Assembly (NCBI GenBank): GCA_045589295.1
Contig: JAZNOU010000002.1
Coordinates: 64,001-128,000 of the forward strand
Reading direction: 5' to 3'
DNA from: Clostridia bacterium
GTDB taxonomy: Bacteria; Bacillota; Clostridia; RGIG6154
Length of the DNA stretch: 64,000 nucleotides
This document shows, one piece after another, positions 1 to 64,000 of this stretch. Made by a program: the position numbers and the translations under genes. The notes beneath the pieces were generated by a model. That model searched no databases. It had not been told where the DNA came from and saw only the letters and a list, made by a program, of their open reading frames with translations. Numbering within the stretch: position 1 is the stretch's first letter; every line of letters starts with the position of its first letter.

Positions 1-267
1 TGCCTTGATTTAAGAAGAACTGCATTTTTATTAAAAGAAGGAAAAAGCGAACTTTTGCTTGTTGTAGGAATAGCTGTGTTGGTTGTGGCTTTCACAACTT
101 GTGTAATTTGTATCCCTGCATTTAAAAACCTTTTTGGATTTGCAAATAGCAGTGTTTTAAGTGCAGTATTGTTTGGCGCAATTTATGTTGTTTTTAAAAT
201 AGTACAAGAAGTTTTCATAACTTTTAAAAAGAGAAAAACGGAGGCTTTAGATGGAGCAGACATTTAA
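1..267 (+). CDS. 3' end of a membrane protein, probably a cation-transporting P-type ATPase C-terminus (partial, runs off window start)
   Basis: Frame is open from base 1 (CLDLRRTAFLLKEGKSELLLVVGIAV...CIPAFKNLFGF). Two hydrophobic helices and the 'IP.F..LFGF' pattern resemble Cation_ATPase_C. Confidence 0.5.
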   Translation, partial: CLDLRRTAFLLKEGKSELLLVVGIAVLVVAFTTCVICIPAFKNLFGFANSSVLSAVLFGAIYVVFKIVQEVFITFKKRKTEALDGADI

Positions 268-988
268 AATCGAGGGTAGAAATCCTGTTTTAGAGGCAAT
301 AAAATCAGGCAGAAGCATTGATAAGATTTATGTCTTAAAGGGTGAACTTAACGGCTCGGTTATAAAAATAAAAGCAATGGCAAGGGATAATAAAATTCCT
401 GTTGTTGAAGTTGACAGAAAGAAATTTTCACAGATGTCAGACATTTCTTCAAGTCAGGGTGTTATAGCAAATGTTTCTCCTGTTGACTACGTAGATGTTG
501 ATGATATTATAAAAAGGGCAGAAAGCAAAAACGAACCGCTATTTGTGGTTTTGCTTGACGAAATAGAAGATCCGCACAATTTGGGAGCTATAATCAGAAC
601 GGCAAATGCGGCAGGTGCCCATGGGGTTATTATTCCTAAGCATAGAAGTGCATATATTACTGCAACCGTTGCAAAAACAGCGGCGGGTGCGTGCTTTTAT
701 ACCCCTGTAGCAAAAGTAACAAACCTTGTTAATACTATGAAAAAGCTTAAAGAGTACGGGGTTTGGTTTTATGGTGCTGATATGAATGGCGAAAAAGATA
801 TTTATGAAACATCTTTTTCAGGGAAAATAGGAATTGTAATTGGAAACGAAGGCAAGGGCATAAGCCCCAGCGTGAAAAAAGAGTGTGACTTTATGGTAAA
901 CATCCCTATGATGGGAGAGGTTGAGTCGCTCAATGCGTCGGTAAGCGCAGGAATATTTATGTACAGCGCATTAAAAGACAGAAAATAA
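251..988 (+). CDS. rlmB: 23S rRNA (G2251-2'-O)-methyltransferase, SpoU/TrmH family
   Basis: EGRNPVLEA, DPHNLGAIIRTA, GNEGKG, IPM.G.VESLNASVS SPOUT motifs. Confidence 0.93.
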   Translation: MEQTFKIEGRNPVLEAIKSGRSIDKIYVLKGELNGSVIKIKAMARDNKIPVVEVDRKKFSQMSDISSSQGVIANVSPVDYVDVDDIIKRAESKNEPLFVVLLDEIEDPHNLGAIIRTANAAGAHGVIIPKHRSAYITATVAKTAAGACFYTPVAKVTNLVNTMKKLKEYGVWFYGADMNGEKDIYETSFSGKIGIVIGNEGKGISPSVKKECDFMVNIPMMGEVESLNASVSAGIFMYSALKDRK

Positions 989-1000
989 GGAGAAATAAAA

Positions 1001-1270
1001 ATGAAAGCAGTAGTTACAGTAATCGGTGTTGACAAAGAGGGCATTATAGCTAAAATAAGCACAAAGCTTTATGAAAAAAATGTGAATATTTTAGATATTA
1101 CTCAGACAATTATGGGCGATATTTTCACTATGATTATGCTTGTTGATGTCAAATCACAAAGTACAGATTTTGCTCAGCTTGTTACAGAAATGAAAGCGCT
1201 TGGAGAGGAAATCGGCGTGGAAGTTACTGTGACTCGCGAAGAAATTTACAAATCAATGCACAGAATTTAA
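1001..1270 (+). CDS. ACT domain protein (UPF0237)
   Basis: [14 protein letters not shown]...[10 protein letters not shown]...[10 protein letters not shown]; adjacent to UPF0210 gene as usual. Confidence 0.9.
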
Positions 1271-1281
1271 GGGGTGAGGAT

Positions 1282-2640
1282 ATGCTTGACACATACGAAA
1301 TACTTGAAACCATCAAGATGATAAAAAAAGAAAATCTTGATATAAGAACCATTACAATGGGCATATCACTTATAGATTGCAGCAGCGAAAGTGTTGAAAA
1401 AACCTGTGAAAATATTTATAACAAAATAACAAAGTATGCAAAAAATCTTGTAAAAACAGGCGAGGATATTGAAAAAGAATACGGAATACCGATTATTAAC
1501 AAAAGAATTTCGGTAACACCTATATCCCTTCTTACTCCTGCATATAAAAAAGAGGATTATGTAAAGTATGCACTTACCTTAGACAAAGCAGCAAATGAGC
1601 TGGGAGTTAACTTTATCGGGGGATATTCAGCTTTGGTGCAAAAGGGTTACACTGATAAAGAAAAAATGTTTATAGATTCAATCCCTGAGGCACTTTCAAA
1701 AACTACACGTCTTTGTTCGTCTGTTAATATAGGAAGCACAAAGGCGGGCATCAATATGGATGCTGTTTACCATGTGGGCAAGGTGATAAAAGAATGTGCT
1801 GATGTTACAAAAGACAACAATGCAATGGCTTGTGCAAAGTTTGTTGTATTTTGCAATGCAGTTGAAGACAATCCGTTTATGGCGGGCGCTTTTCATGGAG
1901 TATCTGAGGGCGAATGTGTAATAAATGTCGGTGTTAGCGGCCCGGGAGTTGTTAAATGCGAAATTGAAAAATATCCCGATGCAGACTTTTTGATGCTTGC
2001 TGAAATAATTAAAAAGACAGCATTTAAAATTACAAGGGTAGGACAAATGGTTGCTATGGAAGCGGCAAAAAGATTAAACGTTCCGTTTGGAATTGTTGAT
2101 TTGTCACTTGCTCCAACTCCTGCAATTGGTGACAGTGTTGCTCATATTTTAGAAGAAATGGGATTACAAAAGTGTGGCACTCACGGAACAACTGCGGCTT
2201 TGGCTCTTTTAAATGACGCAGTGAAAAAAGGCGGAGTTATGGCATCAAGTTCTGTAGGCGGACTTTCAGGAGCATTTATTCCTGTTAGTGAAGATGCAGG
2301 AATGATTGATGCGGCAAAATGCGGAGCACTTTCTCTTTCAAAGCTTGAAGCTATGACATGTGTATGCTCTGTTGGGCTTGATATGATTGCAGTTCCCGGA
2401 GATACTTCTGCCGAAACAATTTCTGCAATTATTGCAGACGAAGCGGCAATCGGTATGATAAATCAGAAAACTACTGCGGTAAGAATTATTCCCGCACCTG
2501 GAAGCAAAAAAGGTGATATGGTAGAGTTTGGTGGCCTGTTGGGAGAGGCTCCTGTTATGGAGGTTTCTTCATGGGGGGCAGAAAAATTTATTAAGCGCGG
2601 CGGAAGAATTCCTGCGCCTATTCACAGTCTTAAAAATTAA
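1282..2640 (+). CDS. UPF0210/DUF711 family protein
   Basis: [54 protein letters not shown]. Confidence 0.92.
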
Positions 2641-2654
2641 CGGAGGGACTAAAT

Positions 2655-3068
2655 ATGAAGAAAATATTAGCATTGCTTATGTGCTTTTGCCTTTTAATTT
2701 GTGCATCTTGTGGCAAAAAAGGAGAAGAGAAACAAATAGAAACTGACGTTAACAAAGTAGAGCAGACAGTTGAAAATATTGACAAAAAAATCGCTCAGGA
2801 CCCTATGAGTATTGATGAAGAAGATATTTCTGCAGCAAAAGAAACTGCTCTTGAAATGGAAAAAGAATTAAAAGATAAGATTGGAAAAGTAAAAGAAGAA
2901 GATGTTGAACAGTTTCAGAACAGACAGGTTTCTGTTGAGCTATTGAAACAAGGCTTGGATGCTTTGGAACAAGCTAAAAAATCAGGTGACGAGCAGGCGG
3001 TTATAGCAGCCCAGCAACAAATTGAAATGGCAAAATCTTTATGGGATTTTGTACAGGAACAAGAGTAA
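2655..3068 (+). CDS. hypothetical lipoprotein, helical/coiled-coil
   Basis: MKK + hydrophobic core + lipobox-like CASC; SD GGAGGG upstream. Confidence 0.7.
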   Translation: MKKILALLMCFCLLICASCGKKGEEKQIETDVNKVEQTVENIDKKIAQDPMSIDEEDISAAKETALEMEKELKDKIGKVKEEDVEQFQNRQVSVELLKQGLDALEQAKKSGDEQAVIAAQQQIEMAKSLWDFVQEQE

Positions 3069-3087
3069 TTTCAGAAGGTGTTTTTAG

Positions 3088-3948
3088 TTGAATATTAAAA
3101 AATTTTTCAAAACTTTTATAACATTTACACTTGCTTTGAGTGCTATTTTAGCGTTGATTTTGTTTGGTAAGTTTTTTTATCAGGACATTGGCTCAGGCGA
3201 AAAAATAGATTCTCTTGATGAATATGAACGTGGAGCAAGAAGAAATATTTTAGTTATGGGAACCGACAAAAGCGGCTTAAGGTCAGATGTTATAATGATT
3301 TTTTCTTTTTCGGAAAAAGAAAAAGATATCAATTCTGTTTCAGTACCCAGAGACACAAGAATGAACTACGGGAACGGCTATCAGAAAATAAATGTGGCAC
3401 TTGCTTTAGGTGGTGATGAACTTGCTGTCGAAAAGATTAAGGAAGTTACAAAAATTCCTATACACGAATATGTAAAGGTTAATTTTCAGGCAGTAAGTGA
3501 TCTTGTGGATGCAGTTGGTGGAGTTGAGTATGAAGTTCCGCAGAACATGAGATATAATGACCCCTATCAGGACCTTGTAATCAATCTTGACAAGGGAATG
3601 CAGACGTTAGATGGTGATAAGGCACTTCAGCTCTTAAGATTCAGAAAGTATCCTATGGGTGACCTTCAAAGGATTGAAGTACAGCAAGATTTCATAAAAG
3701 AGGCGTTCAAACAGAAAATGAAGGTTAAATATATTACAAAGATTGGAAAAATTTATTCTGCAGTTGAAGATAATATTTCAACAAGCTTGTCACTTTCTGA
3801 TGTTACAAAGCTTGCAAAAACTGTAAAGGCAAAGGGAGTAGATGCAATTAATTCGCACGAGCTTCCAACATATTTGTCACCAAGCGGAACTTATGTAAGA
3901 ATAGATGAAAGTAAAATTGATAATTTTGTAGAAGAATATTTTAAATAA
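3088..3948 (+). CDS. LytR-CpsA-Psr (LCP) family glycopolymer transferase
   Basis: N-terminal TM helix; NILVMGTD, RSDVIM, SVPRDT, KIN, LRFR, GDLQRIEVQQ. Confidence 0.9.
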   Translation: MNIKKFFKTFITFTLALSAILALILFGKFFYQDIGSGEKIDSLDEYERGARRNILVMGTDKSGLRSDVIMIFSFSEKEKDINSVSVPRDTRMNYGNGYQKINVALALGGDELAVEKIKEVTKIPIHEYVKVNFQAVSDLVDAVGGVEYEVPQNMRYNDPYQDLVINLDKGMQTLDGDKALQLLRFRKYPMGDLQRIEVQQDFIKEAFKQKMKVKYITKIGKIYSAVEDNISTSLSLSDVTKLAKTVKAKGVDAINSHELPTYLSPSGTYVRIDESKIDNFVEEYFK

Positions 3949-3974
3949 AAAAGAGGCTTTTTAAGCCTCTTTTT
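3948..3974. terminator. bidirectional intrinsic terminator
   Basis: AAAAAGAGGCTT-TTT-AAGCCTCTTTTT between convergent LCP and spoVT genes. Confidence 0.85.
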
Positions 3975-3998
3975 ACGTTTTAAATTTGTTTTTGGACG

Positions 3999-4544
3999 TT
4001 ATTCTTCCATTTGCTTGCCCAAGAACGATGCCGCAGACTGAGAAAGCTTAAGCTCAATATCGCTCATAACCTGTGCTTGCTCGGGTGAGAAAAATATGAC
4101 ACTTCCAATAACATCGCCATCTGAAATTATAGGAGTTAAAATACTGATGGCATATTTATCGCTATTTTCTGCAAAAGGATATTTTCTGTCTTCGGGATGC
4201 TTTAATTCGTAAGATGTTCTGTCTCTCAAAAAGTTTTCAACTTCTGAAGATACCTTTCTTTCCAAAAGTTCTTTTTTAGGTGCACCTGATACTGCAATCA
4301 CAACATCCCTGTCTGTAATACAAACACCATAACCGCTTATTTTTGCTAAAATTTCGGCATATTGAACGGCGAAGTTCCCAAGCTCGCCGATAGGTGAGTA
4401 TTTTTTAAATATAACTTCGCCGTCTTTATCTGTAAATATTTCTAAGGGGTCGCCCTCTCTTATCCTCATAGTTCTTCTTATTTCTTTGGGTATAACCACC
4501 CTTCCCAAATCGTCAATTCTTCTAACTATTCCTGTTGCTTTCAT
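3999..4544 (-). CDS. spoVT: stage V sporulation protein T (AbrB-type DNA-binding domain + GAF)
   Basis: MKATGIVRRIDDLGRVVIPKEIRRT...KKYSPIGEL...FLGKQME. Confidence 0.96.
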   Translation of the reverse strand: MKATGIVRRIDDLGRVVIPKEIRRTMRIREGDPLEIFTDKDGEVIFKKYSPIGELGNFAVQYAEILAKISGYGVCITDRDVVIAVSGAPKKELLERKVSSEVENFLRDRTSYELKHPEDRKYPFAENSDKYAISILTPIISDGDVIGSVIFFSPEQAQVMSDIELKLSQSAASFLGKQMEE

Positions 4545-4580
4545 ATAATAAATGCTCCTTTTGGGTTTGATTTACAATTA

Positions 4581-4609
4581 TATTGTGTGCAACCAAGGAA
4601 TTTTTATGT
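4581..4609 (-). promoter_or_regulatory. putative sigmaG-type promoter of spoVT
   Basis: minus strand ACATA-17 nt-CACAATA upstream of SD AAGGAG. Confidence 0.5.
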
Positions 4610-4740
4610 AAGGAAAATGGTGGGAAAAGAACAAGCGATGTTGGTGTATCAACTATTGACTTTTTAATGCTTTGTGATAAAATATATCTGTCGAATTATT
4701 GATGGTTCGACACAAAATTTTTTCTTGCGAGGTGAAAAAT

Positions 4741-5778
4741 ATGCATTTGAAAAGTGATAAGCTTTTTTGGAAAAAAAAGGAGTTTATTTCTTTTTTGCTG
4801 AGCATTCTTGTTTTTTTTATTCATTCGTATTTTGCTCAGGAGATTGTCAGCAACAGTTTTATTTCTGTTGTTAATCACAAAGCGTCTTACTTTTTCTCCC
4901 GTTCTATCACACAGTTTGCTGTCCCAATGTTTTTTATGTTGTCGGGGGCATCTTTTTTCAAGGATTATGACAACAAAAAATATTTAACAAAAATAAAGGC
5001 ACGCATATTCACACTTATTATACCATATTTGCTTTGGAATACGATTTGGATGGTCTGGAAACTTTTCACAGACAGTGCGGCAAATTCTTTAAGTTTAATA
5101 AGCATACTAAAAGGCATTTTTTTCTACGGATGCAACAGCCCGTTTTGGTTTGTATTTGATTTGATTATATTTTCATTTGCGGCACCGATTGTGTTTTTAA
5201 TTATTAAGAACAAATACTTCGGCATAATTTCCGTAATGTTTTTATCTATAGCATCGTTGTTTGGAATATACTTGCCAATGGATGTGTTCTATTACCCTAT
5301 GGCAATTGTTTTCTATTTGATGGGTGCTATTATAGGCTATCATTTTTTCGATTTTGCTTCCGGAAAATCATCAAAAACGACACAAGTTGCTTCTGTTATT
5401 TTCCTTGCGGCATATATTCTTTCTAAAAATATTGTCCCACAGGAAATGCATGTTAACAACTATTTAACACAAGTTATCGTATATACCCTTGCAGCATTTT
5501 CTTTGTGGAATGTCGTGGATATTTTTATTGAACGAATTAAGCCCAGAGCAATCTATCGTCGTTCCTTTGCCGTTTATGCAATGCATCTCAATGTTGCAAT
5601 CATTATACTTAAAATACTTTCTTTTTGTACTCCGCAAAATGAATGGTTTGAAATTCCAAAATTCATTATTATGGTTGTTTTAACACTTGTAATAATTAAT
5701 TTTGTGTGTGCTTTTCTCGAAAAGTTTTTCCCGAAAATTTATGCAATACTTATGGGAAACCGAATGAATAAAAAATAA
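4741..5778 (+). CDS. acyltransferase-3 (OafA-like) membrane O-acyltransferase
   Basis: LVFFIH, AVPMFFMLSG, RIFTLIIPYLLWN, FWFVFDL, SFAVYAMH; about 10 TM helices; SD GAGGTG before ATG 4741; TTGACT-16-TAAAAT at 4656-4683. Confidence 0.85.
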   Translation: MHLKSDKLFWKKKEFISFLLSILVFFIHSYFAQEIVSNSFISVVNHKASYFFSRSITQFAVPMFFMLSGASFFKDYDNKKYLTKIKARIFTLIIPYLLWNTIWMVWKLFTDSAANSLSLISILKGIFFYGCNSPFWFVFDLIIFSFAAPIVFLIIKNKYFGIISVMFLSIASLFGIYLPMDVFYYPMAIVFYLMGAIIGYHFFDFASGKSSKTTQVASVIFLAAYILSKNIVPQEMHVNNYLTQVIVYTLAAFSLWNVVDIFIERIKPRAIYRRSFAVYAMHLNVAIIILKILSFCTPQNEWFEIPKFIIMVVLTLVIINFVCAFLEKFFPKIYAILMGNRMNKK

Positions 5779-5787
5779 TAAAACAAT

Positions 5788-5809
5788 AAGCGAGGCAGTT
5801 GCCTCGCTT
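5788..5809. terminator. hairpin terminator between convergent genes
   Basis: AAGCGAGGC-AGTT-GCCTCGCTT. Confidence 0.7.
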
Positions 5810-6585
5810 TAATCAAAACTTTTTTTAATTCTCTCTATTGCATTTTTTTCAAGGCGTGACACCTGTGCTTGTGAAATGCCGATTTCTGATGCAACTTCCA
5901 TTTGTGTTCTGCCTTGAAAAAATCTAAGATTAATTATATTTTTTTCGCGTCCTGAAAGCTTTGAAATCGCTTCTTTCAAAGAAATTTCTTCTATCCAGTT
6001 TTCGTCTAAATTTTTTTTATCACTTACCTGGTCCATTACAAAAAGTGTGTCCGTTCCGTCTGAAAAGACAGGTTCGTATAATGAAATAGGGTCTTGAATT
6101 GCCTCTAAAGCATTTGAAATTTGCTTTGGGTCAAGCTCCATTTTTTGAGCTATCTGCTCAATTGTAGGTTCTAATCCGTTTTCGCGGATAATTGTTTCTT
6201 TTGTCTGTAATGCTTTGTAAGCGATGTCTTTCAAAGAACGCGAAACCCTTATGGAATTGTAATCTCTTAAATATCTTCTTATTTCACCTATAATCATAGG
6301 AACTGCATAGGTTGAAAATTTAACGCCTACCGAAAGGTCAAAATTTTTGATTGCTTTTATAAGCCCCACACAGCCTACCTGAAATAAGTCGTCAGCATTT
6401 TCACCTCTTGAATTGAATTTTTGTATCACACTCAAAACAAGACGAAGATTGCCCACAATAAATTTGTTGCGGGCATCTTCATCGCCTTGTTTTATTTTAA
6501 TTAAAAGTTCTTCTTTTTCTTTTCCTGATAAAACGGGAAGCTTAGCGGTATTAACTCCGCATATCTCAACCTTGTTGGTAATCAT
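5809..6585 (-). CDS. sigG: RNA polymerase forespore sigma factor SigG
   Basis: MITNKVEICGVNTAKLPVL (SigG-specific N-terminus), GNLRLVLSVIQ, DDLFQVGCVGL, TQMEVA.EIGISQAQVSRLEK; start ATG 6585 with SD AAAGGAGG (ORF-track start 6684 is too long). Confidence 0.96.
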   Translation of the reverse strand: MITNKVEICGVNTAKLPVLSGKEKEELLIKIKQGDEDARNKFIVGNLRLVLSVIQKFNSRGENADDLFQVGCVGLIKAIKNFDLSVGVKFSTYAVPMIIGEIRRYLRDYNSIRVSRSLKDIAYKALQTKETIIRENGLEPTIEQIAQKMELDPKQISNALEAIQDPISLYEPVFSDGTDTLFVMDQVSDKKNLDENWIEEISLKEAISKLSGREKNIINLRFFQGRTQMEVASEIGISQAQVSRLEKNAIERIKKSFD

Positions 6586-6614
6586 AGTATGCCTCCTTTG
6601 GGTATTTACAAATA

Positions 6615-6644
6615 AATTGTTCCCAAAGTAAAGGCTTATTATAC
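6615..6644 (-). promoter_or_regulatory. putative sigmaF-type promoter of sigG
   Basis: minus strand GTATA-15 nt-GGGAACAATT, close to sigmaF consensus GYATA-N15-GGnnAnAnTR; -35 overlaps the spoVFB stop. Confidence 0.65.
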
Positions 6645-7217
6645 CAAAATTGGTTGCAGTTGTTTGCCTTCTGATGCAAGGCAAAGTGTGTCATAAATTA
6701 AACTCATATCAGAAACCAATGATGTTTCTTTTTTCAAAAAATCATCTTGACCGAACGGCACAAAGTATATCCCCTTTGTGTTTAAAAGTGCCGCAATGTT
6801 TTTTGCAGAGCCTGAAAGACCATCGTTGGTTGAAATTGCAAGGACAACAGGAGCCTTGTTACGAAGCGACGCCTTTGCAGCCATAGTAACCGATGTATCA
6901 GTAATTCCGTTTGCGATTTTTGAGGCAGTGTTGCCCGTGCATGGAGCGATAACCAAAGCGTCAATTATTTTTTTTGGACCAATTGGCTCAGCTGCTTCAA
7001 TTGTGTGTATTATATTATTCCCTGTAATTTCATAAACCTTATTTATAAGTTCATCTTTTTTTGTAAAACGAGTATCTGTGCCGTAAACAATTGGTGAAAA
7101 AATAGGGATAACGCTTTTGGCTTTTTTTGTTAAAAATTCAAGTTCGGGTAATACTTTTGCGATTGTGCAGAAAGAACCCGTTAGCGCAAAGCCTACATTT
7201 AAGTTTTTAAGTTCCAT
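6639..7217 (-). CDS. spoVFB: dipicolinate synthase subunit B
   Basis: GFALTGSFCT, AEPIGPK, APCTGNT, STNDGL, YFVPFGQDD, GKQLQPIL. Confidence 0.95.
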   Translation of the reverse strand: MELKNLNVGFALTGSFCTIAKVLPELEFLTKKAKSVIPIFSPIVYGTDTRFTKKDELINKVYEITGNNIIHTIEAAEPIGPKKIIDALVIAPCTGNTASKIANGITDTSVTMAAKASLRNKAPVVLAISTNDGLSGSAKNIAALLNTKGIYFVPFGQDDFLKKETSLVSDMSLIYDTLCLASEGKQLQPILV

Positions 7218-8055
7218 TTATCCTCCTTTCCTCAATAAGAGAACATATACAATTTGCCATTATGTCGGAGGAAGTTTTAGGGGCGATAATGCCGGGAAGT
7301 CCAAGCGCATGGACAAATTTCAGCCCAAGGTTGTTTGCAGACTCAAAATCACATCCGCCGGGGAGGGAGGCAAGATCTATAATAAAAGCGTCTTTTTTTA
7401 CATTCAAAAGATTTTTGGCATCTAAAATAAGCGATGGTACGGTATTAAAGATAATATCAGCATTGTTTAGGTTTTCTATATTATAAATGTTCTGAGTATT
7501 AAACCCAAGACAGGATGCCATTGCAAGCACTTCGGGTTTTCTTGCACACACTGTTATATTTGCTCCAAATCCGCTTAACATTTTTGCGAGAATTTTTCCA
7601 ATTCTGCCAAACCCTAAAATAAAGCACGAACTTCCAAAAAGAGTGAAATCCGTGTTTTCGAGTGCAATTTTGATTGCACCCTCTGCACTGGGGACTGCAT
7701 TTAACACTTCAAATTCTTCGGTGTAATAATCAATAAGGGTTATGTTGTTTTTACAACAAAATTCATAAAGTTCCTTGGTCGGTTTGCCCGCAAGAACAGT
7801 TATGTTTTTTCCCCCATTCAAAACATCTTTTAAATCAATGCTTTCACTGGAGTTTAACATTGTCGAAGATGGTTTGCAGCAAGGAAGAGGCAAAATTAAA
7901 AAATCGCAGTCTTTTACACATTCAAATGGTGTGGGCTTTGAGTTTTCTAAACCCGTGACCCCATAGTTGTCTACCTGAAAATTCGCCTGCAGTCTGTCTT
8001 TGAGGTGTTTTAATCTTGTATCACCGCAAAGTATTGCGATTTTTTGTTTGTTCAT
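7207..8055 (-). CDS. spoVFA: dipicolinate synthase subunit A
   Basis: GDTR, NAVPSAEGAI, GFGRIGK, FNTVP, IDLASLPGG, LPGIIAPKTS; overlaps spoVFB; CATATTAT -10-like element upstream. Confidence 0.92.
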   Translation of the reverse strand: MNKQKIAILCGDTRLKHLKDRLQANFQVDNYGVTGLENSKPTPFECVKDCDFLILPLPCCKPSSTMLNSSESIDLKDVLNGGKNITVLAGKPTKELYEFCCKNNITLIDYYTEEFEVLNAVPSAEGAIKIALENTDFTLFGSSCFILGFGRIGKILAKMLSGFGANITVCARKPEVLAMASCLGFNTQNIYNIENLNNADIIFNTVPSLILDAKNLLNVKKDAFIIDLASLPGGCDFESANNLGLKFVHALGLPGIIAPKTSSDIMANCICSLIEERRINGT

Positions 8056-8121
8056 TTAAAGCCCCCCTTATGCTACATAATATGTGAAAAAACTGATAGT
8101 GAAACTTGTACTTTTTCAAAT

Positions 8122-8151
8122 AAAAAAACAGCAGACAAAAGTCTGCTGTTT
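8122..8151 (-). terminator. intrinsic terminator of ychF
   Basis: AAACAGCAGAC-AAAA-GTCTGCTGTTT with an A-run that is the U-tract on the minus strand. Confidence 0.85.
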
Positions 8152-8161
8152 GAATTTTTGA

Positions 8162-9259
8162 CTATACATTAAATCTGAAAAGAATAATGTCGCCGTCTTT
8201 TACAACGTATTCTTTTCCTTCGGAACGGACAAGTCCTTTTTCTTTTGCGGCGGTCATTGAACCGTTTGCAATTAAGTCTTCGTATGCCACGACCTCGGCT
8301 CTAATAAATCCTCGTTCAAAGTCGGTGTGGATTTTTCCTGCCGCCTGGGGCGCTTTTGTGCCTTTTATGATTGTCCAGGCTCTTGTTTCATCTGAACCTG
8401 AGGTTAAGTAACTGATAAGTCCTAAAAGCTCATAGCTCTTTTTGATAAGTCTGTCAAGTCCTGATTCATTTAAATTCATTTCGGCAAGGAAAAGATCCTT
8501 TTCATCAGGTTCTAAAGTTGAAATTTCCTCTTCAATTCTTGCTGAAATAGGAAGTATTTGTGCATTTTCCTTGTTTGCAATTTCAGCAAGTGCTTTTACC
8601 ATTTGATTGTTTTCAATTCCGTTTACAAAATCATCTTCTGATACGTTTGCAGCATATATTACAGGTTTTCTTGTAAGAAGTGAAACTTCTTTCAAAATAT
8701 CTTTTTCTTCATCTGTAAATTCAAGTGTTCTTGCGGCATTTCCTGCCTCTAATGTTTCTTTAATTCTTTCCATCAAAGCAATTTCGCCAAGATATTTTTT
8801 CTCACCTGATTTTGACATTTTTTTTGCTTTTTCAAGTCTTTTTTCAACAATTTCAATATCTGCAAAGATAAGTTCGTAATTTATTGTTTCCACATCGCGA
8901 AGAGCATCAACGCTTCCTTCAACGTGAATTATGTTTGTGTCTTCAAAACAACGTACCACGTGGATTATTGCATCAACTTCTCTGATGTGTGATAAAAATT
9001 TATTTCCAAGGCCTTCGCCTCTTGAAGCACCTTTTACAAGTCCTGCAATATCAACAAATTCAATTGCCGCAGGTGTTACCTTTGCAGAATTATACATTTT
9101 AGCCAAAACATCAAGTCTTTCGTCAGGAACGTCAACGATGCCAACATTTGGCTCAATTGTGCAAAACGGATAGTTAGCAGACTGCGCGCCTGCTTTGGTT
9201 ATTGCGTTAAAAAGTGTGCTTTTGCCAACGTTCGGCAAACCCACTATACCTAGTTTCAT
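8162..9259 (-). CDS. ychF: redox-regulated ATPase YchF (Obg family)
   Basis: [58 protein letters not shown]-terminus FRFNV. Confidence 0.97.
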
Positions 9260-9370
9260 AAAATTAATTCCTTTCTTAAGTAAGGTGAAAATTCTTATAA
9301 CAGTATACTACAAAATTAAGTATTGTGCAATAGTAAAATTGGTGATATACTAAAAACAGGGGGGATTTTG

Positions 9371-10057
9371 ATGAACAATGTCACTTTGCTGGTTGCAAGC
9401 GGCGATTTTTCTGTTACAACTTTTGTTAAAAGTGCACTTGCTTTAAAAGAGTATTCGGTTATTTCAACGGTCAGTGGCTTTGGTGCAATTAATTTATTGA
9501 AAGGCGAAACCCCGTCGGCAGTAATTTTGGATATTGAAATTGCTGAGTGCGATGCACTTTCTGTTATGCGTGAGATTATAAGAGTCAGTGACATACCCGT
9601 TATTTGCTTAAGCAAAAGAGAAGATGTTTTAGATAAGGTACTTTATCTTGAAATGGGCGCAGATGATTTTATAGTTATGCCGTGTGAAACGAGGGAGTTT
9701 TCGGCTCGTTTAAAGGCGGTAATGAGAAGATACTTAAAAGGTAAAAATGTTCTTGCAAAAGAACTTGTGTTTAGTAATTTGTGCGTTAATTTGAGTAACT
9801 ACACTGTCAAAGTAAGAGGAGAAGATATAAAACTTCCGCCAAAAGAACTTGAACTTTTGTATTTTTTAGCATCAAACCCAAATACTGTGTTTACCCGTGA
9901 GCAACTTTTGGACAAAATATGGGGATATGATTATTTTGGTGATTCAAGAACGGTGGATGTCCATATAAAAAGAATACGTGAAAAACTTGAAAAGCACTAT
10001 GAGGGTTGGTGTATTAAAACTGTGTGGAGTGTTGGATACGAATTTTCTACGCGGTAA
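9371..10057 (+). CDS. OmpR/PhoB-family response regulator with degenerate receiver domain
   Basis: Well-conserved winged helix (LPPKELELL..LASNPN.VFTREQLL...DSRTVDVHIKRIREK); receiver recognisable but with altered catalytic residues. Confidence 0.88.
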   Translation: MNNVTLLVASGDFSVTTFVKSALALKEYSVISTVSGFGAINLLKGETPSAVILDIEIAECDALSVMREIIRVSDIPVICLSKREDVLDKVLYLEMGADDFIVMPCETREFSARLKAVMRRYLKGKNVLAKELVFSNLCVNLSNYTVKVRGEDIKLPPKELELLYFLASNPNTVFTREQLLDKIWGYDYFGDSRTVDVHIKRIREKLEKHYEGWCIKTVWSVGYEFSTR

Positions 10058-10080
10058 ATTTCAAAATGAATATACATATA

Positions 10081-10113
10081 TTTCACATTATTTTCATAAA
10101 TAAAAGTTATAAT
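10081..10113 (+). promoter_or_regulatory. htrA promoter: OmpR-type direct repeat plus -10
   Basis: TTTCACA (10081) and TTTCATA (10092) at 11-bp period, TATAAT at 10108-10113, no consensus -35. Confidence 0.55.
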
Positions 10114-10147
10114 ATGTTTGTAAACATTCCAAGAAAGGATTTTTCAA

Positions 10148-11464
10148 ATGAACGAATATAACGGCTTTGAACAAAATGAAGAACAAAATAATACTTTTTT
10201 TAATGAAGATCCCGAGCAGGTTGAAATAAAAGAAGAAGTCTTTGAACAAGACGAGTACATCCCGCAGGTTGTTGAGCAAGAACAAAGTCAGCAATTTTAT
10301 TTTTCTGAGGCTTTTGAGGAAAAACCAATAAAAAACAAGAAAAAGATTAATCCACTTTTTGTCGCTGCATCATCTGTGATTATGATTTTGATAATTGCAG
10401 GAACGATTTTTGCATTTAATTTTAAAGATTTGTCAAAAACTGGGTCTGACGGAGGAATTTATTATCATTCTTCAAATGCATCGGCTACAAATATAGCAAA
10501 TACTTCTGAAGGGCAGTTTGTTCCAAATGGTGCAGAACTTACAACTGCAGAAATCGCTGCAAAAGTAGGACCTTGTGTTGTGGGAATTGAAAGCAAGGTT
10601 ACTTCTGTAAATATATTCCAGCAACAAACAAGCAGTTCTCAGACAGGTTCTGGTGTTATAGTAAATGAGGACGGATACATTGTAACAAATTATCACGTTG
10701 TTGAGGGTGGAAAAGAACTTAAAGTTATTTTAAACTCGGGCAAAGAACATCCTGCAAAACTTGTAGGTTATGACGAAAGAAGCGACCTTGCAGTTGTTAA
10801 AATTGAAGAAAAAAATCTTACTTACGCAACCTTTGGTGATTCATCACAGCTTATGGTGGGTGAACGTGCAATTGCCATAGGAAATCCGTTAGGAACAGAA
10901 CTTATGGGGACTGTTACACAAGGTATTATAAGTGCGGTTAACAGAACTGTTCAGGTTGATGATAAAACGCTTACTCTGTTGCAGACTGACGCTGCTATTA
11001 ACTCAGGCAACTCAGGCGGGGCGCTTATTAATTCACGTGGCGAGGTAATAGGAATAAACACGGTTAAAATGTATGCGACCGGCGTTGAGGGAATTGGGTT
11101 TGCAATCCCTTCAAATGAGGTAAAAACTGTTTTAGATGATATTATCAGCTATGGTTATGTCAGAGGCAGACTTGTTGTGGGCGTTACAGGAACAAACATA
11201 ACCGAGAGAATGGCTAAATACTACGAATTGCCGATAGGGTTTTATGTAAGTGAAGTCAGAGAAGGTTATGGTGCATATTTAGCAGGAGTCCAGGTTGGCG
11301 ATGTTATTGTTAAATGTGACGGAAAAGTTGTTAAAACCATTGATGACATAAATGAAATAAGGGATTCTCACAAGGTGAACGATCTTATGGAATTGGTTGT
11401 TTCAAGAAATGGAAAGAATGTAACTTTAAAGGTTAAATTGATGGAAGAAAAACCGGATAGATAA
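10148..11464 (+). CDS. htrA: HtrA/DegP serine protease with TM anchor and PDZ
   Basis: GSGVI, TNYHVV, DLAVVK, QTDAAINSGNSGGAL, C-terminal PDZ. Confidence 0.95.
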   Translation: MNEYNGFEQNEEQNNTFFNEDPEQVEIKEEVFEQDEYIPQVVEQEQSQQFYFSEAFEEKPIKNKKKINPLFVAASSVIMILIIAGTIFAFNFKDLSKTGSDGGIYYHSSNASATNIANTSEGQFVPNGAELTTAEIAAKVGPCVVGIESKVTSVNIFQQQTSSSQTGSGVIVNEDGYIVTNYHVVEGGKELKVILNSGKEHPAKLVGYDERSDLAVVKIEEKNLTYATFGDSSQLMVGERAIAIGNPLGTELMGTVTQGIISAVNRTVQVDDKTLTLLQTDAAINSGNSGGALINSRGEVIGINTVKMYATGVEGIGFAIPSNEVKTVLDDIISYGYVRGRLVVGVTGTNITERMAKYYELPIGFYVSEVREGYGAYLAGVQVGDVIVKCDGKVVKTIDDINEIRDSHKVNDLMELVVSRNGKNVTLKVKLMEEKPDR

Positions 11465-11500
11465 AAAAACAGGGTGTAAAATTTTACACCCTGTTTTTTT
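11463..11500 (+). terminator. intrinsic terminator
   Basis: AAAAAACAGGGTGTAAA-A-TTTTACACCCTGTTTTTTT. Confidence 0.9.
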
Positions 11501-11617
11501 GTTGGCTTTTTTAAAAAAACACTTGGAATTTGTCTTAATTTGTGGTACAATATTAAAATAAAATTAAAATGCGGTATTAATGCGTATTTATGCATAAACA
11601 CGAAAGGCGTAAGTTTT

Positions 11618-13249
11618 ATGATTATTACAGATTTTCTTGAAAAAAATGCAATTGAAAGGCCGGATGAAACTGCACTGGTTGAAATTGCACCTCAGATGAT
11701 GGAAAAGGCAAAGATTACATGGAAAGAGTATGCCTTGATGCAGCCTAATCCTAATGAAAGCGGCAGAAAAGAAATGACATGGAAAGAGTTTGACAGAATG
11801 TCTAACAGATTTGCAAACTTTTTATTCAGCCGTGGAATTAAAAAAGGCAACAAGGTAGCAATACTTCTTATGAACTGCATAGAGTGGCTTCCTGTTTATT
11901 TTGGTATTTTAAAAACAGGTGCTTTGGCAGTACCTCTTAACTATAGATATACAGCAGAAGAAATCAGATATTGCGTTAATTTGGCGGAAGTTGATATTTT
12001 GGTATTCGGCCCTGAATTTATCGGCAGAATGGAAGAAATATGCGATAGAATTCCAAGAGTTTCGCAGCTTTTTTATGTTGGTGATAACTGCCCTACATTT
12101 GCAGAAAGTTATGATCAGCTTATTACATATTGTACATCTAAAAGACCTGATGTTACTCTATGTGAACAAGACGATGCGGCTATATACTTTTCTTCAGGAA
12201 CAACAGGGTTTCCAAAAGCGATACTTCATAACCACGAAAGCTTAAAACATGCTGCGCTTACCGAACAAAACCATCACGGGCAGACAAAGGATGATACATT
12301 CTTATGTATTCCTCCGCTTTACCATACAGGTGCTAAAATGCACTGGTTTGGTAGTTTGGCGTCAGGTTCAAAAGGGGTGCTTTTAAAAGGCACAAATCCA
12401 GAGTGGATTATAAAAGTTGCAGCGGAAGAAAAATGCACAATCGTATGGCTGTTGGTTCCGTGGGCACAGGATATTTTAGATGCTATCGACAGAGGGGAAA
12501 TTAAACTTAATGAATACGATTTGTCAGCATGGAGATTGATGCATATTGGAGCGCAACCTGTTCCGCCAAGCCTTATTAAACGTTGGAAAGAAGTTTTCCC
12601 AAATCACAGTTATGATACAAACTATGGATTAAGCGAATCAATTGGACCCGGTTGTGTTCATTTGGGAGTTGAAAATATTCATAAAGTTGGTGCCATTGGA
12701 AAAGCAGGCTACGGCTGGCAGACAAAAATCATTGGTGTAGACGGAAATGATGCAAAACCAGGTGAAGTTGGTGAGCTTGCAGTTAAAGGTGCAGGTGTTA
12801 TGACTTGCTACTTTAATGACGAGAAGGCAACAAATGAAGTATTAAAGGATGGTTGGCTTTTGACAGGCGATATGGCAAAAGAAGACGAAGACGGGTTTAT
12901 TTATCTTGTTGACCGCAAAAAAGACGTTATAATTTCAGGCGGCGAAAATATTTATCCTGTTCAGATTGAAGATTTTGTGCGTCGTCATGGCGCTGTTAAA
13001 GACGTAGCAGTTATCGGACTTCCCGATGCACGTCTTGGTGAAATATCAGCAGCAATCGTTGAAGTAAAAGAAGGCTTTAGCCTGACAGAAGAAGAATTTA
13101 TGGATTTTTGTAAGGAACTTCCAAAGTACAAAAGACCAAGAAAGATTATTTTTGCAGATGTTCCAAGAAATCCTACAGGCAAAATTGAAAAGCCTGTTTT
13201 AAGAGAGAGATATTGCAAAGAAAGCTTAGTTGAAGCACAGATGAAATGA
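11618..13249 (+). CDS. class I adenylate-forming acyl-CoA synthetase
   Basis: YFSSGTTGFPK, YGLSE, TGD, DRKKDVIISGGENIYP, PRNPTGKIEK; ATG 11618 follows GAAAGG. Confidence 0.92.
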   Translation: MIITDFLEKNAIERPDETALVEIAPQMMEKAKITWKEYALMQPNPNESGRKEMTWKEFDRMSNRFANFLFSRGIKKGNKVAILLMNCIEWLPVYFGILKTGALAVPLNYRYTAEEIRYCVNLAEVDILVFGPEFIGRMEEICDRIPRVSQLFYVGDNCPTFAESYDQLITYCTSKRPDVTLCEQDDAAIYFSSGTTGFPKAILHNHESLKHAALTEQNHHGQTKDDTFLCIPPLYHTGAKMHWFGSLASGSKGVLLKGTNPEWIIKVAAEEKCTIVWLLVPWAQDILDAIDRGEIKLNEYDLSAWRLMHIGAQPVPPSLIKRWKEVFPNHSYDTNYGLSESIGPGCVHLGVENIHKVGAIGKAGYGWQTKIIGVDGNDAKPGEVGELAVKGAGVMTCYFNDEKATNEVLKDGWLLTGDMAKEDEDGFIYLVDRKKDVIISGGENIYPVQIEDFVRRHGAVKDVAVIGLPDARLGEISAAIVEVKEGFSLTEEEFMDFCKELPKYKRPRKIIFADVPRNPTGKIEKPVLRERYCKESLVEAQMK

Positions 13250-13268
13250 TTTGAAAGGAATGGTAACT

Positions 13269-14999
13269 TTGAAAAAACTTATGCTTGGTAACCAGGCGGT
13301 TGCAAGAGGTGCATACGAGGCTGGGGTGACAGTTGTTTCATCTTATCCGGGAACACCAAGTACTGAAATTACCGAAAACATTGTAAAATATGATGAAATA
13401 TATGTAGAATGGGCGCCTAACGAAAAGGTTGCAGCGGAAGTTGCAATAGGTGCATCAATTGCAGGTGCAAGAAGTATGTCTTGTATGAAACACGTTGGTA
13501 TGAACGTTATGGCAGATCCTATGTTTACAGTGAGCTATATCGGTGCAAACGGCGGCCTTGTTTTTTGCGTTGCAGATGACCCCGGAATGCATTCTTCACA
13601 AAACGAACAGGATTCAAGACATTATGCAAGAGCGGCAAAACTTACAATGCTTGAACCTTCTGACAGCTCAGAATGTAAAGAGTTTACGAAGAAAGCCTTC
13701 GAAATCAGCGAAAAATTTGATATTCCTGTTATCGTAAGACTTTCAACAAGAGTGTCACATTCACAGGGCTTGGTTGAAGAATGTGAAAGAGAAAATGTAG
13801 AACTTAAGCCTTATGAAAAAAATATCGGCAAAAATGTTATGATGCCGGCTAATGCAAAAAAACGTCACGTTGATGTTGAAAACAGAAACGAGGCTTTAAA
13901 AGAATTTGCAGAAAGCACATGTCTTAATAAGGTTGAAATAAGTACAGATGAAATTGGTGTTATTACATCAGGTATTTCATATATGTATGCAAAAGAAGCA
14001 CTGGGCGACAGAGTAAGCTATTTAAAACTTGGTATGGTTTATCCTCTGCCTGATAAGCTTTTGAAAGATTTTGCAAAAAAACACAAAAAAGTTTACGTAA
14101 TTGAAGAGCTTGACCCGATTTTTGAAGAATATGTAAAATCTATCGGCATTGAAGTTATCGGGAAAGAAAAGTTTACAATGCTTGGTGAATATACACCCGC
14201 TATGATAAAAAAGGCAGTGTTTGGCGAAGATGGTGCAGAGTGCGTTGAAACTGATTTTGAAATTCCTGTAAGACCTCCTGTTATGTGTGCAGGTTGTCCT
14301 CACAGAGGAACATTTTATGTTCTTAAAAAATTGGGGCTTACTGTTTCAGGGGACATCGGTTGTTATACTTTGGGCGCAGTTGCACCGCTAGCAAGTGTTG
14401 ATACTACAATTTGTATGGGTGCATCGGTTTCTGCGGCGCATGGTATGGCAAAGGCGAGAGGCGAAGAGTTTAACAAAAAACTTGTTGCTGTAATTGGTGA
14501 TTCAACATTTATGCATTCAGGCATTACAGGTCTGATTGATATTGTGTATAACAAAGGCAACAACACAGTTATTATTTTAGACAACTCAATTACAGGTATG
14601 ACAGGACATCAGGAGAACCCTACAACAGGCTTTACAATTAGAAAAGAACCTACAAAGCAGGTTGATTTAGAGCTTTTAGCAAAAGCGGTTGGTATTGAAA
14701 GAGTTGTTGTGGCAGATCCGTTTGATGTTAAAAACTTTGAAAAAGTAGTAAAAACAGAGGTGGAAGCTGACGAACCATCTGTTATCATTGCACAGCGTCC
14801 GTGTGCACTTTTAAAGACTGTTAAATATGAAGGACATTGCGAGATTTCTGATAAGTGCAAAAACTGCAAAATGTGTATGAAACTTGGCTGTCCTGCAATT
14901 ACAGCTACAGAAAACGGTGTTAAAATTGATCCTAACCAGTGTAACGGTTGCGGACTTTGCATTAACGTATGCCCATTTGGCGCTATAGAAAAAGCTTAA
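13269..14999 (+). CDS. iorA: indolepyruvate:ferredoxin oxidoreductase alpha subunit
   Basis: LGNQAVARG, YPGTPSTE, NEKVA, MKHVG, SSQNEQD, RPPVMCAGCPH, GDIGCY, GDSTF, C-terminal ferredoxin Cys motifs; TTG start after GAAAGGA. Confidence 0.95.
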   Translation: MKKLMLGNQAVARGAYEAGVTVVSSYPGTPSTEITENIVKYDEIYVEWAPNEKVAAEVAIGASIAGARSMSCMKHVGMNVMADPMFTVSYIGANGGLVFCVADDPGMHSSQNEQDSRHYARAAKLTMLEPSDSSECKEFTKKAFEISEKFDIPVIVRLSTRVSHSQGLVEECERENVELKPYEKNIGKNVMMPANAKKRHVDVENRNEALKEFAESTCLNKVEISTDEIGVITSGISYMYAKEALGDRVSYLKLGMVYPLPDKLLKDFAKKHKKVYVIEELDPIFEEYVKSIGIEVIGKEKFTMLGEYTPAMIKKAVFGEDGAECVETDFEIPVRPPVMCAGCPHRGTFYVLKKLGLTVSGDIGCYTLGAVAPLASVDTTICMGASVSAAHGMAKARGEEFNKKLVAVIGDSTFMHSGITGLIDIVYNKGNNTVIILDNSITGMTGHQENPTTGFTIRKEPTKQVDLELLAKAVGIERVVVADPFDVKNFEKVVKTEVEADEPSVIIAQRPCALLKTVKYEGHCEISDKCKNCKMCMKLGCPAITATENGVKIDPNQCNGCGLCINVCPFGAIEKA

Positions 15000-15016
15000 G
15001 TAAGGAGGACCTGAAA

Positions 15017-15592
15017 ATGACAAAAAATATTATGATTGTTGGTGTTGGCGGTCAGGGAACCTTGCTTGCCAGCAGAATTTTGGGAAACACAGTAATAAAT
15101 GAAGGTTATGATGTTAAAGTTTCTGAGGTTCATGGTATGAGCCAAAGAGGCGGAAGTGTTGTGACCTATGTTAAATATGGCGAAAAAGTTTATTCACCTA
15201 TTGTTGACAAGGGTGAAGCGGATATAATTTTGGCTTTTGAAATGTTAGAAGCAGCACGCGCACTTCCATTTCTTAAAAAGGGCGGAATTATGATTGCAAA
15301 CACACAGCAGATTGACCCTATGCCTGTAATTACAGGTGCGGCAAAATATCCTGAGAACATTTCAGGAAAGCTTAAAGAAAAAGTTAACCTTATTTCTTTG
15401 GATGCAAGTGAACTTGCGCTAACAGCAGGAAATATAAAAGCAGTAAATGTTGTTTTAATTGGTGTTATGGCAAAATCGACAGATATTCCATATGAAAAAT
15501 GGGTTGAAACCATTAAAACAACGGTACCAGAAAAGTTTTTGGATGTTAACTTAAAGGCTTTTGATGCAGGATACAACTACAAAGAGGTGTAA
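15017..15592 (+). CDS. iorB: indolepyruvate:ferredoxin oxidoreductase beta subunit
   Basis: GVGGQG, SEVHGMSQRGGSV, NLKAF; SD AAGGAGG. Confidence 0.95.
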   Translation: MTKNIMIVGVGGQGTLLASRILGNTVINEGYDVKVSEVHGMSQRGGSVVTYVKYGEKVYSPIVDKGEADIILAFEMLEAARALPFLKKGGIMIANTQQIDPMPVITGAAKYPENISGKLKEKVNLISLDASELALTAGNIKAVNVVLIGVMAKSTDIPYEKWVETIKTTVPEKFLDVNLKAFDAGYNYKEV

Positions 15593-15595
15593 AAT

Positions 15596-16900
15596 ATGGG
15601 GATTTATCAAAAAGCTTTGGAGTGTATGCCAAGAGAAGAACTCAAAAAACTCCAGAGTGAAAGACTTGTATGGCAAGTAAAAAGAATGTATGAAAATGTT
15701 GCACTCTTTAAACAGCGTATGGATGAAAAGGGCATAAAGCCTGAGGATATAAAAGGTGTAGAGGACCTCTCAAAGCTTCCTTTTTCATACAAGCAGGATT
15801 TAAGAGATTATTATCCGTACGGACTTTTTGCAGTTCCTATGAAAGAAATAAAAAGGGTTCATGCCTCAAGTGGAACAACAGGGAAACAAATTGTTGTAGG
15901 CTACACACAAAAAGACCTTGAAATGTGGTCTGACTGTATGGCAAGACAGTTTTATGCAGTCGGCGGAGATGAAAATTCATTTGTTCAGATTTCTTACGGA
16001 TATGGATTGTTCACCGGAGGTCTGGGTGCACACGATGGCGCTACAAGAATAGGCGCAACCGTTATTCCTACATCTTCAGGTAATACGCAAAGACAAATTC
16101 AAACAATGATAGATTTCGGAAGCACTATTCTTTGCTGTACTCCGTCTTATGCAATGTATTTAGCTGAAGCTATTGAAGAAATGGGCGTAAAAGACCAGCT
16201 TAAATTAAAAGCAGGAATTTTCGGTGCAGAACCATGGACCGAAGATATGAGAGCGGTAATAGAAGAAAAGCTTAATATTAAGGCATATGACGTTTATGGT
16301 TTGTCTGAAATTATGGGGCCGGGGGTTGCTTTTGAATGCGAAAAGCAACATGGCATGCATGTAAGTGAAGATATGTTCATTCCTGAAATTATTGATCCTG
16401 ATACAGGCGAAGTTTTACCGGAAGGTTCATCAGGTGAGCTTGTTTTTACAACCATCACAAAAGAGGGATTCCCGCTTATAAGATACAGAACGAGAGATAT
16501 TTGTTCGCTTAACTATGAAAAATGTGAATGTGGCAGAACTTTCGTAAGAATGAACAAGCCGACAGGCAGAAGTGATGATATGCTGATTATAAGAGGCGTT
16601 AATGTGTTCCCGTCGCAGATTGAAGAGGTTTTGCTTAGAGTAGGCGGTGATGTTACACCAAATTATCAGATTATAGTAGGCAGAGAAAACAACACTGATA
16701 CTTTAGAAGTTCAGGTTGAAATGTCGGATAAAATTTTTGCAGATGATGTTAAATCAATCGAGCTTGTGGAAAGAAATATCAAGGATCAGATAAGAAGTGT
16801 GTTAGGTCTTGGTGCAAAAGTTACTTTGGTTGCGCCAAAGACAATCCAAAGAAGTGAAGGAAAAGCAAAAAGAGTTATTGACACAAGAAAGCTTCATTAA
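15596..16900 (+). CDS. paaK: phenylacetate--CoA ligase
   Basis: [65 protein letters not shown]. Confidence 0.93.
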
Positions 16901-16917
16901 TAAAAGGGGATAAAAAG

Positions 16918-17871
16918 ATGAAAAAGATATTGCCTGTTTTAGTATTTTTGTTGGTACTTACATTTGCATTTTCTGCTTTTGCAGATTACCAAACTGTAGA
17001 AGTTTATGTTAATGGCGACATTTTGGTGGCGGATAGCCCTGCTATTTTAGTTGGGTCAAGAACTATGGTTCCGCTTCGCGCAATAAGTGAAAAGTTAGGT
17101 TGTGATGTGAGTTGGGATGATAAAACTCAGACTGCGGAAATTAAAAATAATAAAACTGCGGTTTATGTTACAATAGACAGTGACATAATGGTGAAAAAAG
17201 ATGTTAAGGCAGGTAAAAGTGAAAATATAAGAATTGATGCACCTGCAATGCTTTACAAATCAAGAACAATGATACCTCTAAGAGCAGTTTCGGAGGCGTT
17301 AGATGCCAAAGTAGACTGGGACAGCGAGAAGGAATGTGCGCTTATTACTGTTAACAAAGTTTCAGGAGCTTATGGCGTAACCACCGAAGATGGTTATGTT
17401 AGCGATGAACTTGATATAGCATTTGATGCAATAGATGGCGTTACAATGGTTGGCTATTCTGATGGCAAATTTATTAAAGAGAACGCTAAGACGGCAGAAG
17501 ATGTTGACTATATGGCAACAACGGAGTTTGCAGCAATTTTTGAAAACTATGGTGCAAATATTACATTTGCGGTAGGACCTGAAACGGAAGTTAAACCTGA
17601 AGAATACCTTGAGTATTTTAAAAGTGTTTGCCCGACAAACCAAGATGGGTATGTTTATCTTCCTGCCCTTAAAATTGAAGACAGTGTAGTTGGCGGTGTT
17701 AATTTTAAAAAGCTTGGATATATTGTTCAAAACGGTGAAAATAAATTTAATTGGGATTATTATGCAGGCATTGTAAATGGAAGAATAATGATAACAGCTA
17801 CATTTTATACAGATGGGTCAAGAGAAAAAGCATTTGAACTTTTAAATTGCATCAGATTTAATTTAAAATAA
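16918..17871 (+). CDS. secreted protein with copper-amine-oxidase N-terminal (stalk) domain
   Basis: Signal peptide AFA-D; two RTMVPLRAISE.LG..V.WD repeats; C-terminal half unassigned. Confidence 0.85.
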   Translation: MKKILPVLVFLLVLTFAFSAFADYQTVEVYVNGDILVADSPAILVGSRTMVPLRAISEKLGCDVSWDDKTQTAEIKNNKTAVYVTIDSDIMVKKDVKAGKSENIRIDAPAMLYKSRTMIPLRAVSEALDAKVDWDSEKECALITVNKVSGAYGVTTEDGYVSDELDIAFDAIDGVTMVGYSDGKFIKENAKTAEDVDYMATTEFAAIFENYGANITFAVGPETEVKPEEYLEYFKSVCPTNQDGYVYLPALKIEDSVVGGVNFKKLGYIVQNGENKFNWDYYAGIVNGRIMITATFYTDGSREKAFELLNCIRFNLK

Positions 17872-17883
17872 GGGGGAACAACT

Positions 17884-18315
17884 ATGTTAATAAAACAGGT
17901 TTCTGTGTTTTTGGAAAACAAATCAGGAAAACTTTCTGAAATTATTTCCATTTTAGCTGAAAATGATATTGATATAAGCGCTCTCAGTATGGCAGATACT
18001 GCTGATTACGGCGTTTTGAGAGTTATTGTGGATGACCCGTTAAAAGCTGAAAAGGTTTTAAGGGAACAGGAAATTATTGTAAAAGTGACTGATGTGATTG
18101 GTGTTGCGATAAGCGATGGCCCGGGTGCACTTGCTGAAATTCTTGAAATTCTTAAAAATAATTCGTTGTCAGTAGAATATATGTATGCCTGCGTTGGAAA
18201 ACTTGAAAACAGTGCTTTGGTTGTTATGAAAGTAAGTGAACCTGAAAAAGCGTTGGATGTTCTTGCAAAGGAGCATATTAATACTTTTGATGCAAAAGAT
18301 ATTTACAGAATTTAA
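17884..18315 (+). CDS. ACT domain protein (PaaK/Ior-associated)
   Basis: QVSVFLENKSGKL, ADTADYGVLR, VEYMYA. Confidence 0.92.
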   Translation: MLIKQVSVFLENKSGKLSEIISILAENDIDISALSMADTADYGVLRVIVDDPLKAEKVLREQEIIVKVTDVIGVAISDGPGALAEILEILKNNSLSVEYMYACVGKLENSALVVMKVSEPEKALDVLAKEHINTFDAKDIYRI

Positions 18316-18327
18316 GGAGGAAGCTTG

Positions 18328-18630
18328 ATGACTAGCAAACAAAGAGCTTATTTGATGAGTCTTGCAGTAAACATTCCGGCAAAATATCAGATAGGGAAAA
18401 ACGGAATTGATTATAACTTTCTTGATTTGATACGTGATGCTTTGGAGGCTAATGAACTTATTAAAATAAATGTACTGGAAAATTCTCTGGCTGACCCTAA
18501 AACCCTTTGCTATCAGCTTTGTGAGACGGTAGATGCCGAGCCCGTTAAAGTTATAGGAAATAAGATTATTATATACAAAGAATCTAAGAATAAAAAGAAA
18601 ATAGTACTTCCTAAAATAAATAAAAAGTAA
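18328..18630 (+). CDS. yhbY: YhbY/CRM RNA-binding protein
   Basis: MTSKQRAYL.SLA, QIGKNG, ELIKINVL, IGNKIIIYK. Confidence 0.92.
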   Translation: MTSKQRAYLMSLAVNIPAKYQIGKNGIDYNFLDLIRDALEANELIKINVLENSLADPKTLCYQLCETVDAEPVKVIGNKIIIYKESKNKKKIVLPKINKK

Positions 18631-18657
18631 ATTTTTTAAAAAATTAAGTGGAAGTAC

Positions 18658-18686
18658 TTGACATAAAAGACAACTTGTTATAAAAT
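18658..18686 (+). promoter_or_regulatory. sigmaA promoter of rpsU
   Basis: TTGACA-17 nt-TAAAAT. Confidence 0.75.
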
Positions 18687-18772
18687 AATATACGTCGTAT
18701 TTTACTAACGATGAATTTTAATTTGCTTGATACACTTTTAGTGTATGTATATAGCGGAGGGAGGGAAACCTA

Positions 18773-18949
18773 GTGTCAGAGATTAAAATCAAGGAAAATG
18801 AATCCTTAGATAGTGCTCTTCGCAGATTTAAACGTCAGTGTGCTAAAGCAGGTGTTCTTTCTGAAATCAGAAAAAGAGAACATTATGAAAAGCCAAGCGT
18901 TAGAAGAAAGAAAAAATCCGAAGCGGCTAGAAAAAGAAAGTTTAAATAA
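18773..18949 (+). CDS. rpsU: 30S ribosomal protein S21 (missing from the ORF track)
   Basis: GTG start after GGAGGGAGGG; [58 protein letters not shown], 58 aa. Confidence 0.97.
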
Positions 18950-18957
18950 GTAAACTG

Positions 18958-18990
18958 AAAACACAAAGCTTATTGCTTTGTGTTTTTTTT
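18958..18990. terminator. bidirectional intrinsic terminator
   Basis: AAAACACAAAGC-TTATT-GCTTTGTGTTTTTTTT. Confidence 0.88.
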
Positions 18991-18992
18991 GT

Positions 18993-19667
18993 TTAAATTT
19001 TATTCATGACACCGCGTAAAGACTCCCAGTTTCCGTCAGCCATAATCGATACATTTTTCCAGGCGATTCCTCGGTAGCCTTTTTCTTTTATCAGGTTATG
19101 TCTTGTGCTTATGCTTAAAGTGTCTTCAAGAAAAACTAGTCTGGGACTTCCGCCTGGGGATAAATATGTGTAGTATGAATAACACATTGAATCTATAAAA
19201 AAAGTTTTTGCTCCTTTCAATGAGCATTTTAATATTGCCTGATTATAGCTTAAATTTTCCCACGAAGCATCAAGCATATCAAAATCTGTGCACTCACCTG
19301 AAAGTTCTATTAGAGTTTTGTTTTTTAAAGGTAAAAATTCTTCTAAAACTTTTTTAAAAGAGGTGAGAGGATATGGCGGTGTTAACGGGGAAGTGATGGG
19401 GAATCTTACAATTAAAAAGTCGCACAATGGTGCATAAAACTCTGCTATTTTAAACGACGGGGGAACAATTGCAACTTTTTTTGTAAATGAGTTTAATAAA
19501 GTAATATTTTTTTCAAATTGAGAGTAGCTTTTTGAAAAATCGAAAATTTCTCCCAAATATTGTTTTTCGTGTATGCAGTTTGAGAAACCATTAACAGAAA
19601 ACTGAGAAACGCATTTTAAAAGCCTCTCACTTGGGGGTTTGGGAAAAAAGCCGTGTACAATAAACAT
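18993..19667 (-). CDS. degenerate GH18 (YaaH/SleL/YdhD-like) protein lacking the catalytic motif
   Basis: C-terminus YYTY...G..RLVFLEDTLSI..RHNLIKEKGYRGIAW..N.W resembles spore GH18 tails; no DxxDxDxE; SD AAGGAG. Confidence 0.6.
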   Translation of the reverse strand: MFIVHGFFPKPPSERLLKCVSQFSVNGFSNCIHEKQYLGEIFDFSKSYSQFEKNITLLNSFTKKVAIVPPSFKIAEFYAPLCDFLIVRFPITSPLTPPYPLTSFKKVLEEFLPLKNKTLIELSGECTDFDMLDASWENLSYNQAILKCSLKGAKTFFIDSMCYSYYTYLSPGGSPRLVFLEDTLSISTRHNLIKEKGYRGIAWKNVSIMADGNWESLRGVMNKI

Positions 19668-19748
19668 AAAATCTCCTTGCCCTTGAATTTTATATATATT
19701 TATGGTATACTTATTATAATATATGTATATTTTACGGAGTGATAAAAA

Positions 19749-20249
19749 ATGAAATTTTTGTTGCCGAGATTTATGTTTAATGCAATTGAAGAAATTCCGA
19801 TAGAGGCTATGAAAAACCTTGGTGTTAAAGCTGCAATTTTAGATATTGACAATACTTTGGTAGAACCCCATACACCTGTTGCAGATGAGCGAGCTAAGGC
19901 TTTTGTTAAAAAACTTGAACAAAGTGGAATTTTGGTATGTATTGTTTCAAATAATATATATGACAGAGCAAAAAAATTTGCAGACTCAATTCCTGTGCCT
20001 TTTGTTTGTGATAAGAATAAGCCAAACAAAAAACCATTTTTAATGGCACTTGATATTTTAAAGGTTGATGCCAAAAATGTTATGGTTATAGGCGATCAGC
20101 TTTTGACAGATGTGTGGGGTGCAAACAGAATGGGAATGATACCTGTTTTGGTAAAGCCTGTTTGTGATAAAGAGGGAAAGTTTGTTAAATTTAAAAGAAT
20201 AATTGAAAGAAGAATTTTAAAAGGTTTTGAGGGTGAAAAAATTGACTGA
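19749..20249 (+). CDS. yqeG: YqeG family HAD IIIA phosphatase
   Basis: LDIDNTLV, IVSNN, KP, IGDQLLTDVWGANRMG. Confidence 0.92.
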   Translation: MKFLLPRFMFNAIEEIPIEAMKNLGVKAAILDIDNTLVEPHTPVADERAKAFVKKLEQSGILVCIVSNNIYDRAKKFADSIPVPFVCDKNKPNKKPFLMALDILKVDAKNVMVIGDQLLTDVWGANRMGMIPVLVKPVCDKEGKFVKFKRIIERRILKGFEGEKID

Positions 20250-21063
20250 AAAATTTTTTGTAGCAGGTCACCCTGTGGGACATTCGCTTTCTCCTGTGAT
20301 ACACAGTGTGTTTTTTGAGCACTTTGGAATGAAAGAAAAGTATGGCACAAAAGACATATTACCTGAAGAATTTAAAAACGAGGTAGAAATTTTTAAAAAA
20401 AGTGGTGTTGTAGGCTTTAATGTTACTATACCGCACAAGATTTCCGCTTTTGAGATGTCAGATGTTGTTGACGATTATACTAAAATGGTGGGGGCGGTAA
20501 ACACTGTTGAATTTAAACAGGGTAAAGTTTACGGCTACAACACAGACGGGATTGGGTTTATAAAAGCATTAGAAAAAAATGGGATAAGCGTTAAAGGTAA
20601 AACAGTTTGTATTTTAGGTGCAGGTGGGGCGGTCAATTCAATTGCAGTTAAAACGCATTTAGAAGGCGGGAAAATTATTATACTTGCAAGAAGAAAAGAG
20701 CAGGCAGATGCCATTTGCAAAAAGCAAGGCTTTGGGAGTTCAGATTACATTGAAAATATCAATAAATACACTTTTGACATATTGGTAAATGCGACACCTG
20801 TTGGAATGCATCCTAACGAGGGGACAAGCCCGATTGAGGAAATTAAGGAATGCGAGTTTGTTTATGATCTTATTTATAATCCTGGCAGAACTGAATTTTT
20901 AAGAAGAGCAACAGAAAAAGGGATTAAGTGCGACAACGGTTTGTGGATGCTTGTATATCAGGCGGCTGCTTCGTTTGAAATATGGACTGGCAAAGCGCTT
21001 GATGTGAGTGCCATTGATGAAGCTTACAAAAGGGTTTTGTTGACGTTGGAGGGAAAGAAATGA
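20233..21063 (+). CDS. aroE: shikimate dehydrogenase
   Basis: GHPVGHSLSP, NVTIPHK, GAVNT, NTDG, GAGG, NATPVGM, DLIYNP, GLWMLVYQA. Confidence 0.95.
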   Translation: MKKLTEKFFVAGHPVGHSLSPVIHSVFFEHFGMKEKYGTKDILPEEFKNEVEIFKKSGVVGFNVTIPHKISAFEMSDVVDDYTKMVGAVNTVEFKQGKVYGYNTDGIGFIKALEKNGISVKGKTVCILGAGGAVNSIAVKTHLEGGKIIILARRKEQADAICKKQGFGSSDYIENINKYTFDILVNATPVGMHPNEGTSPIEEIKECEFVYDLIYNPGRTEFLRRATEKGIKCDNGLWMLVYQAAASFEIWTGKALDVSAIDEAYKRVLLTLEGKK

Positions 21064-21572
21064 ATGTTGTGCTTACCGGGTTTATGGGTGTAGGGAAATC
21101 AACTATTGGCAAGCTGCTTTCAGAAAAACTTGGATTTGGGTTTTGTGATACTGATAAAGAAATTGAAAAAAACTCTAATATGTCAATCCCTGAAATTTTT
21201 GAAAAGTATGGAGAAACAAAATTCAGAGAAATCGAAACTAAAGTAATTAAAGAAATTTCTTTAAAACAAAATTGTGTCATTTCGTGTGGCGGCGGAGTTG
21301 TTAAATCAGATGAAAATATGAATTATCTGAAAACAAAAGGCAAAATTATTAACCTTTACGCTACAGTTGAGAAGATTTTGTCAAACATAGGCGACGATCA
21401 GGGAAGACCGCTTATTAAGGGCAAATCAAAGCAGGAGATAAAACAGCTCATGGAAGAAAGGGAGCAGTTTTATAAAAATGCAGACCTAAGAATAGACGTT
21501 ACTTATCTTACAAAAGAAGAAATAGTAAATCAAATAGAAGATTTTATAAGAAACGGGGAAAAATATGATTAG
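21060..21572 (+). CDS. aroK: shikimate kinase
   Basis: GFMGVGKST, DTD, FREIE, SCGGG, RPL. Confidence 0.95.
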   Translation: MNVVLTGFMGVGKSTIGKLLSEKLGFGFCDTDKEIEKNSNMSIPEIFEKYGETKFREIETKVIKEISLKQNCVISCGGGVVKSDENMNYLKTKGKIINLYATVEKILSNIGDDQGRPLIKGKSKQEIKQLMEEREQFYKNADLRIDVTYLTKEEIVNQIEDFIRNGEKYD

Positions 21573-22422
21573 ATTTGGTCCATCCGGAAATCCTGATAAA
21601 TTTTATGAAGATGGTAACAAAGCGAGCACGGCTATGCCGCAATGGGTAAAAACACAAGGACTTAATGCTTACGAATATCAGTGCAGTAAAGGCGTTAAAA
21701 TTTCTGAAGTTACCGCAAACAAATTGGGCGATGAAGCAGATAAAAACGATATTTATTTAAGTGTTCACGCACCGTATTTTATAAGTCTTTCTTCGGTAGA
21801 AGAAGAAAAAAGACTTAAAAGTGTTGATTACATTATGCAGACAATGGCAGCAGCAAAGTTTATGGGAGCTAAAAGAATTGTTGTTCATTCAGGGTCTTGC
21901 AGTAAAATGTCAAGAGAAGAAGCATTGGTACTTGCATGCGATACGTTGAAAATTGCAAATGAAGAAATTAAAAACTTAAGGGTTGAAGATATTTCACTTT
22001 GCCCTGAAACAATGGGGAAAATTAATCAGCTCGGTACGGTTGAAGAAGTAATAGAACTGTGCAAAATTTCAGAAAATTTTGTTCCGTGTATTGATTTCGG
22101 ACACGTTAACGCAAGAGAAATGGGAAGCCTTAATGAGTATAAGGATTTTGAAAGGATTGTTAATTTAATTGAAAATGAACTTGGCATAGACAGAGCTAAA
22201 AAGTTCCACGTTCATTTTACAAGAATTGAATATACAACAGGCGGTGAAAAAAAGCATATTCCGTATAGTGATGAGTCTTTTGGCCCTAGCTTTGACCCGT
22301 TTGCAGAACTTATTGTAAAAAAAGATTTAAAGCCTGTTATTATCTGTGAATCACCGGGAATGCAGGCGGAAGATGCACTGACTTACAAAAGAATTTATGA
22401 AACTATGAAGGGGAGATTTTGA
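21565..22422 (+). CDS. endonuclease IV-like TIM-barrel (AP endonuclease family 2)
   Basis: HAPYFIS, VVHSG, PETMGK, CIDFGH, HVHF, EKKH, IICES zinc-ligand motifs. Confidence 0.85.
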   Translation: MIRFGPSGNPDKFYEDGNKASTAMPQWVKTQGLNAYEYQCSKGVKISEVTANKLGDEADKNDIYLSVHAPYFISLSSVEEEKRLKSVDYIMQTMAAAKFMGAKRIVVHSGSCSKMSREEALVLACDTLKIANEEIKNLRVEDISLCPETMGKINQLGTVEEVIELCKISENFVPCIDFGHVNAREMGSLNEYKDFERIVNLIENELGIDRAKKFHVHFTRIEYTTGGEKKHIPYSDESFGPSFDPFAELIVKKDLKPVIICESPGMQAEDALTYKRIYETMKGRF

Positions 22423-22424
22423 GT

Positions 22425-22850
22425 ATGAAAATTCTCATTTTAAACGGAGTTAATCTTAATTTGACCGGAATCCGTGAGAAAGGTATTTACGGAAGCCTTA
22501 CACTTGATGAAATTAATGAAAAAATAAAAAAAGAATGTGAGATAAAAGGCGTTGAGTGTGAATTTTATCAATCAAATCACGAAGGTGATATTGTTGATAA
22601 ATTGCACGAAGCGAGAACAAAATACGATGGCGCCATTTTAAATGCAGGAGCATTTACGCACTATTCGTATGGTATACATGATGCTATTGTTGCGGCTGAA
22701 ATTCCTGTAATTGAGGTTCATATGTCCAATGTGCACAAAAGGGAAGAATTTCGTCATAAATCCGTGATTTCACCAGCGTGTAAAGGTGTAATTTGTGGTT
22801 TTGGATATAAAAGCTATATTTTAGGCGTGGAGGCGCTTATTGATGCTTAA
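22425..22850 (+). CDS. aroQ: type II 3-dehydroquinate dehydratase
   Basis: LNGVNLNL.G.RE..IYG, QSNHEG, NAGAFTHYS, EVHMSNVHKREEFRH. Confidence 0.96.
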   Translation: MKILILNGVNLNLTGIREKGIYGSLTLDEINEKIKKECEIKGVECEFYQSNHEGDIVDKLHEARTKYDGAILNAGAFTHYSYGIHDAIVAAEIPVIEVHMSNVHKREEFRHKSVISPACKGVICGFGYKSYILGVEALIDA

Positions 22851-23877
22851 AAAAAGAATAGACCGCCTTTTAAACGAAATAGGTGAAACTGCGGTGTATC
22901 TTACTGATTCAGACGATATGTACTATTACTCTGGTTTTGCAGGCGAGGGCGGAGTTGTTGTTTCGAAAGATAAAAGAATTGTTTTAACTGATGGCAGATA
23001 CACAGAAATGGCGCAAAAAAGCTGCCCCGGATTTGAAGTTTTGGCAATTAATGATATGACCCTGGTTTTGAACAGTCTTAAATGTCCTGTTGTTGTGCAA
23101 GCGGACAGTATAAGTTACAGTATGTATTTAAGGCTTAAAGAAGCAGGACTTGAACTTGATCCGTTAAAAGATGTATTTGATCATCTTCGTTCGGTAAAAC
23201 AAGAAAAGGAAATTGAGTGTCTGAAAAAAGCGGCTTTAATTGCAGAAGATGTTTATAAAGAAGTTTTAAAGTTTTTAAGCGTTGGAAAAACTGAAAGAGA
23301 AATTGCAGCATTTATAGATTATCAGATAAAATTAAAAGGTGCTGGAAAAAACTCATTTGAAACAATTTGCGTATCTGGAAAAAACACTTCACTTCCGCAT
23401 GGTGTGCCAACTGATAAACAGTTGCAAAACGGGGAATTTATAACATTGGATTTTGGTGCAAAAGTTGATGGGTATTGTTCTGATATGACAAGAACAGTTG
23501 CATTGGGAAGTGTTACTGATGAAATGGCAAACGTTTATGACGTTGTTTTAAAAGCACAGGAAAAATCACAAAATGCCATAAAAGCAGGGATATCTTGCAA
23601 AGAAATAGATGAAATCGCAAGAGATTATATAAAAGAAAATGGCTATGGTGAGTATTTTGTGCATAGTCTTGGACATGGCGTAGGGCTTAAAATTCACGAA
23701 CAGCCCAACTTGAGTCCAAAGTCAGAAAAAGTACTTGAAGTTAATAATGTCGTGACCGTTGAACCTGGCATTTATATACCTGATAAATTCGGAGTCAGGA
23801 TTGAAAATACAGTGATTGTTACACGTACAAAGGCGATAAGTTTGCAAAAAAGTTCCAAAGAATTGACAATATTATGA
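22843..23877 (+). CDS. Xaa-Pro aminopeptidase (M24)
   Basis: TDGRY, LPHG, DFG...[30 protein letters not shown]. Confidence 0.93.
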
Positions 23878-23944
23878 AAAAGACTTGAAATTATTGCAAA
23901 TTTGTTATAAAATAAGAAGAAGAATAAATTGGAGGTTTTTATTT

Positions 23945-24502
23945 ATGATTTCAGCAGGAGATTTTAGAAATGGTATTACATTTGAAATGGAAGGCAATGT
24001 TTTTCAGATAGTTGAATTCCAGCACGTTAAACCTGGTAAGGGTGCGGCTTTTGTTAGAACAAAGCTCAAAAACGTTATTACAGGTGGCGTTGTTGAAAAA
24101 ACATTCAGACCTACAGAAAAACTTGAAAAGGCTCATATCGAAAGAAAAGATATGCAGTATTCATACTCAGATGGTGAACTTTATTACTTTATGGACCAGG
24201 AAACATTTGATATGGTTCCGATCAGCGCGGATCAGGTTGGCGATACTCTTAAGTTTGTAAAAGAAGAAATGATTTGCAAAATCCTTTCTTACAAGGGAAA
24301 TATTTTTGGTATCGAACCACCTACATTTGTTGAACTTTTGGTTACAGAAACAGAACCTGGAATCAAAGGTGATACTGCAACAGGTGCAACAAAGCCTGCA
24401 ACACTTGAAACTGGTGCGCAGATTATGGTTCCGCTCTTTATTGATAACAATGAGATGATCAGAGTTGATACAAGAACCGGAGAATATATGGAAAGAGCGT
24501 AA
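23945..24502 (+). CDS. efp: elongation factor P
   Basis: [34 protein letters not shown]; ATG 23945 after GGAGG. Confidence 0.98.
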
Positions 24503-24550
24503 TTTTAGACTTTTGGTATTTAAATAATAAATTAAAAGGAGAATGAAATT

Positions 24551-24988
24551 ATGAGCACATTAAAAGAAAGAGCTTCATACCTTGCAGGATTGGCTGAAGG
24601 AATGGAATTGGAAGCATCAAAAGAAAGCAAGCTTATTTTAAAGCTTTTGGAAGTTGTTGACGAAATGGCTGAGAGAATTGACGATTTGGAAGCATACGTT
24701 GAAGAACTCGATGCTAAAGTTGATGAAATTGATCACGATCTCGGCGATTTGGAAGAAGAATATTATGAAGATTGCGACTGTGATTGCGATGATGACGATT
24801 GTGATTGCTGTGATTGTGATTGCGACGATGACGATGTTTATGAATTTGAATGTGATAAATGCGGCGAAACAATTTTCGTTGACGGAAGCCTTTTAGATGA
24901 AGATGAAGAAATTCTTTGTCCAAACTGTGGTGAAGAAATTTCTCTTGAATTTGATGATTGCGACTGCGGTTGCTGCGATCACGAATAA
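24551..24988 (+). CDS. CD1247-like protein: N-terminal coiled coil, Cys/Asp-rich tract, zinc ribbon
   Basis: LKERASYLAGLAEG, CDKC...CPNC ribbon, DCDCDC repeats; typical efp neighbour in clostridia. Confidence 0.8.
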   Translation: MSTLKERASYLAGLAEGMELEASKESKLILKLLEVVDEMAERIDDLEAYVEELDAKVDEIDHDLGDLEEEYYEDCDCDCDDDDCDCCDCDCDDDDVYEFECDKCGETIFVDGSLLDEDEEILCPNCGEEISLEFDDCDCGCCDHE

Positions 24989-24998
24989 TAATTAAGTT

Positions 24999-25032
24999 AA
25001 AAAAGCACGTGCATATTTGCACGTGCTTTTTT
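24999..25032 (+). terminator. intrinsic terminator
   Basis: AAAAAAGCACGTGCA-TATT-TGCACGTGCTTTTTT. Confidence 0.9.
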
Positions 25033-25103
25033 GTATTATTTGGAAAAGCTTACAAATTTTTCTTTATTTTTCTTTGTTTTGTTGACTTTTTTTGGTTTTG
25101 CTA

Positions 25104-25132
25104 TTGACTTTGGTTGTAAAGTGGTGTAAAAT
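25104..25132 (+). promoter_or_regulatory. sigmaA promoter P1 of the BMC locus
   Basis: TTGACT-17 nt-TAAAAT. Confidence 0.7.
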
Positions 25133-25161
25133 ATAGTTGTATTATTATCGAGGTATTATAT

Positions 25162-25899
25162 ATGAAACTGATTGCAAGTGATTTAGACGGAACTCTTTTG
25201 TTAAAAGGAGAGAAAAAACTAAATAGCAGAGTTTTAAAGTCTTTGACAGCGCTTAAATCTTCCGAGATTGATTTTTCAGTTGCGTCAGGCAGAACATATG
25301 GCGAACTTATAAGAATTTTTGACGGTTTTTTAAGAGATACATATTTTATTTCATTTGACGGAGCACTAGTGGTTAAAAACGGGGAAAATCTGTATGGCAG
25401 TCCTTTTTCAAAGGAGGATTTAAAGCTTATAAATAAGTTTGATGAGTTTGTTTTGCATGGCAAATTTATGACTTATGTGAAATCTCGTTATCCTTATTTT
25501 ATAAGAAAGATAAAAAAACAATACAATGGGCACGTGGTGCAAATTTCTGATGTATCCGAAATAAAGGATTGTACTTTTAAGTTGGTTTTGTATAAAAATT
25601 TCAGAACGCTGGAAAAACTTCCGTTTGATATGGTGTATAAGGACAATACCTTGTGTGAGTTTGTAAAGCAGGGGACAAACAAAGGAGTTGCTCTTAAAAA
25701 TATTTTAAGCGAACTTAAAATACAACCCGAAGATTGTGCTGTGTTCGGCGACAGTGAAAATGATAAAGAGTTTTTAAAAGTTTCACAAAACAGCTTTGCA
25801 GTTAAAAACTCAAAACACGAGATAAGAAAGATTTGCAAATTCTATACTGATGATATTTCATCGACAATTGATATGTTAGTTAAGGAGGCAACAAAATGA
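25162..25899 (+). CDS. Cof-like HAD IIB phosphatase
   Basis: ASDLDGTLL, ASGR, NKG, FGDSEND; stop overlaps the GRE start (ATGA). Confidence 0.88.
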   Translation: MKLIASDLDGTLLLKGEKKLNSRVLKSLTALKSSEIDFSVASGRTYGELIRIFDGFLRDTYFISFDGALVVKNGENLYGSPFSKEDLKLINKFDEFVLHGKFMTYVKSRYPYFIRKIKKQYNGHVVQISDVSEIKDCTFKLVLYKNFRTLEKLPFDMVYKDNTLCEFVKQGTNKGVALKNILSELKIQPEDCAVFGDSENDKEFLKVSQNSFAVKNSKHEIRKICKFYTDDISSTIDMLVKEATK

Positions 25900-28427
25900 A
25901 AAAATTTGATTTTGACGGCATTTTAAAAAGTCCTAGAATTGACCGTTTGATTGATAATTTGTTTGTGAAAATGCCGGAAATTGAAGCAGAACGTGCGGTG
26001 CTTCTTACCGAGTCCTATAAGCAGACTGAAGGAGAACCAATTATTTTAAGACGTGCAAAAGCATTTAAAAATATCTGCGAAAAGCTTCCGCTTACAATTC
26101 GTGATGAAGAACTTATCGTAGGTGCTGCAACAAAAGTTGCACGTGGTTGTCAGGTGTTTCCTGAGTATTCTTTTGAATGGCTTGAAGAGGAGTTTGATAC
26201 AGTAGAAACAAGATCTGCAGACCCTTTCCACATTTCTGAAGAAACAAAAGCAACTTTAAAAGAAGTGTATAAGTACTGGAGAGGAAAAACCACCAGCGAT
26301 CTTGCTACTTCATATATGTCGTCTGCGGCATTAAAGGCAATTGAGCACAATATCTTTACACCCGGGAATTATTTTTACAATGGTGTAGGTCACGTTACAG
26401 TTGATTATAAGAAAGTTCTTGAAGTAGGTTACAAGGGCATTATGGCAGAGGCTAAAAAGGCTTTGGCAGAATGTGATGTTGCGCAGTCTGATTATGCATC
26501 AAGAAGTGCATTTTTAGAAGCAGTAATTATAAGCTGCGAGGCAGCAATTACCTTTGCAAAAAGATATTCAGAATATGCTTATCAGCTTGCACAGAATACC
26601 GCAGATGCTACAAGAAAACAGGAACTTTTAATAATTTCAGAAAACTGCGCAAATGTTCCTGAAAATGGTGCAAAATCATTCTATGAGGCTTGTCAGTCAT
26701 TCTGGTTTGTTCAGCTTCTTATTCAGACAGAATCAAGCGGGCACTCAATTTCACCTGGTCGTTTTGACCAGTATATGTATCCTTATTATAAAAAGGATAT
26801 TGATGCAGGCAAAATCACAAAGGAGTTTGCTCAAGAGCTTATTGATTGTGTTTGGGTTAAACTCAACGACTTCACAAAGGTAAGAGATAAAGCATCGGCA
26901 GAAGGTTTTGCAGGCTACAGTTTGTTTCAGAACCTGATTGCAGGCGGTCAGACTCCTGACGGAAGAGATGCCACAAACGACCTTTCATTCATGACAATTG
27001 AAGCAACTATGCATGTGCTTTTGCCACAGCCGTCGTTCTCTGTAAGGGTATGGAACGGAACTCCGCATGAATTTATGATTAAAGCGGGTGAACTTACAAG
27101 AACAGGTGTTGGTCTTCCTGCTTATTATAACGACGAAGTTATTATTCCTGCTTTAGTAAACCGCGGTCTTACTTTAGAAGATGCAAGAAACTACAACATC
27201 ATCGGTTGTGTTGAGCCTCAGTGTCCTGGCAAGACAGATGGATGGCATGATGCAGCGTTTTTTAATATGTGTAGAATTGTAGAGCTTGTTTTCTCAAACG
27301 GTGTTGATGAAGGTGAGAAAATAAGCGTTGACACAGGGAATGTTGAAGACTTTAAAACATTTGAAGAATTTTTTGATGCTTACAAAGCTCATATGAATTA
27401 TATGATAAAGCTTATGGTTAACGCAGACAATGCTATTGATATGGCACATATGAACCGTTGTCCGTTGCCATTCCAGTCATGTATGGTGGCTGACTGTATC
27501 GGCAGAGGCAAATCAATGCAGGAAGGTGGCGCGATTTACAACTTTACAGGTCCGCAAGGATTTGGTATTGCTAATATGGCAGATGCTCTTTATGCAATTA
27601 AAAAGCTTGTATTTGATGAAAAGAAAATTACTTTGGCTGAATTTAAAGAGGCTTTAAAAGATAACTACGGAAGAAGCACAGACGAAAAGCAGGCTATGAG
27701 CATTACAACTGAAATTGTGAGACAGATTGTATCTGCAGGTCAGACAGTTTCTGAAGAAAAAATTGCTGAAATTTACAAAATGGTTGCCGCAAGTGGTGGC
27801 GTAAGCGAAGAGAAAAAAGCAAAATATGATAAGCTTCTTGAGATGATTGATGCACTTCCTAAGTTTGGTAATGACAACAGTGAAGTAGATGCTTTAGCGA
27901 GAGAAGTTGCTTATACATATACAAAGCCATTGGAACAGTATAAAAATCCAAGAGGCGGAAGCTATCAGGCGGGATTATATCCTGTGTCTGCTAACGTTCC
28001 GCTTGGCGCACAGACAGGGGCAACTCCTGACGGAAGGTTTGCTTGTACCCCTGTGGCAGATGGTGTATCGCCTTGTGCAGGCAGGGATGTCAACGGACCT
28101 ACTGCGGCTGCAAACTCTGTTTCAAAGCTTGACCACTTTATTGCATCAAACGGAACGTTATTTAATATGAAGTTCCATCCGTCAGCTTTAAAAGGAAGAG
28201 CGGGTCTTGAGAGCTTTGTTTCGCTTATCAGAGCCTACTTTGACCAGAAAGGCAGTCACATGCAGTTTAACGTTGTAAGCCGTGAAACACTTCGCGATGC
28301 ACAGAAGAATCCTGAAAAGTATAAGAGCTTGGTTGTTCGTGTTGCGGGATATTCTGCACTGTTTACAACACTTTCAAAATCACTTCAGGATGATATTATT
28401 AACAGAACTGAACAAGGTGGATTTTAA
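25896..28427 (+). CDS. glycyl radical enzyme, probable B12-independent 1,2-propanediol dehydratase
   Basis: Gly loop RVAGYS, Cys loop GCVEP, dehydratase-type GVGH, SSGHSIS, GWHD, SLFQN and YPVSAN; BMC context. Confidence 0.88.
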   Translation: MKKFDFDGILKSPRIDRLIDNLFVKMPEIEAERAVLLTESYKQTEGEPIILRRAKAFKNICEKLPLTIRDEELIVGAATKVARGCQVFPEYSFEWLEEEFDTVETRSADPFHISEETKATLKEVYKYWRGKTTSDLATSYMSSAALKAIEHNIFTPGNYFYNGVGHVTVDYKKVLEVGYKGIMAEAKKALAECDVAQSDYASRSAFLEAVIISCEAAITFAKRYSEYAYQLAQNTADATRKQELLIISENCANVPENGAKSFYEACQSFWFVQLLIQTESSGHSISPGRFDQYMYPYYKKDIDAGKITKEFAQELIDCVWVKLNDFTKVRDKASAEGFAGYSLFQNLIAGGQTPDGRDATNDLSFMTIEATMHVLLPQPSFSVRVWNGTPHEFMIKAGELTRTGVGLPAYYNDEVIIPALVNRGLTLEDARNYNIIGCVEPQCPGKTDGWHDAAFFNMCRIVELVFSNGVDEGEKISVDTGNVEDFKTFEEFFDAYKAHMNYMIKLMVNADNAIDMAHMNRCPLPFQSCMVADCIGRGKSMQEGGAIYNFTGPQGFGIANMADALYAIKKLVFDEKKITLAEFKEALKDNYGRSTDEKQAMSITTEIVRQIVSAGQTVSEEKIAEIYKMVAASGGVSEEKKAKYDKLLEMIDALPKFGNDNSEVDALAREVAYTYTKPLEQYKNPRGGSYQAGLYPVSANVPLGAQTGATPDGRFACTPVADGVSPCAGRDVNGPTAAANSVSKLDHFIASNGTLFNMKFHPSALKGRAGLESFVSLIRAYFDQKGSHMQFNVVSRETLRDAQKNPEKYKSLVVRVAGYSALFTTLSKSLQDDIINRTEQGGF

Positions 28428-29218
28428 TGGATAAGGATTTTTACAATGTAAAAGGGCGAATTTTTGACATTCAGAAATTTTCGGTTCATGATGGTCCTGG
28501 TATAAGAAGCATTGTGTTTTTAAAAGGCTGTGCGCTAAGGTGCAAATGGTGTTGCAATCCTGAGTCTCAAAGTTATGACATACAGCAGATGAATATGGAT
28601 GGTAAAATTAAAACCGTGGGACGTGATGTTACTGTAGCAGAAGTAATGGATGAAGTGCTAAAAGACTTCCCTTATTTCAGACGTTCGGGTGGAGGAATAA
28701 CTCTTTCTGGCGGCGAGTGTTTGCTTCAACCTGACTTTTCGGTGGCTCTTCTAAAGGCAGCAAAGTACAACGGAATTTCTACAGCTATTGAGTCTACTGG
28801 GTTTGCTAAATATGAGGTTATTGAAAAATTGCTTCCTTATTTAGATGTTTATTTGATGGATATAAAACATATGAACAGTGAAAAACACAGGCTTTTTACA
28901 AGTCAACCAAATGAACGGATTTTGGAAAATGCGGTGAAAATAGCACAGAATGCAAAAAAACTTATAATAAGAGTTCCGGTTATTCCGACGTTTAATGATA
29001 CCGTTGAAGAAATAACTGATATTGCAAGATTTGCAAAAAGTCTTAAAAATGTTGATGAAATTCATCTTCTTCCTTACCATAGATATGGAACAGACAAGTA
29101 CAAGTGGCTTGGAAGAAAGTATGAACTTGAAAACATCACTTCGCCGACCGATGAAAAAATGCAGGAGCTTTTAAGAGCAGCAGAAGCTGTAGGGTTAAAT
29201 GCTCAGATAGGAGGGTAA
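28427..29218 (+). CDS. glycyl-radical activating enzyme (radical SAM, short form without ferredoxin insert)
   Basis: HDGPGIR, CALRCKWCCNPE, GGITLSGGE, DIKH, LLPYH. Confidence 0.95.
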   Translation: MDKDFYNVKGRIFDIQKFSVHDGPGIRSIVFLKGCALRCKWCCNPESQSYDIQQMNMDGKIKTVGRDVTVAEVMDEVLKDFPYFRRSGGGITLSGGECLLQPDFSVALLKAAKYNGISTAIESTGFAKYEVIEKLLPYLDVYLMDIKHMNSEKHRLFTSQPNERILENAVKIAQNAKKLIIRVPVIPTFNDTVEEITDIARFAKSLKNVDEIHLLPYHRYGTDKYKWLGRKYELENITSPTDEKMQELLRAAEAVGLNAQIGG

Positions 29219-29219
29219 T

Positions 29220-29588
29220 ATGCAGGATATTTCAATGCAGGATAAAATGAGAATAGTGCAAGAGCTTGTTCCGGGTAAGCAGATTACTCTTGCACATATT
29301 ATTGCAAATCCGGATCAGGTTTTGTATAAAAAATTAGGACTTGACCCTCAGGTTGAGTATTCAAAATCGGCAATTGGAATTATTACACTTTCGCCAAGTG
29401 AAACTGCAATTATAGCAGGTGATATTGCGATAAAGGCGTCAGGAGCAGAGCTTGGATTTGTTGACCGCTTCAGCGGAACACTTATCACAACAGGAACTGT
29501 ATCTGAGGTAGAGGCTTCGATGAACGCAATTTGTGATTATTGCAAAAACAAGCTTGGTTTTACAATTTGTGAAATAACAAAGACCTGA
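29220..29588 (+). CDS. pduU: permuted BMC shell hexamer, PduU/EutS type
   Basis: RIVQELVPGKQITLAHIIANP, PSETAIIAGD, GFVDRFSG, ICEITKT. Confidence 0.9.
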   Translation: MQDISMQDKMRIVQELVPGKQITLAHIIANPDQVLYKKLGLDPQVEYSKSAIGIITLSPSETAIIAGDIAIKASGAELGFVDRFSGTLITTGTVSEVEASMNAICDYCKNKLGFTICEITKT

Positions 29589-29607
29589 TTTTCTGGAGGG
29601 GTTTTAC

Positions 29608-30033
29608 ATTAAAAGAATAATTTTTATGGGCAGAACCGGCAGCGGAAAAACATCAATTACGCAGGCGCTTAAAAAACAGCCTGTAAAGTATAAAAAGACT
29701 CAGTACATAAATTATTATGAAGCAATTATTGATACTCCGGGTGAATATGCCGAAAATGCTCACTTAGGAAGGGCACTTGCTCTTTATTCTTATGAGGCAG
29801 ATGTTGTTGGACTTTTGCTTTCTGCAACAGAAGAATATTCGCTTTTCCCGCCAAACATTACTTGCCTTGTAAATCGAGAGGTTGTAGGAATTGTGACAAA
29901 AATTGATAAACAAAATGCAAATCCTGACAGGGCAAAAAAATGGCTTGAGCTTACAGGATGCAAAAAAATATTTTTTGTAAGTTCAAAAACTGGTGAGGGA
30001 ATAGAAGAATTGACTAATTATTTGTCAAAATGA
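29608..30033 (+). CDS. pduV: PduV/EutP small GTPase, probable ATT start
   Basis: (I/M)KRIIFMGRTGSGKT, YKKTQ, IDTPGEY, TKID, VSS; SD GGAGGG at 29595-29600, 7 nt before ATT. Confidence 0.88.
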   Translation: MKRIIFMGRTGSGKTSITQALKKQPVKYKKTQYINYYEAIIDTPGEYAENAHLGRALALYSYEADVVGLLLSATEEYSLFPPNITCLVNREVVGIVTKIDKQNANPDRAKKWLELTGCKKIFFVSSKTGEGIEELTNYLSK

Positions 30034-30084
30034 AAATAAAACCACAAAAAACCACAAAAAAATTAAAAAAACAACATATTTTTG

Positions 30085-30113
30085 TTGACAAAACAAAGAA
30101 AAAGTGGTACTAT
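30085..30113 (+). promoter_or_regulatory. sigmaA promoter P2 of the BMC locus
   Basis: TTGACA-17 nt-TACTAT with extended TG; preceded by AAACCACAAA direct repeats. Confidence 0.75.
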
Positions 30114-30175
30114 TATATTGTAAACAAATATATTCAAACATAATATACAATTTCAAGAGAAAAGGAGAATAGATT

Positions 30176-30988
30176 ATGACTTCAGAATTTGAAATCAAAA
30201 AACAAATTTGTGACATCGGTAAGAGAATTTACAACAGAGGCATGGTTGCTGCAAATGACGGTAACATTTCTGTTAAGCTTTCCGACAATGAATTTTTGTG
30301 CACACCTACAGGTGTAAGTAAGGGCTTTATGACACCCGAGTACATCTGTAAAGTTGACAGAGACGGTAATGTTATCCAGGCAAATGGTAACTTTAAGCCT
30401 TCTTCTGAAATCAAAATGCACATGAGAGTTTATCAGCAGAGACCTGATGTAAAAAGTGTTGTTCACGCACATCCTATTTACGCAACAAGTTTTGCTATTG
30501 CAGGCATTCCGCTTACACAGCCTATTATGCCTGAAGCAGTTATTGCACTTGGTTGCGTTCCGATTGCTGAGTACGGCACACCTTCTACAATGGAAATTCC
30601 TGATGCTGTAGAAAAATACTTGCAGTATTATGATGCAGTGCTCTTGGCTAACCATGGTGCACTTGCATATTCTGATAGCTTACTTGCAGCATATCACAAG
30701 ATGGAATCTTTGGAATTTTATGCAGAGCTTCTCTTTAAAGCAAAACAGCTTGGTGGCCCAAAAGAATTGTCAGAAGAACAGGTTCAGAGACTTTACGAAA
30801 TCAGAAGACAGTTCGGTATGACAGGTAAACATCCTGCAGACCTCTGCCCAAATGCTAAAGACGGAAAAACAAGCTGCCATTCATGCGGCGGACACTGCGG
30901 CGGACACAAAGCTGCTACAATAAGCGGGGCAGATGCTGATTTGGTTGCATCAATTACAAAAAGAGTAATGGAACAGCTTGGCAAATAA
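30176..30988 (+). CDS. class II aldolase (fuculose/rhamnulose-1-phosphate aldolase-like) with C-terminal encapsulation peptide
   Basis: DGNIS, TPTG.SK, PSSE..MH, HAHP, LANHG; tail DADLVASITKRVMEQLGK. Confidence 0.9.
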   Translation: MTSEFEIKKQICDIGKRIYNRGMVAANDGNISVKLSDNEFLCTPTGVSKGFMTPEYICKVDRDGNVIQANGNFKPSSEIKMHMRVYQQRPDVKSVVHAHPIYATSFAIAGIPLTQPIMPEAVIALGCVPIAEYGTPSTMEIPDAVEKYLQYYDAVLLANHGALAYSDSLLAAYHKMESLEFYAELLFKAKQLGGPKELSEEQVQRLYEIRRQFGMTGKHPADLCPNAKDGKTSCHSCGGHCGGHKAATISGADADLVASITKRVMEQLGK

Positions 30989-31012
30989 TTGCACTTTGAA
31001 AGGAGCAGTTAT

Positions 31013-31486
31013 ATGAATGAGCAAAATATTTCTTCTTTGGTAGCTGCTGCAATTAAAGACGTGATTTTAAACTCTTCTTCCGAAATGAATCTCGACAAGG
31101 CTAAGAAGCTTGCTTTAATTGTTGAAAACGAAGCAAAAAGGATTGGGGTTAAGGCAGTGGTTGCAATTTCCAATTCGGGAGCAAGACCTGTTTTGGTTGA
31201 GTGTATGGATGATTCTTATATAGCAAGTTATGATGTTGCTTTTAACAAAGCCTACACTGTAGTTGCACTCAAAATGCCAACTTCAAAGCTTAAAACTTTG
31301 AGCCAGCCCAACCAACCACTTTACGGTATACAATTTACTAATCAAGGACAGATTGTTATTTTCGGCGGTGGTGAGCCACTTTATAAAGATGGTAAGATAG
31401 TTGGAGGCCTTGGGGTAAGCGGCGGAACCGAAGAACAAGATACCTACCTTGCTGAGTTTGGTGCTAAAGCATGGGAGGAACTTTAA
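31013..31486 (+). CDS. heme-binding GlcG/HbpS (PduO C-terminal-like) protein with N-terminal encapsulation-like peptide
   Basis: MDDSYIASYDVAFNKAYT, FGGGEPL, GGLGVSGGTEEQD; N-terminus MNEQNISSLVAAAIKDVI. Confidence 0.88.
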   Translation: MNEQNISSLVAAAIKDVILNSSSEMNLDKAKKLALIVENEAKRIGVKAVVAISNSGARPVLVECMDDSYIASYDVAFNKAYTVVALKMPTSKLKTLSQPNQPLYGIQFTNQGQIVIFGGGEPLYKDGKIVGGLGVSGGTEEQDTYLAEFGAKAWEEL

Positions 31487-31487
31487 A

Positions 31488-33017
31488 ATGACCGAACTAA
31501 AGAAAAAAGCTCTTGAAATTGCAAAGAGCAAATCCAGTACGGTTGTTGAAGTTTTTAGAGAAGAAAAACAAGAGTTTATTTATTATCTTATTGAAAACGG
31601 CGGATATTTCGCAAATGATAATGAGATAAAAAGGCTTGAAACACATGCAGTTACAAAAGCTGACAATTTAAATGCTGTGTTGTTTAAAATGAAAGCAATT
31701 ACAGCATACGACCACAAGTTTATAATTTATGATGCCGACAAGGCATATTTAGACGGGTTTAATGTTCCAATGGTTGGAATTAAAACCTTAAAAAAAGAAA
31801 AAAGGAGCGCTGAAATGGATATTAATCAGGATAAAATTCAGGCAATAGTTCAGCAGGTTCTGTCCGAAATGGGAGGAAATGCAAAGCCGGCTCCAAAGGC
31901 AACAGGTGGCGCAATCCCCAAAACAAGCAGGGCGGCAATGCTCACAAAGCTTGAAAATTACGAAATAAAAGAGTTCCCTATTCCTGAGCTTGGCGACGAT
32001 GACATTTTAGTTAAAGTTGAAGGTTGCGGCGTTTGCGGAACCGATGCACACGAATTCAAACGTGATCCCTTTGGTCTTATCCCACTTGTTCTCGGTCACG
32101 AGGGCACGGGCGAAATTGTAAAGATGGGTAAAAACGTTAAAAAGGACAGTGCAGGAAAGCCACTTAACGTTGGCGATAAAGTTGTTACCTGTATGATCTT
32201 TAAAGACAATCCGGATATCACAATGTTTGATTTAAACAAACAAAATGTCGGCGGTGCAGATGTCTACGGACTTCTCCCTGATGATGACATTCACTTAAAT
32301 GGTTGGTTTGCAGACTACATAGTAGTAAGAGGCGGTTCTACAGTATTTAATGTTAGCGACTTAGACCTCGATTCAAGAATTTTAATTGAACCTTGTGCAG
32401 TTTTAATTCACGCAGTAGAACGTGCTAAAACAACAGGAATTTTAAAATTCAATTCAAGAGTTGTTGTTCAGGGTTGTGGACCTATCGGTCTTATCTGTAT
32501 CGCGATTCTTCGTACAATGGGTATTGAAAATATCGTTGCAGTAGATGGCGAACAAAAAAGACTTGATTTTGCAAGAGAAATGGGCGCGACAGGTACAGTT
32601 AACTTCAAAGACCACAAGGGTATTGAAGCACTTACCGGTGCAGTAGAAAACGAATTTGGCGGATACTTAGCTGACTTTGCATTCCAGTGCACTGGCTCAC
32701 CAATTGCTCACGCTAACATTTACAAGTTTATAAGAAACGGTGGCGGTCTTTGCGAACTCGGTTTCTTTATAAACGGCGGCGACGCTACAATCAATCCACA
32801 CTTTGACATTTGTTCAAAGGAAATCACAACAGTAGGTTCTTGGGTTTACACTTTAAGAGATTATGCTACAACATTTGATTTCTTAAAGAGAGCAAAAGGT
32901 ATCGGACTTCCGATGGAAAAGCTCATCACTCACAAGTTCCCACTTGACCAAATCAATGAGGCTCACATCACAAACCTTAAGATGGAAGGCCTTAAAATAG
33001 CAATAGTAAATGATTAA
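31488..33017 (+). CDS. zinc-dependent (MDR) alcohol dehydrogenase; second in-frame start at 31815 begins with an encapsulation peptide
   Basis: CGVCGTD, GHEGTG, IEPCA, GCGPIG; MDINQDKIQAIVQQVLSEM at 31815; SDs before both 31488 and 31815. Confidence 0.9.
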   Translation: MTELKKKALEIAKSKSSTVVEVFREEKQEFIYYLIENGGYFANDNEIKRLETHAVTKADNLNAVLFKMKAITAYDHKFIIYDADKAYLDGFNVPMVGIKTLKKEKRSAEMDINQDKIQAIVQQVLSEMGGNAKPAPKATGGAIPKTSRAAMLTKLENYEIKEFPIPELGDDDILVKVEGCGVCGTDAHEFKRDPFGLIPLVLGHEGTGEIVKMGKNVKKDSAGKPLNVGDKVVTCMIFKDNPDITMFDLNKQNVGGADVYGLLPDDDIHLNGWFADYIVVRGGSTVFNVSDLDLDSRILIEPCAVLIHAVERAKTTGILKFNSRVVVQGCGPIGLICIAILRTMGIENIVAVDGEQKRLDFAREMGATGTVNFKDHKGIEALTGAVENEFGGYLADFAFQCTGSPIAHANIYKFIRNGGGLCELGFFINGGDATINPHFDICSKEITTVGSWVYTLRDYATTFDFLKRAKGIGLPMEKLITHKFPLDQINEAHITNLKMEGLKIAIVND

Positions 33018-33036
33018 TTTTAGGAGGGTATAAATC

Positions 33037-33312
33037 ATGGCATTAGAAGCATTAGGTATGATTGAAACAAGAGGTCTTACTGCAGCAATTGAAGCGGCAG
33101 ACGCAATGGTTAAAGCTGCAGAAGTAACACTTATCGGAACTGAAAAAATCGGTTCAGGATTAGTAAGTGTTATGGTTCGTGGTGATGTAGGAGCAGTTAA
33201 AGCTGCTACAGAAGCAGGTTCTGCTTGCGCATCTCGCCTTGGCGAATTGGTTGCAGTTCACGTAATCCCAAGACCACACGCTGATGTTGAAAAAATTCTC
33301 CCCAAATTCTAA
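33037..33312 (+). CDS. BMC shell hexamer (PduA/J-like)
   Basis: [39 protein letters not shown]. Confidence 0.97.
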
Positions 33313-33328
33313 TTAAGAGGTGAGATAA

Positions 33329-33706
33329 ATGGCAACAGCTAAAAAGACAACTAAGGCGGCTGCTCCAAAAGCAGAGCCTAAAAAAGAAGTAAATATCAAG
33401 GTTGAATCTATTAAGGAGGAAAAGAAAATGGCATTAGAAGCATTAGGTATGGTAGAAACAAGAGGTTTGGTAGCTGCAATTGAAGCTGCCGATGCAATGC
33501 TCAAAGCTGCAAACGTACAGCTTTTAGGAACTGAAAGAATCGGTTCTGGTTTGGTAAGCGTTATGGTTCGCGGTGATGTAGGCGCTGTTAAAGCTGCTGT
33601 AGAAGCTGGTCAGGCAAGTGCTCAGAGACTCGGCGAAATCATTGCTACACACGTAATTCCAAGACCTCATGGTGATGTTGAAAAAATTCTTCCGTCACTC
33701 AAATAA
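33329..33706 (+). CDS. BMC shell hexamer (PduA/J-like) with Lys/Ala-rich N-terminal extension; internal start at 33428
   Basis: Core from 33428 is nearly identical to the preceding hexamer; SDs before both ATGs. Confidence 0.95.
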
Positions 33707-33725
33707 TTTAACTGTCAAATATAAG

Positions 33726-33753
33726 GGTTGCCGTGCTTAAATGCACGGCGACC
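33726..33753 (+). other. intra-operon stem-loop without U-tract
   Basis: GGTTGCCGTGC-TTAAAT-GCACGGCGACC (11 bp, one G-U), followed by TGATGAT. Confidence 0.7.
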
Positions 33754-33782
33754 TGATGATAGTATTACGGGAGGGTACTTAA

Positions 33783-34043
33783 ATGATTATCGGTAAGGTA
33801 ATAGGAAGCATTGTTTCCACAAGAAAAAACGAAAATTTAGTTGGCAATAAATTTATGATTGTTGAACCTGCTCAAAAAACTGGAAATGGCAACATCGTTG
33901 CAGTTGATAATATCGGTGCAGGTATCGGAGAGTATGTTTTAGTTGCAACAGGCAGTGCGGCAAGAATTGGCTGCAATATGGAATCAAGTCCTGTTGATGC
34001 TGCAATTGTCGGAATAATTGATGATGCAAGCGAATTAAAATAA
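33783..34043 (+). CDS. BMC vertex pentamer (EutN/PduN/CcmL)
   Basis: GKVIGSIVSTRK, VAVDNIGAGIGEYVL..GSAAR, VDAAIVGIID. Confidence 0.96.
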   Translation: MIIGKVIGSIVSTRKNENLVGNKFMIVEPAQKTGNGNIVAVDNIGAGIGEYVLVATGSAARIGCNMESSPVDAAIVGIIDDASELK

Positions 34044-34064
34044 AACTATTATGAAAGGTAACAA

Positions 34065-35402
34065 ATGGCTATGACACTTGAAAAATTGCAACAGCTTATG
34101 AAGGACAATGGTATAGTCGGTGCCGGTGGTGCTGGATTTCCTTCATACGCAAAGTTGGATAAAAGAGCAGATACGATTATATTAAACTGTGCAGAGTGTG
34201 AGCCTCTTTTAAAGCTTCACAGACAGCTTTTGGCAGAGTATGCGTATGAAATTATGAGCACTCTTGACTTAATTGCTGATTTAGTTGATGCAAAAAGTGT
34301 TATTATTGCTGTAAAACATGCCTATACTGAGGCTGTTAATGCGGTAAAAGCCAATCTTGATTCTTTTAAAAGAATAAGCATTGGATATTTACCTGAAATT
34401 TATCCGGCAGGCGATGAGGTTGTTACAATTTATGAAACAACCAAGAGAGTCGTTGCACCGGGTAAGCTCCCCATTACGGTGGGAGTAACGGTGTTTAATG
34501 TTGAAACTATTTATAATGTGTACAGAGCGATAAATGAAAATGAGCCTGTTACATATAAATACATAACTGTTGCAGGCGAGGTTAAAAAACCTGTGACAGT
34601 AAAAGTTCCTCTTGGAACATCAATTAAAGAAGTCATCAAAATGGCAGGTGGCGCAACCGTTGAGGATTATAAGTTAATCAACGGCGGACCTATGACAGGT
34701 GGCTTGATTGAAGAATTTCAGACAGTAACAAAGACAACAAATGGTATTTTGGTTATGCCTAAAGACCATTATATTATAAATAAAAGATTGGCAAGCATCA
34801 AGACCGATATGAAACGTGCTATGAGTGCTTGTTGCCAGTGTAAAATGTGCACAGATATGTGTTCAAGAAATCTTTTGGGACACCCTATAAAACCTCATGA
34901 ATTTATGAGAGTGGCAACATCGGGAGTTACAAGAGATATTGAACCATTTATTAATACAATGTTTTGTTCTGCGTGCGGACTTTGCGAGATGTATGCCTGC
35001 AATCAGGGGCTTTCACCAAGAGCTTTGATTTTAGCTTACAAGAACGGACTAAGACAAAACGGAATAAAAATCCCAGATGATATTTCATTTAAAGAAGTAT
35101 CAAAGCAGAGGGAATTCAGAAAAGTTCCCATGCATCGTCTTGTTGCAAGACTTGGACTTACACCATATGACAAACCTGCACCACTTGATAATGAACTCAA
35201 AAGTGTAAAAACTGTGAAAATTGCATTAGCACAACATATTGGTGCACCTTGCAATGCAGTTGTTAAAAAAGGTGACAAGGTTAAAAGTGGACAGATAATT
35301 GGAGAATCGTCGGTTGACAAGTTGGGTGTGAACATTCACGCATCGATATCTGGTGTTGTACTTGATGTCAACGACAGATTTGTTACTATAAAAGGAGAGT
35401 AA
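34065..35402 (+). CDS. pduS: PduS/RnfC-like flavo-iron-sulfur oxidoreductase
   Basis: GIVGAGGAGFP, NCAECEP, YPAGDE, GGPMTG, CCQCKMCTDMC, CSACGLCEMYAC, QHIGAP...HASISG. Confidence 0.9.
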   Translation: MAMTLEKLQQLMKDNGIVGAGGAGFPSYAKLDKRADTIILNCAECEPLLKLHRQLLAEYAYEIMSTLDLIADLVDAKSVIIAVKHAYTEAVNAVKANLDSFKRISIGYLPEIYPAGDEVVTIYETTKRVVAPGKLPITVGVTVFNVETIYNVYRAINENEPVTYKYITVAGEVKKPVTVKVPLGTSIKEVIKMAGGATVEDYKLINGGPMTGGLIEEFQTVTKTTNGILVMPKDHYIINKRLASIKTDMKRAMSACCQCKMCTDMCSRNLLGHPIKPHEFMRVATSGVTRDIEPFINTMFCSACGLCEMYACNQGLSPRALILAYKNGLRQNGIKIPDDISFKEVSKQREFRKVPMHRLVARLGLTPYDKPAPLDNELKSVKTVKIALAQHIGAPCNAVVKKGDKVKSGQIIGESSVDKLGVNIHASISGVVLDVNDRFVTIKGE

Positions 35403-35405
35403 GGT

Positions 35406-35954
35406 ATGGGAAAAGCAATTGGTATGGCTGAATTTCAGAATGTGTCATCAGGTGTTCAAGCTGCTGATATTATCATTAAAACAGCCGATGTAGATGTAAT
35501 TGAGGCACAGGTTGTGTGCCCTGGTAAATACATAATAATCATTACAGGACAGCTGAGTGCTGTAAGAGCTTCCATTGATGCAGCAAAAGTTAAGTTTGCA
35601 CAGACAATGGTAGACAGTTTTGTACTTGGAAATCCCGATGAATCAATTTTCCCTGCAATTTACGGCTCAAATCCTGTTGAAAACCCAAACGCTTTAGGTG
35701 TTTTGGAAACATACTCTGCAGCTTCAATTATTGTTGCTGCTGACCTTGCAGCAAAAACTGCAGATGTTAATTTGATTGAACTCAGAATTGCGAGAGGTAT
35801 GTGCGGTAAGTCTTATATGTATATTACAGGCGAGGTTGCTGCAGTAACCGCTTCAATAGAAAATGCAAAAGCTAAAATTGGTGATAACGGAATGTTGCTT
35901 GATGCATCGGTTATTCCAAATCCTGATAAAAAACTTTGGGACACAATTTTATAA
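35406..35954 (+). CDS. pduT: BMC tandem-domain trimer, PduT type
   Basis: VCPGKY (Fe-S Cys loop), two BMC domains, next to pduS. Confidence 0.9.
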   Translation: MGKAIGMAEFQNVSSGVQAADIIIKTADVDVIEAQVVCPGKYIIIITGQLSAVRASIDAAKVKFAQTMVDSFVLGNPDESIFPAIYGSNPVENPNALGVLETYSAASIIVAADLAAKTADVNLIELRIARGMCGKSYMYITGEVAAVTASIENAKAKIGDNGMLLDASVIPNPDKKLWDTIL

Positions 35955-36026
35955 GCTGGAGCATAGAAGAAATAAAGCTTATAATGAAACGGCAGTATGG
36001 TAATTTATAATAGAGGGTGAGAACTT

Positions 36027-37418
36027 ATGAATATTAGTGAAAGCTACATTAAACAAATTGTAGAACAGGTAATAAACGGAACACAGACCGTGGCTGGCAA
36101 CAAAACACTTAAAGGTGTATTCCCCACAATGGGCGAGGCGCTTGTTGCAGTTGAAAAAGCTTATAAAGAATTTAAATCATACAGCGTAGCACAGCGTGAG
36201 AAAATGATTTCTAAAATCAGAGAATACACATTGGCAGAAGCTGAAAATATGGCGGTGCTTGGTGTAAAAGAAACCAAAATGGGAAGGGTTTCTGATAAAA
36301 TTATCAAGCATCAGTTGGTTGCAAACAAAACTCCGGGTACTGAAGATTTACAGCCATCAGTTATGACAGGTGATGATGGTATGACATTGGTTGAAATGGC
36401 ACCTTACGGTGTAATTGGTAGTATCACACCTTCAACAAATCCATCAGAAACTGTTATTTGCAACTCAATGGGTATGATTGCAGGCGGAAATGCGGTTGTA
36501 TTTAATCCGCATCCTAACGCGTGTGATACAGCAAATTATGCAGTTGACCTTGTTAACAGAGCAGTTTTAGAGGCGGGAGGCCCAGAAAACTTAGTAGTTT
36601 CTGTTGCAAAACCTACGAGAGAGTCTTCAAATGAAATGATGGCTTCTCCTGTAGTTAAAATGCTTGTTGCAACAGGCGGACCTGGTGTTGTTAAAGCACT
36701 CTTGTCTTCTGGTAAAAAGGCAATTGGTGCAGGGGCAGGAAATCCTCCTGTTATTGTTGACGATACTGCAGATATTGAAAAAGCGGGCGCAGATATTGTT
36801 AAAGGTGCAAGCTTTGACAATAACTTGCCATGTATTGCAGAAAAAGAATGTTTTGTATTTAACAACGTGGCAGACAGACTTATTGCTTCAATGCTTGAAA
36901 ATGGTGCGTACCTTGTTAAAGGAGCAGACATTGATAAGCTTGTTAAAGTCGCACTTGTTGAAAAAGACGGAAAATATTCAATCAATAAAGATTTTGTAGG
37001 CAGAGATGCTTCTAAGTTCTTAAAAGAAATTGGAATTGATGCAGATCCAAGACTTATAATCTGTGAAACGGATTTTAACCATCCGTTTGTTCAGGAAGAA
37101 CTTATGATGCCAATTTTGCCGATTGTAAGAGTTAACAATATTGACGAAGCTATTGAACTTGCTGTTAAGGCAGAACACGGCAACCGTCACACAGCACATA
37201 TTCATTCAAAGAATATCGACCACCTTACAAGATTTGCAAGAGCGGTTGAAACAACAATTTTTGTTAAAAATGCTCCTTCTTATGCAGGTATCGGTGCAGG
37301 CGGAGAAGGTTATACAACATTTACTATAGCAGGTCCTACAGGTGAAGGTTTAACAGCTGCTCATTCATTCACCAGAAGCAGAAGATGCGTTATGGTAGAC
37401 GGACTTCATATTGTTTAA
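36027..37418 (+). CDS. pduP: CoA-acylating (propion)aldehyde dehydrogenase, PduP/EutE family, with N-terminal encapsulation peptide
   Basis: ITPSTNP, TGGPGVV, GAGNPP, SFDNNLPCIAEKE, ELMMP, EHGNRHTA, TGEG; N-terminus SESYIKQIVEQVI. Confidence 0.93.
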   Translation: MNISESYIKQIVEQVINGTQTVAGNKTLKGVFPTMGEALVAVEKAYKEFKSYSVAQREKMISKIREYTLAEAENMAVLGVKETKMGRVSDKIIKHQLVANKTPGTEDLQPSVMTGDDGMTLVEMAPYGVIGSITPSTNPSETVICNSMGMIAGGNAVVFNPHPNACDTANYAVDLVNRAVLEAGGPENLVVSVAKPTRESSNEMMASPVVKMLVATGGPGVVKALLSSGKKAIGAGAGNPPVIVDDTADIEKAGADIVKGASFDNNLPCIAEKECFVFNNVADRLIASMLENGAYLVKGADIDKLVKVALVEKDGKYSINKDFVGRDASKFLKEIGIDADPRLIICETDFNHPFVQEELMMPILPIVRVNNIDEAIELAVKAEHGNRHTAHIHSKNIDHLTRFARAVETTIFVKNAPSYAGIGAGGEGYTTFTIAGPTGEGLTAAHSFTRSRRCVMVDGLHIV

Positions 37419-37447
37419 TTTTACTTATTGACGAAAGGAAAGCGAAA

Positions 37448-38089
37448 ATGAAAGCTTTGGGAATGATAGAAGTTTATAGCTTTACAACTGCTGTATGTGT
37501 TGCCGACGTTGCAGCAAAGGCAGCAGATGTTAAGGTTATTGCTTTTGATAGAAACAGACCTATATCCCCTGATGTTCCAGCTCCGGTTGTAATGATTGTT
37601 AAAATTGAGGGTGAGGTTGCTGCAGTCAGAGCTGCAGTTGAAGCAGGTGTGAATTATTCAAAGGAAAAGGGTAAGTACATTGTATCTCATATAATTGCAC
37701 GTCCTGATGAAGACACAGAAAATATGGCTTATCTTATAGATATAAACAAAGATAAGTACAACAAAAAATTCCCCAAGAACTTTAAGGGCGTACAAACTTC
37801 AGAGCCTGAAACAAAAGGTGCTATTGGACTTTTGGAGGTAGAGGGTTTGGTTGCTTCAATTGAAGGATTGGATACAATGCTTAAAGCTGCTGAAGTTAAG
37901 CTGGTACATACAGAAAAAAGACTTGGAGGTAGACTTGTAACTTACATTATAACAGGTAATGTATCCTCAGTTAAAGCGGCTGTGGAAGCAGGTTATAGTG
38001 GTGCAAAAGTTTTAGGAAGAGTTTTTGGTAATGAGATAATTGCAAATCCTCATAATGAAGTACTTAAATTTTTTGATATGGAAGTTTAA
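37448..38089 (+). CDS. tandem two-domain BMC shell protein
   Basis: ALGMIEV...GEVAAVRAAVEAG...HIIARP, linker, AIGLLEV...EKRLGGRLV...IIANPH; ATG 37448 after GAAAGGA. Confidence 0.88.
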   Translation: MKALGMIEVYSFTTAVCVADVAAKAADVKVIAFDRNRPISPDVPAPVVMIVKIEGEVAAVRAAVEAGVNYSKEKGKYIVSHIIARPDEDTENMAYLIDINKDKYNKKFPKNFKGVQTSEPETKGAIGLLEVEGLVASIEGLDTMLKAAEVKLVHTEKRLGGRLVTYIITGNVSSVKAAVEAGYSGAKVLGRVFGNEIIANPHNEVLKFFDMEV

Positions 38090-38112
38090 TGTTGCATAAA
38101 GGAAGAGTTTTT

Positions 38113-38769
38113 ATGGATACAAAAATCATTGAAGATGCAGTTTTAAAGGCTATAAATGAATATAATATGGACGTAAGCGGCGAAATCAAAGTGGGTGTGT
38201 CACAAAGACATATTCATCTATCCCGTGAAGACCTTGACATTTTGTTTGGAAAAGGATATGAACTTACAAAAAAGAAAACTTTGATGGGAAGAGAGTATGC
38301 CTCGGAAGAAACAGTAACCTTAGTTGGACCATCACTAAAATCCATTGAAAAGGTGAGAGTTTTAGGTCCTGTGAGAAAAGACACACAGGTTGAAATTTCA
38401 AGAACGGATACTTTTATTTTAAAGGTTAGTCCGCCTGTTCGTCCGTCAGGTAAAATTGAAGGTTCTGAAAAAGTTGTTGTTGTAGGACCTAAAGGCAGTG
38501 TGTATTTAAGGCAGGGTGTTATTATTGCTAATCGTCACATTCATCTTACACCTGCTTACGCTGAGCGCCACGACATTAAAGACGGCGACTATGTTGATGT
38601 TATGGTTGAAGGCATTAAGCCAACCAAGTTTTTTGATGTTCAGGTGCGCGTGAGAGATGATTTTAATGTTGAAATGCATATTGATACTGATGATGCAAAC
38701 TCAGCAGGAATCAAAAACGGCAGTATTGTTAAAATTGTAAGAAAATGCGAAGATTGCAATTGTCGTTAA
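38113..38769 (+). CDS. pduL: phosphate propanoyltransferase PduL
   Basis: VGVSQRHIHLS, VRVLGP.R..TQVEIS.TD, NRHIH, MHIDTDDAN; N-terminal encapsulation-like helix (alternative ATG at 38089). Confidence 0.94.
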   Translation: MDTKIIEDAVLKAINEYNMDVSGEIKVGVSQRHIHLSREDLDILFGKGYELTKKKTLMGREYASEETVTLVGPSLKSIEKVRVLGPVRKDTQVEISRTDTFILKVSPPVRPSGKIEGSEKVVVVGPKGSVYLRQGVIIANRHIHLTPAYAERHDIKDGDYVDVMVEGIKPTKFFDVQVRVRDDFNVEMHIDTDDANSAGIKNGSIVKIVRKCEDCNCR

Positions 38770-38784
38770 GATAGTAGGGGTGAT

Positions 38785-39549
38785 ATGATGTTTGCTCTGG
38801 AACGCCAGAAAAAGATTTTAGAGCTTTTAGAACAAGATGGTGCGGTGTTTGTTACAAAATTAAGCACAGAACTTGGTGTTACAGAAGAAACCGTTCGCCG
38901 AGATCTTGAGAAGCTTGAAAAACAAGAGGCTTTAGTCAGAACTCACGGAGGCGCAATGCCGATTGTTGAATCTAACAGAGAGCTTTCTTTAGAAAAAAGA
39001 AAAAATATAAATGTTGATGCCAAAATTCGCTTAGCAAAAGAAGCGGTTAATCATATTGTGTCGGGTGATACAGTGTTTTTAGATGCATCGACTACAACGT
39101 TTTACATTGCCAGAGAACTTAAAAACTTTAAGAATGTTACTATTGTAACAAATTCGCTAAGAGTTATAACCGAGCTTGCAGGTCAGCCAAATTTAAATGT
39201 TATTGCAATCGGGGGGTACGCTTCTGATAATCAGTCACTTGTAGGGAGTATTGCTCAAAGAGATATTGCGAATAATTATTTTGCAAATAAGATGTTCTTC
39301 TCAAGCCGAGGCATGACAGAAAGTGTAGGTATTTTAGAAAGTAACGAGCAAGAGTGTGGTATAAAGCAGGCAATGATGAAAAATGCTGAGAAAAAATACT
39401 ACGTTTGCGATCACTCCAAAATTGGAAGGGTTGGATTTGCAAAGCTAGCACAATTTACCGATGTTGACTATGTAATTACTGAGGGACCTTTAGGAGAGTC
39501 GTTTAAAAAAATATTCGAAGATATTGACACGAAATTAGTTGAGATATAA
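38785..39549 (+). CDS. DeoR/GlpR family transcriptional regulator
   Basis: ERQKKIL, VTEETVRRDL..LE, RTHGGA, FLDASTT, VTNS, DHSK. Confidence 0.95.
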   Translation: MMFALERQKKILELLEQDGAVFVTKLSTELGVTEETVRRDLEKLEKQEALVRTHGGAMPIVESNRELSLEKRKNINVDAKIRLAKEAVNHIVSGDTVFLDASTTTFYIARELKNFKNVTIVTNSLRVITELAGQPNLNVIAIGGYASDNQSLVGSIAQRDIANNYFANKMFFSSRGMTESVGILESNEQECGIKQAMMKNAEKKYYVCDHSKIGRVGFAKLAQFTDVDYVITEGPLGESFKKIFEDIDTKLVEI

Positions 39550-39551
39550 TA

Positions 39552-39578
39552 AAAACAGGTGCACAACGCACCTGTTTT
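39552..39578 (+). terminator. intrinsic terminator ending the BMC operon
   Basis: AAAACAGGTGC-ACAAC-GCACCTGTTTT. Confidence 0.85.
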
Positions 39579-39755
39579 ATTATTTGAATAATTTTAGCAA
39601 AAGTAGTTGAATTTTAACTTATTATATTATATACTATTTGTAAGGTTGATACAATGCTCAAATCAAGAATATGTGCTTATAAGCAAAGCTTGGTGTAATG
39701 GGCGTTATTGAGATTGTAACACTAATTGTAAATGCATAAAAGAGGAATGATTACG

Positions 39756-41171
39756 TTGAGAAAAACAAAAATTATATGTACACTAGGACCATCTACTGAT
39801 AATCCCGAAATCATTGAAAAAATGGTTAAAGCAGGCATGAATGTTGCAAGACTTAATTTTTCACACGGGACTCACGAAGAACAGCTTAAAAGAATAAATA
39901 TGGTAAAAGAAGTAAGACAAAGGCTTAATTGCCCATTGGCGATTTTGCTTGATACCAAGGGACCTGAAATAAGAATAGGCATGTTTAAAGATGGGTTTGC
40001 AATGCTCAATGCAGGTCAGAAATTTACACTTGTGTGCGACGAGATACAAGGTGATAATCAAAGGGTTTCTGTATCACATAAAAAAATCTCCTCAATTTTA
40101 AAGAGCGGAGATACCATTCTGATAGATGATGGTTTAATAGAACTTAATGTTGAAGAATTTGACGGTAAAGATGTAGTTTGCCGGGTTATAAACGGGGGGA
40201 AGATTTCAAACAAAAAAAGTATAAATCTCCCAGGTGTTAAATTGGATATGCCTTATATGACCGAGCGTGACAGAGAAGATCTTTTGTTCGGAATTAAGGC
40301 AGATGTTGATTATGTTGCGGCTTCGTTTATCAGAAATGCCGATGATGTAAAATGTGTCAGAAACTTGCTTGATGAAAACGGCGGTAAAGATATTAAGTTG
40401 ATTTCAAAAATAGAAAATAACGAGGGTGTAGAAAATATTGACGAGATTTTAGCAGAGTCTAACGGTATTATGATTGCCAGAGGGGATATGGGTGTTGAAA
40501 TTTCGTTTGAAAGACTTCCTGCAATTCAAAAATCACTTATCAAAAAGTGCTATGAGGCTGGTAAGCCTGTAATTACCGCAACACAGATGCTTGAATCTAT
40601 GGTGCATAGCCCAAGACCTACAAGGGCAGAGGTTTCGGACGTGGCAAATGCTATTTATGACGGAACAAGCGCCATTATGCTTTCGGGTGAAACCGCTGCA
40701 GGTATGTATCCGATAGAAAGTGTTGAAACAATGTCAAAAATTGCCGAAATGACTGAGAAAAATATTCATTATAAGAAAAGATTTCTGGCTCAGCAAAAAA
40801 TAAAAAATACGTCTATTACTGACGCGGTAAGTCATGCTGCGTGCACAATGGCGATTGACTTGGGAGCGGCTGCTATTGTTGCAGTTACCACCAGCGGACA
40901 TACAGCGAGAATGCTTTCAAAATTCAGACCATCATGTCCGATAATTGCCGTTATAGTTGATGAAAAGGCATACCATCAGACTTCTATGACATGGGGAGTA
41001 GTTCCGGTAAAAAATGATATGCAGGAAACAATGGACGATATGTTTGAATCAGGAATGAGAAAGGCGATTACAACAAGAATTTTAAAAAAAGACGATATGA
41101 TAGTTTTAACAGGAGGATTACCTGTTGGAATTGCAGGAACAACAAATGTTGTAAAGGTGCAGATTTTATAA
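39756..41171 (+). CDS. pyk: pyruvate kinase
   Basis: RKTKIICTLGP, ARLNFSHG, DTKGPEIR, ARGDMGVE, TATQMLESM, PTRAE.SDVANA, MLSGETA; TTG start after AGAGGA. Confidence 0.97.
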   Translation: MRKTKIICTLGPSTDNPEIIEKMVKAGMNVARLNFSHGTHEEQLKRINMVKEVRQRLNCPLAILLDTKGPEIRIGMFKDGFAMLNAGQKFTLVCDEIQGDNQRVSVSHKKISSILKSGDTILIDDGLIELNVEEFDGKDVVCRVINGGKISNKKSINLPGVKLDMPYMTERDREDLLFGIKADVDYVAASFIRNADDVKCVRNLLDENGGKDIKLISKIENNEGVENIDEILAESNGIMIARGDMGVEISFERLPAIQKSLIKKCYEAGKPVITATQMLESMVHSPRPTRAEVSDVANAIYDGTSAIMLSGETAAGMYPIESVETMSKIAEMTEKNIHYKKRFLAQQKIKNTSITDAVSHAACTMAIDLGAAAIVAVTTSGHTARMLSKFRPSCPIIAVIVDEKAYHQTSMTWGVVPVKNDMQETMDDMFESGMRKAITTRILKKDDMIVLTGGLPVGIAGTTNVVKVQIL

Positions 41172-41204
41172 AAAAAGAAGGTGTGAAATTCACACCTTCT
41201 TTTT
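41172..41204. terminator. bidirectional intrinsic terminator
   Basis: AAAAAGAAGGTGTGAA-A-TTCACACCTTCTTTTT. Confidence 0.9.
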
Positions 41205-42285
41205 AAATATAGTCTTTTCGTTTTAATACACTTAAAGCAATGCCTATTGAGATGAATGTTGTAAGTATGGAAGAACCACCATAGCTGAAAAAAGGAAGAG
41301 GTATTCCTGTTACAGGCATTATTCCAATACACATTCCAATGTTTTCAAAACTCTGGAAAATAAGCATTGCGGAAATTCCTGCTAAAATGTATGACCCTGA
41401 GCTTTTTTTTACCTCAGCGGCATTTTTGATAAGAATAAAAATGATAGTGCAAAGCAATGCTATTATTAAAATTGAACCTAAAAAGCCAAGTTCTTCTCCC
41501 GCTACTGCAAATATAAAGTCTGTATGTTTTCCGGGTAGAAAATCCATCTGGATTTGGGTGCCTTGAAAAATACCTTTGCCAAAAAGTTTGCCGGCTCCTA
41601 CTGCGAGTTTTGATTGAATAACATTGTAGCCTGCCCCTGCAGGACTTAATTCCGGATTTAGAAAAACTAAAATTCTGTTTTTTTGAAATTCATCTAAAAA
41701 CATCCATATAAATGGTGTTGACGCTAAAAATATTGTGCCGGCAGCCACAAAATAACGAATTTTAAGACCTGCAAAAAACAACATAACGATTGTGATGAAT
41801 ATAAACACCATAGCAGTTCCGTAGTCAGGCTGAAGCAAAATAAGCGCAAGTGGAACTAAAATATGCAAAAGCAAAAGTGATATACTTTTAAAACTGTTAA
41901 TGTTTTTTGTGCTGCCAAGATGCGCTGAAAAGGTAAGAATAAAGCCTATTTTTGCAAATTCCGATGGTTGAATATTGACAGGGCCTAAAGCAATCCAACC
42001 GTTCGTGCCCGTTTGCTCTCTTCCCGTTCCGATAAAAAGAACTAAAATTAAAAGCACTGTGTATGCTATAAATATTATTTTATTAAGCTCAAGTAAAATT
42101 TCAAAATCCAGTGCCTTTAAAACAAGCATAATCGCAATTCCAAGAACTATCCCGATAGCCTGAACTACGACGTTTGATATGCTTCCGCTTGAATGAGTGG
42201 CGCTTGCTATTAAAACAAGCCCGTAGATGGCAGAAATAATACTAAGAGCTGTTAACACAGAAATGTGTTTGTTCTTTTTCTGCAT
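41203..42285 (-). CDS. rodA: SEDS family peptidoglycan polymerase (RodA-like)
   Basis: WI.LG...IQPSEFAK, QPDYGT, GYNVIQS..AVG.G, HTDFIFAVAGEELG, PVTGIPLPFFSYGGSS. Confidence 0.88.
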   Translation of the reverse strand: MQKKNKHISVLTALSIISAIYGLVLIASATHSSGSISNVVVQAIGIVLGIAIMLVLKALDFEILLELNKIIFIAYTVLLILVLFIGTGREQTGTNGWIALGPVNIQPSEFAKIGFILTFSAHLGSTKNINSFKSISLLLLHILVPLALILLQPDYGTAMVFIFITIVMLFFAGLKIRYFVAAGTIFLASTPFIWMFLDEFQKNRILVFLNPELSPAGAGYNVIQSKLAVGAGKLFGKGIFQGTQIQMDFLPGKHTDFIFAVAGEELGFLGSILIIALLCTIIFILIKNAAEVKKSSGSYILAGISAMLIFQSFENIGMCIGIMPVTGIPLPFFSYGGSSILTTFISIGIALSVLKRKDYI

Positions 42286-42365
42286 AAAAAACTCCTGTAA
42301 ATTTATTTGTAGCTTAATTATAATTTATTTAAAGGTAAAAGTAAAGAGTTTTTTTGCCAAAAATG

Positions 42366-42394
42366 TGGACAAATATTCTTAAATATGGTAAAAT
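42366..42394 (+). promoter_or_regulatory. sigmaA promoter of gltX-glnS-metG
   Basis: TGGACA-17 nt-TAAAAT with extended TG. Confidence 0.6.
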
Positions 42395-42438
42395 AAAGAT
42401 TATTATAATTATGTAAATGTTAAGGGAGATGAACAGTA

Positions 42439-44094
42439 ATGGATTACGAAAAATTAGCGGAACTTGTTTTGCCCGAAATTGATAAAAACATACAAGATTA
42501 TGAGTTGATATATCCCAAAAGACAACTTCCAGAAGGTGCACAGGTTACAAGGTTTGCACCTTCACCTACAGGATTTTTGCATATAGGCGGTCTTTTTTCT
42601 GCACTCATATCTGAAAGAACTGCTCATCAAAGCGGCGGAAAATTTATTTTAAGAATTGAGGATACTGACAAAAAACGCGAGGTTGAAAATGGCGTTGAAA
42701 AAATTTTGGAAGGTCTTAAAGAATTTGGCGTTAATGTTGACGAGGGTGTTATAGGAGAAGATAAGGAAACAGGAGATTATGGCCCTTATACTCAGAGCAA
42801 ACGCGGTGCTATTTACGGAGCATTTGCAAAAGAACTTGTAAAAAAAGGTTTGGCATATCCGTGCTTTTGCACAGAAGAAGAAATTGCCGGCATAAGACAG
42901 TTACAAGAACAACAAAAGCTTCTTCCTGGTTACTATGGCGAATTTGCAAAGTGCAGAGAGCTTACTTTAGAACAAGTTGAAGAAAACATCAAAAAAGGAA
43001 TGCCTTTTGTTTTAAGATTAAAATCACCCGGAAATGCCGAAAGAAAAGTTTCTTTTAAAGACGGTATAAGAGGCAAGATTGAAATGCCTGAAAATATTGT
43101 GGATGTTGTAATTTTAAAATCGGATAAAATCCCCACATACCACTTTGCACACGCGGTTGATGACTATCTTATGGGTACAACTTATGTTATCAGAGGCGAT
43201 GAATGGATTTCGTCCGTTCCAATACATCTGCAGCTTTTCTACTGTCTTGGTATCAAGCCTCCTAAATATGCACATATTGCGCCCATTATGAAAGAAGATG
43301 GTGGCGGAAAAAGAAAAATTTCAAAACGTAAAGACCCCGAAGCTGCAGTTTCTTTTTACACAGAAGAGGGTTTTCCGGTTGACGGAGTTATGGAATATCT
43401 TTTGAATTTGGCAAACTACACGTTTGAAGATTTTAAACGCGCTAATAAAAAGGCTCACTGGACAGAGTTTAAGCTTGAAATGAATAAAATGAGCAACTCA
43501 GGCGGGCTTTTTGATATGGTAAAGCTTACCGATATATGCAAAAACATTATTGCATCAATGACGGCTGAGGAAGTTTATGAAAAAGCGGCTGCTTGGGCAA
43601 AGGTGTTTGACAAAGAACTTTATGAGCTTTTGTCACGGGATAAAGAATTCAGCACAAAAATGTTCGGGTTTGACAGAAATCCCGACAAACCAAGAAAAGA
43701 TATTGCAAAGTGGTCTGATGTAAGAGAAAGCTTTTCATTTATGTTTGATGAAACTTTTGATGGTAAATACGCTGAAGTTGAAAATGTATCAAAGGAAGAT
43801 GCGAAAAAAATCCTTGACCTGTATAAAGTTATGTATGACGAAACTGCAGATAACACAGCGTGGTTTGAAACTATGAAGGATTTGGCTGAAAAAGTTGGAT
43901 TTGCAAGAGAAGTTAAAGAATATAAAGCAAATCCGGATGCTTTTCCGGGGCATGTTGGTGATGTGAGTAATATAATAAGAGTTGCAGTTACAGGCAGAAC
44001 AAAATCACCTGATCTTTGCTCTATTATGAAACTTTTAGGGAAAGAAAAAGTTGTAGCAAGAATTGACAGAGCAATTGCTGCTCTAGGACTATAA
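42439..44094 (+). CDS. gltX: glutamate--tRNA ligase
   Basis: [47 protein letters not shown]. Confidence 0.95.
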
Positions 44095-44113
44095 AAGTCA
44101 AAGGAGAAGAACA

Positions 44114-45769
44114 ATGGAAGAATATATTTCATCTAATTTTATTCATGATGCAATAGATAAAGATTTGGAAGATGGCGTTTACAATTCTGTTCAGACAAGA
44201 TTCCCACCAGAGCCTAACGGATATTTGCACATAGGTCATGTTAAAGCGATTAATATTGATTTTTCTACTGCTAAAAAGTACAATGGGAAATGCAATTTAA
44301 GACTTGACGATACAAACCCGACTAAAGAAGATACCGAGTATGTGGATGCTATAATGGAGGACATCAAGTGGCTTGGATTTGAATGGGAAAATGTATATTA
44401 CGCATCGGATTATTTCCCGATTATCTATGACTGTGCGATAAAACTTATCAAGAAAGGCAAGGCTTTTGTTTGTGACCTTACCCCAGATGAAATGAGAGAG
44501 TACAGAGGAACACTTAAAGAACCAGGTAAAGAGAGTCCGTACAGAAACAGAAGTGTGGAAGAAAACCTTGATTTGTTTGAAAGAATGACAAAAGGTGAGT
44601 TTGAAACAGGTTCAAAGGTTCTTCGTGCAAAAATTGATATGGCATCAGGTAATCTTAATATGCGAGATCCTATCATTTACAGAGTTTTAAAGGCTACTCA
44701 TCACAGAACAGGAGATAAATGGTGTGTTTATCCTATGTATGACTTTGCACATCCTATTTCAGATGCTGCAGAAGGTGTTACACATTCACTTTGTTCACTT
44801 GAGTTTGAAGACCACAGACCGCTTTATGATTGGGTTTTAAAAGAATGTGATTTTGAAGTTCCGTCAAGACAAATTGAGTTTGCAAGACTTAATTTGACAA
44901 ACACTTTAACAAGCAAAAGAAAGTGTAAAAAACTTGTTGATGACGGTATTGTTGATGGTTGGGACGATCCGAGGATGTCAACCATTTCTGCCATGAGAAG
45001 AAGAGGATACCCTGCAGATGCTATGATTGATTTTGCTAATCGTATTGGTGTGGCAAAGGCATTCAGCGTTGTTGATTATGCACTTTTAGAGCATTGTGTA
45101 AGAGAAAATCTTAACTTAAATGCACCTCGTGCTATGGCTGTTTTGGATCCCCTTAAAGTAACAATTGAAAACTATCCCGAAAATGTAAGTGAAGATATAG
45201 AAGTTGACATCAATCCAAATGACGAAACCGCAGGCAAAAAAACAGTTACATTCTCAAGAAATATATTTATTGAAAAAGATGACTTTATGGAAGTTCCTGT
45301 TAAAGGCTACAAGAGACTTACACCTGACAATGAGGTAAGACTTAAAGGCGCGTACTTTGTAAGGGTTAAAGATATTATAAAAAATGAAAACGGCGAAGTG
45401 GTTGAGCTTATATGCACATACGACCCTGAGTCTAAGGGCGGAAATTCACCAGACGGAAGAAAAGTTAAAGGGACAATCCAATGGGTTGATGCTAACAATT
45501 GTTTAACTGCTCAGGTTAATATGTATGACAAATTATTTATGACTTCAAATCCGGGTGATTTAGAGGATTATCTTGACAATTTAAATCCTGACTCACTTAA
45601 AGTTTTAACAAATTGCAAAATTGACAAGGATTTGGAAAATGCAAAACCTGGTGACAGCTTCCAGTTTATGAGAAATGGATACTTTACAGTAGATAAAAAC
45701 TCCGGCGAAGATAAAATAATATTCAACTTGACTGTTACACTTAAAGATTCATATAAGCCTACAGTATAA
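44114..45769 (+). CDS. glnS: glutamine--tRNA ligase
   Basis: [59 protein letters not shown]. Confidence 0.96.
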
Positions 45770-45791
45770 GTTGTTGAAAGGATATGATAAA

Positions 45792-47726
45792 ATGGGAGAA
45801 AAATTTTATATAACCACTGCTATTGCGTATACTTCCCGCAAGCCCCACATTGGGAATACTTACGAAATTGTTTTAACTGATGCTATTGCGAGATTTAAGA
45901 AACAGCAAGGTTTTGATGTGTTTTTCTTAACAGGAACAGACGAGCACGGCATTAAAATTCAAGAAATAGCAGAAAATGCAGGTATTTCGCCAAAAGAATA
46001 TGTTGATGGTGTTGCAGGTGAAATTAAAGCTATATGGGATTTAATGAATACAAGTTATGATAAATTTATCAGAACAACTGATGATTACCATGTAAAACAG
46101 GTGCAGAAAATTTTTAAAAAATTCTACGACCAGGGCGATATTTATAAAGGTGAATATGAAGGAATGTACTGTGTACCTTGCGAAACTTTCTACACAGAAA
46201 GCCAGCTTGTAGACGGCAAATGCCCTGACTGCGGAAGAGAAGTAAAACCTGCAAAAGAAGAGGCGTATTTCTTTAAAATGAGCAAATATCAGGATGCTTT
46301 AATGAAACACATCGAAGAAAATCCTGATTTTATTCAGCCTGAATCAAGAAAAAAAGAAATGGTAAACAATTTCTTAAAACCAGGTCTTCAGGATCTTTGT
46401 GTTTCAAGAACATCATTTACATGGGGTGTTCCTGTTGAATTTGATGAGGGACACGTTATTTACGTGTGGATTGACGCTCTTTCAAACTACATTACAGCTT
46501 TGGGTTACGATACAGAAAATCCGTCAGAACTTTACAATAAGTACTGGCCTGCAGATGTTCACGTTATCGGCAAAGACATTTTAAGATTCCACACAATTTA
46601 CTGGCCGATTATGCTTATGGCACTTGGCCAGCCTCTCCCTAAAAAAGTTTTCGGTCATCCGTGGCTTTTGTTCGGAAACGATAAAATGAGCAAATCAAAA
46701 GGCAATGTTATTTATGCTGACGATTTGGTAGAACTTTTTGGAGTTGATGCAGTAAGATTTTATCTATTGTCTGAAATGCCGTACGGTAATGACGGAAGTA
46801 TAACTTACGAAAACATTATAGCAAGATATAACTCAGAGCTTGCAAACGTTTTGGGCAACCTTGTAAATCGTACTGTTGCTATGACACATAAGTATTTTGG
46901 AGGTATTGTTCAGGCACCTTCAAAAGCAGAAGAAATCGACAACGAACTTATTGCTCAGGCGAAAGAAACGGTGAAAAATACAATCGCTAAAATGGAAGAA
47001 TATAAAACAAGCGATGCAATTGCAGAAATCTGGAACCTCTTAAAAAGAAGTAACAAGTATATTGATGAAACAACTCCGTGGGCACTTGCAAAAGACGAAA
47101 GCAATAAAGAAAGACTTGGAACAGTACTCTATAACTTGATTGAAGCGATAAGAATTGCGGCGGTTTTACTCACTCCGTTTATGCCTGAGACAGCAGAAAA
47201 AATTGCAAAGCAAATTAATGCGGATAATCTTTCTTTTGAAAGCATTAAAGAGTTTGGCGGGTATAAAGCAGGTACACAGACAAATGAAGCAACTCCGCTT
47301 TTTGCAAGACTTGACGAAGCTAAAACTTTGGAAGAAATCGAAAAGTTTTTAGAAAAATATAATGAGCCTGAAGAAAAATTTGAGCCTTTTAAAGAAGAAA
47401 TCGAATTTGAAGATTTTGAAAAATGTGATTTAAGAGTAGCTCGCGTTTTAGAGTGTGAAGAAGTTCCTAAAGCAAATAAGCTTTTGAAATTCAAACTTAA
47501 AGTCGGCAACGAAGAAAGAGTTATACTTTCGGGAATTAAAAAATACTACAAACCAGAAGATTTGGTTGGCAAAAATGTTTTGATTATTGCAAACCTTAAG
47601 CCAAGAAAGATTATGGGTATTGAATCTAAGGGTATGATACTTTCAGCAGTTGATGATAATGAAGACATTCTTTCAGTTACAACAACCTTAGATGGTAGTT
47701 TTAAAGCAGGATCAATTGTTTGCTAA
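45792..47726 (+). CDS. metG: methionine--tRNA ligase with C-terminal Trbp111-like domain
   Basis: HIGN, GTDEHG, CVPC...CPDC, YVWIDAL, GKDILRFH, KMSKS, NLKPRK.MG.ES.GM. Confidence 0.97.
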   Translation: MGEKFYITTAIAYTSRKPHIGNTYEIVLTDAIARFKKQQGFDVFFLTGTDEHGIKIQEIAENAGISPKEYVDGVAGEIKAIWDLMNTSYDKFIRTTDDYHVKQVQKIFKKFYDQGDIYKGEYEGMYCVPCETFYTESQLVDGKCPDCGREVKPAKEEAYFFKMSKYQDALMKHIEENPDFIQPESRKKEMVNNFLKPGLQDLCVSRTSFTWGVPVEFDEGHVIYVWIDALSNYITALGYDTENPSELYNKYWPADVHVIGKDILRFHTIYWPIMLMALGQPLPKKVFGHPWLLFGNDKMSKSKGNVIYADDLVELFGVDAVRFYLLSEMPYGNDGSITYENIIARYNSELANVLGNLVNRTVAMTHKYFGGIVQAPSKAEEIDNELIAQAKETVKNTIAKMEEYKTSDAIAEIWNLLKRSNKYIDETTPWALAKDESNKERLGTVLYNLIEAIRIAAVLLTPFMPETAEKIAKQINADNLSFESIKEFGGYKAGTQTNEATPLFARLDEAKTLEEIEKFLEKYNEPEEKFEPFKEEIEFEDFEKCDLRVARVLECEEVPKANKLLKFKLKVGNEERVILSGIKKYYKPEDLVGKNVLIIANLKPRKIMGIESKGMILSAVDDNEDILSVTTTLDGSFKAGSIVC

Positions 47727-47731
47727 AAAGT

Positions 47732-47781
47732 GAATAAACCTCCTTTTTTGGTTAATAATACTAAAAAAAGGAGGTTTTTTT
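47732..47781 (+). promoter_or_regulatory. inverted repeat overlapping a putative sigmaG promoter and the rubrerythrin SD; also terminator-like for metG
   Basis: AAACCTCCTTTTTT (47736-47749) pairs with AAAAAAGGAGGTTT, followed by a T-run; GAATA-17-AATAATA. Confidence 0.65.
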
Positions 47782-48318
47782 ATGGAATTAAAAGGTTCAA
47801 AAACAGAAGCGAATTTAATGGCAGCTTTTGCGGGTGAAACTCAGGCAAGGACAAAATATCATTATTACGCATCAAAAGCAAGGGAAGATGGCTATGAACA
47901 TATTGCAAAGGTTTTTGAGGAAACTGCCGCAAATGAAAAAGCACACGCAAAAATATGGTTTAAGCTCCTTAAAGGCGGTATGCCCGGTACGCTTGATAAT
48001 TTGAAAGACGGCGCATCAGGTGAAGATTATGAATGGTCTGAAATGTATAAAGAATTTGAAGAAGTTGCAAAAGATGAGGGGTTTGACAACATTGCAAGGC
48101 TTTTTAAAGAGGTTGGAGAAATTGAAAAAACTCATCTTGACAGATATAATCAGCTTATAAAAGAAGTTGAAAATAATGAGGTGTTTCAAAAGCAGACTGA
48201 GGTTAAATGGCGCTGTGCAAACTGCGGATACATCCACCAGGGACAAGGTGCGCCTGATGTTTGTCCTGTGTGTGCTCACCCTAAAGCATATTTTGAGGTT
48301 AAGGCAGATAATTACTGA
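47782..48318 (+). CDS. rbr: rubrerythrin
   Basis: TEANL.AAFAGE, NEKAHA, E.YEW..MY, EKTH, WRCANCGY...CPVCAHPKAYFE. Confidence 0.96.
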   Translation: MELKGSKTEANLMAAFAGETQARTKYHYYASKAREDGYEHIAKVFEETAANEKAHAKIWFKLLKGGMPGTLDNLKDGASGEDYEWSEMYKEFEEVAKDEGFDNIARLFKEVGEIEKTHLDRYNQLIKEVENNEVFQKQTEVKWRCANCGYIHQGQGAPDVCPVCAHPKAYFEVKADNY

Positions 48319-48357
48319 TTTTCTGCGAATAAATTCCAAATATAATACAATAAAAGG

Positions 48358-48386
48358 AAAAGCAGGTATTTTTACCTGCTTTTTTT
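48358..48386 (+). terminator. intrinsic terminator
   Basis: AAAAGCAGGTA-TTTT-TACCTGCTTTTTTT. Confidence 0.9.
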
Positions 48387-48485
48387 AGTAAAAAAATAAG
48401 AAAAAATAGCCTAAAAGGTTGAAATTTTTGCTCATATAGTATAAAATATAATAATAGACTATTAGTGATTATTTAAAAAAAGGAT

Positions 48486-49559
48486 ATGATAAATTTGACT
48501 GATGTTTTAGTTTTATTTGGTGGACAGTCAACTGAGCACGAAGTATCTCTTTGCTCTGTTACAAATGTTTTAAATAAATTGAATCCCCAAAAGTATAATA
48601 TTATAAAAGTCGGCATTACAAAAACAGGACAGTGGCTTTTATATGAAGGAGACAACAAAAATATCAAGGACGGAAGCTGGGAAAACAATAATGTAACTCC
48701 TGCGTTTTTAGTTCCTGATGCTTCAATGGGACTTGTTGTTTTAAGAAACGGAAGGGCTGAAATAAAAAATGTTGATGTTGTGTTCCCTGTTCTTCATGGT
48801 GCATGCGGTGAGGACGGAACCATTCAAGGTCTTTGTGCACTTGCAAAAGTTCCTTGTGTAGGTCCTGATATGATTTCATCTGCCATTTGTATGGATAAAA
48901 CATCAACCAAGATTATGCTTAAAGATTTAAATATTCCTCAGGCAGACTGGATTACAATTATAAGCAGTGAACTTTCAGACATTGGAAATGTTGTAAAAAG
49001 AATTGAAGAAAAGTTTGAATATCCTGTGTTTATAAAGCCTGCAAATGCAGGATCTTCGGTTGGCATAGGAAAATCACACAATAAAGAGGAGCTTATAGAG
49101 CACCTTGAAAATGCGGCAAAGGTTGACAGCAAGATATTGGTTGAAGAATTTATTGACGGCAGAGAAGTTGAATGTGCGGTTTTAGGAAACGACGACCCTG
49201 TTGCATCTGTTTTGGGTGAAATTATTCCTGATAAAGAGTTTTATGATTACGAGGCAAAATACCACTCAGACTCAAAGCTTATAATTCCTGCGCCTATCTC
49301 TGAAACAAAATCAAATCAGATAAGAGAGATTGCGAAAAAGGCGTTTACAAAAATCGGTCTTAAGGGAATGTCAAGAATTGATTTCTTTGTACATAAAATT
49401 ACAGGCGATATTTACTTAAATGAGATTAACACAATCCCAGGATTTACAGACATCAGTATGTATCCTGTTCTTATGGAAAAAACGGGGATTGGCGGGGAAA
49501 TGCTGGTTGATAAACTGATAGAACTTGCCATTGAAGAATTTGCTGGTGAAAGATTATGA
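48486..49559 (+). CDS. ddl: D-alanine--D-alanine ligase
   Basis: GGQSTEHEVS, FPVLHG..GEDG, KPANAGSSVG, FYDYEAKY, EINTIPGFT. Confidence 0.96.
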   Translation: MINLTDVLVLFGGQSTEHEVSLCSVTNVLNKLNPQKYNIIKVGITKTGQWLLYEGDNKNIKDGSWENNNVTPAFLVPDASMGLVVLRNGRAEIKNVDVVFPVLHGACGEDGTIQGLCALAKVPCVGPDMISSAICMDKTSTKIMLKDLNIPQADWITIISSELSDIGNVVKRIEEKFEYPVFIKPANAGSSVGIGKSHNKEELIEHLENAAKVDSKILVEEFIDGREVECAVLGNDDPVASVLGEIIPDKEFYDYEAKYHSDSKLIIPAPISETKSNQIREIAKKAFTKIGLKGMSRIDFFVHKITGDIYLNEINTIPGFTDISMYPVLMEKTGIGGEMLVDKLIELAIEEFAGERL

Positions 49560-50365
49560 AAAACAAACCAATCGGAGTTTTCGACTCGGGACTTGGCGGA
49601 CTTACCGCGGTTAAAGAAATAATGAATCTTATGCCTAATGAGGACATAATTTATTTTGGTGACACAGCAAGAGTTCCTTATGGCTCAAGGTCGAGCGAAA
49701 CTATAATTAAATATGCAAAGCAGGACATTAACTTTTTAAAATCGTTTGATATAAAAATAATTTTAGCTGCTTGCGGAACAGTTTCTTCTGTGGCGCTTCC
49801 TGAAATTCCCAATAAGGACGTTAAAGTTATCGGCGTTGTTGAGCCTGCAGCAGTTGCATCAGTAAAGGCTACTAAAAACAAAAAAATAGCCGTTTTGGGA
49901 ACACAAGGAACTATAAACAGCAGGGCATACGAAAAAGCAATAACAAAAATCATGCCGGAGGCTTTAATTACATCAGTTGCGTGCCCATTGTTTGTGCATT
50001 TAGTTGAAAATGGCTATCACGATAACGAGGCGACGTATTTGATTGCAAAAGATTATTTGAGTGAGGTTATAAAAAGCGGTGCAGATACTGTTATTTTAGG
50101 TTGTACTCACTATCCAATGCTCACACAAGTAATTGCAGAAATTTTAGGAAATAAAGTAAAGCTGATTAATGTGGGCGAAACTGCGGCGCAGTACCTCAGG
50201 GAAATCTTAGAGCAAGAGGGTAAGCTTTGCAGTGAAAAAAATCCTACGTATGAATTCTATGCATCAGATGCTAAAAGCGGATTTGACTACTTAGCAAAAA
50301 TGTTTTTAAAAAGGGATTTAGGAATACTTAAAAGCGTGGATATTGATAAAATCAAGGAGGACTAA
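49556..50365 (+). CDS. murI: glutamate racemase
   Basis: FDSGLGGL, DTARVPYG, ACGT, LGCTHYP. Confidence 0.96.
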   Translation: MKNKPIGVFDSGLGGLTAVKEIMNLMPNEDIIYFGDTARVPYGSRSSETIIKYAKQDINFLKSFDIKIILAACGTVSSVALPEIPNKDVKVIGVVEPAAVASVKATKNKKIAVLGTQGTINSRAYEKAITKIMPEALITSVACPLFVHLVENGYHDNEATYLIAKDYLSEVIKSGADTVILGCTHYPMLTQVIAEILGNKVKLINVGETAAQYLREILEQEGKLCSEKNPTYEFYASDAKSGFDYLAKMFLKRDLGILKSVDIDKIKED

Positions 50366-50791
50366 ATGACAGTTAATGCCATTGCATCTATAAAAACCTG
50401 TCAGAAAACACCTGACGGAGAAAACTTTAATATAGAAATGATGTGTGACGCGGAATATATTTACTCTTTTGATAAATGCACACTAAAATATAACGAGCCT
50501 GAGGGGTCGGAACTTGGCAAAACCCAAACACTTATTGAAATAGAGGATGAAAGTATTACACTTACAAGAAGCGGTGAAAATAACTCAAGAATGTATTTCA
50601 AAAAAGGCGAAAAGTATATGAGTGTTTACGAAATGCCTTTTGGAATGTTTTCAATCAATATAAATTCTGAGTATGTTGAGATTTCAAAAAATGAAGAGGG
50701 GGCACATATTGAAATAGAATATGCCTTGGAACTTGAGGGTATAGTTTCATCAAAAAATAAATTAGAACTTGATATAAAGAGGAAAATATAA
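50366..50791 (+). CDS. DUF1934 family beta-barrel protein
   Basis: Y.E.E..ELG.TQT, L.RSG...SRM.F.KG, YEMPFG; typical neighbour of murI/argS. Confidence 0.75.
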   Translation: MTVNAIASIKTCQKTPDGENFNIEMMCDAEYIYSFDKCTLKYNEPEGSELGKTQTLIEIEDESITLTRSGENNSRMYFKKGEKYMSVYEMPFGMFSININSEYVEISKNEEGAHIEIEYALELEGIVSSKNKLELDIKRKI

Positions 50792-52110
50792 TGAAGTCAG
50801 TTAAAAAAGCAGGACTTTTGTTGGTTTGCTTTGTGCTTGCTTTAAATGTAATCACGGTACAGGCAGCAGAGTTTACTGCAAACCAGAATGTGTATAACGA
50901 ACTTATAAATATTACCTACGACGATATGGCGTATATGCCTGTAAACCATTGGTCAAGCACAGCAGTATATGTAACATCTGCGGCAGGGCTTATAAAAGGG
51001 TATGATGCTAACTTTAATCCGGGAGGAACAGTTACTAAAAGCGAAGCTTTAGCGGTGCTGTTCAGGTCGTCGGGACATGAGGGACTTGCAAATTCATATT
51101 ACAGCAATATCCTAAAATCTAAAGAAAAGGAGCCTTATGAGTACAACAATGTAGACTCGTGGGCAGACGGATATATAAGACTCGCTGTTGACTTCGGAAT
51201 TTTAACACCCGATGAGTACCTTTACTGTATGTCATCTAAGTATAATAACGATGGCGAGTTCCAAAAAAACAAACCTGCACTTAAGGCAGAACTTGCAAAG
51301 TGGATTGTTAAGGTATATAAATTGCCCGTCCAAAAAGGCGAGAGCAAAATTTCTGCGTTTTATGACTATAGCGAACTTAAAAGCGAGGACAAGCAGTACT
51401 TAGAAACTGCTGTATACTATGGAATTTTAAATGGTTCTGGTGACAGACTTGACCCGTACGTTACAATGACGCGCGAACAGATGGCACAGATTTTTTATAA
51501 CATAAGAAATTTGTGGGCAGAAAAACTGGGATACGAAATTTTGCAGGGTACGATTTCTGACGTAAATAAAACAACAACTCAATCAGAGGGCAAAATTACA
51601 AACGACATTGTTATTTCAACCGATGCAGGTAATTTAATCACCCAAAGAGAGTATAAGTTAAATGGTGAAGCGGTAGACAATACCTATGACAGCGGGCTTT
51701 TGTATAAAGATTTTGTTGTAATAGCACAAGGTCATCTGCCAACCGACTCTACCATTTTAAAGAAGTCTGATGGGATAAGCATTTTTGTAAAAGACAGTGC
51801 CGTTAAGTTTATTTTAAAAAATAAATCGGGCGGAAATCTTGATTTTTCTTCTGAAGAATTTAAAGATGCTTCGGTACATAAGGGCAGACTTTATTTTTAC
51901 GATGCAGATGAAATGACATTGGTTTTAAAAACGGAAAAAGGGTTTGAGGAAATCAACTGCAGCAATGCAACAGAGTTTTCATACAGAACAAATGTAGTCG
52001 ACAAATCAAAAATTAATGAAATGTATAAAGACAGCGAAATTTACGTATTTACCTGTGTTGAAATAGCAGGAAACAGAGAGTTTGCGTACAGAGTACAGAT
52101 AACAGATTAA
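50791..52110 (+). CDS. secreted S-layer homology (SLH) domain protein
   Basis: Signal peptide; HWS...GLIKGY..NFNP...VTKSE and GILNG...LDP...MTREQMAQI SLH repeats. Confidence 0.82.
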   Translation: MKSVKKAGLLLVCFVLALNVITVQAAEFTANQNVYNELINITYDDMAYMPVNHWSSTAVYVTSAAGLIKGYDANFNPGGTVTKSEALAVLFRSSGHEGLANSYYSNILKSKEKEPYEYNNVDSWADGYIRLAVDFGILTPDEYLYCMSSKYNNDGEFQKNKPALKAELAKWIVKVYKLPVQKGESKISAFYDYSELKSEDKQYLETAVYYGILNGSGDRLDPYVTMTREQMAQIFYNIRNLWAEKLGYEILQGTISDVNKTTTQSEGKITNDIVISTDAGNLITQREYKLNGEAVDNTYDSGLLYKDFVVIAQGHLPTDSTILKKSDGISIFVKDSAVKFILKNKSGGNLDFSSEEFKDASVHKGRLYFYDADEMTLVLKTEKGFEEINCSNATEFSYRTNVVDKSKINEMYKDSEIYVFTCVEIAGNREFAYRVQITD

Positions 52111-52122
52111 CAAGGAGAGGAT

Positions 52123-53541
52123 TTGATGAAAAGAAGAATTTTAGCACTGCTTTTGGCAGTATTTATTATAATACCTAATGCTGCCTTTGCATCAGAAACC
52201 ACAGAGCCTGAAGGTTTTGCGGTAATAACAACTCTGTTTAATTTTGTAAAGCACTTTTATCAATTTGATGTGGATGATTCTGCGGCAAACGAAAACATAA
52301 TAAAAGAAGTTTTAAGAGAAAATCCCGATGCTTTTCAAACCATTATAAAAGCGTTTATGGCAACTTTGGACGAGCACAGTGTGTATTACACAAAAGAAGA
52401 GTTTGAAAGCTTTAATAATTATATAGAATCAGGTTTTGCAGGAATAGGTATTACATATTTAAGAGAAAATGGCAAGATGGTAGTATCAGGAACTGTAGAA
52501 AATTCACCTGCATATAAGGCAGGTATTCAGCCTGGTGATATAATCGCAGCAGTTGACGGAGTTTCACTTTATGAATGTGACACAGATTTTGCCGCGTCAC
52601 TTATTAGAGGAAACGAGGGAACAAGTGTTGTAATCACGGTTGAACGTGGTAGTGAAAAGTTTGATGTTACGCTTATAAGAGCAACACTTCACGACTTTAC
52701 TGTTAACTACTCAATGCTTGAAGATGATATTGCGTATTTTAACATTACTATGTTTGGTTCTGAAACAGCAAAAGAGTTTGAAAAGGCATATGAAGAACTT
52801 CAGCAGTACAATCCCAAAGGATATATCATAGATTTAAGATATAACACAGGCGGTGTTACAGATGCGGCGCTATCTTGTCTCTCGTATTTTCTCCCTAAGG
52901 ATGCTGTTACAATGAACATTTATAGCAAAACTCAAGGAACAGAGGTGTATAAAAACAAAAAAGACGGGAAAAAGCAAAATGTTGCAGTTTTGGTAAACGA
53001 ATTTTCAGCATCGGCATCGGAAATTTTTACTGCGGCGATTAAAGATAATGAAGCAGGCGTAATTGTGGGCACAAAAACTTATGGTAAAGGTACTTCGCAG
53101 ACTACAATTGGTCTTGGTGAATACGGCGGACTTAAACTTACAATAGCAGAGTTTCAGTCGCCAAACGGTAACAGGATTGACGGCGTTGGTATTACTCCTG
53201 ATGTCTATGTAAAAAATGTTTCTAAAAAAGCAGAAGCAGGAGATTACGAAAAGCTTGAATATAAAACTATATACAAGCAGGGCGACAGCGGTGATGAAAT
53301 ATATGCAATAAAGCAAAGGCTTTCGGCAACAGGGTATTTTAAGGGAACAATGGATAGTTACTTTGATTTGTCCTTAGTAAATGCCGTAAAGGCAATTCAG
53401 AAAGAAACAGGGCTTTTTGTTTACGGAGTCGCAGACATTACAACACAGACAGTTATCAATAATCTTGCGTTGGAAGCAGAGATTATGATAGATTCGCAGT
53501 TTAACGAAGCTTTAACACAAGTTAAAAATAATATAAAATAA
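52123..53541 (+). CDS. S41 carboxy-terminal protease (CtpA/CtpB-like) with PDZ and peptidoglycan-binding domain
   Basis: GIG PDZ, SPAYKAGI, IDLRYNTGG, SASASE, TYGKG, GITPD, C-terminal GDSG....IKQRL PG-binding. Confidence 0.92.
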   Translation: MMKRRILALLLAVFIIIPNAAFASETTEPEGFAVITTLFNFVKHFYQFDVDDSAANENIIKEVLRENPDAFQTIIKAFMATLDEHSVYYTKEEFESFNNYIESGFAGIGITYLRENGKMVVSGTVENSPAYKAGIQPGDIIAAVDGVSLYECDTDFAASLIRGNEGTSVVITVERGSEKFDVTLIRATLHDFTVNYSMLEDDIAYFNITMFGSETAKEFEKAYEELQQYNPKGYIIDLRYNTGGVTDAALSCLSYFLPKDAVTMNIYSKTQGTEVYKNKKDGKKQNVAVLVNEFSASASEIFTAAIKDNEAGVIVGTKTYGKGTSQTTIGLGEYGGLKLTIAEFQSPNGNRIDGVGITPDVYVKNVSKKAEAGDYEKLEYKTIYKQGDSGDEIYAIKQRLSATGYFKGTMDSYFDLSLVNAVKAIQKETGLFVYGVADITTQTVINNLALEAEIMIDSQFNEALTQVKNNIK

Positions 53542-53555
53542 AGAGGGTAATAATA

Positions 53556-54065
53556 ATGAACGGAAAAACAAAACAAATTGTAATTTCAGGACTTTTGGTG
53601 GCAATAGCATTTATTATTCCACTTATACTTCCTAACCTTAGCGGTTTGCCTGAGTTCTCAGCAACTCCTTTTGCACACGTACCAATTATGGTTGCAATGT
53701 TTATCAATCCATCTGTTACAATATTTGTTGTACTGGGTACTGCACTGAGCTTTTTTATAAAGTATGTTCCTATTGTGGGGCTTCGTGCGCTTTCGCATCT
53801 TTTGTTTGCAATGGTTGCTACAAATATGCTTAAAGAATCAAAGTCAAAAACAAATATTTTTATTACATACCTTGTAACACTTGTTCTTCATGCAGGTGCG
53901 GAGGCAATTATTGTTGCACTTTGGTTTATATTTTTTGCAGGCACCGGACTTGCAAGTCCGCTATTCCTTGGAATAGGCATTTTTGCTTTGCACCATACAT
54001 TTGATTTTGCAATAACACTTGTAATTTACTTTGCACTTGTTAAAGCAAAAGTTTTAAAATCATAA
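53556..54065 (+). CDS. ECF transporter S component (NiaX-like)
   Basis: GLLVAIAFIIP, SATPFAHVPIMVAMFINP, LRALSH, HHTFDF. Confidence 0.75.
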   Translation: MNGKTKQIVISGLLVAIAFIIPLILPNLSGLPEFSATPFAHVPIMVAMFINPSVTIFVVLGTALSFFIKYVPIVGLRALSHLLFAMVATNMLKESKSKTNIFITYLVTLVLHAGAEAIIVALWFIFFAGTGLASPLFLGIGIFALHHTFDFAITLVIYFALVKAKVLKS

Positions 54066-54082
54066 TTTGAAAGGTAACTACT

Positions 54083-55822
54083 ATGAATTTCAGAAATATT
54101 TTAACTCAAAAAGTTAAAGAGGCATTTTTAATTGCAGGATATGATGACAACAATGCATACGTTAGCGTTTCATCAAGACCTGACCTTTGCCAGTATCAGT
54201 GTAACGGCTGTTTACCTCTTGCTAAAGTTTACAAGCAAAAGCCAATGGATATTGCAGAAAAAATTTCATCTATTTTATCGACAGATGAAGCATTTGAGTC
54301 GGTAATTGCTTGTCCTCCTGGTTTTCTAAATATTGTTGTTAAAGATGAATTTTTAACAGGCTTTATCAATAAAATGAATGAAGACGACGGATTTTTGTAT
54401 GAAAAAACTGTAAGTCCCACAAAAACTGTTGTTGACTATGGCGGAGCCAACGTTGCAAAATCACTTCACGTAGGACACCTTCGTTCTGCAATTATAGGTG
54501 AAAGCATTAAAAGACTTTTAAGATTTGACGGCAACGAAGTTTTGGGTGACGTTCATTTAGGTGATTGGGGACTTCAGATGGGTATTGTAATTCTTGGCAT
54601 CATTGAGCAGTTCGGCATTGAAAACCTACAGACTGAGAAAGACAGAAGCAAACACATTACCATTTCAGTTTTGGAAAAAACATACCCTGCAAAGAGCATG
54701 GAAGCAAAAAGCGACGAAAATGTTATGGCAGAGTGTAAGAGAATAACATTTGAACTTCAAAAGGGTGAAGGCATTTACTTTGATATCTGGCAGAAAGTTT
54801 TAGAGGTTTCTGTTGAAGATTTAAAGAAAAACTATGCAAGACTTGGTGTTGAATTTGACCTTTGGAAAGGTGAAAGCGACACAAGGACTGTTACAGCCGC
54901 TATGATTAAGTCATTAAAAGATAAAGGCTTTGCGCACGAAGACGATGGAGCGTTGGTTATTGATATTACAGAAGAAACAGACAATCCGCCGCTTCCACCA
55001 TTTATTTTGGAAAAATCTGATGGTGCTATACTTTACTCTACAACAGACCTTGCAACTATCTTGCAAAGGTGTGAAGAGTTTGACACAGACAGAATGATTT
55101 ATGTTGTTGACAACCGTCAGGGAACACACTTTAAACAGCTTTTCAGAACGGTTGAAAAAACCGGCATTGCAGGGAAAGAATTACAGCTTGAATTTTCAGG
55201 TTTTGGAACGATGAATGGCAAAGACGGCAAACCTTATAAAACCCGTGAGGGTGGTGTTATGCGTCTTGAGGATCTTATAAATGCACTTGAAACAGAGGCA
55301 TATAAAAAACTTGACGAAACAATGGGTGACAGTGCTTCTTTAGATGAGAAGAAAGAAATTGCGCATCAGGTGGGCGTTGGTGCACTTAAATTTGCAGACC
55401 TTTCAAACCACAGAAGTAAAGATTATAATTTCGATGTTGAAAGATTTTGCTCCTTTGAGGGCAAGACAGGTCCTTATGTTCAGTATACTGCGGTAAGAAT
55501 TGCATCAATCCTTGCTAAATGTGAAAAAACGGACGGGAAAATAGCGGTTCCTGAGGGTGATGTTCAAAGAGATTTGTTTATTTTATTAACTGAGTATCAG
55601 ACTGCTGTTAAGGCGGCTGCAAACGAACTTGCACCAAATATTTTAGTTGATTATATCTATCAGCTTGCGGTGCTTTTAAATAAATATTATCACGAATATA
55701 AAGTTGCAACAGAAACCGATGAACAGAAGAAAAAATCAAGAGTGGCGACACTTACACTTTCACTTAACTTGATGAAAACACTTTTAGATATTGTGGGAAT
55801 TGAAATCCCAAGCAGAATGTAA
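54083..55822 (+). CDS. argS: arginine--tRNA ligase
   Basis: N.AK.LHVGHLRS, HLGDWGLQ, KSDG..LY.TTDLA, KTREG, FEGKTGPY.QY, C-terminal RM. Confidence 0.96.
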   Translation: MNFRNILTQKVKEAFLIAGYDDNNAYVSVSSRPDLCQYQCNGCLPLAKVYKQKPMDIAEKISSILSTDEAFESVIACPPGFLNIVVKDEFLTGFINKMNEDDGFLYEKTVSPTKTVVDYGGANVAKSLHVGHLRSAIIGESIKRLLRFDGNEVLGDVHLGDWGLQMGIVILGIIEQFGIENLQTEKDRSKHITISVLEKTYPAKSMEAKSDENVMAECKRITFELQKGEGIYFDIWQKVLEVSVEDLKKNYARLGVEFDLWKGESDTRTVTAAMIKSLKDKGFAHEDDGALVIDITEETDNPPLPPFILEKSDGAILYSTTDLATILQRCEEFDTDRMIYVVDNRQGTHFKQLFRTVEKTGIAGKELQLEFSGFGTMNGKDGKPYKTREGGVMRLEDLINALETEAYKKLDETMGDSASLDEKKEIAHQVGVGALKFADLSNHRSKDYNFDVERFCSFEGKTGPYVQYTAVRIASILAKCEKTDGKIAVPEGDVQRDLFILLTEYQTAVKAAANELAPNILVDYIYQLAVLLNKYYHEYKVATETDEQKKKSRVATLTLSLNLMKTLLDIVGIEIPSRM

Positions 55823-55834
55823 AGGAGAATTAAA

Positions 55835-57100
55835 ATGGAAATAGAATCAAAATGCCTGTATTCAGGGTATACACCTGAAAACGGAGGTCCTCAGACACTC
55901 CCTATTTATCAGAGTACAACATTTAAGTACAATTCAACAGAGCAGGTTGCAAAACTTTTTGACTTAACGGAAAATGGATTTTTCTATTCAAGAATAGGAA
56001 ATCCAACAGTTGATGCTGTTGAACAGAAAATTGCAGATTTAGAGGGTGGTGTTGGAGCACTTTTAACATCATCTGGTCAGGCGGCAAATTTTATTGCGAT
56101 ACTTAATATTTTAAGTGCAGGCGATCATATGATTTCATCAAATGAAATTTATGGCGGAACTTTTAATCTTTTCGCAGTAACGCTCAAAAGAATGGGCATT
56201 GAAGTTACATTTGTTGACCAAGATCTTTCAGTAGAAGAGCTTCAAAAGTATGTAAAACCAAACACAAAAGCAGTTTTTGGTGAAACAATTACAAACCCTA
56301 CCATTTCGGTTTTAGATATTGAGAAGTTTGCTCAGTTTGCACACAAAAATAATGTGCCTCTTATTATTGACAACACATTTGCAACTCCTGTGCTTTGCCG
56401 TCCATTTGAGTATGGAGCAGATATTGTTACACACTCAACTACAAAGTATATGGATGGTCACGCACTTACTGTTGGCGGTGTTATTGTTGATAGCGGCAAA
56501 TTTGACTGGACAAATGGTAATTTTCCGGATCTTACAACACCAGATGAATCTTATCACGGAGTTACATATACCAAAGAATTTGGCAAAATGGCATATATTG
56601 TAAAAGCAAGAGTTCAGCTTATGCGTGACCTTGGTGCAACACCATCTGCTTTTAATGCGTTTTTAATCAATCAGGGATTAGAAACACTTCCAATGAGAAT
56701 TAAAACACATTCTGACAACGCAGAAAAGATGGCACAGTTCCTTTCTAATCACGACAAGGTAGAATTTGTTAACTATCCTACAATAGAGGGTAACAAATAC
56801 GCTTCTTTAGCGAAAAAGTATTTAGACGGAGGAAACAGCGGTGTTATTGCCTTTAGCTTAAAAGGTGGAAGACAGGCGGGTGTCAAATTTATTGACAGTT
56901 TAAAAATGGTGTCACTTTTAGTTCACGTTGCAGATATAAGAAGTTGCGTGCTTCATCCTGCAAGCTCTACTCACAGACAGCTTTCAGATCAGCAGCTTTT
57001 AGATGCGGGTATTACACCTGGTCTTATCAGATTTTCTGTTGGTACTGAAAATATTAAAGATATTATAGCCGATGTTTCTCAGGCACTTGATCAGATTTAA
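55835..57100 (+). CDS. metY: O-acetylhomoserine aminocarboxypropyltransferase (sulfhydrylase)
   Basis: [47 protein letters not shown]. Confidence 0.9.
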
Positions 57101-57114
57101 TGAGGTGAAATTTA

Positions 57115-58041
57115 ATGGTATATAACAATATTTTAGAAGCTATCGGTAACACTCCGATTATAAAGCTTCAGAATATTGCACCAGAAGGCGGCGCGGATAT
57201 TTTAGTTAAGTTTGAAGGACTTAATGTAGGTGGATCAATAAAAACAAGAACTGCTTATAATATGATTATGCGCGCAAAAGCTCAGGGGAAAATAAATAAA
57301 GATACAATAATTGTAGAACCTACAAGTGGTAATCAGGGGATTGGTCTTGCTCTTGTTGGTGCGGTTTTTGGCTATAAAACAAGAATAATTATGCCGGACT
57401 CTGTTAGTGAAGAAAGAAGAAAACTTGTTAATCACTATGGTGCAGAGGTTGTTTTGGTGCACGACTCAGGGAATATTGGACTTTGTATCGATGAGTGTGT
57501 AAAACTCGCACTTAAAATGCAACAAGAAGATGAAAATGTGTTTGTTCCCCAACAATTTGAAAATCCAGCAAACCCGGAAATCCAAAGATATCAGACAGGT
57601 AGAGAAATTTTAGAGCAGGTTGCAGGCCCTATTCACGGCTTTTGCTCAGGCATTGGCACAGGAGGAACTATAACAGGTATCGGCGAAACATTAAAGGCGG
57701 CAAACCCCGATATGAAGATATGGGCAGTTGAGCCTGAAAATGCCGCAATTTTATCAGGTGGGTCAATCGGAACTCATATTCAAATGGGGATTGGCGACGG
57801 ACTTATTCCTGCAATTTTAAATCAAGACATTTATGATGATATTTGTATTGTAAAGGATGAGGAAGCAATTTCCGTTTCAAAGGCTCTGGCTGCAAAAGAA
57901 GGAATTTTGTGCGGTATTTCAAGCGGAACAAATGTTGCAGCAGCAATTAAGCTTGCAAAAGAATTAGGTCCAGGAAAAACTGTGGTAACCATTCTTCCCG
58001 ATACGGCAGAACGATATTTCTCAACACCGCTTTTTGAGTAA
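57115..58041 (+). CDS. PLP-dependent cysteine synthase family protein (atypical motifs)
   Basis: IGNTP, GGSIKTR, EPTSGNQG, QQFENPAN, GIGTGGT, GISSG, PDTAERYFST. Confidence 0.88.
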   Translation: MVYNNILEAIGNTPIIKLQNIAPEGGADILVKFEGLNVGGSIKTRTAYNMIMRAKAQGKINKDTIIVEPTSGNQGIGLALVGAVFGYKTRIIMPDSVSEERRKLVNHYGAEVVLVHDSGNIGLCIDECVKLALKMQQEDENVFVPQQFENPANPEIQRYQTGREILEQVAGPIHGFCSGIGTGGTITGIGETLKAANPDMKIWAVEPENAAILSGGSIGTHIQMGIGDGLIPAILNQDIYDDICIVKDEEAISVSKALAAKEGILCGISSGTNVAAAIKLAKELGPGKTVVTILPDTAERYFSTPLFE

Positions 58042-58074
58042 ACAAAAATAAAGTGACTATTTAGAATAATAAAA

Positions 58075-58105
58075 CAAAAATCCTCAAATTTTTTGAGGGT
58101 TTTTG
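58075..58105 (+). terminator. putative terminator hairpin
   Basis: CAAAAATCCTCAAA-TTT-TTTGAGGGTTTTTG. Confidence 0.6.
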
Positions 58106-58233
58106 CTTTATACAGGAACTCTTGCTGGAATAGATGCGTCTTGTAGATACTTTGAAATTTTTATTTGACAATATATGTATAAAACAGTTATAATAATTAA
58201 GTAGGAATTTGTTTTTTAAACTGAGGTGTTTTT

Positions 58234-58725
58234 TTGAGAATACTTGGAATTGACCCGGGCTTTGCAATAGTAGGGTACGGTGTCATTGATTATGAGAAAG
58301 GTAAATATAAAACGGTTGATTACGGCAAAATTACCACTCCTGCGGGAATGGATATGCCACTTAGGTTAAAAGAGGTTTACGATGGTATTTTAAGGCTTAT
58401 TGAACTTTTTAATCCTGATGTCTTGGCAATAGAAGAATTGTTTTTTAACACCAACGTAAAAACTGCAATTGCGGTAGGACACGCAAGAGGTGTAATAGTT
58501 TTGGCTGCCGCAAACAAGGGGATTAAAATAAACGAATATACGCCGCTTCAGATAAAACAGGCGGTAGTAGGTTATGGCAGGGCGGATAAAAATCAGGTTC
58601 AGCAGATGGTTAAAATGTTTTTAGGACTTAAAGAAGTGCCGAAACCCGATGATACGGCAGATGCTTTAGCAGTTGCAATATGTCATGCTAATTCATCTTC
58701 GTTGGGCGGAGTCTTAGGTTTATAA
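58234..58725 (+). CDS. ruvC: Holliday junction resolvase
   Basis: [47 protein letters not shown]. Confidence 0.97.
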
Positions 58726-58741
58726 AGAAAGGAATTTTACT

Positions 58742-59332
58742 ATGTATGCATATATAAAAGGCAGCCTTGAATTTTTAACTCACTCAGAGGCAGTAGTTGA
58801 AGCAGGTGGCGTGGGGTACAGAATATTCATTTCTCCCAAAACAAGAAGCAGATTGCCTGATTTGGGACGTGAGGTGAAACTTTTTACTCATTTTGCGGTA
58901 AGAGAAGATGCGATGGAGCTTTATGGTTTTTATTCTGCAGAAGAGCTTTTTGTATACGAGCAGCTTATTTCTGTTTCAGGAGTAGGACCAAAAGTAGGTC
59001 TTGCAATTCTTTCTGCTATGGAACCTAACGAGTTTATTGCTTCAGTTGTAACCAATGATGTGAAGGCAATAACAAAGGCACAAGGGGTTGGGGCAAAGCT
59101 TGCAGCAAGAATTATTTTAGAACTTAAGGACAAGATGCAGAAAGAAAGTGCAGAGCTTGATTTGGAAATTATCCCGCAAAGCGAGGAAACAGTCGATGCC
59201 GGCGAGGCGGTTGAGGCACTGTTAGCGCTTGGATATTCTGCACAGGAAGCTAAGAAGGCAGTAAGTGGACTTTCGGGAACGGTTGAAGAGATTATAAGTG
59301 CGGCACTCAAAAATTTAATGAGAAGAGGGTAA
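58742..59332 (+). CDS. ruvA: Holliday junction branch migration protein
   Basis: YAYIKG, GGVGY, VREDA..LYGF, VSGVGPK, GVGAK.A.RIILELKDK, ALLALGY. Confidence 0.97.
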   Translation: MYAYIKGSLEFLTHSEAVVEAGGVGYRIFISPKTRSRLPDLGREVKLFTHFAVREDAMELYGFYSAEELFVYEQLISVSGVGPKVGLAILSAMEPNEFIASVVTNDVKAITKAQGVGAKLAARIILELKDKMQKESAELDLEIIPQSEETVDAGEAVEALLALGYSAQEAKKAVSGLSGTVEEIISAALKNLMRRG

Positions 59333-59336
59333 TTAA

Positions 59337-60341
59337 ATGGAAGACAGAATCATAACATCTACATATACAACAGATGATGAAGATATCGAGGTTTCATTAA
59401 GACCTAGAACACTCTCTGAGTATGTCGGTCAGTCAAAGGCAAAAGAAAACTTAGAGGTTTTTATTGAGGCGGCAAAAATGAGAAATGAGCCTTTGGATCA
59501 CATTCTTTTGTACGGACCGCCGGGGCTTGGTAAAACTACTCTGGCAAGTATTATTTCAAATGAAATGGGTGTGAATATAAGAATTACATCGGGTCCTGCA
59601 ATAGAACGCCCTGGTGATTTGGCTGCAATTATTTCAAACCTTTCAACAAATGATATTTTGTTTATTGACGAAATTCACAGGCTAAACAGAAGTGTTGAAG
59701 AAATTCTTTATCCTGCCATGGAAGATTTTGTTATTGACATCGTGTATGGAAAGGGCGTTTCTGCAAAAACTGTTCGCGTTGCACTTCCAAAATTCACATT
59801 AATCGGCGCAACTACAAGAGCGGGAATGTTATCATCGCCACTTCGTGACAGATTTGGGTTTATAAGCCGACTTGAAATGTATACAAAAGAAGAACTTACT
59901 GAAATTGTTACCCGTTCTGCAAGAATTTTAGATATTATAATAGAAAAAGACGGAGCAGAAGAAATTGCAATGCGTTCAAGAGGCACACCGAGAATTGCAA
60001 ACAGACTTTTAAAGCGTGTGCGTGACTATGCGCAGATAAAAGCCGAGGGAATTATTACCAAAGAGGTGGCAGACAAGGCACTTAATATGATGGAAGTGGA
60101 TAAATTAGGATTAGACAGTATTGACAGAAGAATTTTATCTACTATTATAAACAACTTTGCGGGAGGTCCTGTTGGTCTTGATACAATAGCTGCGTCTGTA
60201 GGTGAGGAAGCAAATACAATTGAGGATGTTTGTGAGCCATATCTTTTGCAACAAGGGTTTTTAACAAGAACCGCAAGGGGAAGATGTGCTACAAGGCTTG
60301 CTTATGAGTATATGGGGATACCGTTTTCCGAAAAACCGTAA
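59337..60341 (+). CDS. ruvB: Holliday junction branch migration helicase
   Basis: [54 protein letters not shown]. Confidence 0.98.
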
Positions 60342-60457
60342 AAACACGCAAAAACAAAAGAAAACTAAAGATATCTTGTGGAAAAATCACAAAACAAACT
60401 AAATAAGGCTGTAAAAACGGCTTGAAAAAAATATTTAAAGTGGTAAAATATACTTTA

Positions 60458-60484
60458 TTAGCACTCGTTTGATTTGAGTGCTAA
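60458..60484 (+). promoter_or_regulatory. CIRCE (HrcA operator)
   Basis: Perfect TTAGCACTC-N9-GAGTGCTAA, just downstream of TTGAAA-16-TAAAAT. Confidence 0.97.
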
Positions 60485-60509
60485 TTTAAAACAGAGAGGA
60501 GAATGCTAA

Positions 60510-60794
<285 letters not shown>

Positions 60795-60811
60795 ATAATA
60801 GGAGGAATTAA

Positions 60812-62443
<1,632 letters not shown>

Positions 62444-62469
62444 TTAGCAAGCAATATAGCTTAATAAAC

Positions 62470-62496
62470 AAAAAAGCGGAATTATCCGCTTTTTTT
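62470..62496 (+). terminator. intrinsic terminator of groESL
   Basis: AAAAAAGCGGA-ATTA-TCCGCTTTTTTT. Confidence 0.92.
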
Positions 62497-62542
62497 GTTG
62501 TGAAAATTGTCGATTTCTATTGTAAACGCAACTCACTTATGA

Positions 62543-62723
62543 TATAATTGTTGCATACAGAATTTTATTTCATAAAATTCTCAAGAGCTAACGCTCTTTC
62601 GTACTCTTTCGAGCACTGCAACAATTGACGGCGTCGTAAAAATGCCCTTGCAAGCAAGCATTTTTACTCCTGGTAAAATTGGCATCTATTTTGTACACTA
62701 ATTCTATAATTGTTGCATACAGA
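62543..62723. repeat. 19-bp direct repeat flanking a structured 143-bp segment
   Basis: TATAATTGTTGCATACAGA at 62543-62561 and 62705-62723; internal inverted repeat GTAAAAATGC...GCATTTTTAC. Confidence 0.75.
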
Positions 62724-62786
62724 TTTACTGATTTTATAATTAAAGCACAGAGTTTTGTGATTTAAGTATTTAAAGGGGGAAAACAA

Positions 62787-64000
62787 ATGGAAAAACTTAC
62801 TAAGAAATATGGTTTGCTTACTGCTATTTGTATGGTAGTAGGAACCGTAATTGGTTCTGGTGTATTTTTTAAGGCCCAGAACGTACTTGCAGCTACGGGC
62901 GGCAGTATGCCATTAGGAATCATTGCATGGGTTATCACAGGATTGTTAATGGTTATCTGTTCTGCACAGTTTGCTGTTATGGCTACAAAATATGAGAAAG
63001 TAAGCGGTATTGTTGACTATGCAGAAGCTACATGCGGAAAGGGTTACGCTTACTATTTTGCTTGGTTCATGGTAAATATTTACTATCCTGGCATGACATC
63101 CGTTCTTGCCTGGGTTTCAGCAAGATACTTAGGTGTTCTTTTTGGATGGGATATGACAGGCGCCGAAGTTATGGCGTTGGCGGGATTCTTTCTTATAGCA
63201 TCTTACACAATGAATGCTCTTTCACCAAAACTTGCAGGTAAGTTTCAGGTAAGCGCTACTGTTATTAAATTAATCCCAATTGTTCTAATGGCAATAGTTG
63301 GTACTATTGCAGGCATTGTTAACGGAACGCTCACAAACAATTTTACGACTGTAGTTTCTGAAGCTGTTGGCTCAAGTACAAGCAGTGGCCTTTTTGCTGC
63401 AATTGTTGCTACAGTTTTTGCATATGAAGGTTGGATTGTTGCAACTTCTATTAATGCCGAACTGAAAAACCCGAAAAAGAATCTGCCAATCGCACTTGTT
63501 ATCGGATCTTTGATAGTAGTAAGTGCCTATGTTCTATACTTTATCGGTGTTGCAGGCGGTGCTACAAATGCTGTTCTTATCAGTGAGGGCGCGACTACTG
63601 CATTTATTAACATATTTGGCGGTGTTGGTGGAACATTACTTAACATTTGTATTATTATTTCCTGTCTTGGAACTTTGAATGGTCTTATGGTTGGTGCAAC
63701 ACGCGGAATGTATGCTATAGCAGCCCGTAATAATGGCCCTATGCCTCAGACATTTTCACAAATTGATAAAGCAACAAATATGACTACAAACTCTGCAATA
63801 TGGGGACTATTTGTATGTGGAATATGGCTTATATATTTCTATGGTGCAAATCTTACATCAGGTTGGTTTGGCGTTTTCAATTTTGATTCATCAGAACTTC
63901 CTATTGTTACAATTTACGCTATGTATATTCCTATTTTCATTGCTTGGATGAAGAAAGAAAAGGATATGGGCGTATTCAAAAGATTTATACTACCAACAAT
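62787..64000 (+). CDS. APC family amino acid permease (partial, runs off window end; missing from the ORF track)
   Basis: MEKLTKKYGLLTAICMVVGTVIGSGVFFK, FAYEGW, ELKNPKKNLP, GTLNG; SD AAAGGGGG. Confidence 0.93.
   Translation, partial: MEKLTKKYGLLTAICMVVGTVIGSGVFFKAQNVLAATGGSMPLGIIAWVITGLLMVICSAQFAVMATKYEKVSGIVDYAEATCGKGYAYYFAWFMVNIYYPGMTSVLAWVSARYLGVLFGWDMTGAEVMALAGFFLIASYTMNALSPKLAGKFQVSATVIKLIPIVLMAIVGTIAGIVNGTLTNNFTTVVSEAVGSSTSSGLFAAIVATVFAYEGWIVATSINAELKNPKKNLPIALVIGSLIVVSAYVLYFIGVAGGATNAVLISEGATTAFINIFGGVGGTLLNICIIISCLGTLNGLMVGATRGMYAIAARNNGPMPQTFSQIDKATNMTTNSAIWGLFVCGIWLIYFYGANLTSGWFGVFNFDSSELPIVTIYAMYIPIFIAWMKKEKDMGVFKRFILPT

Follow-up and report, generated by a model that had tools for sequence, protein, structure and literature searches.

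How the operons of bacterial microcompartments (BMCs) reach very uneven ratios of their parts, and what role the extensions of shell hexamers play, are open questions. Both become testable with a two-start PduA-type gene that occurs in nearly all GRM5 loci examined (in the tractable Clostridium phytofermentans by annotation), including the locus analyzed here. The first-pass annotation of the window (the whole 64,000-nt stretch of Clostridia DNA that was analyzed) had combined an AUU start of pduV, two nested dual-SD genes (an ADH and a shell hexamer), and a non-terminator stem-loop behind the hexamers into one post-transcriptional system setting the parts list and ratios of the organelle. All four elements were found where they had been placed, each above chance. 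The operon would rather represent several separately evolved devices, namely an internal promoter, a two-start hexamer, a two-start ADH, and a U-poor hairpin, a reading to which we assign a probability of about 0.7.

By its genes, the locus is identified as a GRM5 (fucose/rhamnose) microcompartment operon of gut Clostridia (Table 1). It contains a propanediol-dehydratase GRE (PF02901/PF01228; best PDB match 5I2A, a diol dehydratase, 1285.7 bits, residues 3-841) with its activase (PF04055), the PduS, PduT, and DeoR homologues, and both a class II aldolase and a PF00107/PF08240 dehydrogenase, a pair taken as diagnostic from the accessible part of PMC6325248. The stop of the HbpS-like gene lies 1 nt ahead of the long ADH start, and the plain hexamer gene has an in-frame stop 2 codons upstream. 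No Rfam match was obtained within 24900-39800. The nearest counterparts are the GRM5 loci of C. phytofermentans (Cphy_1174-1187) and Roseburia inulinivorans, which, according to the available portions of PMC3557285, PMC6325248, and PMC4207490, have in common with the window the GRE, activase, class II aldolase, Zn-ADH, AldDH, PduL, PduS, PduT, and DeoR; unlike them, the window has the AldDH downstream, a dead AldDH fragment fused to the ADH, and pduV and HAD genes. Internal starts go unmentioned in those portions, and neither internal starts nor control by stem-loops turned up for GRM loci in the literature covered, which excludes most subscription papers and theses. The loci compared below are the best ADH matches (80/577); since they are related to one another and were picked in this way, counts across loci are not independent.

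Table 1. Features of the GRM5 operon, in positions of the window
Feature	Position	Strand	Remarks
pduV, SD 29595-29601, AUU start 29608	29595..30033	+	upstream of internal promoter
Sigma-A-type promoter (TTGACA, 17-nt spacer, extended -10) for the aldolase-to-shell transcript	30085..30113	+	between pduV and aldolase
Class II aldolase (GRM5 signature)	30176..30988	+	PF00596
HbpS-like (DUF336-type) gene	31013..31486	+	PF03928
Long-form ADH: SD 31473-31479, ATG 31488, 109-aa extension	31473..31814	+	
Short Zn-dependent ADH, 400 aa: internal SD 31802-31807, ATG 31815	31802..33017	+	
Plain PduA-like hexamer, single start	33037..33312	+	
Long hexamer: weak SD 33317-33323, ATG 33329, 33-aa Lys/Ala/Thr/Glu tail	33317..33427	+	
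Short PduA-like hexamer, 92 aa, internal ATG 33428	33428..33706	+	
12-bp GC-rich hairpin without U tract	33725..33754	+	outer stem from 33711
EutN/CcmL pentamer, first gene past the hairpin	33783..34043	+	PF03319
PduS homologue	34065..35402		
PduT homologue	35406..35954		
DeoR regulator	38785..39549		

The nested dual-SD hexamer proved to be conserved well beyond chance. The last tail codons (KEEKK) encode its internal SD, AAGGAGG at 33413-33419, and an open Lys/Ala/Thr/Glu tail (23-102 aa) followed by an internal SD and start is present in 70/75 cluster-complete loci, the tail being missing in 5. ATG and SD were found together in 73/79 hexamer candidates, the internal start codon across candidates being ATG (78) or GTG (1), and the other two frames of the tail are open in only 6 and 3 of 73. 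The junction reads AAG-GAG-G in 67/73 cases, whereas within the body of the tail the counts are 162/547 for AAG and 50/288 for GAG, and genome-wide only 18/720 K-E-G pairs are spelled AAG-GAG. Among the 8693 internal ATGs of this genome, AAGGAGG stands upstream of only 3 and AGGAG upstream of 28; the two-start arrangement was flagged in only 2/102 hexamers of other BMC regions. A group of 116 other hexamers, open for 0-19 codons, was not used as a control because it is defined by the same cut-off. Purifying selection evidently acts on the tail, with dN/dS between 0.13 and 0.67 in 10 of 11 pairs and saturation in one. Its disorder is argued from composition and indels, because the AlphaFold model of the long hexamer has low confidence throughout (mean pLDDT 53).

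The internal SD is stronger than the upstream one in all 73 of 73 genes, and through it most of the product would be plain hexamer, with a minority of tailed subunits coming from the weaker upstream SD. Tailed and plain subunits would co-assemble into mixed hexamers, and the tails would cover the shell with a thinly spread, flexible, and mildly basic brush, on the side that, given BMC-H topology, would face outward. The arrangement is like that of PduB/PduB', a shell gene from which an alternative translation start yields an N-terminally shortened product beside the full-length one (PMC5109269, accessible part). According to the same text, PduB is a BMC-T trimer with both forms shown by proteomics, whereas the gene described here encodes a PduA-like BMC-H with a low-complexity tail of 23-102 aa and two predicted forms.

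The ADH gene is likewise nested, with both ATG codons in one open frame and a long form of 509 aa. Among 90 loci, the extension is fused in 25, separate in 1, and absent in 64. The internal SD and start are retained in the 25 fused loci, where the junction reads AGG-AGN in 23/25, although AGG accounts for only 13/313 Arg codons in the cores; this conservation again exceeds chance. Values of dN/dS for the extension range from 0.10 to 0.50 in 9 of 12 pairs, the other 3 being saturated, and purifying selection acts on it as well. The extension is a fragment of the catalytic domain of an acylating aldehyde dehydrogenase (PduP), as seen from profile comparison (hhalign probability 96.5, E 8.8e-10) and from structure (Foldseek match 4C3S, TM 0.74; VIA Z 9.3, rmsd 3.0, 105 aligned). 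An HAD-like domain was ruled out (hhalign probability 0.06); Pfam gave nothing consistent, the representative search 4 matches, and the Atlas no usable match. The 109 residues contain no Cys and lack the NNLPC motif that is invariant in alignment A2, and the catalytic Cys motif with NAD-binding domain of a working acylating aldehyde dehydrogenase is not found in them. A complex prediction of extension and AldDH scored 0.00 and gave no answer. The quick ADH tree is poorly resolved; on it the extension needs 6 changes, a single origin is possible, and the order of events is not read off.

A plausible history is that the aldehyde dehydrogenase gene moved downstream and the copy left behind was reduced to a folded domain without catalytic function, which would have stayed fused to the ADH and coupled to hbpS. 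By retaining a start of its own, the ADH would still yield a form whose N-terminal encapsulation peptide is free; as the upstream SD is stronger than the internal one in 21/25 fused loci, either form may predominate. The dead domain would then represent a displaced gene retained as a non-catalytic module. CcmM58/CcmM35 offers a likeness, in that internal initiation separates an enzyme-derived domain at the N terminus from the remainder of a cargo protein (PMC13515050, accessible part). For CcmM the scaffold roles are proven in that source, whereas the dispensable part here, a piece of the AldDH catalytic domain carried by a Zn-ADH in 25/90 loci, has a conjectural role. We advance as a speculation, with rather low odds of being correct, that mixed hexamers with a ribosome-set minority of flexible basic tails space, position, or tether GRM5 shells, and that in one lineage the long ADH is a CcmM-like scaffold whose dead AldDH domain links NADH-consuming and NADH-producing core enzymes, with internal initiation fixing the ratio at which it is made.

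The sequence hallmarks of internally initiated BMC genes are found here, namely selection at the nucleotide level on an in-frame internal SD and start codon, and a coding extension (open frame, dN/dS <1) with its own SD and start; the hexamer and ADH genes each likely make a long and a short protein. The proposal of long and short isoforms is thus likely to hold for the nested starts, which are conserved beyond chance, and the AUU start falls outside this pattern. That gene callers overlook such isoforms holds for the short ADH, and not for the long forms, as the callers report the 509-aa ADH and the 125-aa hexamer. Cphy_1182 is also annotated in its long form, with the BMC domain at residues 73-161. 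An annotated long ORF cloned under a new RBS would still give a mixture of products.

The stem-loop behind the last hexamer gene (-23.8 kcal/mol, z -6.06, 0/200 shuffles as good) is followed directly by TGATGATA, with no U run, as annotated in the first pass; no canonical intrinsic terminator was called there, a U-rich tract being absent. Strong U-poor hairpins occur at 11/252 co-directional junctions of this genome. One is found 3' of the last hexamer in 54/75 loci and is missing in 21/75, including all 18 with a spacer <50 nt. At least 5 T in the 8 nt after the stem were observed for 3/54 hexamer hairpins vs 13/14 hairpins after deoR. Covariation is weak (2/22 pairs, 4 near relatives), and a REP-like repeat was ruled out by the single copy in the genome. 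The hairpin would block 3'-to-5' decay in the manner of SRPS stem-loops, partly terminate transcription, or both, and is likely to keep hexamer mRNA above that of the downstream pentamer and accessory genes. In Ruminiclostridium cellulolyticum, strong intergenic SRPS hairpins without a U run similarly lie at the 3' end of the gene for the most abundant subunit, and 28/33 SRPS-type stem-loops lack the U run (PMC4423207, accessible part); the operon here differs in encoding a BMC and its hairpin in being predicted from sequence. The term "microcompartment" is absent from the main SRPS papers covered. RNA-seq of C. phytofermentans peaks at the last hexamer gene and then drops 2.4-25-fold, with read-through (PMC4230839), although this species is distant and its own hairpin and internal SD did not enter the comparison. 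On homogalacturonan, RPKM values for Cphy1180-1184 are 41, 72, 224, 9.0, and 11 (PMC4230839 Table S6); on stover, levels past Cphy1182 fall by no more than 2.4-fold, and fucose fold-induction falls only from 73.7 to 49.4. The conservation of the two nested genes and the hairpin beyond chance makes it likely that isoforms are produced and that an mRNA step follows the hexamers.

The sigma-A-type promoter ahead of the aldolase had been overlooked in the first pass. It scores at least 11 in 61/75 loci (shuffled fraction 0.000), and in C. phytofermentans a TSS is mapped 21 nt ahead of Cphy_1177. The claim leans on this conservation, because the promoter scan of the window alone is not above shuffles overall (46 vs 39 +/- 6). 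Since the conserved promoter lies between pduV and the rest, pduV would belong to a different transcription unit.

Transcription might itself account for the short forms as well as the mRNA step, the hairpin acting as a U-poor internal terminator and the short hexamer coming mostly from internal or processed transcripts without the upstream start. We regard this account as unlikely, though with a sizeable chance, and as partly compatible with separate devices. Internal terminators of clostridia are poorer in U and have longer GC-rich stems (PMC9045158, accessible part), and one internal promoter is already at work in the operon; termination alone, however, would not lift the last hexamer 3-5-fold above its upstream neighbours on homogalacturonan and xylan. 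Weak Capp-Switch 5' ends lie at -13 and +141 of Cphy_1182, through which transcription could give rise to both the mRNA peak and the short form, and a further one lies 168 nt ahead of Cphy_1183; these ends are low-count and from one condition (36-41 reads at Cphy_1182, xylan only). Only 1/90 loci has a strong promoter match before the best plain-hexamer match, in a scan of the stretch ahead of that gene. It is distinctly improbable that only the long forms matter, with the internal SDs and Met codons left over from starts that were formerly separate, serving as pause sites, or arising as a side effect of KEE/RR coding. The long forms held by gene callers and the selection on both extensions agree with such a view, and an ancestral origin of the internal ADH SD is plausible, since in one locus (L043) the extension exists as a separate gene. 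Against it, both SDs are kept by rare synonymous codons (67/73 vs 18/720 and 23/25 vs 13/313, as above), and the internal codon is always ATG/GTG at initiation spacing, although neighbouring residues vary.

A single co-evolved post-transcriptional programme including the AUU start, fixing the parts list and ratios as originally proposed, is the least probable account and is largely refuted by how the elements are distributed. The four do lie within 4.2 kb both here and in the sister genome G002, and tail and hairpin are both common; but of the loci with the ADH fusion 11 have the hairpin and 10 lack it, and a non-NTG pduV start occurs in only 2/65 loci, both from sister species (AUU and AUA), with ATG/GTG in 63/65. 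The elements do not combine co-occurrence with a single transcript. Independent devices are preferred over one system because the AUU is lineage-limited, the promoter separates pduV, and the presence of the ADH fusion does not follow that of the hairpin. Conservation across related loci was borne out for the two nested genes and the hairpin and not for the AUU start.

The AUU start itself is present as annotated, its conservation being confined to the two sister species; it is ruled out as a family trait and, judging by its distribution, is no part of a shared system. The ATT is preceded by GGAGGGG, with an SD duplex of -9.8 kcal/mol vs -1.1 for the ATG at 29626, and gene callers miss the first six residues of pduV. 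It probably represents a recent two-species swap of coupled initiation for a strong SD with a weak codon, and likely holds PduV low. Contigs of runs X1 (possibly the source sample) and X2 cross the start with the codon unchanged, and X9 also covers the codon; those of X5 stop short of it. An assembly error as the origin of the AUU was ruled out by contigs of other runs and by the ATA in the sister species.

The interval is part of a GRM5 microcompartment locus of 18-gene scale (the type is defined in PMC6325248 and PMC4207490), which contains genes for a HAD hydrolase, a glycyl-radical dehydratase (top solved-structure match, 5I2A), an activase, PduU, PduV, an aldolase, an HbpS-like protein, a Zn-ADH, two PduA-like hexamers, a pentamer, PduS, PduT, AldDH, BMC-T, PduL, and DeoR. 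For comparison, the 80 top-ranking of 577 ADH matches in genome contigs were combined with 20 loci of relatives, including the window's own; 93 remained after 7 duplicates were dropped. As these loci are akin to one another and were selected by ADH likeness, the counts below measure conservation, not independent events. The HAD gene, first in the operon, is present in 22 loci, many of which are ADH-fusion loci.

Features of the GRM5 locus (window positions)
Feature	Position	Remarks
Hairpin before HAD gene	24998-25033	terminator-like; locus border
Promoter-like site	25104-25132	
HAD hydrolase gene	25162-25899	
pduV ATT start	29608	SD -9.8 kcal/mol
pduV downstream ATG	29626	without SD (-1.1 kcal/mol)
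Promoter before aldolase	30085-30113	TTGACA-17-TG-TACTAT; extended -10, sigma-A
ADH starts, long and short	31488, 31815	
Hexamer starts, long and short	33329, 33428	
Hairpin after last hexamer	33725-33754	-23.8 kcal/mol, z -6.06
BMC-T	37385-38089	longest ORF runs over aldh end; likely start ATG 37448, with SD
Hairpin after deoR	39552-39578	bidirectional, terminator-like; locus border

The first-pass annotation had joined the AUU start of pduV, the nested ADH, the nested hexamer, and the stem-loop into one post-transcriptional system setting microcompartment stoichiometry. Each part proved real, whereas the four do not form one system: of 73 loci that could be scored, 11 pair the ADH fusion with the hairpin and 10 have the fusion but no hairpin, and all four elements are found together only in the window's genome and that of its sister species, G002. 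Conservation across related loci ranges from the hexamer tail (20 or more open codons in front of a PduA-like gene; 70 of the 75 loci having a complete hexamer cluster) and the hairpin (54/75) through the ADH fusion (25/90) to the AUU-type start (2/65). The accompanying claim that gene callers miss the isoforms was partly right: the exact short ADH of the window's genome has no database entry and pduV is called from the downstream ATG, whereas the ADH and the hexamer are on record in their long forms of 509 and 125 aa. We put at roughly 70% the probability that each nested gene yields two proteins and that the hexamer-over-pentamer mRNA step is set by the hairpin. PduB/B' (PMC5109269) and CcmM58/35 (PMC13515050) are established cases of internal initiation, whereas for the hexamer and ADH two products are predicted from sequence; no reports of internal starts or stem-loop control in GRM loci were found in the mostly open-access literature searched.

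An internal promoter separates pduV from the other elements. Promoter matches scoring at least 11 precede the aldolase gene in 61 of 75 loci (shuffled fraction, 0.000); this score is reached in 0-2 loci before adh, hexA, eutN, pduS, and aldh, and in 10 of 32 before GRE. In C. phytofermentans, a transcription start lies 21 nt upstream of Cphy_1177, where the operon table begins a unit (PMC5171806 supplements), and RPKM on homogalacturonan rises from 2.7 to 41.6 over the Cphy_1177 junction (PMC4230839 Table S6). Lying upstream of this promoter, pduV is therefore not on the main transcript shared by the ADH, hexamer, and hairpin elements. The genes before it (GRE, activase, pduU, and pduV) form a unit of their own, whose RNA-seq signal in C. 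phytofermentans is weak.

The non-canonical pduV start is itself likely genuine, given its strong SD, the codon unchanged in contigs of two sequencing runs spanning it (X1 and X2), and an ATA start with identical SD in G002, which differs over codons 2-7 by three synonymous and zero amino-acid changes (gene-wide dN/dS 0.05). Run X9 covers the site, its listed differences being elsewhere, and X5 stops short of it. Initiation at the downstream ATG would lose the first six Pfam positions. The start is ATG or GTG in 63 of 65 loci and ATG in the two other genomes of the genus; judged from these loci, the AUU-type start arose recently and is confined to two species. Coupled, low initiation is suggested as the norm in related loci by pduV starts no more than 4 nt from the pduU stop (53/65) and weak SDs at 60 of the 63 ATG/GTG starts.

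The stem-loop after the hexamers, described at first pass as a non-terminator, retains that character: the 8 nt that follow contain at least five T for only 3 of 54 hexamer hairpins, compared with 13 of 14 hairpins after deoR. The best hairpin at this junction has a median of -23.5, versus -3.4 to -12.2 at other junctions, the background across the genome being 11 of 252 junctions. Hairpins occur in 54 of 57 loci with a spacer of at least 50 nt and in none of 18 with a shorter one, their sequences being mostly unrelated. The mRNA step comes from C. phytofermentans, the hairpin from the window and comparison loci. In C. phytofermentans, expression within the operon peaks at Cphy1182 on homogalacturonan (224, with 72 and 41 upstream and then 9.0 and 11) and on xylan (56.5 vs. 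18, then 3.0), with 63, then 13 on arabinan (Cphy1178, 72) and 11.8, then 4.8 on stover (PMC4230839 Table S6); microarray fold-induction on fucose declines through 73.7, 49.4, 37.2, 31.7, and 25.6 (PMC3557285). Hairpin and step would fit a 3' stabiliser resembling the SRPS stem-loops (PMC4423207). Against this, internal terminators poor in U exist (PMC9045158) and weak 5' ends flank Cphy_1182 (PMC5171806 supplements).

Both nested genes proposed at first pass hold up. Among 79 tailed hexamer candidates, an upstream ATG is present in 78, with an SD as well in 73; as internal start codon, 78 have ATG and one has GTG. The two alternative frames are open over the tail in just 6/73 and 3/73. The final tail codons read AAG-GAG-G in 67 of 73 hexamers versus 18 of 720 K-E-G pairs genome-wide; in the tail body AAG encodes 162 of 547 Lys and GAG 50 of 288 Glu, and AAGGAGG precedes 3 of 8693 internal ATGs genome-wide. 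In 73/73 the internal SD is stronger than the upstream one (medians -11.2 vs. -7.1). BMC-H termini would be expected to face the cytosol. The tails (23-102 aa; 24.5% K, 15.8% A, 14.2% T, 13.7% E) have Ala at position 2 in 63/73, a median net charge of +4, and dN/dS of 0.13-0.67 in 10 pairs (1 further pair saturated), values that are noisy in such short tails. BMC-H extensions are described as mostly C-terminal (PMC8217296). Petit et al. aligned Cphy_1182 to its homologue over residues 73-161 only (PMC3557285 section 15); thus, the annotation in C. phytofermentans gives the long form. Of 401 genomes, 104 were positive, and 60 regions were picked by hand from their listed top BMC matches. The 102 hexamers of these regions include two flagged as tailed: the first belongs to a locus that has a GRM5-like ADH, and the second is a weak TTG case lacking low complexity. 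The nested hexamer thus looks GRM5-specific within this formally untyped sample. A distant locus (L122:9029-9746) has a GRM5-like ADH (57%) and a tailed hexamer with a GTG start, GRE and aldolase matches being absent from the 19 kb examined. Complete loci lacking a tailed hexamer are L048, L064, and L065 (one clade), L062, and L077; L064 has four plain PduA-like genes and L065 three.

The domain preceding the ADH core (92-147 aa) is, besides the in-frame fusions, a separate gene in one locus and absent from 64; the script rule counted 17 loci with a full AldDH directly upstream, which leaves no room for the extension, as lacking it. Where visible (n = 16), AldDH lies downstream in extension-bearing loci. 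The short-ADH start is ATG in 24 fusions and GTG in one, with AGGAG upstream in 24, and the junction reads AGG-AGN in 23/25 (AGG, 13/313 Arg codons of ADH cores). Heuristically picked long-ADH starts (26 loci: ATG 11, GTG 11, ATA 3, TTG 1) all lie no more than 21 nt from the hbpS stop; in L010, L021, and L089 the long ADH apparently begins 7 nt after AGGAGG, at an ATA overlapping that stop. For the extension, dN/dS ranges over 0.10-0.50 in 9 pairs, with 3 further pairs saturated; for the core it is 0-0.08. The domain has a confidently predicted fold (pLDDT 86.9) and matches the acylating AldDH catalytic domain by hhalign (96.5%, E 8.8e-10), Foldseek (4C3S; E 6e-4, TM 0.74), and VIA (residues 247-372; Z 9.3, rmsd 3.0, 105 aligned; next unrelated chain, Z 4.9). 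With neither Cys nor an NAD-binding domain, it cannot be active as AldDH. Because it sits in the slot held by full AldDH in other loci, we infer an AldDH relic retained under selection, our best guess at its role being a docking module. The one separate gene for this domain is L043:9663-9998; the domain is also found as a 108-aa protein, P0003, whose terminal helix resembles by eye an encapsulation peptide.
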